This document shows, in pieces, positions 1 through 64,000 of a stretch of 64,000 nucleotides of DNA. The notes below the pieces were generated by a model. It did no database searches. It worked only from the letters and a program-made list of their open reading frames with translations, and was not told where the DNA came from. The stretch lies in the NCBI GenBank assembly GCA_963733675.1, contig CAVTET010000001.1, positions 544,001-608,000 on the forward strand, in the 5' to 3' direction. Origin of the DNA: an uncultured Methanosarcinaceae archaeon (GTDB lineage Archaea > Halobacteriota > Methanosarcinia > Methanosarcinales > Methanosarcinaceae). Every line of letters begins with the position of its first letter. Position 1 is the stretch's first letter. The position numbers were made by a program, and so were the translations under genes.

Positions 1-379
1 CTGTAGATTCACAGTTGAGTTTTATGTTCAATGTATTCAATTTTGATTTCTATGTGAAGTAATGTCTAAAAAACGAGATAAATATTAAATAGGATATATC
101 CATTGTTTTAAAGAAATAAAAATTAGTGTAACAATATCGTGAGCTGACATGCCGATACGCCAGCGAAGAAGTGGTGGGGTGGCTCTCAGACTGCATTATG
201 CTCTTACGGCAGTAACCATAATATCCTGTTGTGGGCTTGCAAGTTTATTATAATATATCATTATTTAAAAATAAGGAAATAGGTTTTTATTAAAACCTAT
301 AAAATAATTATTAAGCAACGAGTTTTTTACAGTTTCGTTTTCAGAATGATTGTTGTTAATTTATTTCAAATATTGATGA

Positions 380-1162
380 TCAAAAAATATTGTATCCAAT
401 AGTGTATCCTGGAAGGAACTGCATGTTGTATCCAATATTGTATCCACGATCATATCTGTTTATAAATCCAATCGGATATCTTTCTTCAATCGGATAACCA
501 TCACGATATTCATTCAAATAAAGCTGTTCATCTGTTGATTCCCAATTTGGGTTCATTGTTAAGCTTACTGGTTCAGCAGCTTCTGTTTTGCTTTTTTTAT
601 TGATGCTAATTACTGATTCAGTAGTTTCATTTTTAGGTTTTGTATTTGTGCTTATTAACTTATTAGTTTCTTTTTTGGCTTTTTTATTAATACTTGTTAC
701 TGATTCAATAGTTCCATTTTTGGGTTTTGTATTTATGCTTAATAACTCAGTAGTTTCATTTTCATGTTTTGCATTTATGCTTACTGGTTCAATATTTTCA
801 TTTTTGGTTGCAATTTTTGTACTTACTGTCATGGCAGTTATATACGCTGGCTTTATAAGTGTATCATTGCCATCAGGTCCCCACACATTCAATGTGATAT
901 TATAAATTCCAGGTTTCCCAAAATTATGATGAGTCGTTAGATCTGAACCGCTATAAGTAGTGGCTCCAGTTCCTATATTTTCAAATATCCAGCGCCAAGA
1001 AGTAACATTGCCGGTGACTTCACCAGTAAATCGTGTATGTAAAGGAATCGTCCCATTTGTAACGTTAGCAGAAAAATCATGAATTTTTATATTACCTGCT
1101 GCTAAAGATACTGGCATTAAAATTAGTACCAATAAAACCATCGATGATAAATATTTTCTCAT
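380..1162 (-). CDS. Secreted PKD-domain protein with ~14-15 aa repeat linker and Tyr/Gly-rich tail
   Basis: Signal peptide; DFSANVTNGTIPL...SWRWIF...HNFGKPGIYNITLNV PKD pattern; paralog at 39786-40229. Confidence 0.85.
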   Translation of the reverse strand: MRKYLSSMVLLVLILMPVSLAAGNIKIHDFSANVTNGTIPLHTRFTGEVTGNVTSWRWIFENIGTGATTYSGSDLTTHHNFGKPGIYNITLNVWGPDGNDTLIKPAYITAMTVSTKIATKNENIEPVSINAKHENETTELLSINTKPKNGTIESVTSINKKAKKETNKLISTNTKPKNETTESVISINKKSKTEAAEPVSLTMNPNWESTDEQLYLNEYRDGYPIEERYPIGFINRYDRGYNIGYNMQFLPGYTIGYNIF

Positions 1163-1175
1163 ATTGAATTCTCCT

Positions 1176-1289
1176 TAGGACTAACGCATTTGATATGCAA
1201 AAAACACTAGCAAGTTAATCATAAATATTACGACTTAAATAATTTGAAGTTTTAAGCATATGATTTTTCAATGAATTGCGTAAGTCCTA
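1176..1289. repeat. Short MITE-like element bounded by TAGGACT(T/A)ACGCA inverted repeats
   Basis: taggactaacgca at ~1176 and tgcgtaagtccta at ~1277-1289 are inverted; same motif at 61741-61794. Confidence 0.55.
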
Positions 1290-2185
1290 TATTGTTCTGA
1301 TTGTCTTGCCCGTAGACTGTGGGCAGAGGGTTTTAGATTAACGATCCCACATATAAACTTTGTTTTTTAAATACAGAATTTAAATAAGTAGAAATCAGAA
1401 AATAGCCACTTTTAATGGTTTAATTCCAGATATCATCTCAAAATTATGAAACGTCAGAGACTAAATGAAAACCAATGAAGTATAGTGGGAAGATATGTAT
1501 TGTAACACAAAAAGCTGCATAAAGAGAGATTTGTCTTGTAGGCTTTGAAGGGCCGAAGGTATATGTTATTGATTTTAATTAACATGATTGGTCATATTGC
1601 AAAAAATAATGGTATTGATTTAAAGATCTAAATTCATTTGGATAGTATTGGTGATCCGATTGATCTTAGATGTAGAAAAGTTGATCTTGTGAACTGCGGG
1701 GTGTCGTTGCCTGCGGTCCGGTAGAGACTCGCTTTGAAGGCTTGAGAGTCTGTAGAATATAACTATATCTAATCATACATATATGTTTTGAGTATATTCT
1801 ATATATTAATTATTTAAAATAAATGATCTAGAGAATGTGTGAGATTTTAGCTAAAAATCTAAGCAAATATCCGATTGGATTTAATGTATATTATTTTGAA
1901 ATTATATAATTGTCCCCAAAATCCCGAGAACTTACCTATGTTATATAGCAGCAAACTTACGGTGTTTCCGTTTTGTCTAAACAATGACTTACTATCGGCT
2001 TACCAAAAAGACTTTGTTAGAAACCAGGAGTAATTGGCCTCTATAAAAAATGTCTCTAAACGTCTAATAATGGCTCATACTTGATTTGGCTAATGTAAAT
2101 ACCACTTGCATGTCGAAGAAAACTAAATAAACATTAAATACAAGACTTACTTATATTAATTTTTATAAATAAAAACTGTGTAAAG

Positions 2186-2633
2186 ATGGCACGCCCTTCT
2201 AAAATAACTCCAGATATGATAAAAATCGGTGAAAATGTTGCTTTAGTACTTCCGTATTCTCTTGCAGCAGAATCTTCTGGCACAACATATCAGACATTCA
2301 ACGACTGGATGACAAAAGGTAAAAATTCAATATCTGGAGAGTATTATTAGTTTTCACAATATATTGAAAAGCGGGACACTGATGCGACTAAAAAAATTCT
2401 TGCGCGCTTAAACACAGCAGCTGATGCAGGAAACTGCCAGGTTTGCATGTGAATTCTTGAACGACGGGTTCCTGATGAATTTGGAAGGCGGGTATATAGG
2501 AAAATGAATGTTGTTTCAGAGAATAAGAAATAAAAATGTGGAACTAACAGTCAAGGAAGCAGATAAAATTAGGAAACAAATTTTAGCGAAGTTTGATCGG
2601 GTTTGAGAAAGTCACGAGTCACAAATGAATTTG
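2186..2633 (+). pseudogene. Decayed HTH / terminase-small-subunit-like protein
   Basis: MARPSKITPD...LPYSLAAESSGTTYQTFNDWMTKG...ILERRVPDEFGRR with internal stops; paralog at 38470-38923. Confidence 0.65.
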
Positions 2634-2669
2634 ATTTTTTCCTCACCTGTACTGCTATTGAAGTATTCT

Positions 2670-3446
2670 TTAGAAATATTTTGTTTGCGATCTATCATTG
2701 TATCTTTTAGGTATATAGTCTCGAAGTAACCATAGACCGTACGCGAAAAATGCAATATAAAAAAGAATCGATTCTACCCATATCCCCGAATACCCATTGA
2801 AATGTGTTAGATCTATAAAGTAATCCCACAGCCAATGAATAGTGATTCCTGGAATAATAGTGTCAAGACGGATTCTCAAAGCTACCATATATAAACCAAA
2901 CATAAATGCATAAAAAGCCTGAAGTATACTTGCATTAAAGTCACCACTGACAAAACCACTTAATACATGTACAGCGCCGAAAATAATTGTTGTTATCCAC
3001 ACTGCACGCCAGATCCCGAATGATGATGAAGCTCCATGAAACAATATGCCTCGAAACAGCAACTCTTCGCAGATCCCTACCATCGAAGTATTGATGAGTA
3101 CAAACATAAGAACCCGGGTTGACGGTAGACCTGCAAATAAAACTAATAGTATATGAATGAGATGAAACAGAACAGGTAGCCACAAAAAACGTAAATTTCG
3201 TAAATTATTTAGGCCTTTCCACCTAACTTGATGCCACCATTTCAAGTAAGTAACAGCTCCGAAAAAAAAGATCATTGACTCAAGCTCTAGAAAGTTGATA
3301 GATTTTCCTGTAAATTGATGTAGTGGTCTGTGATGGACTACAAACGGTAAATCTTGTACCCTCATTATAACAATCAACCAAATTAGAAATATTATAAGTG
3401 ATGAATACCAAGGTTTTCGTAGTACATTCATCTTTGTTTTCTCCAA
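2670..3446 (-). CDS. CPBP (CAAX protease/Abi-type) intramembrane metalloprotease
   Basis: EELLFRG, FGAVH and HWLWD motifs; multiple hydrophobic helices. Confidence 0.85.
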   Translation of the reverse strand: MEKTKMNVLRKPWYSSLIIFLIWLIVIMRVQDLPFVVHHRPLHQFTGKSINFLELESMIFFFGAVTYLKWWHQVRWKGLNNLRNLRFLWLPVLFHLIHILLVLFAGLPSTRVLMFVLINTSMVGICEELLFRGILFHGASSSFGIWRAVWITTIIFGAVHVLSGFVSGDFNASILQAFYAFMFGLYMVALRIRLDTIIPGITIHWLWDYFIDLTHFNGYSGIWVESILFYIAFFAYGLWLLRDYIPKRYNDRSQTKYF

Positions 3447-3796
3447 AAAGGAACTTAAACAGTAATATTCAGGGCTATTCAGATCTTTAGGATCTAAGTC
3501 AATTGAAAGAAGTTAGTGTTTTTTAGTTTCTCCCTTGCGTTCTATTTGTTTAGGAAAATTTCATAATTTGAGTGTGTGTACATCATTTATATTCGCTAAG
3601 GAATCTGTTAACTTTAAAAATATTACTGCAATACTCGATTCATATTGATGTACATAGTGCTTGTCAATTGGAACGCATAATTAAGTATAATAGATCTGAC
3701 AATCAAAAGTAAGTGATCTATTAAGAGTTACTGTAGACTTAATATTTATCACTATGTGGCAAGGGGATAGAATTTTCCTTCATGCTACAAGACGTG

Positions 3797-4004
3797 TTAC
3801 CAAAATCGCCACCATGGTTTTTTTTTCTTCCGACGCTTCAACCGCTTTTTGATTAATTAGGGTTTGAACTTGAACCATGTAATTATCAAACGTTTTTTTA
3901 AGGTCTTCTTTATCTTGACGTGCGTGGTCTAAATCCTTTTTCAATGTCTCATTATGGGCTTTGAGTTCATCAATTCTTGCCATTGCTTCTTGTATTTCAT
4001 TGGA
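3797..4004 (-). pseudogene. 3' part of a coiled-coil protein ending KKPWWRFW, truncated by a MITE
   Basis: Heptad-like ARIDELKAHNETLKKDL...; a frameshift in an A-run hides ccatggtggcgattttggtaa (PWWRFW*); the 5' end of ORF 3780-4037 is MITE sequence. Confidence 0.6.
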
Positions 4005-4154
4005 GGTTCCGTTGCAAAAAATCTGGCTTTCTTGCAAAATCAGAAAAAACCTTCACAATTAGGAAAGTTAATCATTTTCATTAGAAAGAAAATGGTACAT
4101 AAAGGTGAAAATTATAGTGTCAAAATGCAGAAATATTATTTTTGCAACGGAACC
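4005..4154 (+). mobile_element. 150-bp IS6-derived MITE, copy 1
   Basis: TIR GGTTCCGTTGCAAAAA identical to the IS6 ends; near-identical copies at 41107 and 45713. Confidence 0.93.
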
Positions 4155-5039
4155 GTTTTTTACACGCAAGCAACTAAGGTAAATGGTGTATGGACAGTTG
4201 GAAATTTCACAACTCTGCGTGCACCTCTTATGACAATCCAAAACACACAATACCTCTACACACCAAAAAAAATGGGTGTTATCACAAGGCGACTCTCCAA
4301 AAAGCCATGGAGTAAAAAGAAAAATCAATGAAGTTTGGGGGTATAAAACAGGGCACACACCAAAAATAAATGTAAAAAATATGGGTGCATACACTCAAAT
4401 TGAGGTTATACCAACCGACTTACAAAACGTGTCTAATTACCAAGTGATTATTCCTGCTAGTATGCTCAACATATCCTCACAGAGCGATTCTTTGGATGTT
4501 GAGCGTGCATAAGTCCACAAAGACAGTAATATTTAGACTAGCAAGCTTAGTAAATCTCATAGCTAGTAATATAATTAGGGTTTACAAGGCTGTTTATTTC
4601 CAGACTGTGTCAACGACGGTTAAGAATTCTCCATTTTCGGCAGTTCAAAAACTCCAAATCTTCAACATTTGAGAAAGGTTTGAGGATTGTATAATGCTGG
4701 AAATGGATGAATGTCTGTAGATACGAGATCTAGAGAGATTATTTCTTATTTTACAGAAAATTAAGCGAACTGCTGTAAATTACAGCATTCTAGGTTTACT
4801 GTAAAATCTACTATGTATCCAATTTTCCTTTTTGATTACAATTCTATTGCCACATTCTTATTGCCTATGATCCATTTCGGTGTCTTAATTTGATCTGGCA
4901 GCATATTTTAATTTTTCATTATTCAGTGTTTCAGTAAAATCGGTGTATATATCCCCGATTTAGATGAAAATATCCCTCCAATTGAGGATTAAACTGAATA
5001 AATGCATATATTTTCTAACAAAAAACTATCTATCTTACA

Positions 5040-5600
5040 TTAGTTGAATTTTGTTTATTTTTCTATTACTGTAAATTTCATCGCGAATTTCATTCCATTG
5101 TCCCTTTTCAAATCAAATTCCCCATCTAATTGATCTACCAGGGAGGCTACCAGCTGAAATCCAAGATTATTAAGACCTTCAATTTCAGAGTTCTCAGGAA
5201 TTTCCACACCGTTTTCTGAGACCTTCAGGATAAAACTTGTGTTCTTAATGCCATCTTTTTTGTTTTCTTCTCTATGATGTTTAATTTGAATTTTTCCCTT
5301 AGCATGCTGGAAAATGCATGTTTATGAGAGTTGGAAACGAGTTCATTAACAATCATTTCTAATGGGACTGCAGTATCTATCTCAAAGAAAAAATTCTCTT
5401 CCAGATACACATTTAAACTGAAATCGACATTCTCAAGTATGCATCTCAGAAAAATGTTCTCAACAAGTTTTTGAAGTTATGTTGAGAAACCAACTGTGTC
5501 TTCCATTTCCTTCATGCAGTTTCTCATGAATAAGAGCCATAGATATCACTCTTTGTTGGATTTCCCTGAAGGCTTCAAGGACTTCTGAGTTCTTTATACC
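5040..5600 (-). pseudogene. Decayed HisKA_2/HATPase histidine kinase C-terminus
   Basis: IDTAVPLEMIVNELVSNSHKHAF, SENGVEIPE and GFQLVASLVDQLDG fragments with frameshifts. Confidence 0.8.
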
Positions 5601-5669
5601 TTATCGGTCTATTAAAATATTCTTAATAGCCCTAAGCAAATACTGATTTCAAACTGCTGTTAACCTTTA

Positions 5670-6885
5670 TTATGTAAGTTTTACCTGGTTGATTGGTAAA
5701 GTGAAATAAAAAGTTGAACCTTTGCCTAATTCAGATTCAACCAATATACGGCCACCAGCTCTCTCTACAATTTTCTTACAAATTGCAAGCCCTATTCCTG
5801 TTCCGGGATATTTTCCCCTGGTATGTAATCTTTTAAAAACTTCAAATATTTTTTCTGAATATTGCGGATTAATTCCGATTCCTTTGTACTGCACTGAAAA
5901 TATCCATTCACTCGCTTTTTTCTCTGCAGCTATGTGAATTTTTGGTGTCTCTTCACCATGAAATTTTATTCCGTTGAGTATCATATTCTGAAATACCTGA
6001 ATTAACTGGGTAGAATCTGCCATTACTTCAGGTAAAGGGTCATGAGATATAGTAGCATTATTTTCTTTAATAACCATTTTTGAATTGGATAATACCTTCT
6101 TCAAAATGAACTCACAATCCGTAGTTCCAAATTCTCTAGTACTTCTAGTCACTCGGGAGTAGTCTAAAAGATCATTTATTAGATTTTGCATACTAGAAAC
6201 CCCGTCAACAGCAAAGTGTATGTATTTATCAGCCTTGTCATCGATATTGCCCTGGGCTTTTCGTTGTAAAAGCTGCAAATAGCTTGTAATCATCCTTAGT
6301 GGGTTCTTGTAAATCGTGAGAAGAAACGTAAGCAAATTGCTCTAATTATTCATTTGAGCGAGCAAGTTCTTCTGATTTAGACCTTAAAGCTTCTTTTGCT
6401 TTTTTACGTTCTGATATCCATGGACATACCGCATATAGCATAGGGTTTACCCTACAAGTCATAGAGTGGGAATTTGTTGGCAAGGAAGATATGCTGTCCA
6501 TCAACCAGATCTGCAACTTCCTCCATTTGTTCGGGTACACCAATTTCCAGGATTATAAGGTAATGTATTTGAGAATAATTAGCCAAGTCTGGAGAAAATA
6601 TATCCGAGTCAGTTTCTCCCTTATTTCATCGCATGTAATCCCATGAAGTTCTTCTAATTTTTTGTTAATGAGAGTGAAACGCCCCGTCAGATCTTTGATG
6701 AAAATGAGTCCTCGTGAACCAGTGAGGATTGCTTGAAGCTGATTTTCACTTCCCTTCAACAAATTAAAAGTCTCTTCAAGTTCTTCTGTGCGTTCTTTGA
6801 CTAAATTTTCTAAATTGTCGAGTGTTTGTTTTAACTTCGTTTCTGCTCGTTTTCGGTCTGCGATATCCAAGGTTATAGCAAGGCC
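5670..6885 (-). pseudogene. Frameshifted PAS/HisKA/HATPase sensor kinase, 5' end removed at IS6
   Basis: LARSNE / PLRMITSYLQLL / YPGTGIGLAICKKIVE spread over 3 ORF pieces; close paralog of 49140-49848. Confidence 0.85.
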
Positions 6886-7740
6886 GGTTCCGTTGCAAAA
6901 AATCCTTTCTAATGATACAATAGAATAAAAAGAAAACCAAAGATAGTAACATGCTATCTAATTCCTTTAAATGGAAGCATTATGAAGGGGAAATTATCTT
7001 ATTGAATGTAAGATGGTACTTAAAATATGCATTAAGTTATAGAAATTTGAAGGAAATGATGGCAGAAAGGGGAGTAAAAGTCGACCATACAACAATCATG
7101 AGATGGGTACATCAATATTCCCCTGAAATAGAAAAGAAGATAAGAAGACATTTAAGACCAACAAATTATTCGTGGAGAGTTGATGAAACCTATATCAAAG
7201 TAAAAGGTAAATAGAAATATTTTTACCGAGCAGTTGACTCAAATGGAGATACAATTGATTTCATGTTAAGTTCAAAACGAGATAGAAAGGCAGCGAAGAG
7301 ATTCTTTAAGAAAGCTTTAAGTTCTAATCATAATCAAATTCCAAGATTAATAACCGTTGATAAGAATCCAGCTTATCCACCTGCTATAGATAAACTAAAA
7401 ATTGATAAAATACTACCTAAAAACGTAGGCATTCGACAAATCAAGTATTTGAATAACATTATAGAACAAGATCATAGATCTATAAAGAGAATCGTTAATC
7501 CAATGTTAGGATTTCAGTCTTTTCGATCTGCTAATAAGACTTTAAAAGGAATTGAAGCTATAAATATGATCAAAAAAGGACAAGTAATCGATCTAAATTA
7601 CTATGTTCTTAATGAAGTCAAATACATTAATCAATTATTTGGTATAGTTTTATAATGTTAGTACATTTTCCTTGAATGTTTTGATTTTTATTAATCACTT
7701 ATAGATTTACATATTTTGTTGAAGTTTTTGCAACGGAACC
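6886..7740 (+). mobile_element. IS6-family insertion sequence (855 bp), copy 1
   Basis: TIRs GGTTCCGTTGCAAAAA; transposase motifs FKWKHY, LSYRNL, WRVDETY, YLNNIIEQDHR. Confidence 0.95.
6951..7655 (+). pseudogene. IS6 DDE transposase with one in-frame TAG (7212-7214)
   Basis: ORFs 6951-7214 and 7263-7655 are in one frame; the other copy has TGG here. Confidence 0.9.
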
Positions 7741-7871
7741 TCTGATGCTCTATTAAAGGTATTTTCCTTGGCTAATAATCGGTCCTCTTAGCTATCTTTT
7801 TATTGCTACCGAAAACTTTAATATCTAACAGATTCATGAGAAGAATTTATCACAATTTCTTAGATCTTCAT

Positions 7872-7943
7872 GCGACTGTAGTTTAGTGGCTATGACCTGA
7901 GCTTCCCAAGCTTAGAACCCGGGTTCGAATCCCGGCAGTCGCA
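7872..7943 (+). tRNA. tRNA-Gly (anticodon CCC)
   Basis: Acceptor GCGACTG/CAGTCGC+A, anticodon loop TTCCCAA, T-arm CCGGGTTCGAATCCCGG; no encoded CCA; T-tract downstream. Confidence 0.95.
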
Positions 7944-9338
7944 TTGATAACTTTTTTGAATATTCTTTCAAATAAAAATAAAGAATATCTTTATTTGCAA
8001 GATGAAATTATAAAAAATTTATGCGAAAAATTTTTTGGATATTTTTCCAGCAAGATTCTCTTTTGGAATATATTTTGCTAAATTTAAAAAAGGGGCGATT
8101 CTGCGGATATTTCTCATGCAGTTTATTTCCTGCAATATTGCTGCATGGTAACTATTATAGTGGGCAAAGTGGTACAAATAACCCTCTTTACACTGATTCA
8201 ATACGCAAATTTTGGTGGGCTGATTTTATTTCACTGTTTGTGATTGATATTTTTTATTTCTCTATCAATCAAAAATCATAAGTATCCATTGAATCAAAAT
8301 AGATATCTTCCACTGATTTATGGTATGCTGAATTGTTACTCACATTTTTTTTCTTTGTCATCAATTATATTCACAGTATATGTGATAATTTTTAGTCTAA
8401 TTGATGCTTATTTAGCCTCGGCAATAAAATTCCAATTTGTCCCAGCTTTTAAGAGAGCATATTTGCATTATTTATATCTATACTAATAAGAAATTATATG
8501 GGTATATGTTGTTGCTGTGGCAAATCACAAAAAGCATTTTTTTCTCTAACAAGTGAAATATTGAGTTAAATATGTTCATAATATTTTTGCTCTAGCAATG
8601 ACCGTAGAGTGTTTTGATAAACTTCCACATCGTTGTCATATGTTTATTAATTATGTGCAAATGACTCGTTCAAATCAAAGATTTATGAACTTCTCTTAAA
8701 TCACTCGATTTATTATGGACCGTCTAATTGCCTAAAGAGCCAATCTCAACATCCGTTATCAAAATCACATTCGAGCTTTGCTCTTATTTATTGCTCTTAT
8801 TTATATAACTGAAATTTCAAAACACTATTAAATATTATTTTGTTATTTAGGTCCTTAACAATGTAAATTTTAATAACAATTTGTGAAGCTAAAAATTGTG
8901 AAAAGAAATTAAACTAAAAAGCTCACAATATGTTGAAAAAAGCAAAGGAAGTTAGTAAGCGAACAAACATAATTCAAGCAAATAGATAACAAGATTTATA
9001 TTGGAAGATCTCTTATTATGAATATTGATAAAGTTACGCCTCAAAAAATAAAATGAGTTAAACGGTTAAAAGTATTAATATCCTCCTCGAATTGTATGGG
9101 AAAAAGTGAATTGCAGATACTTGGTGAAAGTTTAGAAAATTCGGTCAAGTCTATAAAATATACTCAAAAGCATACTCAACTTTATAATTAATACAAATTT
9201 CACATAATTTTTTTGGTTTGGAAAATTCTGCATCTATTTGAGGAGGATACAAATACTCCGTTAATGGGGGATATGGCGTTTGTTTAGCTTATGCTGTAAT
9301 TTTAACAAATGCTTATATTTGTAACAGGAAGTGGATAA

Positions 9339-11516
9339 ATGGACAAAAAGAAAACAAAACTTGCGGTTGCAAGCAATCGATTGATTGCTTTGATACCAAA
9401 AATGGACAAAGCTACGAAGCATCAGATGCTCTCATTTGTTTCTTTAGTGATGATTACTATAGTTCTTACACCGTTTGTGCTAGCAGGAGAAGCATCACCT
9501 TTGCCACAGACATCTTCAGGCACCACAGTTACAAAAACAGTTACGGATGTTGCAGGACAAGGACCTGTAGGAAATGTAACAAAAGCTGGAGATATAATCA
9601 GCTATCTGATTAATGTAACAACTCCTGTTAGAATCGGTAATCTGGCAAATGTAAAAGTTACTGATCCCATGATTAACCTTTTTGAATCAGCCACTTATAC
9701 TGGTGATTACAAGGTGACTCAGGATGACCTAAACAGTAATGGTCAGGGGACAGGATTCATCAATAACACAGCAACCGTTTACGTGAAGGGGCAGAATCCT
9801 CAAGTCCAAAGTAGCAGTATTCTAACGCCTATAATCCAAAATCCTTCATATACAATTAACGAAACCATTAATGTTGTAGGGAATGAGACTGGGGGAAATG
9901 TAACAAAAGCAGGAGATGTACTCAGTTATCAGTTTGTAGTGATGAATGATGGAAACATTGAGCTTAGTGATGTAACCGTTAATGATACTCTTGTGAGCCT
10001 AACAGAACTTAATAACTCAGTTCTCGACGTAGGAGAGAACTCGACTTATACTGGTAATTATACGGTTACTCAGGATGATATGAACAGTAATGGTAATGGG
10101 ACTGGGTTCATCAACAATACTGTAACTGTTGATTGTGATCAACTAGGGGCGGAAAACTATAGTTTCCAAACACCTATCATTCAGGATCCCTCATATACAG
10201 TTAACATAATAGTTACAGATGTTAACGGAAATGGCCCTGGAGAAAATATTACCAAAGAGGGAGATGTAATCAGCTACCAGATTGAAGTGATAAATAATGG
10301 AAACATTGACCTTAACAATGTAACTGTCACTGATCCCTTGGTGAATCTAACAGGACCTATAGAGTCAAACAGTAATGATACAATTCTCAACGTAGGAGAA
10401 AACTGGACTTATACCGGAAATTATACGGTTACTCATGCAGACATAACTAATAATGATGGCGGAGGGTTCATCAACAAAGTTACTGTCTATTCTGGTAAGT
10501 TAGATCCTAAATCAGCCAGCATTGCCGTACCTATAGATCCCTCTTGCTCTATTTCCGCAAGCATCACCGATGTTGCTGGAAGAGGACCATCAGGAAATGT
10601 AACATCTGCTGGAGATTTAATCAGCTACCAGATTGATGTGACTAATAATGGGAAAGTTGATCTTTCCAATGTAACACTTGATGATACTCTGACTGAGGTT
10701 CTAGGATCAGTAGATAATCCGAGGCTTCTAAGATCAGTACATAATCCGAGGTTTGTAAGATCAGTAGCTAGTCCGAGTATTGATACTCATATCAGTGGTG
10801 GAGTCCTCAAAGTAGGGGAAACAATAACCTACCTTGGCAATTACACTACCTCTCAGGCAGACATAAACAATAATGAAACTCAGTACATTAAAGACACTGC
10901 GACAGTTAACTGTGATCAGCTGGGTCCAAAATCAGTCAGCTCTATGGTACCGATAGTCTCCTTCACCCACGTGGGCATAGATGACGATTGTAATAATGTT
11001 GTGCTTACTAAAAGTAAAGAGACTATGAAACAAAGCGAGTTCCCGGATAAAACCAACAGCAAAGTACTGCCAAAAAATCGTGCCTCATCTACCAAAACTC
11101 CTTCATCTGCCAAAACTCCTGATACTGACAAAGCTCCTGAGACTGCCGAGTCAAAAATTCTTCCTGTAACAAACACTGATACTACTATAAGTGGAAGCAG
11201 CGGTAGCAGCAACGGCAACAATGTCAACGGCGAAAGTAATTTAATCAGCAGTAGCAGTGGAGAAAGTAGCTTGAGCAGTAGTAGCGGTAGTAGCTCAGTG
11301 AGTAAGATGACAGCAAAGCAATCTGTGGATGAAACAAAGACTAAAACTAATAATCCGCAAAACACTGTAAGTACACCAGCAAATGTTAAACCGCCTATGC
11401 AAAGAGAAAGTCCAATTCCTACTACTGATGTAGGAAAGAAGACAAGCATTCCTGGCTTTGAAATTGTTTGTGGTATAACTGCCCTTTTAGCTGTATTCCT
11501 GTGTAGGAAAAAATAA
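9339..11516 (+). CDS. Cell-surface protein with ~4 DUF11-like repeats, Ser/Thr linker and PGF-CTERM sorting signal
   Basis: Repeated GDVISYQIEVINNGNIDL...YTGNYTVTQDD units; C-terminal IPGFEIVCGITALLAVFLCRKK. Confidence 0.88.
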   Translation: MDKKKTKLAVASNRLIALIPKMDKATKHQMLSFVSLVMITIVLTPFVLAGEASPLPQTSSGTTVTKTVTDVAGQGPVGNVTKAGDIISYLINVTTPVRIGNLANVKVTDPMINLFESATYTGDYKVTQDDLNSNGQGTGFINNTATVYVKGQNPQVQSSSILTPIIQNPSYTINETINVVGNETGGNVTKAGDVLSYQFVVMNDGNIELSDVTVNDTLVSLTELNNSVLDVGENSTYTGNYTVTQDDMNSNGNGTGFINNTVTVDCDQLGAENYSFQTPIIQDPSYTVNIIVTDVNGNGPGENITKEGDVISYQIEVINNGNIDLNNVTVTDPLVNLTGPIESNSNDTILNVGENWTYTGNYTVTHADITNNDGGGFINKVTVYSGKLDPKSASIAVPIDPSCSISASITDVAGRGPSGNVTSAGDLISYQIDVTNNGKVDLSNVTLDDTLTEVLGSVDNPRLLRSVHNPRFVRSVASPSIDTHISGGVLKVGETITYLGNYTTSQADINNNETQYIKDTATVNCDQLGPKSVSSMVPIVSFTHVGIDDDCNNVVLTKSKETMKQSEFPDKTNSKVLPKNRASSTKTPSSAKTPDTDKAPETAESKILPVTNTDTTISGSSGSSNGNNVNGESNLISSSSGESSLSSSSGSSSVSKMTAKQSVDETKTKTNNPQNTVSTPANVKPPMQRESPIPTTDVGKKTSIPGFEIVCGITALLAVFLCRKK
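10694..10777 (+). repeat. In-frame 27-bp tandem repeat x3
   Basis: Encodes VLGSVDNPR/LLRSVHNPR/FVRSVASPS. Confidence 0.8.
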
Positions 11517-11554
11517 AACGTAAAATAAAAAAGTGAATCGAAAGATTTCATTAT

Positions 11555-11604
11555 AGAAAAAAGATAGGATGAAGATCCTATACCTTCATCTTATCTATTT
11601 TCTT
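11555..11604. terminator. Imperfect hairpin between convergent genes
   Basis: agaaaaaagataggatgaag...cttcatcttatctattttct followed by T-rich tracts. Confidence 0.45.
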
Positions 11605-11820
11605 TCACTATTTCTTCATTCTTTTTTTACGATGCAGAATATCTTAGAGTATATCCCTTAAACGCTGCCAGAATACTTTATATGATGAACTACTATAAGT
11701 TCCCTTTAATCCTTTTAACTTCATAAAATGTGGGGAATTTCGATTAACATCTGATTTTCACGAGTAATTTATATATCATTAATAAGCATAAGACGAAATA
11801 TAGGCGTTTATCGAACTCCT

Positions 11821-12393
11821 CTATGGAATCATGTCAATCCAATCAATGGAGCCAGGCTTATATTCCAGTAAATCTTTTTCATTTCCATTTAAAATATTGT
11901 CTATGATTTTTTCAATATCTTGTCCTACTTCTTCAATGGTTTTTCCTGTGGTATTTACTTCAAAAATTTTGTTGCACCATTCGAAAGCCTCAATTAGGAT
12001 CACATCAAGGGCTTCAGCTTCAATATTCTCATTTATTTTCTCTTCTGAATAGCAACGTGTTTTCAGTCTTATATTTAATTCAGGTGGATATGCCCTAAGT
12101 ACAATAACAATGTCTGCGATATAATGGGCTAGGTGACTTTCAAGAATCATTACAGTTCCTTTCTTTCCATGCTCCACTTTATGTTTCTCTTCATCAATAA
12201 TTTTTATAAGGTATTCCCGAATAATTTCCATGTCGGCAATGACAGTATCCCTTTTCTCATCAATTTCAGTGTATAAATGCTCTTCTTTAATCAAGTCATT
12301 GAGGTGGATTGCTTTCCAGTGCCTCTTTTTTTCAAGAAACCTGCTAACGGAGGTTTTTCCAGTGCCGGGTGTACCGGTGAGTCCTATTAACAT
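11821..12393 (-). CDS. Adenylate kinase 6 / Fap7-like NMP kinase
   Basis: GTPGTGKTS P-loop, ILESH motif, YSEEKINENIEAE. Confidence 0.9.
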   Translation of the reverse strand: MLIGLTGTPGTGKTSVSRFLEKKRHWKAIHLNDLIKEEHLYTEIDEKRDTVIADMEIIREYLIKIIDEEKHKVEHGKKGTVMILESHLAHYIADIVIVLRAYPPELNIRLKTRCYSEEKINENIEAEALDVILIEAFEWCNKIFEVNTTGKTIEEVGQDIEKIIDNILNGNEKDLLEYKPGSIDWIDMIP

Positions 12394-13252
12394 GGAAATA
12401 AAAATGAATTTATGTCAATTATACTTAATGCAGCTCTGAAAAAATAGCACTGAGAGTACACGCACGTAGTTACTTCTGTTCTCCAAAGCCTGCGGTTTCA
12501 CAACAATTAAGCTACCGATCTGCTCCATTAAATTTATACAAATCTAAAAAAGATTTTTTTTAATTTGTTGTGTCATTTTTTTTCGCAATTCTATCTCAAA
12601 ATATAATTTTATCTCTATAATTTTGAATTAGTGATAATATATAATAAAAAATTTCATCAAGTAAAGTATTATATCAAAGATTCATATGATTTTGAAGATA
12701 TAAGATCATAAACTGGATGTGTCTATACCATAAGTTGAACCACTTTTAGTTGTCACAATCAACGATTTCATTACTTCAAATAATTTTTGTTACATCCTTT
12801 TGATTTGTAACAATGGTTTCGGAATTAAAGAGATTCGAAAATGCTGTTAAAGGAGAAGGATTTTAATTCTTCAAAGCGGCATTCTCAGTTTACTGGGTGC
12901 TCTTGTAGGCAAGGTCCATTGAAGAGTTGCCATTCATTCCAATATGGCAATTAAGGACTCCATTTAGCCGCTTCAGCACTCTATGATGGACTTACAACTC
13001 ATAAAATTCTAATATATATTATCGGAGATCTTCTGGTTATTATTTAACTGATCTATAAATTATTCGTCAAAGTTAGAAGTTTACCAAAACATTCTTTTTT
13101 TAATTCCTGGAAATTTAGATAAATATCTAAACTTGGTTGATTATTTATAAAAAGCGCATACACAATTCTTTAAGCTTAGATACCTATCGGAATTCTCTCA
13201 AATTTAACCGCTTCATTTTTTCATTGATTTGAGAATTCCATTTTAACAAACT

Positions 13253-13879
13253 TCAAATTTGAGACAACCTTACCCTTCCTCTGCTAATATCGAGCCTGAA
13301 TTTTTGACTGATATATTTTTTTGCATATCCTTCTCCGTGTATGAGCAGCTCGACAAGATCATCAGGTTCATCTATATCCATAGCTCCAAAAAAAGAATCA
13401 TATATTTCTATATTCTGCCCTGCTTCGGTAGCGATCGAGCAGTGTGTCAGAAAGCTTGAGCCATAGTACTTGACCCTGTAGCGTGAAGGTGTCTTGACAA
13501 AAAGGATATTTGTCCCCCCTCCCTTTCCTGGGACTATACATACATCCTCTTTTGTTGAAATTATCGCTTTTATATGTTTTGGGGAAAGAAGGGGCAGGTC
13601 AGCCATAGCAATAAGTGTTGGCTCCTTTGCTTGTCCAAGATACCTGTTAAGAGCCTCATTCAAGTCGCTTTTATCTAGAAGAACTCGTGCCATCATCATG
13701 TTTTCAAGGCCATACATTGAAGGACTAAGGATATCGATATTTTCTATCCCAGCTTCTCGAACTGAGTCTATTACCTGATTCAGCATGATTTCCACAAATT
13801 CTTCCCTTTCTTCCTGGCTCAGGATCGAGGACAATCGGGACTTTGCACTGGCTTTTTTGTAGGGAATTACTGCTTTCAT
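13253..13879 (-). CDS. cofC: 2-phospho-L-lactate/PEP guanylyltransferase (F420 synthesis)
   Basis: VIPYK..AKSRLS, MADLPL, GGGTN, DIDEPDDL; downstream of cofG/cofH. Confidence 0.93.
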   Translation of the reverse strand: MKAVIPYKKASAKSRLSSILSQEEREEFVEIMLNQVIDSVREAGIENIDILSPSMYGLENMMMARVLLDKSDLNEALNRYLGQAKEPTLIAMADLPLLSPKHIKAIISTKEDVCIVPGKGGGTNILFVKTPSRYRVKYYGSSFLTHCSIATEAGQNIEIYDSFFGAMDIDEPDDLVELLIHGEGYAKKYISQKFRLDISRGRVRLSQI

Positions 13880-13889
13880 CTTGACTCCT

Positions 13890-14970
13890 AAAATAGGGAT
13901 TTTTTAACCTTCGGAAAACGTCTATTTTCGATCTTTCTTGCTCTCTGGTACTTACTCTGGTTATTCAACAATTCGAAAGTGAATCCTCTTCTACGGATAA
14001 TTGGGGTTAAATATCCTTAACGAATTTTCCTATGAATAGGAATTTTTCCTGCATTTTTTCAACCATTCAAATTTTGTAGGAATAAACATCCGCTATGGAT
14101 TCCTCAGGATGTTGTTGAGATCTTATTCACCATAAGCGTAATTTCATATAATTTGCTCACATTTCATACTACCTAAACAAATTTTTCCAGATCTTAACCC
14201 CTGGGTTCTGAATGTTACTCAAATAGGTGTGAGGAATATGCTGGAAATGGTTACGATATGCATATCTTTAAATTCATTACTGGTGAACTTTCCTTATACC
14301 AGCATCTTTTATCCATTCGGTTATTCTAGGAAAAAAGACATGGAGATTATTTCTGAAAAACCCTAAGGTCTCTTTCTAATTTCGTGGATAATAATTATAT
14401 GGTCTAGATATTTTTCTACAGTCTCTAAATGTCCGTACATGATGGTTACATTGGTGGAAATTTCAATCTTATGCACCAAAGTTGTGGTATTGATCCATTT
14501 CTGGGTCTTGATTTTCCCAGGACAAATAATCTTTTAATGCTCTTGGATAAAATATCAGCTGAGGTACATGTGGGGGGATAAATCTCGTTTCTACAGTCTC
14601 AAGATAGAATCCCATGTCAATATCGGGTATATCCTCCTTCCATACGAATCTAGGCAGCTTCGTCTTTTCTTGCTTCACCTACTTTTGTGAGAATATCTCC
14701 CAACCTCAATATTAATAGAATCTTTTCGTCTTGCAGGCATAGATTCCACAGTTTCCTGCATTCGCCAAATGTATATGTCCCTTATGAGACATAACTAACA
14801 ACACCATATGGCCTGAAATCATAGTATATCTCAAATTCAAAAAGCTCAAATGGATTTCCTTCAAGAAGTATAAAAAAAGCATTTTCTTTGGTGCACCTTT
14901 CCTCATTTGCTCTGTCAACGACATCATTAGTATAGATGTCTCTTTTTCATGTACATTATGATCATTCCTG
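13890..14970 (-). pseudogene. cofH: Heavily decayed second cofH paralog
   Basis: Fragments (AGNCGIYACK; PDIDMGFYLETVE) align by eye to the adjacent cofH; gene-sized gap in the operon. Confidence 0.7.
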
Positions 14971-15022
14971 TTTTAGTTGGTGCATTTATATCTATTCCCG
15001 ATGGATGATCTCATTTTGAGAT

Positions 15023-16156
15023 TCAACATCTCGGTATCTTTTTTGAATTTGCAAAAGCCAGTTTATGAACTCCTTTGTATAATGTAGTTCTCTCTTTTGG
15101 AGTCCTGCCAGCTTCATGTATCATCCATTCAAGTTCTTCTTTTGAGATCCATTCCCCGTTCAAGGCTCCTGCAGATTTGGAAATGCTCTCTTCTATAAGG
15201 GTACCACCTAGGTCATTAGCTCCGCAGCAAAGAGCAAATTGGGCAAGCTTTTTCCCTAACTTTACCCAGCTTGCCTGAATATTATCCACGTGCCCATTTA
15301 AGAGGATTCGAGAGAGAGCGTAGGTTTTTAAATCTTCAAGGCCTGAGGTGGCATATCTGCCTTCTTCCATTAACTTTTTCCCTAAAGGATTGTTGTAGGG
15401 CATGAACGGTAGGGGCACAAATTCTGTAATCCTGCCTGTTTCTTTCTGAATTTCCCTTATGATCAATATATGCTCGATTCTTTCCTCAGGGGTTTCAATA
15501 TGTCCATACATCATGGTTGCAGTAGTAGGAATTTTTGCAGCGTGGGCTTGCTTGATAACTTCGATCCATTCCCTTGTCCCCATTTTATTGGGACAGATAA
15601 TCCTCCGCACCCTTTCAGAAAGTATTTCTGCTGCAGTCCCAGGCATAGTGTCAAGGCCACTTTTATTTAATCTGAAAAGGGCTTCTTTTACCGTAATTCC
15701 GCTGATGTGGGCGGCATGGTATACTTCCATTGGCGAAAAAGAATGAATGTGTATTTCAGGATATTCAGCTTTTATGGATTCTACGATCTCAAGGTAAAAG
15801 TCGATGCCTACATCAGGAAGGAGTCCCCCCTGGATACAGACTTCAGTAGCATTAGCCTGCTTTGCTTCTCTAACCTTTGCCATAATCTCTTCAGTAGTTA
15901 GGATATATCCATCCTTGTTCTTAAATGCGCAGAATCTACATGTTCCCAAACATTTGCTGGCAAAATTAATGTTCCTGTTTACTACGTAGGTAACTGTATC
16001 TCCTACAGTACGAGAGCGAAGTTCGTCCGCAAACATGAAAAGTTCTAAATGAGGTACCTTAAGGAGAAGAAGTGCATCTTCTTTTGTGCTCTTTCCCTGG
16101 TATACGCGTTCTATGAGGTCTTCTGGAATTCTGCTGTTAATTTTTAATTCCTCCAC
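15023..16156 (-). CDS. cofH: FO synthase subunit CofH (radical SAM)
   Basis: VTYVVNRNINF, CxxxCxxC, MPGTAAEIL, NIQASWVKLG, GANDLGGT. Confidence 0.93.
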   Translation of the reverse strand: MEELKINSRIPEDLIERVYQGKSTKEDALLLLKVPHLELFMFADELRSRTVGDTVTYVVNRNINFASKCLGTCRFCAFKNKDGYILTTEEIMAKVREAKQANATEVCIQGGLLPDVGIDFYLEIVESIKAEYPEIHIHSFSPMEVYHAAHISGITVKEALFRLNKSGLDTMPGTAAEILSERVRRIICPNKMGTREWIEVIKQAHAAKIPTTATMMYGHIETPEERIEHILIIREIQKETGRITEFVPLPFMPYNNPLGKKLMEEGRYATSGLEDLKTYALSRILLNGHVDNIQASWVKLGKKLAQFALCCGANDLGGTLIEESISKSAGALNGEWISKEELEWMIHEAGRTPKERTTLYKGVHKLAFANSKKIPRC

Positions 16157-17169
16157 AGGCTCTTTGGTAAGTGTTGTTTCCGGTAACCTTGCGTGTCAGA
16201 CAGGTGTCTGATCAACTTGCCTATTCTTTTTGAGTACCATTTTTTTTTAATGTACTGTGGATAAATTGGTAAGCGTTCCCTTAGCAGGATGTCCCCCAGA
16301 TTATCCTGAAGGTCCTTTAATACCGGCCATTTGGCTTCGGGGTTAATCCAATCTATGGTCAAAGGAGATATGCCTCCCAAATCCGTTGCCCCTTTTTCGA
16401 TAAGGGATTTTGGATCAATGATGTTTGGAGCCACCTGAACTGCTATATTATATGGAAGGATCTGTCTGGCAAGAAACACCGTATCAATTATTTCTTCGAC
16501 TGTAGGCTCAGGAAAGTTTTCCATGGGCGTCCCTGGTTTTGGGACAAAGTTCTGGATAATAACTTCTTGGATATGCTCATATTCCCTGTGAAGATCTGCA
16601 ATAACTTCTAGGGATTTAATTCTGTCCTCCCGCTTCTCTCCGATCCCTACTAAGAGGCCAGTAGTATAGGGAATCTGAAGTTTTCCAGCTTCTCGAATTG
16701 TATGAAGCCTGCGTTCTGGAGCTTTTCCACAACAGTTTTCATGGGCAACAAGTGTTGCCATACTCTCAAGCATCAGCCCCATACTGGCATTCAGAGGTTT
16801 TAATGTCTCAAGTTCTGAGCGGTTCATAATCCCCGCATTCGTATGAGGAAGGATTCCTAAATCTATTGCTGTTTCACAAAGAAAGAATAGGTATTCCAAA
16901 GTAGAGGAGTAACCGAGCTCTTTAAGCAATTTTTCATACCCTAACACCTCTTCTGGATACTCTCCAAAAGTAAAAAGAACCTCAGTGCACCCTGCTTTTA
17001 CCCCATTTTTTAGAATTGGTATAATTTCTTCGGGTCTCATTAGCTTGGCATCTGGTTGGTCTGGTTCCCGTTTGAAGCCACAGTAAGCACAGCAATTCCT
17101 GCACATATTGGTTACAGGAATGAAAACATTTTTTGTGTAAGTAACAAAGTAGGAATTTTTTGGTTGAAT
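16144..17169 (-). CDS. cofG: FO synthase subunit CofG (radical SAM); N-terminus extends upstream of the ATG at 17106
   Basis: In-frame upstream FVTYTKNVFIPVTN then CRNCCAYC; LPHTNAG, SMGLMLE, DLGGISP, DWINPE. Confidence 0.92.
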   Translation of the reverse strand: MQPKNSYFVTYTKNVFIPVTNMCRNCCAYCGFKREPDQPDAKLMRPEEIIPILKNGVKAGCTEVLFTFGEYPEEVLGYEKLLKELGYSSTLEYLFFLCETAIDLGILPHTNAGIMNRSELETLKPLNASMGLMLESMATLVAHENCCGKAPERRLHTIREAGKLQIPYTTGLLVGIGEKREDRIKSLEVIADLHREYEHIQEVIIQNFVPKPGTPMENFPEPTVEEIIDTVFLARQILPYNIAVQVAPNIIDPKSLIEKGATDLGGISPLTIDWINPEAKWPVLKDLQDNLGDILLRERLPIYPQYIKKKWYSKRIGKLIRHLSDTQGYRKQHLPKSLWRN

Positions 17170-17205
17170 GGTAAAACACCTGTTGAATTTACTTCATCCT
17201 TAAAT

Positions 17206-18483
17206 TCAGCCGAGGATTTTCTTCATGGTTGCAGACACCCCTAATGCCACTCCTTCGACTTCAATGCCTCCTTTTCCTTTTGCGCCGTCTCCTACTACGT
17301 AAAGTTCTGGAATAGGGGTCTCATTACCTGGATCCATGCCTGAGGCTGCCCTATTCACAGGCCAACCGTCATGGTATGACTGAATGAGTAAAACTTCATA
17401 TTTTTTGCCTGGGAAGATTTCTTTAAGATCTTCAAGACCTAATTCGATTTCAACCCTTAGATTTTTCAGGTTCTCAGGGGCTATGTGCTGGTGGGACATT
17501 GTAAGGTGTTTGCCTGGTGGAGCCAAATTTGGGTCAACATGCGTAACTTCATTAATTCCATTTACCCTTTTTGCATATGGAGTTAGCAGGATTCCGGAAT
17601 GCCCTATCAGAGGCTCATCTGCAGCAAGACAAATCTTTATTCCAGCAGAGGGCTTTAGGACCTCAAGCATTTTGAGGTAACTGGAGTATGTTTTATCTAA
17701 AAGAGCTTCACTGCAAAGAAAGGCAGTTGCTACATGCCCAAGATTACTGATGATCAGATTTGCTTCATATGCCCGATCTCCAGCAATAATGCCTGCTGCT
17801 CTTCCGTTTTCCACAAGGATTTTCGAGACTTCGGTTTTATTATAAATCCTTCCACCATTTGCAATAATTACAGCTTCTAGGGCATCTATAACTCCTTTGC
17901 AGCCTCCAATTGGTACGCCTGGACCACCGAATCTATAGATGTTTTCAATCATTTCAAAAAATTCTTCCAAAGGGACACTGTCACTTTTTAGACTAAGGGA
18001 CCAGCCGCAGAAGGAGTCTGCAAGTCTCAAAAGCCATTCATCATTAAATTGATTCTTGATCCACGCTTTCAAATTGCTTCCATCAGGGCGGTTTTTTCTC
18101 GTACTCACAATAAGTAGAGCAATTTTCAGGCGGTCTTTGTTTGAAAGAGGTGTGAAAAACTTGTTGAAAAAAATGTCCTTGAAGCCTTTCCTGTAATTAG
18201 GATTACTTTTTTCTAGAGGTATCCGTATGGTTGGCTGTTCTGATCGAATAATCTGCACATCAGCATTTACTTCCTTTAAAAATTGGGTTAAAGGTCCTGT
18301 GGGTCCATGAGGAAGTGTATGTAAAGCTCCGCTGGAAAGCTGGAAGCCTCTGTAATTGAGATTTGTAAATCTTCCTCCAGTGATTGGAAGTCTCTCAAAA
18401 ACTTCTACTTGGTATCCTACCTGTGAAAGTTTAGCGGCACTTAAGAGTCCTCCTAAACCGGCACCAATAATAATCGCTTTCAC
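17206..18483 (-). CDS. Phytoene desaturase-like FAD oxidoreductase (possibly isoprenoid/geranylgeranyl reductase)
   Basis: IIGAGLGGL, E..GGR, SSGALH, YVVGDG motifs; GTG start coupled to the ferredoxin stop. Confidence 0.8.
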   Translation of the reverse strand: MKAIIIGAGLGGLLSAAKLSQVGYQVEVFERLPITGGRFTNLNYRGFQLSSGALHTLPHGPTGPLTQFLKEVNADVQIIRSEQPTIRIPLEKSNPNYRKGFKDIFFNKFFTPLSNKDRLKIALLIVSTRKNRPDGSNLKAWIKNQFNDEWLLRLADSFCGWSLSLKSDSVPLEEFFEMIENIYRFGGPGVPIGGCKGVIDALEAVIIANGGRIYNKTEVSKILVENGRAAGIIAGDRAYEANLIISNLGHVATAFLCSEALLDKTYSSYLKMLEVLKPSAGIKICLAADEPLIGHSGILLTPYAKRVNGINEVTHVDPNLAPPGKHLTMSHQHIAPENLKNLRVEIELGLEDLKEIFPGKKYEVLLIQSYHDGWPVNRAASGMDPGNETPIPELYVVGDGAKGKGGIEVEGVALGVSATMKKILG

Positions 18484-18641
18484 ACAGATACCTCTATAGC
18501 CTTAACCGGGCAGTACATAAAACATATCTCACATCCTATACATGCAGCAGTCGCTGTTGCCTTTCCTTTTACCTCTATCGCTCCCTGATTGCAAAAAGAA
18601 ACACACTGACCGCATCCTACACAGTTATTATTAATTTTCAT
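18480..18641 (-). CDS. 2[4Fe-4S] ferredoxin, 53 aa (not in ORF track)
   Basis: MKINNNCVGCGQCVSFCNQGAI...CIGCEICFMYCPVKAIEVSV*; two CxxCxxCxxxC motifs. Confidence 0.9.
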   Translation of the reverse strand: MKINNNCVGCGQCVSFCNQGAIEVKGKATATAACIGCEICFMYCPVKAIEVSV

Positions 18642-19759
18642 TCGATTCTACCAGCTTTTTTATCGTTATTTTAATATATTGTTCAATGTGTAGCTTGCTG
18701 TTTTTATTAAGATCAATTTCTTAGGCATGTTTTCATCCCTGCAGTTAATACGATAATTATCATGTAATCGATAATATGTAATTTATTTATTCCCTATAAA
18801 CATATAGTAATGTAGGTATGTTGGTATTTGCTATCAGTTTATTTATATTTGTTATTCTGGCCCCAAGTTATTGAAAAGAAATTTTGATCATTAATAGAGG
18901 ATTATAGATAAATCCCTAAGTTTTGTCATATGCCTGTAAATGGCATATAATGACTCATGAAAATCAGAGGTTCATCAAAATTCTCAAAAATTTATATATA
19001 TTCATCTTGAAGTATCAAGATAAGTAAAATCATACTTTCTAAAACTTAGATTTTCCACTTAGAAAATATTTATTCAAATTCCCGGTTTTTGCTTCATGCC
19101 TCAAGATGTAACAGGAAGAACAAAAATATTTCTCTTCAGGTCGCGTGCAGTTTACGGAAATCTGACCTTAAAGAAAGGTAATTCATCTTTTTTAGATCAT
19201 CTCCAGCTTAAATCTTATGAATGCTTGAACTCATAAGAAACTAAAATGAGTGCCTTAAACATCTAATTTGTTTCACACTTAGAGGGATTTTTTGGTTGGT
19301 CAAAATTTAGTCAAGTGTGTGAATAAAAGCCAAAATAGTTCACTATATTTATTAAGATTTATTGTTTAGTTAATAAATTTGTGAAGAGAAAATTAAAGGA
19401 AAAAGTTATATTATTTGTACTAAAGTAAATATATATAATATATTATTTTGTGGTTCATTTAATTGATTTTGGTTTTTAATGGTTAATTTTAGATGAATTT
19501 TTTTGAAGTTATAAAGAAGTCCTCAAAAAATTAATTTTATTTTTTTATAATTTACTTTAGACGTTGAGAAGTAGATAAGAATTTAGTTATCAAATAATTT
19601 AATATTATCTATAGTACTCTATACTACTCTATATCTCCTTTTTTATTTGTACTGTAACATACTCACACGCAACGTTCTGGATAACTTAGAGCAGGCGCAA
19701 TATAATAAAAGCCCTTAATGCTCGACTAGTTTTTCTCTTATTAAGCTTTTACTTCTTTC

Positions 19760-20053
19760 TATTCTATTCTTTCTATTTTTTTTCTTTGTTGACAAAGGGT
19801 TTGCTAATTTTCTCTGGCAACCAACTAGGCCTATTTTCGGGAGCTTTTACAATTTGTTTCCATGCTTTGGAAACGTGTACCTCCTTTGTTCCACTCCCCT
19901 GAGGCGGATAATTTCCGGTTTTGATTTTGTCCCTTTAGTCTGGTTTGTAGCTTTTAGTGTAGCCTGACGAGATGTTTTCCATTGAAAAAAACCATGCTCA
20001 TTTCCGTCTTCGGCTCGTAAAACTACATTTTTCGCACTAGCTATAATAGTCAC
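19760..20053 (-). pseudogene. Frameshifted chromosomal protein MC1 paralog
   Basis: NVVLRAEDGNEHG...RQATLKA...PEIIRLR, then shifted frame KAWKQIVKAPENRPSWLPEKISKPFVNKE. Confidence 0.8.
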
Positions 20054-20589
20054 CTCGAATATTAGTTGCTAGACATTGATTATGTTTTCAGGGATATCTG
20101 ATTTTCTTTGGATGTTGCCTGTAGTTATTGCTTTATCACAATTTATATTTTCAGGTAATAACTGAATTTTAATCCATCGTTGGCAAATAGATTCTATATA
20201 ATTATGTATAGACTGTAAAATCAGATTGTAAGTCTTTGGGGATAGACAATTTTGTAGGTTTGAAGCTAGCTAGAAAAGACTTAATCCTTGAAGATTCTAC
20301 AAACCTCTTGTCTATAATTATTACTTTGTTTAATATAATCTACTACGGGTGTAAAACGACTATGAACAACGGAATTTGTCTTTTTTAATATCTTTTTGAA
20401 ACTACAATTGACCGTAGGCGCAAAGTAAACCACATTAATTGCTTTCTTATTTACCTGCATCGTCCTATTCAGTCAAAGAGCAAACAGAAGGTAGATTATT
20501 GAAACTTTCTATCCAATATTCTATTAAGCGCAAAAAGATAGAAACAGTGCTATCAACATAGAGATTGCCTGTAAAGAAGAAATTCACCA

Positions 20590-21236
20590 CAGGATTAAAG
20601 AATAATTTACAGCTAATAGCTTTACTTATTGACCTTCAGGCTGATAAATTCAAAAGTAAAATAGGAGTGATGAGTTCAGAAATCATAGATGTTTCAGGGA
20701 AAGTCAGGATAGAGTAGTATCTATGGCTCTTATTCATGAAGAATTATACAAAGGTGAGAAGTTCGAAGATCTGGATTTTGTACCATACATTAAGAAGTTC
20801 AATCAAAATCTTTTCTAGACTTATAAGCTTGTAAATACAACTATAAGCTTAAACATACATCTGGAAGATGACCTTTTCTTTGATATGGATACTGCAATCT
20901 CATTAGGAATGGTTGTTAATGAACTTATTTCGAACTCCTTAAAACATACATTTCCAGGCTGAGATCACGGAGAAATCCAAATCAAATTATGCCGTGGAAA
21001 AACAGAAGAATGTATAAACCGCAGAGAAGAAAACAAGAATGAAAATTGTAATACTACCAGTATCATTATGATCATCTCAGATGATGGAGTAGGTATACCT
21101 GCAAATCTTGAGATTGTAGATATTGAAAGTATCGGATTCCAGCTGGTAACTTTCTTATGGATCAGTTAGATGGGGAACTTGAACTTAAAAGGAACGATGG
21201 GACTGAATTCACTATGAACTTCACAGTAAAAGAATA
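20590..21236 (+). pseudogene. Decayed HisKA_2/HATPase kinase C-terminus
   Basis: [49 protein letters not shown] with stops and shifts. Confidence 0.8.
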
Positions 21237-21399
21237 AAAGCAAGCATAAATTATGTTTGACAGCAATGCCTATTACATTTGATTTTATCCATCAAGTGCG
21301 TACTATAAGGGGAGTTCAAAATAGCTATCAACATCCTTGGTCTAATTTGACAACTTTGTCTTTAAAAATATAACGCTTGTTAATATTTTCTGGAATCTT

Positions 21400-21720
21400 C
21401 AAATTGCAGACTCTCGGAGAGATACTCTATTTTCGAGTCCAGGTCCCTAGCAACAACGAGAGTTTCGGGGTTTCTGTAGGGGGCCAGAAGACTGTCATCT
21501 CGTCATACGACAAATGTACACCGTCTGGTTGCTCATCCACCAGAATTGTAATCTGAGCATAGGATAATGCATCTGAAAAATGCTTTTTCATTTCTTTCAT
21601 GATGAACGTATTGCCGATTATCGCTACGACCACGATTGCAGTAGCACTGCTCGTCCGTACAAGGAACTCAGAATGGCAGTTCCATAGAAAGGAGCAGAAG
21701 GAAAAGATGCTACGATTGCC
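21400..21720 (-). pseudogene. DUF302-like protein remnant
   Basis: IIGNTFIMKEM...SYAQITILVDEQPDGVHLSYD. Confidence 0.45.
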
Positions 21721-21989
21721 TAGATTGCGGCAGATCCTAAATTAAGGTAATAGATAACCTTACCGAGCATAATGGTCACAACTTAAATGCCGATCCTACT
21801 TTCTAACCATTACAAGGAAAAAGGGGCCTGTTGGAGAAGCAAGTAGTTGCTTGTGGTAACTGTTCCAACAAACAGGGTTGCATGGAGGGCAAAATCGAGA
21901 ACAAGCTCATATATTCCGTTTATCGGATTACTGTCAAATTTTTTGCTCATCGGGAAATATATCCAATCAAAAGGACAATGAAAACAGAT

Positions 21990-23549
21990 ACTACGATCGC
22001 AACTTTAGCGCCGTAGCTTTCAGCTAACTTGACGAAGTCTGGGTTTTCGAAGTCGATGTGCAAGTGGTGCCCGAACTCAATATCCATTTTCCATTTGATC
22101 AGGCTGTAGCTCCCATCCACCCATACCAGCACGACAATAGGTATTTTTTCGCGCACTGCTGTCTCTGGTTCCTGCGAGTTCATGAGAAACCCGGCGTCAC
22201 CCGCAACCGCGAGAACTTTTCGCTCAGGGTAGGCAAGTTTCGCACTAATTGCACCTGGAAACGCAAAGGCCATGGTTGAGAGACCGTTGGAAATAAGGCA
22301 CGTGTTTGGCCGATACGTGGGGTAAAGACGGGCCATCCACATCTTGACTGCACCTGTGTCAACGAGTAAGATATCTTCTTCACCCCAATGCAGTTCTGAT
22401 ATCTGCGACGATTCTCTGGGGCTTGAGAGGATATGAGTTGTCTTCTCTTCCCCTCTCCAACTCTTCCCATATAAGGTGAGTGATCTTGGTATCTATTGGG
22501 CTCAATCCCGGTGTCGCCTTAACTTCTTGAGACAGGGTGTCGAAAGACTCTGAAATACTGCCTTCGATGCCGACCATAACGTGGTAGTGAGCGTCGACTC
22601 TTGCTGGATAGCGATGAATATGGATAATCTGCTTATCCCCTTTTGGATTGATTCTCACAGGATCAAATTCTTGCAGATCATAGCCGACGCATATAACTAC
22701 GTCAGCCTGGTCGAAGCCAAAATTGACGTAGTCATGGAGCATAAATCCTGCAGCGCCCAGAGAATTAGGATGATTGTCCGGAAAGACGCCTTTGCCCATA
22801 AAGGTCGTCGCTACCGATATCCTGAGGCGCTCTGAGATATGGATTAGCGCTTCACTGGCATGATCACGTACGGTGCCATGCTCCACCAGAACAATTGGTT
22901 TTTTTGCAGCTTCTAAGACTTTGACAGCTCTTGCTATCTGAGTGGCGGATGGAGAGGAATCATGAACGATATTAATCTCGAGTGAGTGGTATCCTTCGGG
23001 AGCTGGCAAGCTTTCGACATCTTGTGGAAAGGCTAGATACACGGCTCCAGGCCGCTCTGTCTGAGCTTGCTTGAAGGCACTTCGAACCATTTATGGTATT
23101 GCCTCTGCGGATTGGATCAGGGCGGCCCACTTTGTAAGCGGTTTGAACATGCTTACCAGGTCAACGATTTGGTGAGATTCTTTGTAGATGCGATTCAGGC
23201 CTACCTGTGCGCTGATTGCGACGAGTGGCACGCTATCGGTATTGGCATCAGCCGTGCCGAGCATAAGATTAATCGCTCCCCGTCCGAGCGTCGCGATGCA
23301 CACTCCTGGCTGACCAGTGAGACGGCCATAGATATCTGTCATGAAAGAAGCGGCTTGCTCGTGACTGGTAAGGATGAAACGAATGGACGATTCGTTAAAT
23401 GCATCGATCATACGGATATTTTCCTCTCCGGGTATACCAAAGATGTATATGACATCCTTGTTTTCCAAACATCGCACAAAAAATTGTGCGGCATTCATGG
23501 GGAGCTTGATGCAATTCTTTACCGCAAAAGTCTCTTCACTATGTTCCAT
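21990..23549 (-). pseudogene. Thiamine-diphosphate enzyme (acetolactate synthase-like), broken by TAA/TGA and a frameshift
   Basis: IFGIPGEEN, HEQAASF, RPGAVYL, SNGLSTMAFAFPGA, GDAGFLMNSQE. Confidence 0.88.
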
Positions 23550-23704
23550 GAGATTTAAACCTTTTATTTATAAATCGTTTGATGCAAGGTATCTAGTGAG
23601 AATACATCTGGATCGACCTAGGCATTGATGCTAACCCAGTAAAAGGCGGCACGCCTTCAGTGATCTGATTGAGTTCCTCGAGCTCAGTTCGCTGAGTCTC
23701 TCTA

Positions 23705-23825
23705 TTGTTTATAGTCGACCCATAAGCAGCAATTTCTCAGGATGCACCCGCGATTTTGGATCATCGACACGGCTCTTTAAGATGATCGGAACCTTAAAGC
23801 CGAGTACGACTTCGGCCATCCATTC
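23705..23825 (-). pseudogene. Possible C-terminal remnant of a phosphate acetyl/butyryltransferase
   Basis: MAEVVLGFKVPIILKSRVDDPKSRV resembles the GxVLGxxVPIILTSRAD tail. Confidence 0.4.
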
Positions 23826-24350
23826 ATTCTGAGGATTCAATTTGTTTCGCCAGCATGTTTCCAAATTCGAGTAAAGTACGACATGGTATCAGCTTTTCCA
23901 TATTATGAATTTTTGTTTTCAACCATTGTATTTTCATATCCATTCTCATTACTGCAACTTTCCTTTCCTGTTCTTCATTTAGAAGTGCCTAAAACTCAGG
24001 TATTGGGCCAGCATGCATAATTGAATTTTCTTCGCATATGTTTAATTACCTTTTCATGTATGTTCACAGAACAAAATTTTGGATCGGGTCCTTGAATCAA
24101 TAATCAAATATGAAAAAGAAGTATATCTCCCATTTTGGAAAATGTAGAGTGAATCTTGAATTTACGATTTTCAACAATATATAATCACGAGCAATTCTGT
24201 CTCATGAACAACTTGATTTCTTTAACAAAATTTCATTGTAAAAGAAATGTATCCCTTTAATATCTTTTTAGTATATAGTATAAATATATATAGAGAATTT
24301 CAATGAACCCTAATTTTTGGTTGATTGCCTATAAAAAGAATGTAAGCAAT

Positions 24351-24780
24351 TTGTTAAAATCGAAGATTTATCGGAATTATCTGCAATTACCCCTCTACTA
24401 ACACATCCAATCGGTCATCCCTCACTCTTTGACTATTTACCTGTCCACTTTTAACTGTAATGCTATATTTATCTCCTTTGTTTTTTAAATTAATTATACA
24501 AAAAATAGTTTCTTAATAAAAATTACTGCCCCCTCAAATATTTTAAAACCAAAACATAATTAATATAAAATTAGTTCTTAGCTTTAAAAGATTCTATAGT
24601 GAAGTAATTTTTATTAAGAAACTATTTTTTGTATAATTAATTTAAAAAACAAAGGAGATAAATATAGCATTACAGTTAAAAGTGGACAGGTAAATAGTCA
24701 AAGAGTGAGGGATGACCGATTGGATGTGTTAGTAGAGGGGTAATTGCAGATAATTCCGATAAACCTTCAATTTTTTACAA
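24351..24780. repeat. Long inverted repeat: arms ~24351-24527 and 24603-24780, 75-bp spacer
   Basis: ~24368-24527 reads as the reverse complement of 24603-~24763; outer ~17 bp imperfect. Confidence 0.95.
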
Positions 24781-25025
24781 CTGGCCATTAATGACTTTTC
24801 GGATAGGCTCTAAGTCTACGAGGAGGACTATATGGAGCATCAAACTCGAATTGTCACATAATACATATGAGCTTCAGGATGCAGTGAAGAATGGCGACGC
24901 ACATATTACCGTCAAAGGCGAAATTCGCAGAAAAAAATTCGAACAGGATTCTCGCGAGAAAAAAAATCATAAGTAAAGTGGAATTCTCATTAATTCCTGC
25001 AATGTTATCAAAGGAGATTTTACCA

Positions 25026-25670
25026 ATGGTTGAAGAGGAATGTATTAGTTTTCCGACACTGGGTGAACCTGCACCGGACTTTGAAGCCGAGACCACTCAG
25101 GGTCCGATAAAACTCTCTGACCTGAAAGGGAAATGGGTGATACTGTTTTCGCATCCCTCAGATTTCACCCCGGTTTGTACAACGGAATTCATAGCTTTTG
25201 CCGAGATTCACGCTGAACTTGCAGCTCTCAACGTGAAGTTGATCGGGCTGTCTGTAGATAGCATTTCATCTCACCTCGCCTGGGTACGTAACATCAAGGA
25301 AAAGATGAGTGTCACCATCCAGTTCCCGATCATTGCCGATCTGAACATGAAAGTGGCAAAGAAGTATGGTATGATACACCCGGCACAGAACTCGACCGCA
25401 GCAGTCAGGTGTGTATTCTTCATCGATGACAAGGGGATCATGCGGGCGATGATTTACTACCCGCTGCAGAATGGGCGGTTCCTGCCCGAGGTCATCAGGC
25501 TCGTAAAAGCGCTCCAGACGACTGACAAATACAAGGTATCGACGCCGGCCAACTGGCAGCCGGGCGACAACGTTGTCGTGGCCCCGCCGAAGACCGCAGC
25601 CGAGATGGACAAGCGATTAGACGAAGGATGCGAGTGCAAAGACTGGTATCTATGTTTTAAAAAAATATGA
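25026..25670 (+). CDS. Peroxiredoxin (Prx6/archaeal type)
   Basis: FSHPSDFTPVCTTE, GLSVDS, TPANWQPGD, CKDWYLC; AAGGAG RBS before ATG 25026. Confidence 0.93.
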   Translation: MVEEECISFPTLGEPAPDFEAETTQGPIKLSDLKGKWVILFSHPSDFTPVCTTEFIAFAEIHAELAALNVKLIGLSVDSISSHLAWVRNIKEKMSVTIQFPIIADLNMKVAKKYGMIHPAQNSTAAVRCVFFIDDKGIMRAMIYYPLQNGRFLPEVIRLVKALQTTDKYKVSTPANWQPGDNVVVAPPKTAAEMDKRLDEGCECKDWYLCFKKI

Positions 25671-25805
25671 GAGTAGAAGGTGTTTCAACCTCGTTAAACT
25701 TGCCTGATCCTGATAAATGCCAGTTTATAAAATGGCACAGTGGTTCATCCAAGGACTCTCTTTATCAGATATTTCAGGGGCAAGCTCATTAATGGAGATC
25801 TGAGC

Positions 25806-27558
25806 ATGAGTAATATGAGTAATAAATCTGGAAGGAAGGCAAATGAAGGCACTAAAGCTGATGTAATTCTCACAAATGGCCGAATTGCCACACTGGACAA
25901 ACGTAACATGTTTGTTTCATCTATGGCCATTTGTGATGGTCATATCATCACTGTCGGTGATGAAGGGGATACGAAGGAAAATTGGTCCCCTGGCACCAGA
26001 GTTATTGATGTGCATTGACTGTTGTTCCTGGGCTTAACGACTCGCACGTTCATGTAGTTCGTGCAGGTCTCAATTACAACATGGAGCTTCGATGGGATGG
26101 TGTGCCGACATTAGCTGAGGCTCTTCGGAGGTTACGAGACCAGGCCAGACGGACGCCGCCGGAAGAGTGGGTTCGCGTCGTGGGAGGCTGGTCTGAATTC
26201 CAGTTCGCTGAGCGCAGGACGCCGACGCTGACAGAGATCAACGAAGCGGTGCCTGAACAAACTGGCCTTTGTCCTATCTGTACCATAGTGCCATGCTCAA
26301 CCGGTTGGGGAGTGGCAGACGTGGGCTACAATCGAGATACACCAGATCCTCCTGGCGGTGTGATTGAGCGTGACGAAGAAGGTAATCCCATAGGTCTCTT
26401 TTTCGCTAAGCCGAATGCGAACATTCTGTACTCGACACTTGCCAAAGGACCTAAGCTCAGCTATAGCGATCAATTAAATTCCACCCGGCAATTTTTGTGG
26501 GAGCTCAACCGTTTTGGGGTCACTAGTGTCAGAGATGCAGGTGGTGGCTCCCAGAACTTTCCTGAGGATTATACCGTTATTGGCGATCTGGCAAAGCGAG
26601 GTCTGCTTATTGTCCGAGTAGCCTATAATCTGTTCACTCAACGTCCCAAACATGAGCTGGAGGACTTTGCTAGCTGGGTGAATATGACGAAGCCGGGTCA
26701 AGGTGATGATTTGATGATTTCTACAGGATGAACGGTGCAGGAGAGATGTTAGTATTTTCCACAGCAGATTTTGAAAATTTTAGTGAACCTCGCCCTGAGA
26801 TGGCGAACGCGATGGAGAATGAGCTGAAGGATGTAGTGGAACTCCTTTTCCGGAACTGTTGGCCTTTCCGTATCCATGCAACCTACGATGAGTCAATCAC
26901 CCGTTTCCTGAACGTTTTTGAAGAAGTGAATGATGAGACACCGTTCAATGGAATACACTGGTTCTTCGATCATGCAGAAACGATCTCTGAACAAAACATC
27001 AAACGGATTCGCAACTTGAAAGGGGGCATAGCTGTCCAAAAACGTATGGCTTTCCAATGCGAACACTTCGTCGCCCGATATGGAGATGAGGCAGCTACTC
27101 AGGCATCGTCGGTACACAGAATGATGGATATAGGTGCCTCCGTGGGTGCAGGAACATATGCGACGAGAGTATCAAGCTACAATCCGTGGCGTTCGCTGTA
27201 TTGGCCCATTACTGGCAAGTCAGTCGTAGGTGCACCCAGCTTCTCGGAGTCGGGTAGAATCGAGTGCGTATCGGCACTCGGGCTCTATAGTCAGGGAAGC
27301 GCCTGGTTCTCAAATGAGGATGAAAGGAAGGGAACGCTAGGAGTGGGGAAATTTGCTGACCTCGCAGTCTTATCTGCAGATTATTTCACGATTCCGGAGG
27401 AAGCTGTAAAGCAGATTGAATCAGTACTTACCCTTGTAGGAGGCAAGGTAGTATATGGAAGTGGAGAGTTCGAACGGCTCGCACCACCATTATCAGTCAG
27501 CACACCGTGGTCGCCTGTGACTGTATATGGCGGATACCCCCATTCACACTGTTGTTGA
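25806..27558 (+). pseudogene. Amidohydrolase-3 (YtcJ-like), frameshifted into 3 pieces
   Basis: ILTNGRIAT, VVPGLNDSHVH, FRIHATYD, FDHAE, GKFADLAVLS. Confidence 0.85.
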
Positions 27559-28085
27559 GGGCAGCTGCATTAGATCCCCGAACATGGATCGAGATTATTG
27601 AAAAATTTATGCTCGCTTTACCAGAAATACTCAAAGTGCCATAATCTCAGACCAGTTCAGATGCATGTATATTTGGAGATGGTCATGAATAACCAGAGTT
27701 GGTTGGAGAAAACCAATGAGATGCTATCTTTGTCACTAAACGCACGGTTTTAGTCATAATTATCAAACACCTATTCTCCGGAAATAACCCACGAAGCTCA
27801 ATTAAGGGAGGAGACTGAAAGAATCGGGTCGTTTTGGGCCGGGTACCAAGGAAGAAGTATTCTTCCCATCATGATATCTCCTTGTTTCAGGTTGTACGTT
27901 TTTTCCATTCGTATGTTCCAAAAACTGACGGAGATTCCAAAACGAAAACTATAACTAACGCGCTGGAGAAAGTAATGGGTTAATGTACTTTATTTACGGG
28001 TAACTACCTTAGACCAATCATACAGAGAGTGCTTTAACCACGGTACAGCCTGAAGAACACCGAATTGAAAACGAGGCGATACTAT

Positions 28086-29453
28086 TTGTCGAAAGTTGTA
28101 GAGATCTCTCCAACCACGAGACATGAAGGCCACTCCAAGCTCACCCTGAAGGTGAATGATCAGGGTATAGTCGAGCGGGGAGACTGGCTTTCCATTACCC
28201 CGGTCAGGGGTATTGAGAAGCTCGCCATAGGTAAGACGATGGACCAGGTCCCAAAGATTGCCTCTCGGGTATGCGGTATCTGTCCCGTCGCCCATTGCCT
28301 GGCGAGCATCGAGGCCATGGAGGCCTCTGTCGGCTGCGAGATCCCCACGGACGCAAAGCTCTTGCGTGTCATTCTCCATGCTGCTAATCGCTCCCACAGC
28401 ATCGCCCTGCACAACATCCTAATCCTCCCGGACTTTTACATCCCGGGGACGGAGACGAAGATCAACCCGTTCACCAAGGAGCAGCTTTTCAGGAGCGTTA
28501 CGTCAAGGATCATCCACATCCGCGAGATCGGGCAGACCATTGGAGCCATCGCAGGCGGCGAGGCGATCCACCCCTCCAACCCGAGGGTCGGTGGTATGTA
28601 CCGCAACGTAAGCCCCCGGGCAAAGCAGAAGATGGCCGACCTAGCGAAGGAAGGTCTCGTACTTGCCCACGAGCAGATGGAGTTCATGCTCGAGGTCATC
28701 AGGAACATGCAGAACCGGGAGTTCACTGACGTCGCGGGCAAGAAGATCCCGATTCCCAAGAAGCTCGGATACCATGACCAGGGGGTCATGGCCACATCAC
28801 CGATGTATGGCTCATCCAGTCTGGACGAGAAGCCCATGTGGGACTTTGCCAGGTGGAAGGAGACCCGGCCATGGGACTGGTACATGGGTGAGGTAACCAT
28901 CGATCTTGAGGACCCAAGCTACCCAATCGGCGGCACCACGAAAGCCGGCACCAAGGCCAACCCCCAGATGGAAGCCTGCAACGGTGTTCCAACCTACGAC
29001 GGCCAGCCGGTTGAGGTCGGCCCGAGGGCAAGGCTCGCCACCTTCAAGAACTTCACCGATAGAGGTACCTTCGCCCAGCACATCGCCAGGCAGCTGGAGT
29101 ACCCAGACTGCTTCTACACCATCCTCAAGTGCCTTGACAACCTAGATACCTCGGGCAAGGTCCTCGCTGACCCCATCCCCCAGGGGGACGGATCCATGGG
29201 CTGGGCCGCGAACGAGGCCCCACGCGGGACCGATGTCCACCTTGCACGGGTGAAGGACGGGCGAGTGTTGTGGTACGAGATGCTTGTGCCCACCACCTGG
29301 AACCTCCCGACCTGCAGCCGCGGTTTGACGGGAGCGCCTTGGCAGATCGCCGAGATGGTCATCCGGGCCTATGACCCGTGCGTCTCGTGCGCAACACACA
29401 TGATCGTGGTGGACGAGAAGAACAAGATAGTCGACCAGAAGCTGATCCAGTGA
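28086..29453 (+). CDS. frhA: F420-reducing [NiFe] hydrogenase large subunit
   Basis: TTRHEGH, RVCGICP (L1), RAYDPCVSCATH (L2) plus cleavable tail; TTG start after GAGGCG. Confidence 0.96.
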   Translation: MSKVVEISPTTRHEGHSKLTLKVNDQGIVERGDWLSITPVRGIEKLAIGKTMDQVPKIASRVCGICPVAHCLASIEAMEASVGCEIPTDAKLLRVILHAANRSHSIALHNILILPDFYIPGTETKINPFTKEQLFRSVTSRIIHIREIGQTIGAIAGGEAIHPSNPRVGGMYRNVSPRAKQKMADLAKEGLVLAHEQMEFMLEVIRNMQNREFTDVAGKKIPIPKKLGYHDQGVMATSPMYGSSSLDEKPMWDFARWKETRPWDWYMGEVTIDLEDPSYPIGGTTKAGTKANPQMEACNGVPTYDGQPVEVGPRARLATFKNFTDRGTFAQHIARQLEYPDCFYTILKCLDNLDTSGKVLADPIPQGDGSMGWAANEAPRGTDVHLARVKDGRVLWYEMLVPTTWNLPTCSRGLTGAPWQIAEMVIRAYDPCVSCATHMIVVDEKNKIVDQKLIQ

Positions 29454-29458
29454 AGGGA

Positions 29459-29938
29459 ATGGAAACGCTGTACTCCGATGTCGTGGTGGCAGGCTGTGGC
29501 AACCCGCTCTATGCGGACGATGGTTTCGGACCTGCCGTAGTGGAGAGTCTCAAGGGCCTCGAGCTCCCCGAAAACGTCACGGTAGTTGACGCGGGGCTCG
29601 GAGGCCCCCATTTCGTCTTTACCCTCCTCAATCCAGAGTCCACTAAGACTCTTATCATTGTGGACATCGCAGACTTCGGGGGGGAACCCGGCGAGCTCAG
29701 GTGGCTCACCGTTGACGAGCTTCCCGTGGGGAGCTACCGGGACGCCCACTCCTGGGATCTGACCGAGCCGCTCCAGCGCATCAAGGACGATATTCGGATC
29801 CTGGTTCTTGCATGCCAGAAGAAGTACGTTTCTGCCCCCGAGATGGTCATCGGGATTACAGATGAGGTGCAGAGAGCCATTCCCGAAGCTGTATCCGAGA
29901 TACTGACGGAAATCGGGATAAACTATGGGCTTACTTAA
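29459..29938 (+). CDS. frhD: Hydrogenase maturation endopeptidase
   Basis: GCGNPLYADDGFG, DAGLGG, DAHSW; operon position. Confidence 0.93.
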   Translation: METLYSDVVVAGCGNPLYADDGFGPAVVESLKGLELPENVTVVDAGLGGPHFVFTLLNPESTKTLIIVDIADFGGEPGELRWLTVDELPVGSYRDAHSWDLTEPLQRIKDDIRILVLACQKKYVSAPEMVIGITDEVQRAIPEAVSEILTEIGINYGLT

Positions 29939-30024
29939 CTCCATCAAGAAAACCTGGACTTGGAAGCCAAGCCCGCTCAGGTTGCGACGGAGAAGAAGGT
30001 GAAAGCTACAAAGGAGGCGAAACA

Positions 30025-30786
30025 GTGGCAAACAAAATCAAGCTCGGGCATGTACACATGAGCGGCTGTACCGGCTGCCTCGTGTCCATTGCCGACAACT
30101 ACTTGGGACTCATCAAGATCCTGGACGACTATGCCGACCTCGTCTACAGCCTCACACTCGCCGACGTCCGGCATATCCCAGAGATGGACGTGGCGCTCGT
30201 CGAGGGATCGGTCTGCATCCAGGATCATGAATCGGTGGAGGAGATCAAGGAGACGCGGAAGAAGTCCAAGATCGTGGTGGCCCTCGGCTCCTGTGCTAGC
30301 TACGGGAACATTACCCGGTTCTGCCGCGGCGGGCAGCACAACCAACCTCAGCATGAGTCATTCCTCCCCATCGGGAATCTCATCGACGTGGATGTTTACA
30401 TACCAGGATGCCCCCCGAGCCCTGAGCTCATAAGGAACGTCGCTGTCATGACACATCTGCTCCTACAGGGAAACGCGGACCAGAAGGCCCTTGCTGGCAA
30501 GTACTTAAAGCCCCTCATGGCCCTTGCGAAGCGCGGCACAACCGCATGCTTCTGCGATCTGATGAACGACGTGATCAACCAGGGCCTCTGCATAGGTTGC
30601 GGCACCTGCGCTGCATCCTGCCCCGTGCGGGCGATCACCCACGAGTTCGGGAAGCCGCAGGGTCAGCGTGACCTCTGCATCAAGTGCGGCTCCTGTTACG
30701 GCGCCTGCCCGAGATCATTCTTCAACTTCGACGTGATTCCTGAATTCGAGGCTATCAGCGAGATAATCGCTGGAGCGCTTAAGTGA
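30025..30786 (+). CDS. frhG: F420-reducing hydrogenase small subunit
   Basis: SGCTGC, EGS, GSCASYG, PGCPP, two CxxCxxCxxxCP motifs; GGAGG RBS. Confidence 0.95.
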   Translation: MANKIKLGHVHMSGCTGCLVSIADNYLGLIKILDDYADLVYSLTLADVRHIPEMDVALVEGSVCIQDHESVEEIKETRKKSKIVVALGSCASYGNITRFCRGGQHNQPQHESFLPIGNLIDVDVYIPGCPPSPELIRNVAVMTHLLLQGNADQKALAGKYLKPLMALAKRGTTACFCDLMNDVINQGLCIGCGTCAASCPVRAITHEFGKPQGQRDLCIKCGSCYGACPRSFFNFDVIPEFEAISEIIAGALK

Positions 30787-30796
30787 GGTGAATTAG

Positions 30797-31672
30797 ATGG
30801 TTGCAGATCCATATCTCGGCAAATACACGACCTGTGTCTCAGCAAGGAGCAAGGACAAGGAGATCCTCCAGCAGGCACAGGACGGTGGCATCGCCACTAC
30901 CCTTATGGTCCATGCCCTCGAGCAGGGGATCATCGACGGGGCCATTGTGGCAGGCTTGGGCGACCGGCCCTGGCAACCCAGGCCGTTCGTAGCGATGAGC
31001 CGCGAGGACATCCTCAAGGCAAGAGGGACGAAGTATAACATCAGCCCCCAGATCTCCTGGCTCAAGGAGGCTACCCGGTCCTTCGGCCTCGACAAGGTCG
31101 GGGTCACCGGCGTCTGCTGCCAGATGCAGGCGGTCAGAAAGGCTCAGCTCTATCCTATAAACATGCGGGATGTCCCGGACAAGATCGCCCTCACAGTAGG
31201 GCTCTTCTGCATGGAGAACTTCCCGTACAAGTCCATGCAGACCATCGTCGAGGACCACGCGGGCCAGAGCCTCAGCTCAGTGAAGAAAATGGAGATCGGG
31301 AAGGGCAAGTATTGGGTCTACACCGAGCGCGGGAATGTCGTCACCCTACCGCTCAAGGTGACCCACAAGTACGAGCAACCCGGTTGCCACGTATGCCTCG
31401 ATTATGTCTCCAACCTCGGCGACATCTCGACCGGCTCGGTCGGGAGCCCCGATGGCTGGTCCACGGTCTTCGTCCGCACTAAGGTGGGGAACGACGTCTG
31501 GTCCAAGGCAGTCGCCGCGGGCATGTTCGAGACGAAGCCCATCGAGGATGTCAAGCCTGGCCTCGAGCTCGTCACGAAGCTTGCAAAGGAGAAAATCGAC
31601 AAGAACCTGAAGACGGTCGAGGAGCGCAGGACCTTCGGTGTCAACAAGGCGCTGCGGGACCCCTACGCCTAA
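30797..31672 (+). CDS. frhB: F420-reducing hydrogenase FAD subunit
   Basis: AQDGGIAT, GTKY, GVCCQ, GLFCMENF, GCHVCLDY, GSVGSPDGWST. Confidence 0.95.
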   Translation: MVADPYLGKYTTCVSARSKDKEILQQAQDGGIATTLMVHALEQGIIDGAIVAGLGDRPWQPRPFVAMSREDILKARGTKYNISPQISWLKEATRSFGLDKVGVTGVCCQMQAVRKAQLYPINMRDVPDKIALTVGLFCMENFPYKSMQTIVEDHAGQSLSSVKKMEIGKGKYWVYTERGNVVTLPLKVTHKYEQPGCHVCLDYVSNLGDISTGSVGSPDGWSTVFVRTKVGNDVWSKAVAAGMFETKPIEDVKPGLELVTKLAKEKIDKNLKTVEERRTFGVNKALRDPYA

Positions 31673-31884
31673 AACTCATCTTTTTTTCATCATCGAAATT
31701 ATTCGCGTTATTTACATGAATACGGGGATGTGATAGGTTCTCATCCCTAAATTATGATTCCACTTATGTAACTCGGCTATCGCAACTGAGGGGTGTCAAG
31801 GTGGTGGGGTTGAGTCCTCAAGAGCGTCTATCAATCGAGTTTAAAAGTTGAACAGGGGAGTCCTTCAAAATTCGCATCGTCTTA

Positions 31885-32405
31885 TTGTGGTGCTCTTGCA
31901 ACATACTCTAAAGGAACATTAAACATTTGTGCAGCTGTCTCTTTATGTAGATCCAGATTTGTTTTAGATGTCTATATATACTTTGGATCTTCAGCTAGTT
32001 GGTCTATAATTCTAAGCTCAATTTGAGAATAATCACAAGCTATTATTTTATTACCCAGCGCTGCTGTGTAAAACTGTCTCCATTCGGGATATCTACTTGG
32101 CTGCTGTTGCAAATTTGGCTTACTGTTTGTGAATCTACCTGATAAAGTACGATACTGGTTAAACTCTCCCTGCACTCTTTTTATAATTGGATGTGGGCAC
32201 TTAGGAGATCTAATCATTATCTTCCCATATTTTTTAACTTGCGTCTTATAAAATCCCGCTATAAAACCAGAGAGCAATTTTTCAGTCTGCCTATATAAAA
32301 GCAAATTAGTAATTAATTCATCAAGTTTATACTTCCAAAGCTCTTTTTTCCTGTGCCTTTGAGTTTATCATACCCTTTAGTTTTAAGTGCATCTAACTGT
32401 TGGCA
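31885..32405 (-). pseudogene. Family-A DNA polymerase fragment
   Basis: TLSGRFTNSKPNLQQQP, motif A ACDYSQIELRI, then DLHKETAAQMF in a shifted frame. Confidence 0.85.
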
Positions 32406-32728
32406 GAAAATACTCCAAAACCATTGAAGTTGCAATTTCACTGACTCCAAAGTTATGGTTCTGGAGATTGGTTCTTTCCTATTTCACTTAAAGCTGCTAA
32501 TTTTAAAATGTAAATAGAGTACCTGCTCCAAGTAGAACTAATTCATTTTTTGTTTGATTTATGTCTTATTTCACTTTGTGTGTTCAAATCAACATTTCCA
32601 TAGTAATCAAAAGCATCTTGATCTACACTCAGAGAGAATGCAGGAGATTATCTAAAAAAAATAATATAATTGAGCAGTCAGCTCTTCCAATTTACTGTGC
32701 TCTTCAATATCTTTGACTGTTTTGAGAA

Positions 32729-33061
32729 ATGACAGATTATGATCTTTGTGGAAGTGGAATTCCAATAGTTATACCAGTTTGGGTTTTTCGTCCTCTCCTC
32801 AAATTTGCCTATCCAGAAGGTGCATGGAAAGGGCTATGTGAGATGTGTCTCGATTCCGCCGAGAAAACCTATTTGGATATCAACAAAGACGAAATCTCAT
32901 GTAGGAAGAACAAATGCTTTCTATGCGGAAGAAGAAACAACGTTTTCTTAATTAAAGTACAGATCCCTTATTACTCAAAAGGGGTGGTAACAAAAGACAA
33001 AAACCTTTGCTCAAAGTTACTGAAAGCAGTTGAAGAAGTTTATCTTAGGGACAATAAATAA
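32729..33061 (+). CDS. fpoO: FpoO-like protein, degenerate orphan paralog
   Basis: DLCG..IP.VIPV.VFRPLLKFAYPEG.WKGLCE.CLDSA; first Cys appears replaced by Tyr; tail shortened. Confidence 0.7.
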   Translation: MTDYDLCGSGIPIVIPVWVFRPLLKFAYPEGAWKGLCEMCLDSAEKTYLDINKDEISCRKNKCFLCGRRNNVFLIKVQIPYYSKGVVTKDKNLCSKLLKAVEEVYLRDNK

Positions 33062-33460
33062 GAAAATCCATGAAAAAGGATTCGTAAATGGCTATGGTCA
33101 CGTAAATGAGTATCAATGAACATTGGAAGAAATGAGTAAATTTATTTTGTGGCTTTATGTCCTTATTTTTATTTGGTAAGTGCCTTTATCGAGACATCTG
33201 ATGATTAATTTTTTCCATTATATCTAATTTGACAGTTTTATTTTTATGTTCCAACATTATGCAATGTACGAAGATTCAAAATTTGTTTGCCTATTTGGCC
33301 ATATTAGTCATTGAAAGTTGAATTAAATTTTAAGCTACTTTCATATTGGGAAAATTGATGGTATTTTTGTGCATACCCATGGAAAGAAGGTTCAATGAAA
33401 TCGGAGGAAATTTTCATTATTTTCATAAAAATGGAGAAACCCATGGAAAATTAAAAAGAT

Positions 33461-33667
33461 TCAAATATCTATGCTCGCATGTGCATCATCTTTTTCTCTT
33501 TTTTTGGGTTTCTCTATGGTTTTATATACAAATGCTCCTAAACCTCGAGTAACAGGCGTACATTCATGATTCTCTGGTAATCGGCAATTTACGCAAAGAG
33601 ACCTTTGGCACTGATGACACTTGAACGCTAGCCACTCTATCCTTTCCCCACAGTATTCACAAGGCAT
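33461..33667 (-). CDS. AN1-type zinc finger protein
   Basis: CEYC...FKCHQC...CVNCRLPENHEC; GGTGA RBS. Confidence 0.8.
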   Translation of the reverse strand: MPCEYCGERIEWLAFKCHQCQRSLCVNCRLPENHECTPVTRGLGAFVYKTIEKPKKREKDDAHASIDI

Positions 33668-34996
33668 TTAACTCACCATTAACAACTAATGAGTTTAACG
33701 GCTTTATATCCTTTTTCTGTCCAATAATAATTTTAAATTTAGTCAGCTCAGAATCTATTTTTACAAATATAAGCTAATACCACAAAGTTGTTTCAGATAA
33801 TGGAATAATTGATTATAAAAACAAAGACGATCCTATTTTTATCATAGATGAAGTCAATTTACTGTTTGTATCTTCTGAGGAGGATTTCGATAAACTTCTA
33901 ATTTTCACAAGTCGTTTTATGTACCATTTATAAGCATGTGGCATAATTTAGGGATTTATTTCAATCCTCTATACATCTGTGTTGTCGAAATGGGTTTGAA
34001 TCTAATGGGATTTGGAAATATTGACAATACAGATATATGCTAGTATACGAGATATTCTACTGGTATATGAGCAGTTTTTAGGTACTTTCGGAGGGGATAT
34101 GCAAGAAATCAAAGCAAAACCTTCAAGGATTCTCGTAATATTAGGAAATCTTAAAGAATAAGATAACTGATTATCTGGTTCAGAAAGCTTTGAGGGTCGT
34201 AAATGGAAAATAAGATGTTGAGACCTATTAATTGTTCTCAAAAGGGACAAAGATGAAATTATGTATTCACTGTGATTTCTGTGTAAGGGCAAACAAGGTT
34301 TTATTTACAGGGATTCTATTCAGGCTGAGCTATAATACAAAATAATTGGCTTGATGACTGGCTAATAGGAACTTCTGATATCAGAAAACAATTAGTGATC
34401 AGACAAAACCGGTCATGATAATCTACTGGGATGTTGTTGTCAAAGACTATAAGGTATTTCTGAGTAAACTAGTGCTCTAAATATTTAATTATTGATCATT
34501 GGAATAAACTCCTATCCTCTTGCAGATGATAGGCTATCAAGTATTATGTTAGAGAATTAGATTTTCATTATACTTGGGATTGAAATTGCAGATTTATTCG
34601 GTTGAATAGGCTAGAAGCAATTGGTCATCCAGATCATCCTAAATTTTTACTTAATCAATGAAATGAGCCCTGTTGGAGGTAGCTCCTTCAGTGTAAATCT
34701 AGGGGGAAATTATGCTCAAAAGATAACAGGATATCAGGGATTTCGCAGGATCCGAAAGTAATTATAAACTTCAGACAAAAATCTGTAAAAGCTAATCCAG
34801 GCAAGTAATATCTTATAGAAAGGTTTCGAAATCTGAAGTCAAAATGCCTGAAATGGTGAAGGATGTAGATGAGAAGTAAATTTCAGAAAAGCTGCAAAAA
34901 ATCTATGAATTTCAGAAATAGAATTAAAAATCAGATTAATCAGGATAATAAGTCCATCCAAAGTTTAGATTGAGACTTATTAAGGAGAGTGTTATT

Positions 34997-35629
34997 TTGG
35001 TAGAACCATTAGACAAAAAGATTAAGCGCATAGCATGGGGAATTACAGGTTCAGGAGACCAGATGATTGAGACTTATAGTGTTCTTGTGGATATTAAGGA
35101 AAAAACAGATGTTGATACAATGGTTTTCCTTTCCAAAGAGGGGGAGACTGTTATGAAATGGTATCATCTGTGGGATAAAATCCAGGATGATTTTCCTAAT
35201 TTCAAAGTAGATGCAGGCCCTAACTCCCCATTCATTGCAGGCCCACTGCAGATGGGCCACTACGATTTCTTGCTAATAGCTCCTGCAACCGCTAACACTG
35301 TCGCAAAGATAGTTTACGGAATTGCAGATACTCTTGTTACAAATACCGTTTCTCAGACTGCAAAGGGAAAGACACCTATCTTCATTTTACCTGTAGACCA
35401 GAAGAGGGGTACTGTAAAAACTGCTGCGCCCAGTGGCAGAGCTTTTGAGCTAACTATGCGTGAAGTAGATGTTACAAACTCAGAAAAACTTGCACAGATG
35501 GAAAATATCACAATACTCAAAAATCCCTATGAGATCTACGATATCTTTGGGCTTGAAGGATCTCCTGAAAGCATAAAGGAAAAAATTAGTAAACATTCTG
35601 ACAAAAGGAAAAAGAAGCACGGGAAGTAA
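34997..35629 (+). CDS. afpA: Archaeal flavoprotein AfpA-like
   Basis: RIAWGITGSG, NSPFIAG, IAPATANTVAKIVYGIADTLVTN; AAGGAG before TTG. Confidence 0.85.
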   Translation: MVEPLDKKIKRIAWGITGSGDQMIETYSVLVDIKEKTDVDTMVFLSKEGETVMKWYHLWDKIQDDFPNFKVDAGPNSPFIAGPLQMGHYDFLLIAPATANTVAKIVYGIADTLVTNTVSQTAKGKTPIFILPVDQKRGTVKTAAPSGRAFELTMREVDVTNSEKLAQMENITILKNPYEIYDIFGLEGSPESIKEKISKHSDKRKKKHGK

Positions 35630-35933
35630 AAATAGTACTAATAAACCTTAATATAAAAAATATTTTGATATCCTCTTGGATCGATAAAATTTACCATTAA
35701 TCTATTGGCAAGTGACTGCAATCGATCAAAAATCCAGAAAATAATAAAACGTCTCTTACTAATAAGAGAATGATTTAGATATAAGTAGAGCATTTTTTCT
35801 AAATGAGAACAGTAGTTTCATGATTCGATAAAATTTTATTGTTCTTTCAAAAGTAGAGAAAAACCGGAACAAAACTAAAAAAATTCTAAATTAGAGGTAG
35901 CCGGTCGGTTAAAAATTTGAGGAGGGTAAAGGT

Positions 35934-36440
35934 ACGAAGAACGTATATCAGGATGTATTAGAGGAATTAAAAAATCTTGAATCTTTTGAAGAGGCTATTG
36001 GTATGGCTATATGTAGGGAAAAAGAGGCAAGGGAGTTCTACCTAAATAAAGCAAATATAATGGGCAACCAAAAGTTTAAGGAACTTTATGAGTATCTGGC
36101 AAATGAGGAATTGAAACACCTCGGTTACCTTGAAAAATATCGCGACACAAAAAAATTACCAATAGTTAGTGCGAAAGTACATAGTGGTCAGTCTTTTACT
36201 CCTGAGTTCAATACAGATCGAGCAAAGGGAAATGAGATCACTTTTGGAGATACAGGTATTCTTCTTGCAGCTATGAGACATGAGAGAAAAAGCGAGTATT
36301 TTTATTCGGAACTGGCAAAAAGGGCCAAAGACGATGTCCAAAGAAATTTTTTCGAAATGCTGGCAGTATTTGAGAGAGGTCACTACGAGTTAATAGATGA
36401 TTATCTTGAAGAAATAACTAGTTTTAGAATGCAGACCTAA
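35934..36440 (+). CDS. Ferritin-like/rubrerythrin-family di-iron protein
   Basis: EKEAREFY...EELKH and ERKSEYFY...ERGH motifs; frame extends to an ACG behind GGAGG. Confidence 0.8.
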   Translation, partial: TKNVYQDVLEELKNLESFEEAIGMAICREKEAREFYLNKANIMGNQKFKELYEYLANEELKHLGYLEKYRDTKKLPIVSAKVHSGQSFTPEFNTDRAKGNEITFGDTGILLAAMRHERKSEYFYSELAKRAKDDVQRNFFEMLAVFERGHYELIDDYLEEITSFRMQT

Positions 36441-37209
36441 AAAACGAATGACTTGTGAAAGTATTACCCTGTGAAACAATTACAATTTCTATCTTGTTAT
36501 CGGGGAAAAGGCTAAACCTATATATAACATGAAACTTACTTTTGTAGAACAGACGAATGCAAAAATTCTCATTGAAAAACGGAGCATCGGTATTCTCGAT
36601 GGCTACTTAAGGGATATGGAGAGTGAAAGTGAGCTTTGTATGTCTTGGATCTGGATGGATAAGTAGCATCTTGAATCGTTACTGATTTTATTTTCAAACC
36701 TAAGGCAATAATATCGGTTTTGCAACTGTCTTCAGATTTATTCTTTTTTGCGATGAAAGAAAAAGGATACAGAGTCCTTCAGAATTCACAAAACTTTTGG
36801 TACCCTGTCCACTGCTAAGTACTTGTATGCAATTTTGAGTCTTCAGATGCTGAATTTTCTACTCAGCAATTTTTTGATATTTGTGATTTTACAGAATTTT
36901 TGGTATCCTATCTAAAAAACTAAATGTCAAATTTGCAAGGATCTGCGGGAAAATTAAAACATGACAATCTTTAAATTGTTGTCCTATTTTAAACGATTTT
37001 ATGGATAAGTAAGTTTTGTTCAGTAACTATTTTTCATAGAATTAATTAAAAATAACAACAGTTACACAAATACAGATCATTATGTATGTGTGCTGTCACT
37101 ACATAAAATACGAATAGAGTTTACAACATCACATCCTTTCAGAAACTGCGTATTAATCTTATAGATAAAAAAAACTGTAATCTACATCTAAAAAAGCTAG
37201 GTGATAAAC

Positions 37210-37546
37210 GTGGTAGTAGTTAGACAACGGTATCTTCATTTCGACTGGGGTTGCAGTGGAAACTACACATTCAAGTGACCATAACTTTCAACGACAATGG
37301 CACTTTTATTTCTTCAGACGCGGATTCTGGAAAATGGATGCAAGCCAATGGAATGATACTTTGGCAATATGGCGGTCTGAAAACCACTTATGGAGGATAC
37401 ATTGTTGAAAGCGCAATGGTTGACTCAATGTTTTCCTTCACTGGAGAAAATGGTTGCTAGTATGCGCTAAATACAGGATGCACAACTATGCTGGCCGAAG
37501 AGTGCAAGGCAGAATTTGGTTCATCCGGAAACAAGGCAAAATACTA
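37210..37546 (+). pseudogene. Small beta-rich hypothetical protein with frameshift and in-frame TAG
   Basis: AGGTGA RBS + GTG; LHFDWGCSGNY / ITFNDNGTF...ENGC*YALNTG. Confidence 0.5.
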
Positions 37547-37705
37547 AAAAACCATGTCATATTCTATTTTACATACACAAAGATTTGCATACTCAGTTCC
37601 ATTTACATTACAATGTAGCTTAAAATACAAATAAGTTAGTTAATAAATGTTCTCGGAGATATTTCCATCCCCGCAGCAAGATGCAGGCTATTTGAATAAA
37701 ATAAT
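37540..37705 (-). mobile_element. IS200-type left-end remnant
   Basis: Reverse complement of the 41326-41485 left end (ccccgcagc hairpin, atggaact). Confidence 0.7.
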
Positions 37706-37872
37706 TCCGAATCTATCTAATTCTTTTTGGGAATCACTTTTTAAATAAAAAATCATTTCCAGCCCATACAAAAAAGCTAAAATTATGAACAATATTCAGA
37801 ATCATTGTTTCGAAAAAGATTTAAATCTAAACTACGTGTTTTTTTGTGTTAAGCATTTTGAGGTGATATAGA

Positions 37873-38031
37873 GTGAATTGCGGTGAAATAAAAGAAGGTC
37901 AGCGTCTTTCTTGTGAAGGATGCGGGTTCGAACTTAAGGTAGTAAATGCTTGTGGAGATAATAACTGCTCTACAGAAGCATGCTGTAACGGCGACATACA
38001 ATGTTGTGGCGAGCCTATGAAATTAAAATGA
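37873..38031 (+). CDS. 52-aa Cys-rich desulforedoxin-like protein (not in ORF track)
   Basis: GAGGTGA RBS; MNCGEIKEGQRLSCEGCGFELKVVNACGDNNCSTEACCNGDIQCCGEPMKLK. Confidence 0.8.
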   Translation: MNCGEIKEGQRLSCEGCGFELKVVNACGDNNCSTEACCNGDIQCCGEPMKLK

Positions 38032-38149
38032 TACTCAGATAAACTAACCGACATTCTCATGTGTACACAAATGTATAATTTGTTTGTCTATTTACTCAAT
38101 ATTAACTCATTGATCCATTGTAGGTTAGATTAATTTTTAAGCTATCGGC

Positions 38150-38388
38150 TTATTGAGAAAATAGATAGCATTCTTGTGTACATCTGAAACTCAGATCAAG
38201 CACTTTATAGCTAGATGAGCATTAAGGACGAGCAGCTGCACGCCACGGACGAACAGAAGAAAAGCTAAATGAGAATAAGCATAAACAGATTATATATTTT
38301 CAAACTTTAATCCAGGAAAATAGCAGGCTAAACATTAAGCTGCTTCCGAAGAATGCAGAAAAAGTAGATCTTGTAGCGATTTTGGTAA
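38150..38388 (+). pseudogene. Decayed coiled-coil (WWRFW-tail family) remnant
   Basis: IKDEQL...QTLIQENSRLNIKLLP; ends gcgattttggtaa like the 3797 copy. Confidence 0.5.
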
Positions 38389-38469
38389 TTCGGTTACAAT
38401 TATACCGTATAATAAAAATAAGTAGGAAAGAATGTTCTATTAAAAATTGGTCATATTGGGATGAAAATA

Positions 38470-38923
38470 TTACACAATCGAAGGATCTTGATTTTCTCTA
38501 CCCAACGCAAATGTCTCTAGAATTTTCTCCCTTATTCTATCTGCGTCCTTGACGATGATCTCAACAGTCTCATTCTGATTCTTTGAACTAACATTCGTTT
38601 TTTGGTATATTCGCCTGTCGAATTCTTCGGGAAACCTTTTGGACAATATTCACATACATACATGGCAGTTTCCAGCTTCAGTCACTTTATTCAGCTGTTG
38701 CATAAGGGTTTTTTTCAATCAGCATTCTGTTTGATAGCTTGTTGATAAAACTGATAATATTTCCCAGATTTCTCTGTATTCCCTTGTTCATCCATTCGTT
38801 GAACGTCTGATATATGATTTCTACAGATTCAATAACAAATGCATATGGAAGTCCCAAAGAAATACTGTTCCCAATTAACTTGGTTATATAAGGAGTTAGT
38901 TTTGAAGGATGTGATCTGATCAT
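38470..38923 (-). pseudogene. Second decayed HTH / terminase-small-subunit-like gene
   Basis: PSKLTP...LGLPYA...YQTFNEWMNKG...RFPEEFDRR; paralog of 2186-2633. Confidence 0.65.
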
Positions 38924-39785
38924 ACCGTTTTTACTTCTTAGTATTAATATAAGTGAATCTTCTACTTAATATTTTTTTAGTTTTCTTCTACACTAAACCG
39001 GAATTTCGACTAGTTATCTCAAAAATGAGGTGCTCTCATACGTTTTAAGACATTTTTTTGGATAGTTAATGTTATTGGACTCTCAATAAAAGAGCTCTCT
39101 AATAACCCCAGAGGAAGTCATTTTTCCGATCAATCTAAAAACCCATAGAGTTACTGTCATATAGTGATAGGTTGGTTCACGAGATATTATATATATTTTT
39201 ATCACTTTAAACTGATATAACTCAATATATATAATTGATTACTTTTTTCCGATATTATCGCATATAATAATCAAAAATAAATACATTATACATAAAACTT
39301 AACTATGAATCTATAAATTTTTGCTTAAGCGTGATGGCTAGGTTCAGCCTAGTTAAGTCAAAAAACGATTGCGGGGTGATCGAAGGCACTTTTTTGAGTG
39401 ATGTCGGTGTGCTTTATGTTATACTCAAAATGAATTTACTGTAGGGGCCAAGAGTAAGTTGATTTATCGATTGGATTTTTAGCTTTCATTCTTTGTGTTT
39501 CACAGTTTAGAGATGATTTCTAGAATATAGTCCTTAAGAAAGGTTATTTTCGGATTTCTACTTGGTTAAATTCTTTATTTAAAGAACAAAGTTTATATTT
39601 TGGGTCGTTAATCTAAAAATCCCTACTGACAGTCTACCGGCAAACGATAAGAACAATGTAGGGCTTAGAAATTCATTAAAAAAATCATACGCTTAAAACT
39701 CCAAATTATTTAGGTCATAATACTTATGATCCATATGCTAGTGTTTTTGTAACTTACTTAATTTTAATCCTAAGGGGAATTCGAT

Positions 39786-40229
39786 ATGAAAAAATATATT
39801 TTACCGATGGTTTTATTGGTTTTACTTTTAATGCCAGAAGTTTTGGCATCAGGCAATGTAAAAATTAAGGATTTTTCTGCTAACGTTACTAATGGAAAAA
39901 TTCCATTATATACAAGGTTTACTGGTGATGTCACCGGTAAAGTTATGACTTGGCGTTGGGTATTTGAAAATATAGGGACCAGCGCCACTACTTATAGTGG
40001 TTCAAAGATGACAACTCATCATAATTTTAAAAAACCTGGAATTTATAATGTTACATTGAATGTATGGGGCCCTGAAGGCAATGATACACTTATTAAGCCA
40101 GCATATATAACCGCCACGGGAGTAAGCACAAATGCAATATACAAGGCTAAATTGAGTGGTTCCAAAGCTAAAGCTTCTTTAAGCAAACATAAACACAAAC
40201 ACCACTTCAAACATCATGAAGTTGAATAA
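39786..40229 (+). CDS. Secreted PKD-domain protein with His/Lys-rich tail
   Basis: First ~110 aa highly similar to 380-1162; ends KHKHKHHFKHHEVE. Confidence 0.85.
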   Translation: MKKYILPMVLLVLLLMPEVLASGNVKIKDFSANVTNGKIPLYTRFTGDVTGKVMTWRWVFENIGTSATTYSGSKMTTHHNFKKPGIYNVTLNVWGPEGNDTLIKPAYITATGVSTNAIYKAKLSGSKAKASLSKHKHKHHFKHHEVE

Positions 40230-41106
40230 TGAACGATTGTGGGGCTATTTAAGGCTTTTTCTTGAGTAGGTTAAGGTCAATTTTACTTTGAATGAATTAT
40301 GAGCCTATCATAGAGGCTGAAATTAAGTTAATCATTGACTCTCAGGGAAGAGCTTTCAGTTTGTTATAATTTATGAGATTAGGGCAACTATGCTAATACT
40401 AATTAGTCTAAATTAGGACTAGATAACTAGAAGTGTATTATAAATCAAACTCAATTGTGATTAATAAATCTCATCATATATTTAAGTAGATATTTGATCA
40501 AGCTGTAGGTATTTCCCTCCACCTGCAGCTCACAAGATCAACTTTTTGATATCCAAAATCAGCTGGATCACCGATAATTGGGATTATTGAATTAATACAT
40601 ACACGATTCTAATAAATGTTTACGATAGGTATGGCAAGAAATTAATCGAAGGAAATACGCCAGTAAATACAACCAACTAGAAACTGCCAATTTTAAAGAC
40701 TATGGAGATCAATGAAAATTACCTATTTCATAGATAGAAGAATATACATTATTCTAAAAAAATATATATGTTAAGATACTGAATAAGTAAAATTACATAA
40801 ATTACGCATAATTAATAAGATCTATATCTATTTCTTCTATATATAATCTAGAATTAAGATATAGCATTATAGAAATTATTTAATTTATGTAATTTCAGTG
40901 TAATTCCTATATAAGTGTGTGTAAATTAAAAAGATTTTTAAATAATTGGAGTTATATAATTAAGTTTATTATTTAATATAAAAAATATATAGTAGATTAT
41001 CAGAACCATGCATAAAAATTTTAATATATTTCAAAAATTCTCTTTAGTGCGTTTTAAAATTAAGAGAACTAAGATAGTAACGCTACAATAGATATAGTAT
41101 CTATCT

Positions 41107-41256
41107 GATTCCGTTGCAAAAATAATATTTCTGCATTTTGATATTATAATTTTCACCTTTATGTATCATTTTCATTAGAAAGAAAATGATTAACTTTCCT
41201 AATTGTGAAGGTTTTTTCTGATTTTGCAAGAAAGCCAGATTTTTTGCAACGGAACC
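41107..41256 (-). mobile_element. 150-bp IS6-derived MITE, copy 2 (inverted)
   Basis: Reverse complement of 4005-4154 with a few substitutions. Confidence 0.92.
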
Positions 41257-41325
41257 CCCTCTACAGCAATTTCTCACTCAAATATTAATGAATTAAGCAT
41301 AGATTATTTGATCCTTATGGAATTT

Positions 41326-41940
41326 TTATTTCAGTCGAATACCCCGCAGCTCGCTGCAGGGATGGAAAATTTCCCCGATAACCGTTGTTAAATAATAAAT
41401 TTCTATTTTTGCTACATTTGTACTGTAAATGGAACTAAGACGTGCAAACCATTGTGTATATAATATAAGATACCACATGGTTTTTTGTTTGAAGTACCGT
41501 AAAAATCTTTTTTAGGGACAGAACTCATAAACTTTTTGAAAAACGTATGCTTTGAAATTAGTGAAAGATACTGTTTTGAGTTTGATACAATTGGTAGTGA
41601 TGGTGATCATGTACATATTTTTATTGGAGCTGAACCAAAGTATTCTCCTTCAAAAGTCATGCAAATTATAAAAAGTATTATAGCAAGATAAATCTTTAAA
41701 CAATGCCATGAAATCAAAAAACAGCTTTAGGGTGGTGAACTGTAGAGTGATGGAGGTTACATTGGAACTATAGAAGATGGAACAACTTCAGATGTTATCA
41801 AAAACGATGTTGAAAATCAGGGAAACAGGGAAGAAAAAGAAGCATATCAGCAAATGAAAATACTCGATTTTTAATAGCCATTACAACCAGAGTGGTGGCG
41901 CGAACATACCCCGTTGCTTGCAGCGGGGTGCGCCAGCACA
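41326..41940 (+). mobile_element. IS200-type element with decayed tnpA
   Basis: Terminal hairpins ccccgcagctcgctgcaggg and ccccgttgcttgcagcgggg; DGDHVHIF HuH motif; stops. Confidence 0.88.
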
Positions 41941-41944
41941 ACTT

Positions 41945-42570
41945 TGATTTAAAAGGATTGAAAAAATGGGAGTTAAAGTGGGAACAGTATACATGGATAG
42001 AATATTTTTTAATACAAGAGTCATCTGAAAACTAAATGAGCCTAAACTGAAATTTGTAATTGCAGCTAAATCTAATAAGAAAAGCAAGGCGATACCTGAA
42101 AAGACCCGAACGAAATATGGATATGCGTCCAATATATTTGAAACTAAATTTCAGGGAGGGGGATCAACTTTCAACGTTGTATTAATTTGGGCTAAGAAGA
42201 AAGTATATCTAATGTTTGCTACAACCAAAGAAGGGATCCAATAGACGCATTTATAAAGCAAATACCTGAAAAATACAAAAAGAGATGGAAACTTTATATA
42301 AGTAATAATTGATTTTGAGATCCGAAACTGCTCTAAGTCAACTGTTGCAAGGACGTTATTCTTTGTAGTACTGCATCATACGCATCATTTTGAATATGCT
42401 AAAGTCAATCCTTAAGATTGCAGCATATCAAATGAAATCAATAATCAAGCCTGATATCATCAAAACATTAACCTGCGTGATTGAATCATTATGCAATGTT
42501 CCAGTCAAATTATTCCTGGATACTTAAATAAATTTAGTCGAGAAAGAAGTTGATGCTATGCGCTCGATTA
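41945..42570 (+). pseudogene. ISH3-like DDE transposase remnant
   Basis: VYMDR..FN, KFVIAAK, KYKKRWN fragments. Confidence 0.55.
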
Positions 42571-43005
42571 AGAGAGATATAATTCTCAATAGAATCTCAA
42601 AAATTACTAGATGAGTTAGTAAAGACTATACACAATTTTCACTTTAGAACTTTAAATTACTGAAATTTAGAGAGACTATTATGTGAAATATTATCATTCT
42701 GGACGAAATAAAGCGCTCTTTTGTGACTAGTGCAGAAGAACTGTACAAGAATAAGAATAGTCATTCTGAACTATAGGGTTTTACATCTAAAGTATTTTTT
42801 GCACCTAGAGTCTAGCTAAAATGGGATTTTAGGTGCAAAGCCACAACAAAAATATTTAAATATAATAAATACTAACTAAATGATAGTAATTATATGGTTA
42901 TGTATTCGCTCCTCAATCCAAACGTATGTGAAGAGACTGAAAATAGTGTAGATTAATCTCGAATAAGTTTGTGATCTGGGTAAAAAATATCGGAGGAACG
43001 TATAC

Positions 43006-43464
43006 TTGACACTGTCAGTAAAAAGATCATCTTACGATGCATGCATATGGAACCCTTTTGACGAAATCAGAAGAATGCAGGAATACATGGAACAGATGTT
43101 TAGCTCTTTCACGATGTTGGATAATCGGTTCGGTAGCGAAGTCTTGTTTCCATTTGCCGACGTGGTAGAAGAAGCTGATAAGGTAATTGTCACGACAGAT
43201 TTGCCCGGTATTGATAGAGAAAATATTGAATTGAGCCTAAGAGACAATTTCCTCATAATCAATGCTGGAAAAGGAAAAGAGGAAGAGACTAAAAAGGAAG
43301 GTTACATAAGGAAAGAGCGGGGTCTCATGCGATATTAGCGTGGGATCCCTTTTATGAACGGTGTAACCGAAAGCGGAGCATCTGCTCAGCTTAAAAATGG
43401 GGTCTTGACAGTTACCTTTCCAAAAGTAAGTCAATTGGAAGAAAGAAAAATAATGATTGAATAA
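43006..43464 (+). pseudogene. Hsp20/alpha-crystallin chaperone with one in-frame TAG (43336-43338)
   Basis: NPFDEIRRMQ, DLPGIDRENI, YIRKER; frame continues AQLKNGVLTVTFPK...IMIE* after the TAG. Confidence 0.88.
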
Positions 43465-43789
43465 TGGAGCATCAGGGTATGAAAATGATCCCATATCCTG
43501 AATTAATTATAACTTTTTTGATCATATTGGATTGATTTTCGTATTTCATTGATTAGTATGTCCATATCCACTGATTATTTAAAGGATTCTCATTCCGTCG
43601 CAGTTAGGGTATTAATTGCCATGGTATTAGTGTCGACTGGGATGTAGGTGGTAGTGATACCTGTTGGATAATGGTTTATATAGAATATTGAACCACGTGG
43701 TTATTGTACTTAATTTTAAATCTCAAGTTCTTAAGTCCTAAATATAAATTAGTCAATACCCTATCAGGGTCTAGTTATAATTGATAGTC

Positions 43790-44476
43790 TTAGTCAATCA
43801 ATAGAATAGACATTGGTTCAGGTTGCCCTTTAATGGGAAATTCTATGGGCATCTCTGATTCCGCAGCAGTTTTCTTCATATTGATTCCAACTGCGTGCTC
43901 CGGAATTCTTGCCATATTTGAATGGATACAGATTCCCTTTTCCACGTTGCATTTTTCACAAAGCCTACATGAACCATTCACGAATGCGACTGCAAAGGTA
44001 AAACCTTCATTAAAAGCTGCCTTTTCAAGCTCTAGCATCGCTAAAGCCATTTTTTTGCTGTAATCAAAATAATCTGACCAGAACTTTGCTGCTTTTTCCC
44101 TTGTTTCCTCAGACTCAGTAGGGTCAAGCCATGTTTTGTATGGAGCTTTTGCAATTTCTTCGTCTGCGACTGCAGGAGATCTGAACTTGACAAGCAGCGC
44201 ATACCTGTACTCGTTGAGTATCTCCCGAAACTCATCAACAGTTGGAACATGCGGTGGGCAGGTAAGCTTTTTCCCGTAGCCTATACATCCCCTGCATTTT
44301 AAAACCACCCTTTTCTCTACAAATACCTTGGAAATTGGAATTATCTTTGCATCAATTGCATCCATTTCCAGGGCTTTTTTTACAAGTAAATCACATTTTT
44401 CGGGTTCTATATCTCTGAATGACAAATTCACTCCTCCTAATGACTTTTTCCCAATTAAAAGCGACTTATTAGTCAT
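43790..44476 (-). CDS. DUF2284-like Cys-rich metal-binding protein (start possibly ~44430)
   Basis: KCRGCIGYGKKLTCPP, GSCRLCEKC, PEHAVGIN. Confidence 0.8.
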   Translation of the reverse strand: MTNKSLLIGKKSLGGVNLSFRDIEPEKCDLLVKKALEMDAIDAKIIPISKVFVEKRVVLKCRGCIGYGKKLTCPPHVPTVDEFREILNEYRYALLVKFRSPAVADEEIAKAPYKTWLDPTESEETREKAAKFWSDYFDYSKKMALAMLELEKAAFNEGFTFAVAFVNGSCRLCEKCNVEKGICIHSNMARIPEHAVGINMKKTAAESEMPIEFPIKGQPEPMSILLID

Positions 44477-44977
44477 AATTTTATTAGAAAATAGGTACTG
44501 TCAGGCGCAGTATATTATATAATCGTTTGCAAATATCTCTATTTCAGTGCAATTTTTATGAAAGTGGTCAAATCAAGTTCTCCTCATGTAGAATTTTTTA
44601 TCATTTTGTAAAATGTGGATTTGGCGAGTTCACTGATGCATAGATTTTTTTTGTTGCAAATCTATGCATTCTCTTAATTTCAGTCAAAATTTTGTAACAA
44701 TTTTATCTAAATATATATATATATATATATACATTCTTATTAAAATAAATGGATACCTAAAAGCCAAAACGTTTATAAAAACTATACTATTATTTTGACA
44801 AATTCCTAAATTTAATCATGTGAATATAAATAATGTATAAATAATTAGTGAAAACTCAGAGATTTAAAATCATCATAAATATCAATCAGTACACTTTCAG
44901 AATTTAGTGATGATTTGAAATTGAAAACCACTCGATTTTGAGATTGAGCCTCTCATTAAGTACAACTGTCAAAAATA

Positions 44978-45712
44978 ATGCTTAAAAGATGGAATATTAT
45001 GAAACTGAAATATAATATAGTCTTTCTATTAATCAGCATGGTTTTATTTTCGGCGATTGCACTTCCAGCATCCTCAATCATGAAGTTTGCGGCACAGCCG
45101 TATTACATTGATCCACAGCATAATTTGTGGCTCAAAGTCAACATGAATGAAAGTACACAACATTTCAATGTGTACAACACACCTGGCTATTCTTCCAATG
45201 GAGATATAGTCATGGGCATACGATAACTTTAGCTCCGGCAGCTTAAATACATCAAAGTGGGCATCTTACAAAGAAGGAAGCAATAATTCAACAGTAGACA
45301 TACATAATGGACATTTGGTGTTGTCAGGCTCTGGTAACACATCTTCTGCGAATGTTGTATTGAATAAGCCATTCACTAAAGGCATTGAATTAGCGGTCAA
45401 TGAAACACTAACAGGGGGTACTCATAACTTAGGTACATTTTCTGATGTTTCTTTTGGTTCCGGCGCACTCGTATGTGGGATTCGGGGAACGGATTGGTGG
45501 CATACAAGCTTCAATGATGGTGGCTCATTCCAAAATCAAGGAATGGACAAAGCAATTATTTGGGTAAACTCAAACAGTTTGGATATCGAGATACCAACTC
45601 CTGGAATCACACTAGGTGATTATATCAAAGAGAATGTTCCCCACACAGTAACATACGGTTATGATGCTTATGGTAATGCAACTATGTACATGCTAAATGT
45701 AACTCAAAATCG
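44978..45712 (+). pseudogene. Secreted/surface protein, frameshifted and truncated by a MITE
   Basis: Signal peptide, WLKVNM...YNTPGYSSNGD, Asn/Thr-rich; ends at MITE copy 3. Confidence 0.6.
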
Positions 45713-45862
45713 GGTTCCGTTGCAAAAAATCTGGCTTTCTTGCAAAATCAGAAAAAACCTTCACAATTAGGAAAGTTAATCATTTTCATTAGAAAGAAAA
45801 TGATACATAAAGGTGAAAATTATAGTGTCAAAATGCAGAAATATTATTTTTTCAACGGAACC
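45713..45862 (+). mobile_element. 150-bp IS6-derived MITE, copy 3
   Basis: Near-identical to 4005-4154. Confidence 0.93.
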
Positions 45863-46311
45863 GCATAAAGTGTTTCAAAGCTTATTTGGCATGAAAGTAC
45901 ATGATGTTCTCTTCCTCACGTACACTGTTTCTCATTTTTCCCCATAATTAAGAGTATTCTACGATTTCTTTATATATTTTCATCGATTGAGAATAATCAT
46001 CAAAGATTATATTGGTAATAGAAATACTTTAGACTTACAAATAAGAATAGAGATGAATTGAGATTTCAGTAGTTACTTAGCATTAAGAGATTATTTAATT
46101 AATTACAAAGAAATCTGATTTATTTATTTGTTTATTTATTTATTTATTTCGAAAGGAATATTATATATCTCTTTTATATGCTTATTGTCATATATGATTA
46201 TAGTAGGATAAAGTTCTCAATGTGACAAAAACATCTAACGATCCTTAAGTCAAACACTCTTAATGAGATGAAATTGTTGCGTTTATTCACTCAAACTTGG
46301 ACAAAATTTGG

Positions 46312-49300
46312 ATGAACGAAAAACTACGACAATCTGGCATTTATATTGTTGGAGATATGCTCTGGGGGGAGCATATCTGCCAATTCTATGATTCAAAAGA
46401 AGATTTAGCGGACATTCTGATTCCGTACTTCACATTAGGGTTAGAAAACAATGAGTTATGTCTTTGTGTTACGTCACAACCTCTGGACGTCGAGGATGCA
46501 AAAGAATCTATAAGGAAGGCTGTACCTTATTTTGATTCTTATCCAAACAAAGGGCAAATAGAAATCATATCTTACACTTGCTTGCATGTAACTGGGAGAA
46601 TCTACGATTCTAAAAGGATCATAAATTACTGGATTGAAAAAGTCATTCATGCCTTAGAAAATGGCTATAGCGGGCTGAAGTTGAGTGAAAATACTTCTTG
46701 GCTGGAAAAAAAGGATTGGGATTATTTTGTTGATTATATGGAAAAAATGGACGATATTATCAGTCAATACCAAATAATAGCTTTGGGCTCATATTTTTTC
46801 GACAAGTATATCACAACAAATATTATTGAAGTGGTCTCAAGCCATCAATTTTCTTTGAGCAAAGGGGAAGGAAAATGGAAGAAGGCAGATTATTTAGGGC
46901 GAAAGAGAGCTGAAGAAGTAGTTTTTCGAGCCGTGAAATATTGGGAATATACTTTTGATGCTGTGCCAGACCTGATAGTCACAATAGACACTAAATATCG
47001 GATAACCCGCGCAAACAGAACCATGGCGGTAAAATTGAGGTTTGCAAAAGAAGAGTGTATTGGGTTAACTTGCTGTCGTGCTATCCATGGAACAAGCGGG
47101 CCTCCTTTTTTTTGTCTGCACCAACAGTTGTTTAATGATGGACTCGAACACACTGCTGAGATTTGTGATTATCATCTTGGTGGTTATTTCATAGTAAGCA
47201 CCTCTCAACTACATGATTCAGAAGGAAAACTCATTGGGGGTATTTAAATCGCCCATGATATAAGTGAACGCAAAGTCGCTGAAGATGAGCTGCGCCAGAG
47301 TGAACATTGTATCGAGCAGAAGTTGGTGTATATCCCCTCATCGTCTCTAAAGATGGAGAATTTGCTTGCTGATATAATTGATATCCAGGTTATTCAGTCT
47401 CTCGTGAATGATTTCTATAAGCTCACTAGCATGCCTATAGGCATAAACGATCTCAAAGGCAATGTTCTGGTAAGCGCTGGATGGCAGGATATCTGCACTA
47501 AATTCCATAGGGTTCATCCACAAGTTTCCAAGTACTGCGTAGAAAGCGATACAAAACTAGCATCTGCTGCTACCCCTAGAGAACTTAAGATGTACAAGTG
47601 TAAGAACAATATGTGGGACATAGTGACTCCTATCATGTTGAATGACCAGCATGTCGGCTATATCTTCTCAGGACAGTTCTTTTTTGATGATGAGCCTCTG
47701 GACTATGAATTTTTTAGATCCCAAGCTAGAAAATACGGTTTCAATGAGGGAGAATACATGGCAGCGCTTAATAACGTTCCAAGGTTGAGTAGAGAGGCTG
47801 TGAAAACGGGCATGTCCTTCCTCATGGCATTTGCCAATACACTCTCACAACTAAGCTACAGCAATTTCACGCAGGCTCAATTGCTGACGGAACGCAATAC
47901 CCTGTTGAATGCGCTGCAGGAGAGTGAAGAACGTTTTCATACGATGGCAAATGCGATTCCACAATTGGCATGGATCTCCCGTCCAGATGGCTATATCTGC
48001 TGGTTTAATGAACGCTGGTACTCTTACACCGGTACCACTCCGGAGCAGATGGAAGGTTGGGGCTGGCAGATTGTTCACGACCCAGAAGTGCTGCCAAAAG
48101 TACTGGAGCAGTGGAAGGCTTCGATTTCGACGGGGCAAATGTTTGATATGGAGCTTCCTTTGCGCGGTACCGATGGTATTTTTCGCTCGTTTCTCACGCG
48201 TATTTTACCCCTGAAAGATGCAGCAGGAAACATCCTTTGGTGGTTTGGAACAAGTACAGATGTCACCGAGCGCAAAAAAACTGAAGAAGCCCTTAAAAAA
48301 GCACGTGACAGTTTAGAAGAAAAAGTCAAAGAGCGCACAACGGAGCTAGATAAAGCTTATAACTCGCTAAAAGAAAGTGAAAAAAGGCTCGCTGAAGCTC
48401 AAAAAATGTCTCATATTGGGAATTGGGAATTGGATCTTATAACTAACAAAATATATTTATCTGACGAATTGTATCTTATTTTTAACCACACTTTACGAGA
48501 ATTAGTCTCACCTTACAATGACTATTTAAGTTATGTAAGCCCCAAAGATCGAGACCATGTGGATAAGGCCTTTAAGGCAGCTATTGATGGAAAACCCTGC
48601 AGTATTGATCATAGAATTATCTTAGCTAATGGGGAAGAACGCACAGTCCATTTACAATCCGAAGCTATTTTTGATGAAAAAAAGATCCCTATTCGATTGA
48701 AGGGAATAGTTCAGGATATTACTGAACGTAAAAAAACTGAAGAGAAAATTCAGAGCTTAGCGAATGTTGTAGAATCATCAAATGATGCTATCCTTACTAT
48801 ATCTCTTGATGGTATTATTACTAGCTGGAATAGGGGTGCAGAGCAGATTTATGGTCATTCATCGGAAGAAATTATAGGAAAAAGCGTATCAATACTCTCA
48901 CCAGATGATCTCAAAGATGAAACAAAAAAGCTAATTGAAAAGGTTAAACTGGGAGACAGAATCCAACGTTACAGAACTTCAAGGTTAAGAAAAGATGGTA
49001 AGTTAATCTATGTTTCAATAGCTCTTTCTCCGGTTTTTGATTCATCTGGAGAGCTGGTGGCTATCTCAGCTATTACTAGAGATATCACTGAAAGCAAAAA
49101 AGCTGACGAAGTTTTAAAGTTGAAATTAGAAGAACTTGCCCGTTCAAATGAAGAGTTAGAACAATTTGCTTACGTTTCATCTCACGATTTACAAGAGCCT
49201 TTGTGGATGATAACAGGTTATTTGCAGCTTTTAAAACGGAGATATCAAGGCGAACTTGATGATAAAGCTGATAAATACATAAACTGTGCTGTTGAGGGGG

Positions 49301-49848
49301 CCTTCAGTATGCAAAACCTGATAAATGATCTTCTAGAATTCTCTCGAGTGACTACAATTACTAGAGAACCTGAATTTACGGATTGTGAATTTATTTTGAA
49401 TCAAATATTATCGAATTTAAAATTATTTATAATCGAAAGTAAAGCTACTGTTTCATATGGCTCTTTACCTAAGATAATGGCAGATTCTATCCAGCTAGTT
49501 CAGGTATTTCAGAATCTGATCATCAACGGAATAAAATTCCACGGTGAAAAGGCGCCAAAAATTCATATTTCTGCAGAGAAAAAAGCTAATGAATGGTTAT
49601 TTTCAGTTCAGGATAATGGAATTGGAATTGATCCTCGATGTTTTAAGAAAATCTTTGAAATTTTTAAAAGACTGCATAAAAGGGAAGAATATCCTGGAAC
49701 AGGAATAGGGCTTGCAATTTGTAAGAAAATTATAGAAAAACAGGGTGGACGTATATGGGTAGAATCTGAACCGAGTAAAGGTTCAACTTTTTATTTCACT
49801 TTACCAATTAATCCTATAAAAGTTCAAAAACTAAGTTTTAACACGTAA
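46312..49848 (+). pseudogene. MEDS-PAS-PocR-3xPAS-HisKA-HATPase sensor kinase split by one TAA (47245-47247)
   Basis: WGEHICQFY (MEDS), GWQDICTKFHR...YKCKNNMWD (PocR), SHDLQEPL, GTGIGLAICKKI; both ORFs in the same frame. Confidence 0.88.
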
Positions 49849-50193
49849 GAAAAAACGTTCAAATTGTTATTGAAATTCATTTATTAAAGAAGTCTCACTA
49901 ATTAATTTCTAACAACGTTTCCCATTTCTTTTGCTTTGAATAGAAAAGAAATCCTTAAAATATTTTGGTGTACTTTTTATATTAATGTATATGAATATAC
50001 GTGTAATAACAAGCTTTCATTTCAAAAAGTTCTTATTATGGTTCGTGGTGTCAGACTACATACAATGATGCTGATGAACTAAAGTTATTGCCATAGAAAA
50101 TATATGCAAAAACTTTATATTATATAATTGATAGTTAATCTATAGTAGTACATAACTACTCTATAGCAAACATTCTAAAAAGAAATGTTACAT

Positions 50194-50365
50194 TGTAGTT
50201 ATGTATCTATAAGTGATAAATTGTCGGCGAACTCTCCAACAGATGGTCTACGCAGCTGCAGGTATCTCTTACCGTTTTAGTGTAGTTATGTGTCTGGCAG
50301 TGAAATTATCACTGGGCTCTCCGACAGATAGTCTCCCACGCTGCAGGTATTTCTTTCCTGCAGCT
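50194..50365 (-). repeat. Two diverged direct repeats of ~77 nt (period ~87), candidate ncRNA
   Basis: tgtagttatg...ctctcc(a/g)acagat(g/a)gtct...gctgcaggtat(c/t)tctt at 50194-50270 and 50281-50355. Confidence 0.7.
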
Positions 50366-50429
50366 TATAATATATACTTTTGTTGGTACATCGTTGATGA
50401 CCATAAGACATCAGTTATTCACTGCTGTT

Positions 50430-50900
50430 GCCATGGTCAAGAATTAAAATTTCGGATCTCTAGGATAACCCTGCGGGATCAGAGAACTGTAGGGTCTCAA
50501 GAATCAACAATGACAGTAATCTTTTTAGATAAACCATTTCTGTTTCTCAGATTTTACATTTAATTTTGCTAATAAGATTTCATGTTATTGCGGTAATTTT
50601 CCTTGCCAGGGCAATAATTCTTTTGAATGTCAATTGATTCCTTCTTCCAATTTAAAAACTCTTTTAGCTTGTTATTTTATTTCTTGCTGTTGCATGAGCA
50701 ATTTGTGTTAGAATCCATTTGCGTTATTTTATCCTCTTTTTTTGGTTTTATGGTTGTATCTATTTATCTATATATTGGTATACATTCAGAAATATTCCCA
50801 GCTAATAAGCAAGCTTATTCCTGAAGAAGAATCTTTCAAATTATCGATACCAGCAGTTAGAGTTACTACACCAATTTCTCCAACACCAGGAACAGACATT
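50430..50900 (-). pseudogene. IS110-family transposase C-terminal remnant
   Basis: MSVPGVGEIGVVTL...KDSSSG..., KWILTQIAHATAR, IIALARKI fragments. Confidence 0.7.
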
Positions 50901-50906
50901 AAAATT

Positions 50907-51677
50907 TTAATTTACGTTCTTTGTATGCAAACAGAGGAGACCTTTTTTGATTATATCTCGTTCTTTTTGGAAATAACTTTCTTTTATAAAGGTCATGCTT
51001 TTACAATAATAGTCAAGCCCTCTAATAATAACCACCGGAATTCCGCCTGCTCCCTCACCCATCAGAAGGTTTGCAGCACCTGCAAGTTCATCTGCAACTG
51101 CCTCTTCTGTGATCTCAAGGGTTTTACCAAATAGGTCTTTTTCTCCAATCCAGCTTTTTATAGGTTTTATTTTATAAATCCCGATGGCAACACCAGTTTG
51201 CCCCATCTTAAAAGCTCTACCGTTTGTGTCAGTGACGATGACACTTAATCTTTTGCCACTCAGCCTTTCAATTCCATTCCCTATTTTTGAGGCACTAAAA
51301 TCCGGATTTTTTGGAGGGTAAAGCAAAAATCCATTTTCGATATTAGATTCATCAATTCCTGCATTTACACAGGTATGTCCTGTAAGAGTTGTTACAAGCA
51401 TGAAAGGTATTTCTACAAGGACTTCCCTGCTTCGGGTCAGTATAGCCTGGATAAATCTTGCATCTTTCCCGTTTCTAGCTGAAATATCAAGTGCTTTTTC
51501 TCCCGGCTTGATATCTTCAAGCCTGAAGGTATCACCTTCAGCTTTAGCAACAACTGTAGAGGCAATGATCACAATGTCCCTGTCATGAAGTTCGATATTC
51601 TCACATATAATCGAGGGCAGATCGTCTCCATTATGTATCAGGGGGATGTTTTCTATGGCTATGGCTTCGAATTTCAA
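50907..51677 (-). CDS. cofE: Coenzyme F420-0:L-glutamate ligase
   Basis: IASTVVAKAEG, CVNAGIDESN, VTDTNGRAF, ADELAGAANLLMGE. Confidence 0.94.
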   Translation of the reverse strand: MKFEAIAIENIPLIHNGDDLPSIICENIELHDRDIVIIASTVVAKAEGDTFRLEDIKPGEKALDISARNGKDARFIQAILTRSREVLVEIPFMLVTTLTGHTCVNAGIDESNIENGFLLYPPKNPDFSASKIGNGIERLSGKRLSVIVTDTNGRAFKMGQTGVAIGIYKIKPIKSWIGEKDLFGKTLEITEEAVADELAGAANLLMGEGAGGIPVVIIRGLDYYCKSMTFIKESYFQKERDIIKKGLLCLHTKNVN

Positions 51678-51822
51678 ATGTCTTCCTCATAAATCTTTGA
51701 ACTCGCAATGTAGAGTAATATGATTTTGATTTTTTCAAACGCGGAAAAAATAGCTCCGTGCAAACAAAATTTCAGAAATAAAGGCAGTAACCATAAATAA
51801 GACCACCGATATAATGGACCTT

Positions 51823-51885
51823 GTGGCGATGATGAGAGTTACCCCAACTGAGCAAAAGATGATGAGAACAATTTTCTGATGCCGC
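51823..51885 (+). ncRNA. Archaeal box C/D 2'-O-methylation guide sRNA
   Basis: C ATGATGA 51829-35, D' CTGA 51848-51, C' ATGATGA 51859-65, D CTGA 51876-79; terminal stem gtggcg/tgccgc; AT box upstream, T-tract downstream. Confidence 0.88.
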
Positions 51886-52029
51886 CTTTTATATCATTTA
51901 TTCACTTTGCTATGTTTCCTTCTTTCCTTATTTTTCCGATACTTTTTTCTTTTCTTGGCGCATTTAAGAATTTCTATTCAATCTTTAAACCAAATCTCTT
52001 TAGGGGTGTTAATTACGAGCCAGTATGAC

Positions 52030-52407
52030 ATGAATGAAATTCTACAAAAAATAAAGAATAAGAGCCCTTTTGAGTTAAAAGATAATGAAAGAAGCAGGCC
52101 CTCGAGTTTGAGGGTTATCGTCAGCAAACTGTACTACTCCCTAGACTATGAAAACGAGCCTCAGGCTTCAAGGGAAAAAGTGACTCAACTTCTTCTTTAC
52201 CATGGCCAGTTTAGTCTGGAAGAGATCGAGGAGATATTCCGATCATCTGCAAAAGAAACTACTTCTTATTCAATTGAATTTCTAAAACAGCACCCTGAAG
52301 TTGCAAAGGCCGAATCCCTGAAAAGTAAAGAGTTTCCGGATGAAACAGAATGGGAGGGAGTTGAAAAACCCACGGAAATAAAATACATTTTTCCCCACTA
52401 TCGATGA
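52030..52407 (+). CDS. Hypothetical protein (start uncertain)
   Basis: Open frame with protein-like composition from ATG 52030; the ORF extension upstream is low-complexity. Confidence 0.55.
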   Translation: MNEILQKIKNKSPFELKDNERSRPSSLRVIVSKLYYSLDYENEPQASREKVTQLLLYHGQFSLEEIEEIFRSSAKETTSYSIEFLKQHPEVAKAESLKSKEFPDETEWEGVEKPTEIKYIFPHYR

Positions 52408-52609
52408 GTTTCCATCTGAGAGGGCTCAACTTAATAGAATGGTCAAAAAAGCTCAAAATATTGTTTATGTGAATAAATTTGGGATTATTCATCTGGTAAA
52501 ATAGCATATTAACAATATCCTCTAATACCTAAAATTTTTCATTCACTTTTAACTATTCCTTTTACCTCTCTATATTCTACAAATATCCCCGTCTTGAACT
52601 TTTTCTCAT

Positions 52610-53830
52610 CCATAGCTTTAGTTAAATATGTATACTTTGAAATTTTTAAAAGGTACTGTTTTGAGTTTGATGCAATGGTAATAATGGTGATAATGTACAT
52701 TTTTATGTTGTTGCTGAACCAAAAAACTCTCCTTCAAACTTGATGTGGATTACACAAAATATAAGAGCAAGAAAAATCTTTAAAAAATATTATGAAATCT
52801 AAAAAACAATTAAAAAGGATAAATTTTGAAGAGATAAATGTTGCATTGATACTGTGAATAATTGTACAATTTCCGGTTCCGTTGCAAAAACTTCAACAAA
52901 ATATGTAAATCTATAAGTGATTAATAAAAATCAAAATATTCAAGGAAAATGTACTAACATTATAAAGCTATACCAAACAAGTGATTAATGTATTTGACTT
53001 CATTAAGAACAGAGTAATTTAGATCGATTACTTGTCCTTTTTTGATCATATTTATAGCTTCAATTCCTTTTAAAGTCTTATTAGCAGATCGAAAAGACTG
53101 AAATCCTAACATTGGATTAACGATTCTCTTTATAGATCTGTGATCTTGTTCTATAATGTTATTCAAATACTTGATTTGTCGAATGCCTACGTTTTTAGGT
53201 AGTATTTTATCAATTTTTAGTTTATCTATAGCAGGTGGATAAGCTGGATTCTTATCAACGGTTATTAATCTTGGAATTTGATTATGATTAGAACTTAAAG
53301 CTTTCTTAAAGAATCTCTTCGCTGCCTTTCTATCTCGTTTTGAACTTAACATGAAATCAATTGTATCTCCATTTGAGTCAACTGCTCGGTAAAAATATTT
53401 CCATTTACCTTTTACTTTGATATAGGTTTCATCAACTCTCTACGAATCATTTGTTGGTCTTAAATGTCTTCTTATCTTCTTTTCTATTTCAGGGGAATAT
53501 TGATGTACCCATCTCATGATTGTTGTATGGTCGACTTTTACTCCCCTTTCTGCCATCATTTCCTTTAAATTTCTATAACTTAATGCATATTTTAAGTACC
53601 ATCTTACATTCAATAAGATAATTTCCCCTTCATAATGCTTCCATTTAAAGGAATTAGATAGCATGTTACTATCTTTGGTTTTCTTTTTATTCTATTGTAT
53701 CATTAGAAAGGATTTTTTGCAACGGAACCATTAAAAACGCTGTTAAAAATCAGGGGAACAATAAAGTAAAAAAATCATATAAGTAAATGAAAATATTTGA
53801 TTTGGAATAATTTCTTTATTTCCAAAGCTG
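52610..53830 (+). mobile_element. Old IS200 tnpA remnant interrupted by IS6 copy 2
   Basis: Similar to 41570-41875 on both sides of the IS6. Confidence 0.7.
52875..53729 (-). mobile_element. IS6-family element, copy 2; transposase 53664-52960 with in-frame TAG at 53442-53440
   Basis: Near-identical reverse complement of 6886-7740. Confidence 0.95.
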
Positions 53831-53882
53831 GAGGCGAATAGATTCAGTTGCCTATGGTAGGTTCCGAAACAGAGACTTGATT

Positions 53883-55046
53883 TTAATTCTCTTTACCGAT
53901 CTCCTTAATTTCAGATGAATTCTGTTTTTTTTCTCTTTTTTTTCGTTTCCAGTTTTCATCAGCCTTATTTGATACGGAATATTTTATGCCTGCAAGAGCA
54001 ATAAGAACTGCAATAATGGTCGAGTATACAAAATATTGAAGTGCTAGAGATGTCTCATTAGTGCCCCCTGTTGAAAGTGAAAATGCTGCTAAAATATACG
54101 TGGTTGCACCCCAAAAAAGTAACCCAGTTGCGATGATAAAAAGAGAGATTGAAACATTCTTATATATCGGTTTACCCTCCATCCTTAGATCGAATATTTT
54201 CCCTAGGTCTGCAAGTATTAGGGCTCCTGCATACCACCAGACAGAGGCATGGGCGAAAACTGAGACAAGAGTAAGGGTTCCATGGTACCATATTCCTTCT
54301 CTCGAATAAAGTTTCCATACTTCCATGGCACCATATGAAGTTGCTATAAGACTGGTAAGTATGGCAGCCATATAGCTTATAAAAACCATTTTTTGTTCAA
54401 GAAAAGCATCCATCAACCTTTCTTCTTCAAGGGCAACAATATCATCCAGCCCAAATCCCCTATACAACATGTAAAGTCCAACAGCTGCAAGAATTCCTAC
54501 AATTGCACCTTCGGGATAATGAGCAAGCAGAAATATGGAATAAATAAGAAAAGCAAGTCCTAAAGGCACAAAAAAAGTCTGGGATATTTTCGGGTTGCTG
54601 AATGCATGTTTCAGGATATAATAAGTACTTTCTAGGTTTTCGCTTTGCATTACCACAATTCTTTTTACAGAATCGATTTTCATGCGGGATTGGACAATAG
54701 GAACTAGGGTTTCATCTTCTGCTCCATCCGAGACAAAGATCGATCTCTGCACTTCATTAGTCTGGAGGAAGTTTTCGAGCTGTTCCGCTATTTTCTGGTC
54801 TGAAATAACTCCTACATTTTTGTCTCCTGCAAAAGAGATTATCTCCACGTCAGCTCCCTTTGCTCGCAGTTCATCAAGTATCCGGATTCCGCCGAAAATT
54901 GTATTGGTATCCGAGTCCTCCGGATCTGCGATCCCAAGTGCAACAGCAGCTTGAATGTTTGCTTCCCTTCCTATTATAGGGGTTTTTAAATTTGCTTTTT
55001 CTCCAAGGTCATTATCTCGGTCTATGCATATAATTAGGGTCTGCAT
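53883..55046 (-). CDS. DUF373-family archaeal membrane protein
   Basis: ICIDRDNDLG, DPEDSDTN, VSDGAEDE, VVMQSENLESTYY, then TM helices. Confidence 0.88.
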   Translation of the reverse strand: MQTLIICIDRDNDLGEKANLKTPIIGREANIQAAVALGIADPEDSDTNTIFGGIRILDELRAKGADVEIISFAGDKNVGVISDQKIAEQLENFLQTNEVQRSIFVSDGAEDETLVPIVQSRMKIDSVKRIVVMQSENLESTYYILKHAFSNPKISQTFFVPLGLAFLIYSIFLLAHYPEGAIVGILAAVGLYMLYRGFGLDDIVALEEERLMDAFLEQKMVFISYMAAILTSLIATSYGAMEVWKLYSREGIWYHGTLTLVSVFAHASVWWYAGALILADLGKIFDLRMEGKPIYKNVSISLFIIATGLLFWGATTYILAAFSLSTGGTNETSLALQYFVYSTIIAVLIALAGIKYSVSNKADENWKRKKREKKQNSSEIKEIGKEN

Positions 55047-55399
55047 GGCTCCTCTATAACTTTAAAAGCTTACTCAATGCAGAGAATTGATTTTTCCTGA
55101 ATACTATCTTTGAGTTTGGCATTTATTAGTTTCTGATCGGAGTTTTCGATAGACTTCTGTAATCAGTTAAGTGTGCTTATTTTACAACAATAGTATCTTC
55201 ATTAATACTTTATAAGCTTGTATTGTGATGAAACCACTTTTGTAACCATTTCTCATTTTCAAATTCAATTTTAGCTTTAGTGAATATGGGTTGCCATATA
55301 GTATATAATTTTTATTATATCTTGTAAATTATTTAGGTATGCTCCTATGCATTTGAGTCTTGGAGAGTTTAAATCTCTGAACAATAATTTCTACTTACT

Positions 55400-56467
55400 A
55401 AAACTCTTACTTTTACGTTCTAAAAAAATGTTAAAGTTTCCAGTCAATAGAGATTTATTTGGTGAAATTGATTCCTTTTAATGGACTGGATATCTTTTTG
55501 TATACCGGATAGTCAATCTATTTTAACAGATACAGTCTTTAATAGACAAAATTTTGAAGTAATAATGATGCTTGTAATATTTGTTTTACAGAGAGAGCAT
55601 GATCTTTCAGACTTTAAACTTGAGAAACAATCTATTGATTGAATTTCTTTAAGAAAATTTCTTGATTTTCCTGAGTACATACCATACAGACCACGGTTTA
55701 GTAATTCAGGAAAAAATATTGATAACTGCAAAGAAAAAGAAATATGGAGACAGTTGCAAAGATAACTTAATTGCCTTAATTTGAAAAAAAATGTGACTGA
55801 TCCCGGAAGCTACCTTTGTCCATCCAGATGCTGGGCCTGCAAGCATGGATAAAAATCGAGAAACTAGGGCAAAAATAACATGGCAAGGTGGGATCTAGAT
55901 CAAAAAGAGTGTTAAGTCACATCTTGGACATAAACTTCATAGCATAATAAACAGGGATTATGAGCTGATCAGAAGCTTCAAACCAACAACTTCATAACTT
56001 CATGATTCTAAAGTAAATTTATCAGAAAAAAATTGAGTGATTTATAGAGACTGAGGATACTACGAGAAAAAAAATTAACAGTTTAAGATGTAAAAATTAA
56101 AAGAGCTTTAAAAGAAAATCCTCTGGGCATGAGTGATATATTATTAAACAAGAGGATCAGCTTAAAAGGATTCAAAGAAATGAGTTTATACCATAAATTG
56201 AAAGACATTCAAAGTGGAAAAATTCTTGTCACCATTGTTTAAAAAGTAAATCTAAAGATTTTGGATACAGTTTTTGTGATAATCTATATTAATTAATGAC
56301 ATGGAAAATAAATGGAATATTCTTTTAAGATAGTGTGAGCTATCTTTAATATCAAAGAATTATAAACTAGAAGAGGAACAATGAGATCAAATATCGAAAT
56401 TAGCTGGAAAGATTTGGACAGGATTCTCATGAAGAAAAAAAATAAGAAGTTAATCTGAATCCTCTAT
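55400..56467 (+). mobile_element. Decayed IS5-family element
   Basis: LSDFKLEKQSID.ISLRKFL, ATFVHPD, GHKLHSII, LHDSKVNLSE, IYRD.GY fragments. Confidence 0.7.
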
Positions 56468-57188
56468 GGAGGATTTCTCTAAACTTAAATTTTTGGCTTT
56501 TTATCTATAAAGCTCATATAAGCAATTTTTTGAATCGGAGTTTAATCGAGATTATCTTGAATTTATCTGTAAAATTCACAGAAAAATATTCCAAAAAACT
56601 TTATTGAATCAGTCACAAGATTCAGACATTGGTTATAAATATTTATATATAGTAATATAACTAAAGATAATCTGCTAAGAATTGGATTAAAAATTTTGAT
56701 AAAAAGATAAAATTATAATTAATTGATAAGTTGACAATAAATTGCAATCTTCTCCTAAATATCAAATGATTAATAAGGGAACGCCTTAGTTTCTTCTATT
56801 CTTGAATATTATTTTATAGTTTATGACCGTCATTTCTATATTTTCCAATTAATATACTTCAAATAGATCGGTAAATGGTTCATGAAGGGGTTCTCGATGC
56901 AGAACTTTCAGATGGGTACGAAATAAAGCTCTTATAAGAATATTCTATATTTTCAGCAGATATTGCAGGAAAAATGGGAATTCACAGACTATGCATTACA
57001 AATAAATCTTGAATTGGGAAATACTAGGTCAGAATGGGTATCTGAGCATCGATTGAATTTTCAGTCACTTAATTAAGTTCCCAGCTCGGCTATTGGGACA
57101 TGTGTTAAAATGTAAAATTAAGAGATATACAATGAAGATTTCATCCTAAATTTTGCCAGTAGATGATCTCTTTTTCCTTTAAAATCTT

Positions 57189-57953
57189 TTAATCCAGAAC
57201 TATCTTCAAAAGTGGACATTTTGTTGTACAGCTACCTTTTTTTAGATAATATCTTTTGGCATGCTCCACCATCAGGGCGTGGTACTCCTGATAAATCACC
57301 GGATTATGAGGCAAGCTTTCTTCAAAAAGTGTTTTTATTTCATCATAATTTGCTTTTTCATCAACAAGTTTGAGGTTTGTTACTATTCTTCTTGTATAGG
57401 CATCAACAACAAAAAAAGGCTGTTTGAAAGCGTACAGTAGGATCGAATCTGCAGTTTCGGGTCCTATTCCTTTTAAAGAAAGCAGTTCTTCGCGTGTTGG
57501 GATTCTAGACTTCAGTTCCCGAAACCAGATGGCAAGGGTCTTGAGGCGTATAGCCTTCTGGTTGTAATAGCCTGCTGGTTTGATTGCTTTTTTTAAAGCT
57601 TCCATGTTAAGGGGTATAATGATTTCAGGGGAGAGGGCATCCAGATGGTTCAGGTTTAAAAGAGTTTTTTCAACCTGAATCCAACTTGTATTTTGAGTAA
57701 GCAAGGCTCCAGCTATAATCTCAAATCGTTGATCACCTGTTTGTGGATAAGTATAGTTCCCAGGATGATATCCCTGAGTATACCTTTTTTCTGAATGTAT
57801 CCCCCAGTTAGTTTCATGGAGGTCTATTAAAGGCCACCAGCCCTGAGGGCCGTATGAGTCAAATAGGTGATCATAGATCATTCTGATAATATGCTCGATA
57901 CCTGGTTTTTCGAAATAGGTATTGTGAATATATTTTGCCATTTCAATCCTCAC
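57189..57953 (-). CDS. Endonuclease III-related HhH-GPD glycosylase
   Basis: YGPQGWWP, GALLTQNTSW, LKGIGPETADSILLYA, FVVDAYTRR. Confidence 0.9.
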   Translation of the reverse strand: MRIEMAKYIHNTYFEKPGIEHIIRMIYDHLFDSYGPQGWWPLIDLHETNWGIHSEKRYTQGYHPGNYTYPQTGDQRFEIIAGALLTQNTSWIQVEKTLLNLNHLDALSPEIIIPLNMEALKKAIKPAGYYNQKAIRLKTLAIWFRELKSRIPTREELLSLKGIGPETADSILLYAFKQPFFVVDAYTRRIVTNLKLVDEKANYDEIKTLFEESLPHNPVIYQEYHALMVEHAKRYYLKKGSCTTKCPLLKIVLD

Positions 57954-58329
57954 TGAAGTTTTGAGAAAATCTAAAATTTACCTCTCTGATTTGCAGAATT
58001 CCATGTAGCTACCTGAAAATGATGCTGTCTTTCTCAAATAGTGAGTATTCGCCTTCTATTTGTGGGAAACAGATATTTATACAAAAAATGTTTAATTATT
58101 TAAAATTATGATTGTAGAATCTAAAGCAATAAGGAGTTAAAACATTAAATATGAGATTAATGAGAAAATAAAATGGAATCGTAAAAAACTGATAAAGACC
58201 TATTATGAATTGTAAAACCTTAGTTTTGCGTAGTTTCATTGATTGTGACTATAGCTGCTCAAGGATGTTTCTCACAACCAGATAGTTCATAAACAAATAG
58301 TTCACAAACAAATAGTTCATAACCAAAGA

Positions 58330-58912
58330 GTATAAATGATAACAATATCGAGGATATCAAGGATATCAAAGGTTTCTGGACGAAAAATCTGAAAGTCCCA
58401 GGTGGAGTGGATAAGAATTTTGGTTAATATTTCCACTAAACCTGATGGTTCAACCGCTGCCTCAATGAACAGTCTTGATCAGGGAGTAAGTGGCATACCT
58501 GTGGAAACAGTTACTTATAAAGATGGCAACTTAGCCTTGAAGTAAAATCCATCATGGATATTTTTGAAGGGACAATTAAAGAAGGCTGTAAAACTATCGA
58601 AGGGAAAATGGAAACAGGCCGGGTCAATTTTTCTGCTCGTGTTTAACCGCATTGATAAATAACCTAATCTACGAGAGAGCAAGATCCTGTAAAACCTGAT
58701 CCCTATGCTGAAGAAGAAGTTGTTTATGGAAATAAAGAAACAGGTGTCAAGCTGGTAGGTACTTTAACTTTTCCAAGATCAGAAGGGCCGTTTCAGTTTT
58801 ATTGCTCATAACCGGTTCTGGCCAGCAAAACCGTGATGAAGAGATCTTAGGTCCCCCTCTATTCCTTTTACTTTCGGATGATCTGACACGGTGGGGGTAT
58901 TGCTGTGCTCGG
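58330..58912 (+). pseudogene. Alpha/beta-hydrolase N-terminal remnant
   Basis: PYAEEEV, KLVGTLTFP, LITGSGQQNRDEEI with frameshifts. Confidence 0.7.
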
Positions 58913-58914
58913 GT

Positions 58915-59291
58915 CTAGAAAAATTAGGTAGATTTGTTCAATTTTTGACCTATAAAGCAAAACTTGTAGGTAAAAGTGTAATAAAGAATTGACGAAAAAC
59001 ACATAACTAAAAAATGTTGTTATTGTGGGAAATTTCGTGATATGCCTTCTTGGAAGAGCGTTATGGTTTATGATTGCTGGAACAATATTGGTGGGGATCG
59101 AAATGGTTCTATCAATATTATGTTACGTTTCCTATTGCAAAATGCCTTGTAGACAGGCTATCAAAAATTTGTTGATAATCTTCGACAATATAGAATTTCC
59201 ACTGAATCTCAAATTTGATAACAGATGAAGGAATTCCTCGAAGGAAGCCCCTTCCTCGGAGGGTATAAACTTACAGGGAGGAGTCGTTCAT
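58915..59291 (+). mobile_element. tnpB 3' remnant plus IS200/IS605-type right end
   Basis: FLTYKAKLVG, KCCYCG, DRNGSINIMLRFL; then gaagccccttcctc...ggaggagtcgttca. Confidence 0.72.
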
Positions 59292-59553
59292 TTCATCGAT
59301 AAGGTACTAGCTTATTGAAGCTTCAGTAAGCAAATCTATCTTTACGCCAATAAAATCTAACTGTTCCCTCTCAATCCTGATAATGGTTAGCAGACTTTTC
59401 GTTTTGGAAAATGCTATAAGAATATCTATATCACTATCAGCTTTTCTTCTCCTCTTCATAAGAGCCAAAAATTGCTACTTTGTTTTTCCTTCTTTTTCAA
59501 GGAATTAAGATCTTTTTTCAAACAATTCTTTGTGCTGGGAAACATTCTCCATA
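59292..59553 (-). pseudogene. Minimal nucleotidyltransferase (MNT) remnant
   Basis: AIFGSY...DSDIDIL...GVKIDLLT with frameshifts. Confidence 0.7.
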
Positions 59554-59829
59554 TTGGTGTAATTTCATTTGTTATACTTTAAATGTATCCTGATTTAAAA
59601 AGCAGAAAAAGGATGGAGATGTATGACTCAAAAAGAAAAGTACTATGATGGCGGTCAAATGGTCCAAAATAGGTAAATGTACGCATATTATGTATAAGAA
59701 CATATACATAAAAAAACTATATCTGTCTATTTGATAATAATTATGTGGATGAATACTTTTATAACCATATTTAAAGATCAGTATAGCTAATGTTTAATCA
59801 AATATTATTCTAAAAAACGGAGATAATAA

Positions 59830-60921
59830 ATGCCAAATAAAATTAAGTTGTACTCAATGGTCCTAGTGTCAACAGCTATGATTTTAATGCTGGGGAGTAT
59901 AGCATATTCGGCTCCATTTACAGATATTTCGACGTGCAACAACACTGATGATGTAATTGATACCGTAGTCAACACTGTTGCAACCACGGTGAATGTAGGA
60001 AACGATCTTTGGAAAGTTGCCATCACTTCAGATGGGTCAAAAGTATATGTGACGACCGACGGCAACAAAAATGTATCTGTGATTGACACTACCAAAGACA
60101 CAGTTACAGCCATGTTAAATGCAGGAAACTATCCTATTGAATTTGCGCTCAGCCCAAGTGGAACAAGAGTATATTCAGCGAACAGATTAGACAAAAATGT
60201 ATCTGTAATTAACACAGGGAATAATAATGTTGTAGGCACAGTAGATTTAGGAGTGAATCCTTATGCTCTCGGGCAGTTTATAGGGAAATTAGTTCCTACG
60301 ATTTATTGGAATAATCCTGCTAATATAACCTACGGAACAGCATTGAACAAAACTCAACTAGATGCATATGTTTCAATAAATGGAAATTTTATATACACTC
60401 CACCCAATGGCACTGTATTGGGTGCAGGTCAGCAACAGATATTAAGTATCACTTTCACACCAAATGATACTGTCAACTATACTCAAACATATGCAACTGC
60501 TTTGATCAATGTAGCACAAGCGGCTCCAATAATTACCTGGAGTAATCCTGATGACATATTCTATGGGATACCAGTAAGCAGTGTTCAGCTAGATGCAAAT
60601 TCTTCAGTAAATGGAACATTTAGTTATAATCCTCCCTTAGGGACCGTATTGAGTGACGGTAATCAAACATTGCATGTTAATTTCATACCTGATGATGCTA
60701 TGAATTATACTACAGCATCAGCGAGTGTTACAATCAATGTACTGACCCCTGTGCAGAAAATTTATCAAATGATTACTTTTGTAGAAGGTTTAGTTACTTC
60801 AGATGAATTGAATCGTCAATCTGGCGTTGAATTGATCTATGAACTACATGATACAATTGGAGATCTGATTCAGAGGTATACAAATTTAGCGATTATTGAA
60901 ATTAAAAATTTTATTTACTAG
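59830..60921 (+). CDS. Surface protein: YVTN beta-propeller repeats + two Ig-like (MBG-like) repeats
   Basis: Signal peptide; DGSKVYVT, VSVIDT; two PTIYWNNPANITYGT..QLDA units. Confidence 0.82.
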   Translation: MPNKIKLYSMVLVSTAMILMLGSIAYSAPFTDISTCNNTDDVIDTVVNTVATTVNVGNDLWKVAITSDGSKVYVTTDGNKNVSVIDTTKDTVTAMLNAGNYPIEFALSPSGTRVYSANRLDKNVSVINTGNNNVVGTVDLGVNPYALGQFIGKLVPTIYWNNPANITYGTALNKTQLDAYVSINGNFIYTPPNGTVLGAGQQQILSITFTPNDTVNYTQTYATALINVAQAAPIITWSNPDDIFYGIPVSSVQLDANSSVNGTFSYNPPLGTVLSDGNQTLHVNFIPDDAMNYTTASASVTINVLTPVQKIYQMITFVEGLVTSDELNRQSGVELIYELHDTIGDLIQRYTNLAIIEIKNFIY

Positions 60922-61740
60922 ATATAAACTGAATCAATTTTGGGGTGCTTTCGCCAACAAAAAGCTAGGGGAAAGATAATCACTATGCTGAGATGTAATT
61001 TTGTTATAAATGGGGTTTTACACAAAAACTATGTATTTCTTTCGGTTTTTTTTCACATTAAATCAGCAATGTACCGAAAGTTCTGTAAAATCTGATTGAC
61101 TCTGTATCCTTTTTCTTTCAGCATAATAAAGGTGAGAAGTCAATTGTTAATATCAAAAAAGATCCGTCATGCGAGACATCTGCTGCATGGGCAATCTGCA
61201 AAAAGGAAATGTGTAATCATTACCCCAAGCGAAGAATATGAGTAAATGAAAATATTTGATTTTGAATAATTCCTTTATATTTAGAGCGCCATACACTTTG
61301 ATTTTGAAAAATGGAATATTTGTCGTCAGCTTTTCTTAAATATAAGTTCCGTATTTATTATTCTCTTTGTTTTATATTCATTGAATAATAATATATGGTT
61401 GATACAACTTGAAATCACTTTTCATTGGCATATCTAGCTTATTCCAAAATTGAGTGATTTTTAAATTTTTTGATTGAAAATCTGAACTCATAAAAAGAAT
61501 TCAGCCTCCGATCAAAATTAACATTCGATATTTAGAAGTCTCAATCCAGAAGTATAATTCGAGTGTTGGAGCAAATTTCAAAACCGAGTGATTTTAATTT
61601 TACGTCAATCACTAAATTTTGGTGCTGAGCAGGTATGTATATGAAATTAGAGAAGATTTTAATAAACTTCTGATTTTTCACTAGTTGTATGTAAACCAGT
61701 TATACACATGTGATAAAATTCGGTAGGTTATTGAAATTTC

Positions 61741-61794
61741 AGAACTTACACATTTAACAGCCCTTTTTTTGCTGTTCAACTACGTAAGTCCTAA
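61741..61794. repeat. Short hairpin with AGGACTTACG-type arms
   Basis: agaacttacacatttaacagc...gctgttcaactacgtaagtcct. Confidence 0.55.
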
Positions 61795-61840
61795 GCCGAT
61801 TTACATTGTATCAAATTGAATAAAGTGGGAGTGTAAACAA

Positions 61841-62182
61841 ATGTTGAAACTTGGAATGAAAAAGGTACTCACAGTTTTGCTGTCAGTCCTTTTTGTAGTA
61901 TCGTTGACTGCAGCGGCAGCAAGTGCACATGATGGTAATCGTGGTAATCGTGGTCACGGTGGCTTTGGTGACGGCTTTGGCTTTGGCGGCTATGGTATGG
62001 GCTGCGGCGGCTGTGGCGGCTTTGGCGGCTGTGGCGGCTTTGGCGGCTGTGGCGGCTTTGGCGGCTGTGGAGGATATGGAATGGGTTATGGAGGATATGG
62101 AATAGGTTGTGGATATCCTTGTGGACTTGGCATGAACTATCCTTTCTACCCTTACTACCCCCCAATTAATATTATACTCTAA
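61841..62182 (+). CDS. Secreted Gly/Cys/Tyr-rich low-complexity protein
   Basis: Signal peptide ending AAASA; (GGCGGF)n 18-bp repeats; YP-rich tail. Confidence 0.8.
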   Translation: MLKLGMKKVLTVLLSVLFVVSLTAAAASAHDGNRGNRGHGGFGDGFGFGGYGMGCGGCGGFGGCGGFGGCGGFGGCGGYGMGYGGYGIGCGYPCGLGMNYPFYPYYPPINIIL

Positions 62183-62946
62183 TTAATATATATTAGGGAA
62201 AATTCCGATATATATTTGCTTTAAACAACCAGCATAAATTATGATTTATCGGAATTTTCTATAGTTTTTTTGTTGCTTTATAACTCATTTTTGCTCTATA
62301 AATTGTTTTTATTGTTATTGCTAAGCCTTTTGCGATATCTGTACTGACATTATGTTTTGTAAGTCATCTATGTGAATATCACGAACATCAAAGGAAACAT
62401 TTATAGATATTTTTGTTTGATTTTTTTTATGGGTGTTATTGGCGATGAAATTTTCTATAGATTATTGGTAATAAGGTGGTGGTTTATGTGTTTGATGCCT
62501 ATTTTTTAAATAAAGAAAATCAGAGAAATATTTTTATAAAAATTGTGATATGACTAATTTAAAGTAAAGTAAAAACATTGCTGACTTCAGCTAAAACTGA
62601 TAAAAGAGGTGGATTTGTTATATAAAACTTGTGCATAGACAAAAATTGAAAAGTTCCTTTTCTGGTTGGATTAGATTTATAAGAGCCGTTTATTTGTGTT
62701 TTGCATTCGATTCGATTTCTTTTTTATGATCTCGGTATCTTTTTTTCTTTAATTTGTTATTAGTTTCAGTGTTTTTTCGGTTTCTTCTTTTTCCCTTTTC
62801 TCCCGTCCATCAGTAAAAACAGTGTCATCAGATGTTTTGTCAGTAATACTATTGGCTCTGCATCCTACTTTTTGCAGTGAAAGAAAAGGATAATGGAAAG
62901 GTCTTATTTTACAGAACTTCATCTACCCTGTTTCCACAAATCGGAT

Positions 62947-63260
62947 TTATTTCAGTCGAATACCCCGCAGCTTGCTGCGGGGATGGAAAACTTCCCCGAT
63001 AACCGTTGTTAAATAATAAATTTATATTTTTTGCTACATTTGTACTGTAAATGTAACTAAGACGTGCAAACCATTGTGTATATAAAATAAGATCTCACAT
63101 GGTTTTTTTGTTTGAAGTACCGTAAAAATCTTTTTTTAGGGACAGAACTCATCAACTTTTTGAAAAACGTATGCTTTGAAATTAGTGAAAGATACTATTT
63201 TGAGTTTGATGCAATTGGTAGTGATGGTGACCATGTACATCTTTTTGTTGGAGCTGAACT
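62947..63260 (+). mobile_element. IS200-type element, 5' half only
   Basis: Near-identical to 41326-41636; ends abruptly at ggagctgaac. Confidence 0.85.
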
Positions 63261-63309
63261 AACATAAATAACTGTATTGTTTATCTAGGATAAATTCTAT
63301 TAAGTTAGT

Positions 63310-64000
63310 ATGAGTAATTCGAAGATCTTAAATGATTACTTAAGGAAGTGCCAAGCAGATGGACTTACGGAAGAGACAATTGCAACTGCTGAATATACAC
63401 TTATAAAGTTCATATAATGGTGTGGAGATCGAGAATTAAAGGAGTTTACAACAGACGATGTTTACGATTATCTGGATTTTATAAATGCCTATACATACAT
63501 CAAAGCTGGTAAGGCCGTTAAATACTCACCTGGTACACAGCAACGAATTAGAACTGTTTTGAAAAAATTCTTGACCTTTATAAATCATGAACTAGGAGCC
63601 GTAATAAAGTTACGAACGCTAAAAAATGGGAAAATCCCCGAAGATATTTTGACTCGCGAAGAAATTGAAAAATTAATTGATTCATGTCGAAGTAACAGAG
63701 ATCGGGCTATAATTGCTACTTTTTATGAAAGCGGAGCTAGAAGGGGGGAATTACTAACAGTTCAACTTAAACATGTGACTTTTGACGAGAATGGGGCAAT
63801 CCTCAATATCCAAAAAGGGAAAACAGGAAGTCGACGCGTTAGGCTTGTATTAGCTTCATCTTACCTTAAACAGTGGATTGACACGCATCCATTAAAGAAT
63901 GATCTTGATGCTTACTTATTCTGTTCGACTAATTCTCCTTTTGGAGTTATCACATTTGTAGGACTTGCAGATCAACTACACAAAATAGCAAGTAGAGCAG
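63310..64000 (+). pseudogene. Tyrosine recombinase/integrase, in-frame TAA at 63415; runs off the window
   Basis: ILTREEIEKLI, RDRAIIATFYESGARRGELL, KGKTGSRRVRL. Confidence 0.88.

Follow-up and report, generated by a model that had tools for sequence, protein, structure and literature searches.

The window, the whole stretch of 64,000 nucleotides that was analysed, comes from an uncultured Methanosarcinaceae archaeon and carries a complete frhADGB operon (Table 1). Each of the four products exceeds its NCBIfam equivalog cut-off: FrhA scores 591 bits against TIGR03295 (cut-off 392.5), FrhD 220 bits against TIGR00130 (135), FrhG 362 bits against TIGR03294 (245.5) and FrhB 438 bits against TIGR03289 (331.5), and FrhB is also over the cut-off of NF006807. 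FrhA aligns over its full length with the solved chain 6qgt_A (E 1.9e-270); this chain and 6qgr_A are presumably Frh of M. barkeri. The nickel ligands of FrhA are found in RVCGIC at residue 61 and in DPCVSCATH at residue 430, the latter followed by a 17-residue tail of the cleavable kind. FrhG has the cluster motifs CTGC at 15, GSCA at 88, GCPP at 128 and CxxCxxCxxxC at 189 and 218, and the expected FAD/F420-subunit motifs are in place in FrhB. An earlier note on this DNA had described a complete frhADGB with all nickel and iron-sulfur motifs, and this description holds. The ATG is the likely start of frhD; its open frame already begins at 29378. Judged by its sequence, the GC-rich segment is an ordinary, intact operon encoding Frh, a [NiFe]-hydrogenase of group 3a that reduces F420.

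Table 1. Features of the frh locus and its surroundings (positions in the window)
Feature	Position	Strand	Description
FAD oxidoreductase	17206-18483	-	Marks the left side of the fpo locus; where Methanosarcina have fpo, it is divergent from fpoA
Insert	20472-27745		Not part of the frh module; not found in the loci of four sister genomes
Promoter/leader	27891-28085	+	Apparently carried over from the donor lineage; DNA homology to donor loci starts at 27891
frhA	28086-29453	+	[NiFe] large subunit, 455 aa; TTG start; Cys (not Sec) ligands
frhD	29459-29938	+	Maturation protease; TIGR00130; probable start, first ATG after frhA
frhG	30025-30786	+	Fe-S subunit, 253 aa; TIGR03294
frhB	30797-31672	+	FAD/F420-binding subunit, 291 aa; TIGR03289
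3' tail	31673-31760	+	GGGGATG...CATCCC hairpin; in Methanosarcina copies, not in donors
Putative remnant of donor-like downstream DNA	31775-31830	+	Weak; indirect, via locus L007
DNA polymerase fragment	31972-32364	-	Family A; PF00476 14-128; between frhB and fpoO
fpoO	32729-33061	+	Last gene of the lost fpo operon, likely decaying; PF10621 1-109/110, E 1e-40
afpA and rubrerythrin	34970-36440	+	Right flank common to sister genomes; profile matches, sister loci

The non-coding DNA around the operon is also informative. CGAAAACTATAACTA, which we take to be a BRE/TATA-like promoter element, lies near 27943-27957 and is conserved in the window, in close Methanosarcina loci and in the donor loci described below. 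A GAGG ribosome-binding-like site is present at 28073, upstream of frhA. In the alignment, the 3' tail occurs in 14 of 15 Methanosarcina rows and in none of the three donor rows, and a terminator scan 3' of frhB found none. Further downstream, no direct significant donor match to the window itself was obtained for the putative remnant, and the connection runs through L007, which resembles donor locus L043 (76% over 68 bp, E 1.6e-5) on one side and the window (78% over 127 bp) on the other.

The base composition of the operon is different from that of its host. The operon has 58.7% GC in a Methanosarcina genome of 35.7% GC; cofH has 41.8%, and the contigs range from 34 to 38%. The GC3 of the frh genes is 0.67-0.83 against a median of 0.355 for 1449 ORFs of at least 200 aa, and among the long ORFs of the genome frhB ranks first (0.83), frhA third and frhG fourth. 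Some 400 bp beyond the frhB stop, GC is down from 0.59 to 0.32. The GC-rich operon in AT-rich surroundings, with a sharp fall behind frhB, had been estimated earlier from a few hand-counted lines and is confirmed by both GC and GC3. The earlier remark that nearly every neighbour is broken is correct in part. Of the recognisable genes in the interval 18.5-33.1 kb, six (those for MC1, HisKA_2, acetolactate synthase and amidohydrolase, polA and fpoO) are degenerate, incomplete or split, but a peroxiredoxin seems whole. No damage is apparent in the conserved flanks, which comprise cofC, cofH, cofG, the gene of the FAD oxidoreductase, afpA and rubrerythrin. The genome as a whole is gene-poor, with 53% covered by ORFs of at least 100 aa. 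The compositional contrast is a property of the genus: frhA has a GC of 0.52-0.61 against flanks of 0.31-0.41 in all 26 fetched loci with Methanosarcina, Methanosarcinaceae or Methanosarcinales in their titles, and 0.53-0.59 against 0.34-0.47 in all 14 loci of a second set.

A foreign origin of frhADGB is held with great confidence. The DNA is 88-89% identical to donor loci over 27891-31688 (3.8 kb, promoter included), and the homology to L043, L046 and L053 begins at 27891. Per gene, the DNA identity to eight donor loci (L013, L015, L043, L046, L049, L053, L054 and L083) is 85-91%. FrhG is 96-97% identical to that of L043, L046, L053 and L083; the best identities are at most 97% for FrhG and 95% for FrhB among donors, and at most 96% and 95% within Methanosarcina. 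Protein identity with the donors is 89-96% for Frh as against 64-67% for McrA and 34-63% for donor flank genes. Within the 20-genome donor family, FrhA identity is 88-92% for one subgroup and 77-82% (best match) for the rest, with the exception of one genome whose best full-length match reaches 68-69%. The donor loci match their flanks in GC (0.61-0.67), and their upstream gene families also occur in loci of Methanolinea, Methanoregula and Methanoculleus. By gene order and GC, frh is thus native in the donor family. Methanosarcina frh forms one clade inside that family, with the window operon nested in it in a 35-row tree (100/100), and codon positions 1+2 recover Methanosarcina (100/99) and its union with the donor subgroup (100/100); the trees suppose a single base composition, an assumption that their rows violate. 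A quick FrhA protein tree of 30 rows also places the window within Methanosarcina (SH-aLRT 96). These trees and the DNA homology, promoter included, bear out the Methanomicrobiales-type foreign origin that was proposed earlier. On sequence grounds, the source appears to be an uncultured, high-GC family of Methanomicrobiales, likely with a single entry into Methanosarcina.

The opposite reading is that the gene is native, with its GC3 raised by codon selection for high expression, or that the transfer ran from Methanosarcina to Methanomicrobiales. Small-genome relatives of Methanosarcina have a 410-aa FrhA that is 38-42% identical (6 loci examined of 15 genomes), and its genes are likewise GC-richer than their flanks (0.41-0.52 versus 0.35-0.47), so that expression may add some GC. 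As the source of the high GC, however, codon selection is ruled out by the fourfold-site GC, which is 0.73 in frh and only 0.34 in the ribosomal genes of the same genome. Promoter and intergenic DNA are donor-like as well. Reverse transfer is opposed by the nesting of the Methanosarcina clade in Methanomicrobiales, where gene order and GC fit the host. Both versions are therefore extremely unlikely. The Methanosarcina copies are, by their sequences, drifting toward AT as expected for amelioration, with AT-ward changes shared among them: fixed third-position differences number 20 S>W and 2 W>S. The window copy has the second-shortest path from the clade root among 35 rows, and root-to-tip distance correlates with GC (rho -0.95), a correlation that is partly circular.

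The earlier note went further and proposed a recent transfer from a Methanomicrobiales-like organism that added or restored H2/F420 metabolism. The highest GC3 in the genome, the 88-89% DNA identity to donors extending into the promoter, and the closeness of FrhG and FrhB to donors, about equal to that within Methanosarcina, all fit this proposal. It is nevertheless very improbable. The operon nests in the Methanosarcina frh clade (100/100), the outcome that the earlier note had itself named as refuting, and a clade of window plus donors is rejected (AU p 2e-87, the groups having been named after the trees were seen). All four sister genomes carry frh at the same site with 89-91% DNA identity, similar to that of the native flanks (83-92%), and the synonymous distance to the sisters is larger for frh (0.26-0.44) than for ribosomal genes (0.12-0.25). 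The search of the genome for hyp genes and for a native second frh or fre, suggested earlier, found hypABDEF and no second operon. With a sole frh copy that the sisters share, and with H2/CO2 growth unlikely (see below), the notion of an added or restored H2 metabolism finds no support, and recency fails. The acquisition is almost certainly older than this species. The enzyme itself is textbook, and although its composition is unlike that of the host, occupation of the same site in the sisters means that the supposed recent island is none.

An assembly chimera or contamination is rejected. The assembly is rated 92% complete and 2.7% contaminated, and two contig ends are high in GC. However, the left edge of the operon is spanned by single contigs from public runs covering 26500-28125 (X1, X2) and 27412-28125 (X5, from another study), and the right edge by a single contig covering 29400-34000 (X1, which may be the source sample), in each case with 0-3 differences. 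Both flanks are common to four sister genomes. The missing junction support that would have spoken against the earlier note is thus not found, and both junctions are real. Terminal repeats at the ends of the module are lacking among the 20 largest direct families and the 25 longest inverted pairs, no integrase or transposase was found among 43 frames scanned, and a search for strict 12-7-12 palindromes gave none at either end. A dispersed palindromic site (233 copies in the genome, one per 17 kb) was considered as the module boundary and rejected; its nearest strong sites, 18908 and 33910, are 8.8 and 2.2 kb away, and it is absent from frh loci outside the clade. The separate insert to the left contains a HisKA_2 fragment, a split acetolactate synthase, a peroxiredoxin and a split amidohydrolase, its genes having about 48-49% GC.

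The site of the operon is revealing. Comparison of gene neighbourhoods makes it highly likely that frhADGB occupies the site of a lost fpo operon. In all 12 fpo loci fetched, the FAD oxidoreductase gene and fpoA point away from each other. The fpoO product is 63-66% identical to FpoO of genomes G030 and G004, with two Cys of its CxxC pairs replaced in the alignment. Three sister genomes have broken fpoA/fpoB or fpoN beside frh, and in the sister G190 even fpoO is gone. Neither blastn nor tblastx found remnants of fpoA-N in the window, so the case is built on fpoO, the flanking oxidoreductase and the sisters. In the five-genome clade, read from assemblies that are 76-92% complete, FpoD is found in 0/5 genomes versus 45/59 in the genus (36/39 good ones) and FpoF in 0/5 versus 48/59, and no FpoL passes the cut-off in any of the five. 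An FrhB-like match at C1:533743-534777 was rejected as FpoF, since it reaches 155 of 475 bits and adjoins a glutamate synthase gene. Probably the frh module reached the fpo site in the ancestor of this clade and fpo then fell into decay on both sides of it, with the insertion as a possible cause of the loss. The 99% complete genome G009 outside the clade also lacks FpoD and FpoF, so Fpo loss is possible without the event proposed for this clade. An frh operon occupying the fpo locus is new here. In the literature searched, the main-text passages contain no statement on this arrangement or on where Methanosarcina frh came from; the latter question may be touched on in Fig. S23 of PMC9982363 and in Table S4 of PMC9723798.

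Within Methanosarcina, frh appears, on balance, to have spread laterally after the lineages split. With a host tree from one ribosomal cluster, the frh/host distance ratio is 1.44-1.77 in 126 close pairs versus 0.76-0.86 in 252 distant pairs, and dS to G030 is 0.42 for frh as against 1.06 for ribosomal genes. Such shallow deep branches suggest later lateral spread. The 28 frh loci fall into 21 neighbourhood groups. A single gain by the last common ancestor of Methanosarcina, followed by vertical descent with relocations and losses, is a less probable account, although the single frh clade with its common 3' tail, the agreement of several shallow clades with the host tree (G172/G033, G004/G034 and G184/G015/G030) and the presence of frh in 39 of 58 other genus genomes speak for it. 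Vertical descent is opposed by the shortness of the deep frh branches relative to the host tree and by the rejection of a host clade of eight genomes on frh data (p 7e-57, the group having been named after seeing the trees). It also needs repeated losses, because seven 99% complete genomes at several early forks are without frh. The frh data neither establish nor refute the five genomes as one clade (p 0.26), so that spread within the genus may have run in either direction. A bolder and doubtful scenario is that frh entered Methanosarcina via this soil clade, destroyed fpo in one event and then spread onward. If true, the F420-linked H2 metabolism of model Methanosarcina would be a late, lateral gift from one uncultured genus, and the clade would amount to a natural Fpo-deletion line whose F420 pool depends solely on H2.

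The operon is probably an active F420/H2 link in the cell, as its genomic context indicates. The genome has hypABDEF (over cut-off), vhtGACD, echABCDEF, mer, mtd, mch, ftr, fno, cdhA, ackA and mtrA. A 94-aa ORF before hypD, at most a candidate for HypC, has no match at E 1e-20. MtaB, MtmB and RnfC were not found in this genome. Within the clade, G019 has an intact MtaB, whereas those of G188 and G190 are incomplete or disrupted, and thus the clade is not uniformly non-methylotrophic. As a separate observation, eight RNA runs contain 0.15-0.28 of the sampled words, which is no evidence of expression or habitat. In the proposed scheme, FrhD and the Hyp proteins would mature Frh in a cell that probably lives on acetate via Cdh, Ech and Vht. 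Frh would use H2 to form F420H2 for Fno (NADPH) and biosynthesis, and would also re-oxidise F420H2 from Mer/Mtd with H2 recaptured by Vht, as in the M. barkeri H2 cycle. In reports on M. barkeri, Frh and Fpo are alternative F420H2 outlets, the loss of both being lethal on methanol (bioRxiv 10.1101/334656, 10.1101/335794), and Ech by itself is credited with the H2 formed on acetate; as a result, Frh need not be catabolic here.

A role in H2/CO2 methanogenesis, as in M. barkeri, would be compatible with the presence of Frh, Vht, Ech, Hyp, Mtd, Mer, Mch, Ftr, MtrA and an fmd cluster. However, FmdB has Tyr for the metal-ligand Cys of TICHGP and HSH for RGH in comparison with the solved chain 9sw6_J, and the MoaA C-terminal domain was found in 0/5 clade genomes versus 52/59 in the genus. 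Both points make H2/CO2 growth unlikely, and this role is accordingly very improbable. Only slightly less improbable is a silent passenger that has merely not yet decayed. The genome is full of relics, and some Methanosarcina keep hydrogenase genes without activity, among them M. acetivorans, which reportedly shows no significant activity (bioRxiv 10.1101/2021.10.12.464174). Against this, dN/dS of frh versus four sisters is 0.07-0.10, like that of ribosomal genes (0.10-0.12), the promoter motif is conserved, and decay struck the adjacent fpo genes during that very period. The likely overall explanation is an imported, single, intact frhADGB at the lost fpo locus, probably the remaining H2-F420 link of an Fpo-less cell.

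In Methanosarcina, the Frh that underlies H2 cycling and growth on H2/CO2 seems to have been imported rather recently in the history of the genus, from a lineage of Methanomicrobiales that is uncultured but identifiable. At a synonymous distance of about 0.42, the import is close enough to be dated against the genus tree and the acquisition of acetate kinase. In one clade, whose genomes are also without detected MoaA, Frh seems to occupy the physical place of the complex-I-like Fpo, its redundant partner in M. barkeri genetics. This gives a testable wiring for soil Methanosarcina, and the label 'hydrogenotrophic' drawn from gene lists may be wrong for such genomes.

Comparison with known systems places the operon among its relatives. 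The donor-family frhADGB has the promoter and intergenic DNA in common with it, but stands in a conserved Methanomicrobiales gene order at host GC, whereas here the operon is isolated and drifting to AT. The FrhA-type subunits of M. barkeri freAEGB are 86-87% identical; in the passages available (bioRxiv 10.1101/334656, 10.1101/335794), fre is without frhD, whereas the window operon has a full frhD and is not of the fre type. Late acquisition of redox enzymes by the family has parallels in the passages seen on Methanosarcinaceae, with FdhA gained horizontally and repeatedly (bioRxiv 10.1101/2024.01.08.574737) and Ech likely gained by Methanosarcina (PMC9723798), although where Frh came from is not discussed there. 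Intestinal Methanimicrococcus and Methanolapillus, as far as the consulted parts of PMC9723798 and PMC11362671 describe them, have lost Fpo and kept Frh, as in this clade, with a proposed supply of F420H2 for anabolism. In contrast to this clade, they have neither Ech nor CdhA, and H2 serves them for the reduction of methyl groups. The genera with small genomes that were sampled, which are probably to be equated with them, have the 410-aa FrhA about 40% identical to the window FrhA. A close counterpart is Frh of other Methanosarcina, with FrhA 84-94% identical across the genus and the same gene order, subunit lengths, metal ligands, GC-rich signature and Hyp, Vht and Ech partners. The window operon differs in its position at the fpo locus of a genome without detected Fpo, MoaA, MtaB, MtmB and RnfC, and in keeping more of its donor character, with a fourfold-site GC of 0.73.

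The four hydrogenase genes in the window are frhA, frhD, frhG and frhB, placed and named as in the earlier note, and each scores above its NCBIfam cut-off. FrhA aligns end to end with the solved chain 6qgt_A (E 1.9e-270), and the note's description of complete motifs holds, as every Ni and Fe-S motif sought in the Frh proteins was found. The enzyme and operon type are already known. The operon is indeed GC-rich (58.7%) compared with the assembly of its genome, G000 (3.92 Mb, 15 contigs, 34-38% GC), and its GC3 of 0.67-0.83 is at the top among 1449 long open reading frames (median 0.355). Further GC-rich reading frames have a GC3 of 0.56-0.72, and two GC-rich contig ends are possibly contamination or bacterial elements. 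A check for native frh elsewhere in the genome found no second frh. The two other [NiFe] large subunits lie in clusters identified by gene order as vhtGACD and echABCDEF, and HypA, B, D, E and F exceed their cut-offs.

Judged by its sequence, the operon is foreign though not recent. The proposed Methanomicrobiales-like source is well supported. Positions 27891-31688, including promoter and spacers, are 88-89% identical in DNA to loci of an uncultured high-GC Methanomicrobiales family (the donors), with a fourfold-site difference of 0.28-0.34 as against at least 0.58 to other Methanomicrobiales. The same donor genomes match G000 at 64-67% in McrA and 34-63% in flanking genes. FrhA is 88-92% identical in eight loci titled Methanomicrobiales (61-67% GC). 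Donor frh has the GC content of its host, and its upstream gene families are common to Methanolinea, Methanoregula and Methanoculleus loci. Among 20 donor-family genomes, the best FrhA match is 88-92% in eight (the split G205, one further row, is counted here), and 77-82% in nine, one of which also has a longer copy of 68-69% that ranks above it; two genomes gave no match. Five of the family (G210, G212, G214, G219, G220) have two to four FrhA matches each, in some cases separated by 4-6 kb of the same contig. The Methanosarcina clade nests within the 88-92% subgroup in the four-gene DNA and codon 1+2 trees. Among other Methanosarcinaceae, a 410-aa FrhA occurs in 15 small genomes of three genera (38-42% identical in the six examined), and none was found in 102 genomes of 12 genera. 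Fixed third-position differences (20 S>W, 2 W>S) and a 3' tail common to Methanosarcina (14 of 15 rows; donors 0 of 3) indicate a single entry into the genus.

The recent transfer suggested earlier did not stand, as the operon nests inside Methanosarcina in three trees and is not special to G000. The trees are those of FrhA (SH-aLRT 96 in a quick search of 79 rows), of four-gene DNA (49 rows, 100/100) and of codon positions 1+2 (100/99). A clade of window and donors was rejected by topology test. The top FrhA matches are Methanosarcina (94%), and of the 58 other genomes of the genus, 39 have TIGR03295. In all 26 loci whose titles name Methanosarcina, Methanosarcinaceae or Methanosarcinales, the GC of frhA is 0.52-0.61 and that of its flanks 0.31-0.41, a contrast also seen in 14 of 14 loci from genomes with handles. 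Two frh loci of a MAG titled Acidobacteriota (L021, L024) nest among Methanosarcina and are probably mis-binned. Synonymous distances from the window to its four sister genomes (G032, G188, G019, G190, nearest in the ribosomal tree) are greater in frh than in ribosomal genes, which shows that the operon has been in this five-genome clade since about its origin.

An assembly chimera was rejected on junction-spanning contigs of public runs and on flanks shared with the four sisters, which carry the operon between them. Public soil runs yield single contigs that span the left edge (X1 and X2, 26500-28125; X5, from another study, 27412-28125), and one from X1, possibly the source sample of the assembly, spans the right (29400-34000). 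Contigs over the edges differ from the window at 0-3 positions (among the matches listed, 32 of 82 pieces). Movement of frh between Methanosarcina lineages appears fairly probable. The 28 loci compared form 21 neighbourhood groups, and frh distances are 1.44-1.77 times the host distances in close pairs and 0.76-0.86 times in distant pairs (378 pairs, 28 genomes, one copy each; G186 and G020, with long or frameshifted rows, left out). Relative to genome G030, frh has a dS of 0.42 and the ribosomal genes one of 1.06. An eight-genome host clade is rejected on frh data. Several points count against such movement: shallow clades of the frh and host trees agree, base composition is non-stationary, the host tree comes from a single gene cluster, and the groups put to the test were chosen after the trees were known. 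In the tree of codon positions 1+2 the window's clade branches off basally as a grade, yet frh data do not reject it as monophyletic (p 0.26). Second copies with frhD missing or partial occur in five genomes (G034b, G029a, G171a, G024b, G170b; loci L195, L124, L126, L193, L134). They form one clade, grouping with the operons of G007, G184, G015 and G030 (97/95) and not with their own hosts' frh. Such fre-type operons may be within-genus transfers rather than duplications.

Comparison of gene order places the frh operon at the locus of fpo, which encodes the membrane enzyme Fpo. In 12 of 12 fpo loci, picked by FpoD match, a FAD oxidoreductase diverges from fpoA; 11 of these loci have an operon that extends to fpoO (the G183 contig stops within fpoN). 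Between these two markers the window holds frh and inserts; no fpoA-N was found in it. Broken fpoA and fpoB codons 1-47 abut the module's end in G019 and G032, broken fpoN and fpoO are kept at the other end in G188, and G190 has neither remnant. Relative to the old fpo direction, frh is opposed in G019, G032 and G188 and the same in the window and G190, which implies at least one inversion of the module. FpoD occurs in 45 of 59 genus genomes and the unlinked FpoF in 48 of 59; of 39 good genomes, 36 have the two together. Neither was found in the five clade genomes. Since clade assemblies are 76-92% complete, the remnants outweigh these absences. The third good genome without matches, G009, lies outside the clade, is 99% complete and has frh; it is possibly a second loss of Fpo. 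Six genes in inserts on both sides of frh are broken, as the note claims of the neighbours, whereas six conserved flanking genes are not. A dispersed 50-bp site (see table) has 233 copies at a score of at least 20 versus 0 in a shuffled genome and, among frh loci, was seen in closest relatives only. In the published literature searched, no statement was found on frh at the fpo locus or on Methanosarcina having obtained frh from Methanomicrobiales; as supplements and subscription reviews were outside its scope, the origin may already be in print.

Features of the window and of other parts of G000 (contigs, C; fetched loci, L)
Feature	Position	Strand	Remark
FAD oxidoreductase	17206-18483		left marker of fpo locus
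Dispersed 50-bp site	18908-18957	+	palindromic core
Dispersed 50-bp site	33910-33959	-	also 8618, 11762, 44798, 61682
MC1 chromatin-protein gene	19776-20068	-	split
Insert	20472-27745		mostly broken genes; portion of region not found in sisters' loci
Inverted duplication, 206 bp	24356-24774		arms 93% complementary, 7 bases apart
frhADGB	28086-31672	+	
Family A polymerase fragment	31972-32364	-	
fpoO	32729-33061		PF10621; two Cys replaced
FmdB	C1:86596-87903 (L208:4596-5903)		sole copy
Glutamate synthase cluster	C1:533743-538099 (L205:11743-16099)		includes FrhB-like subunit
Presumed catalase-peroxidases	C12:318418-320628; C7:51527-53737		GC-rich
Presumed NAD-dependent formate dehydrogenase	C12:216384-217583		GC-rich
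Contig ends	C12:341001-346154; C15:68001-74887		65%; 59% GC

The frh genes are under strong purifying selection (dN/dS 0.07-0.10), while the adjoining fpo decayed. G000 has AckA, CdhA, MtrA, Mer, Mtd, Mch, Ftr, Fno and F420 synthesis genes; MtaB, MtmB and RnfC were not found in it. Compared with chain 9sw6_J, its FmdB has Tyr in place of the metal-binding Cys, and lacks the RGH Arg. The MoaA domain was found in none of the five clade genomes, though 52 of 59 genomes of the genus have it. CO2 reduction thus appears unlikely. The putative formate dehydrogenase may be relevant should formate be a product of the Fmd complex. The cell would be an acetate user, with Frh as its remaining known link between F420 and H2; soluble Hdr complexes are possibly another F420 link, and the glutamate synthase cluster is a candidate consumer of F420H2. 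According to two preprints, Frh and Fpo are alternative F420H2 outlets in M. barkeri, Vht recaptures H2 from Frh, and losing both outlets together is lethal on methanol (bioRxiv 10.1101/334656, 10.1101/335794). Frh in G000 may mainly form F420H2 for NADPH and biosynthesis. In Fpo-less gut Methanosarcinaceae too, F420H2 supply for biosynthesis is proposed for Frh (PMC9723798, PMC11362671).
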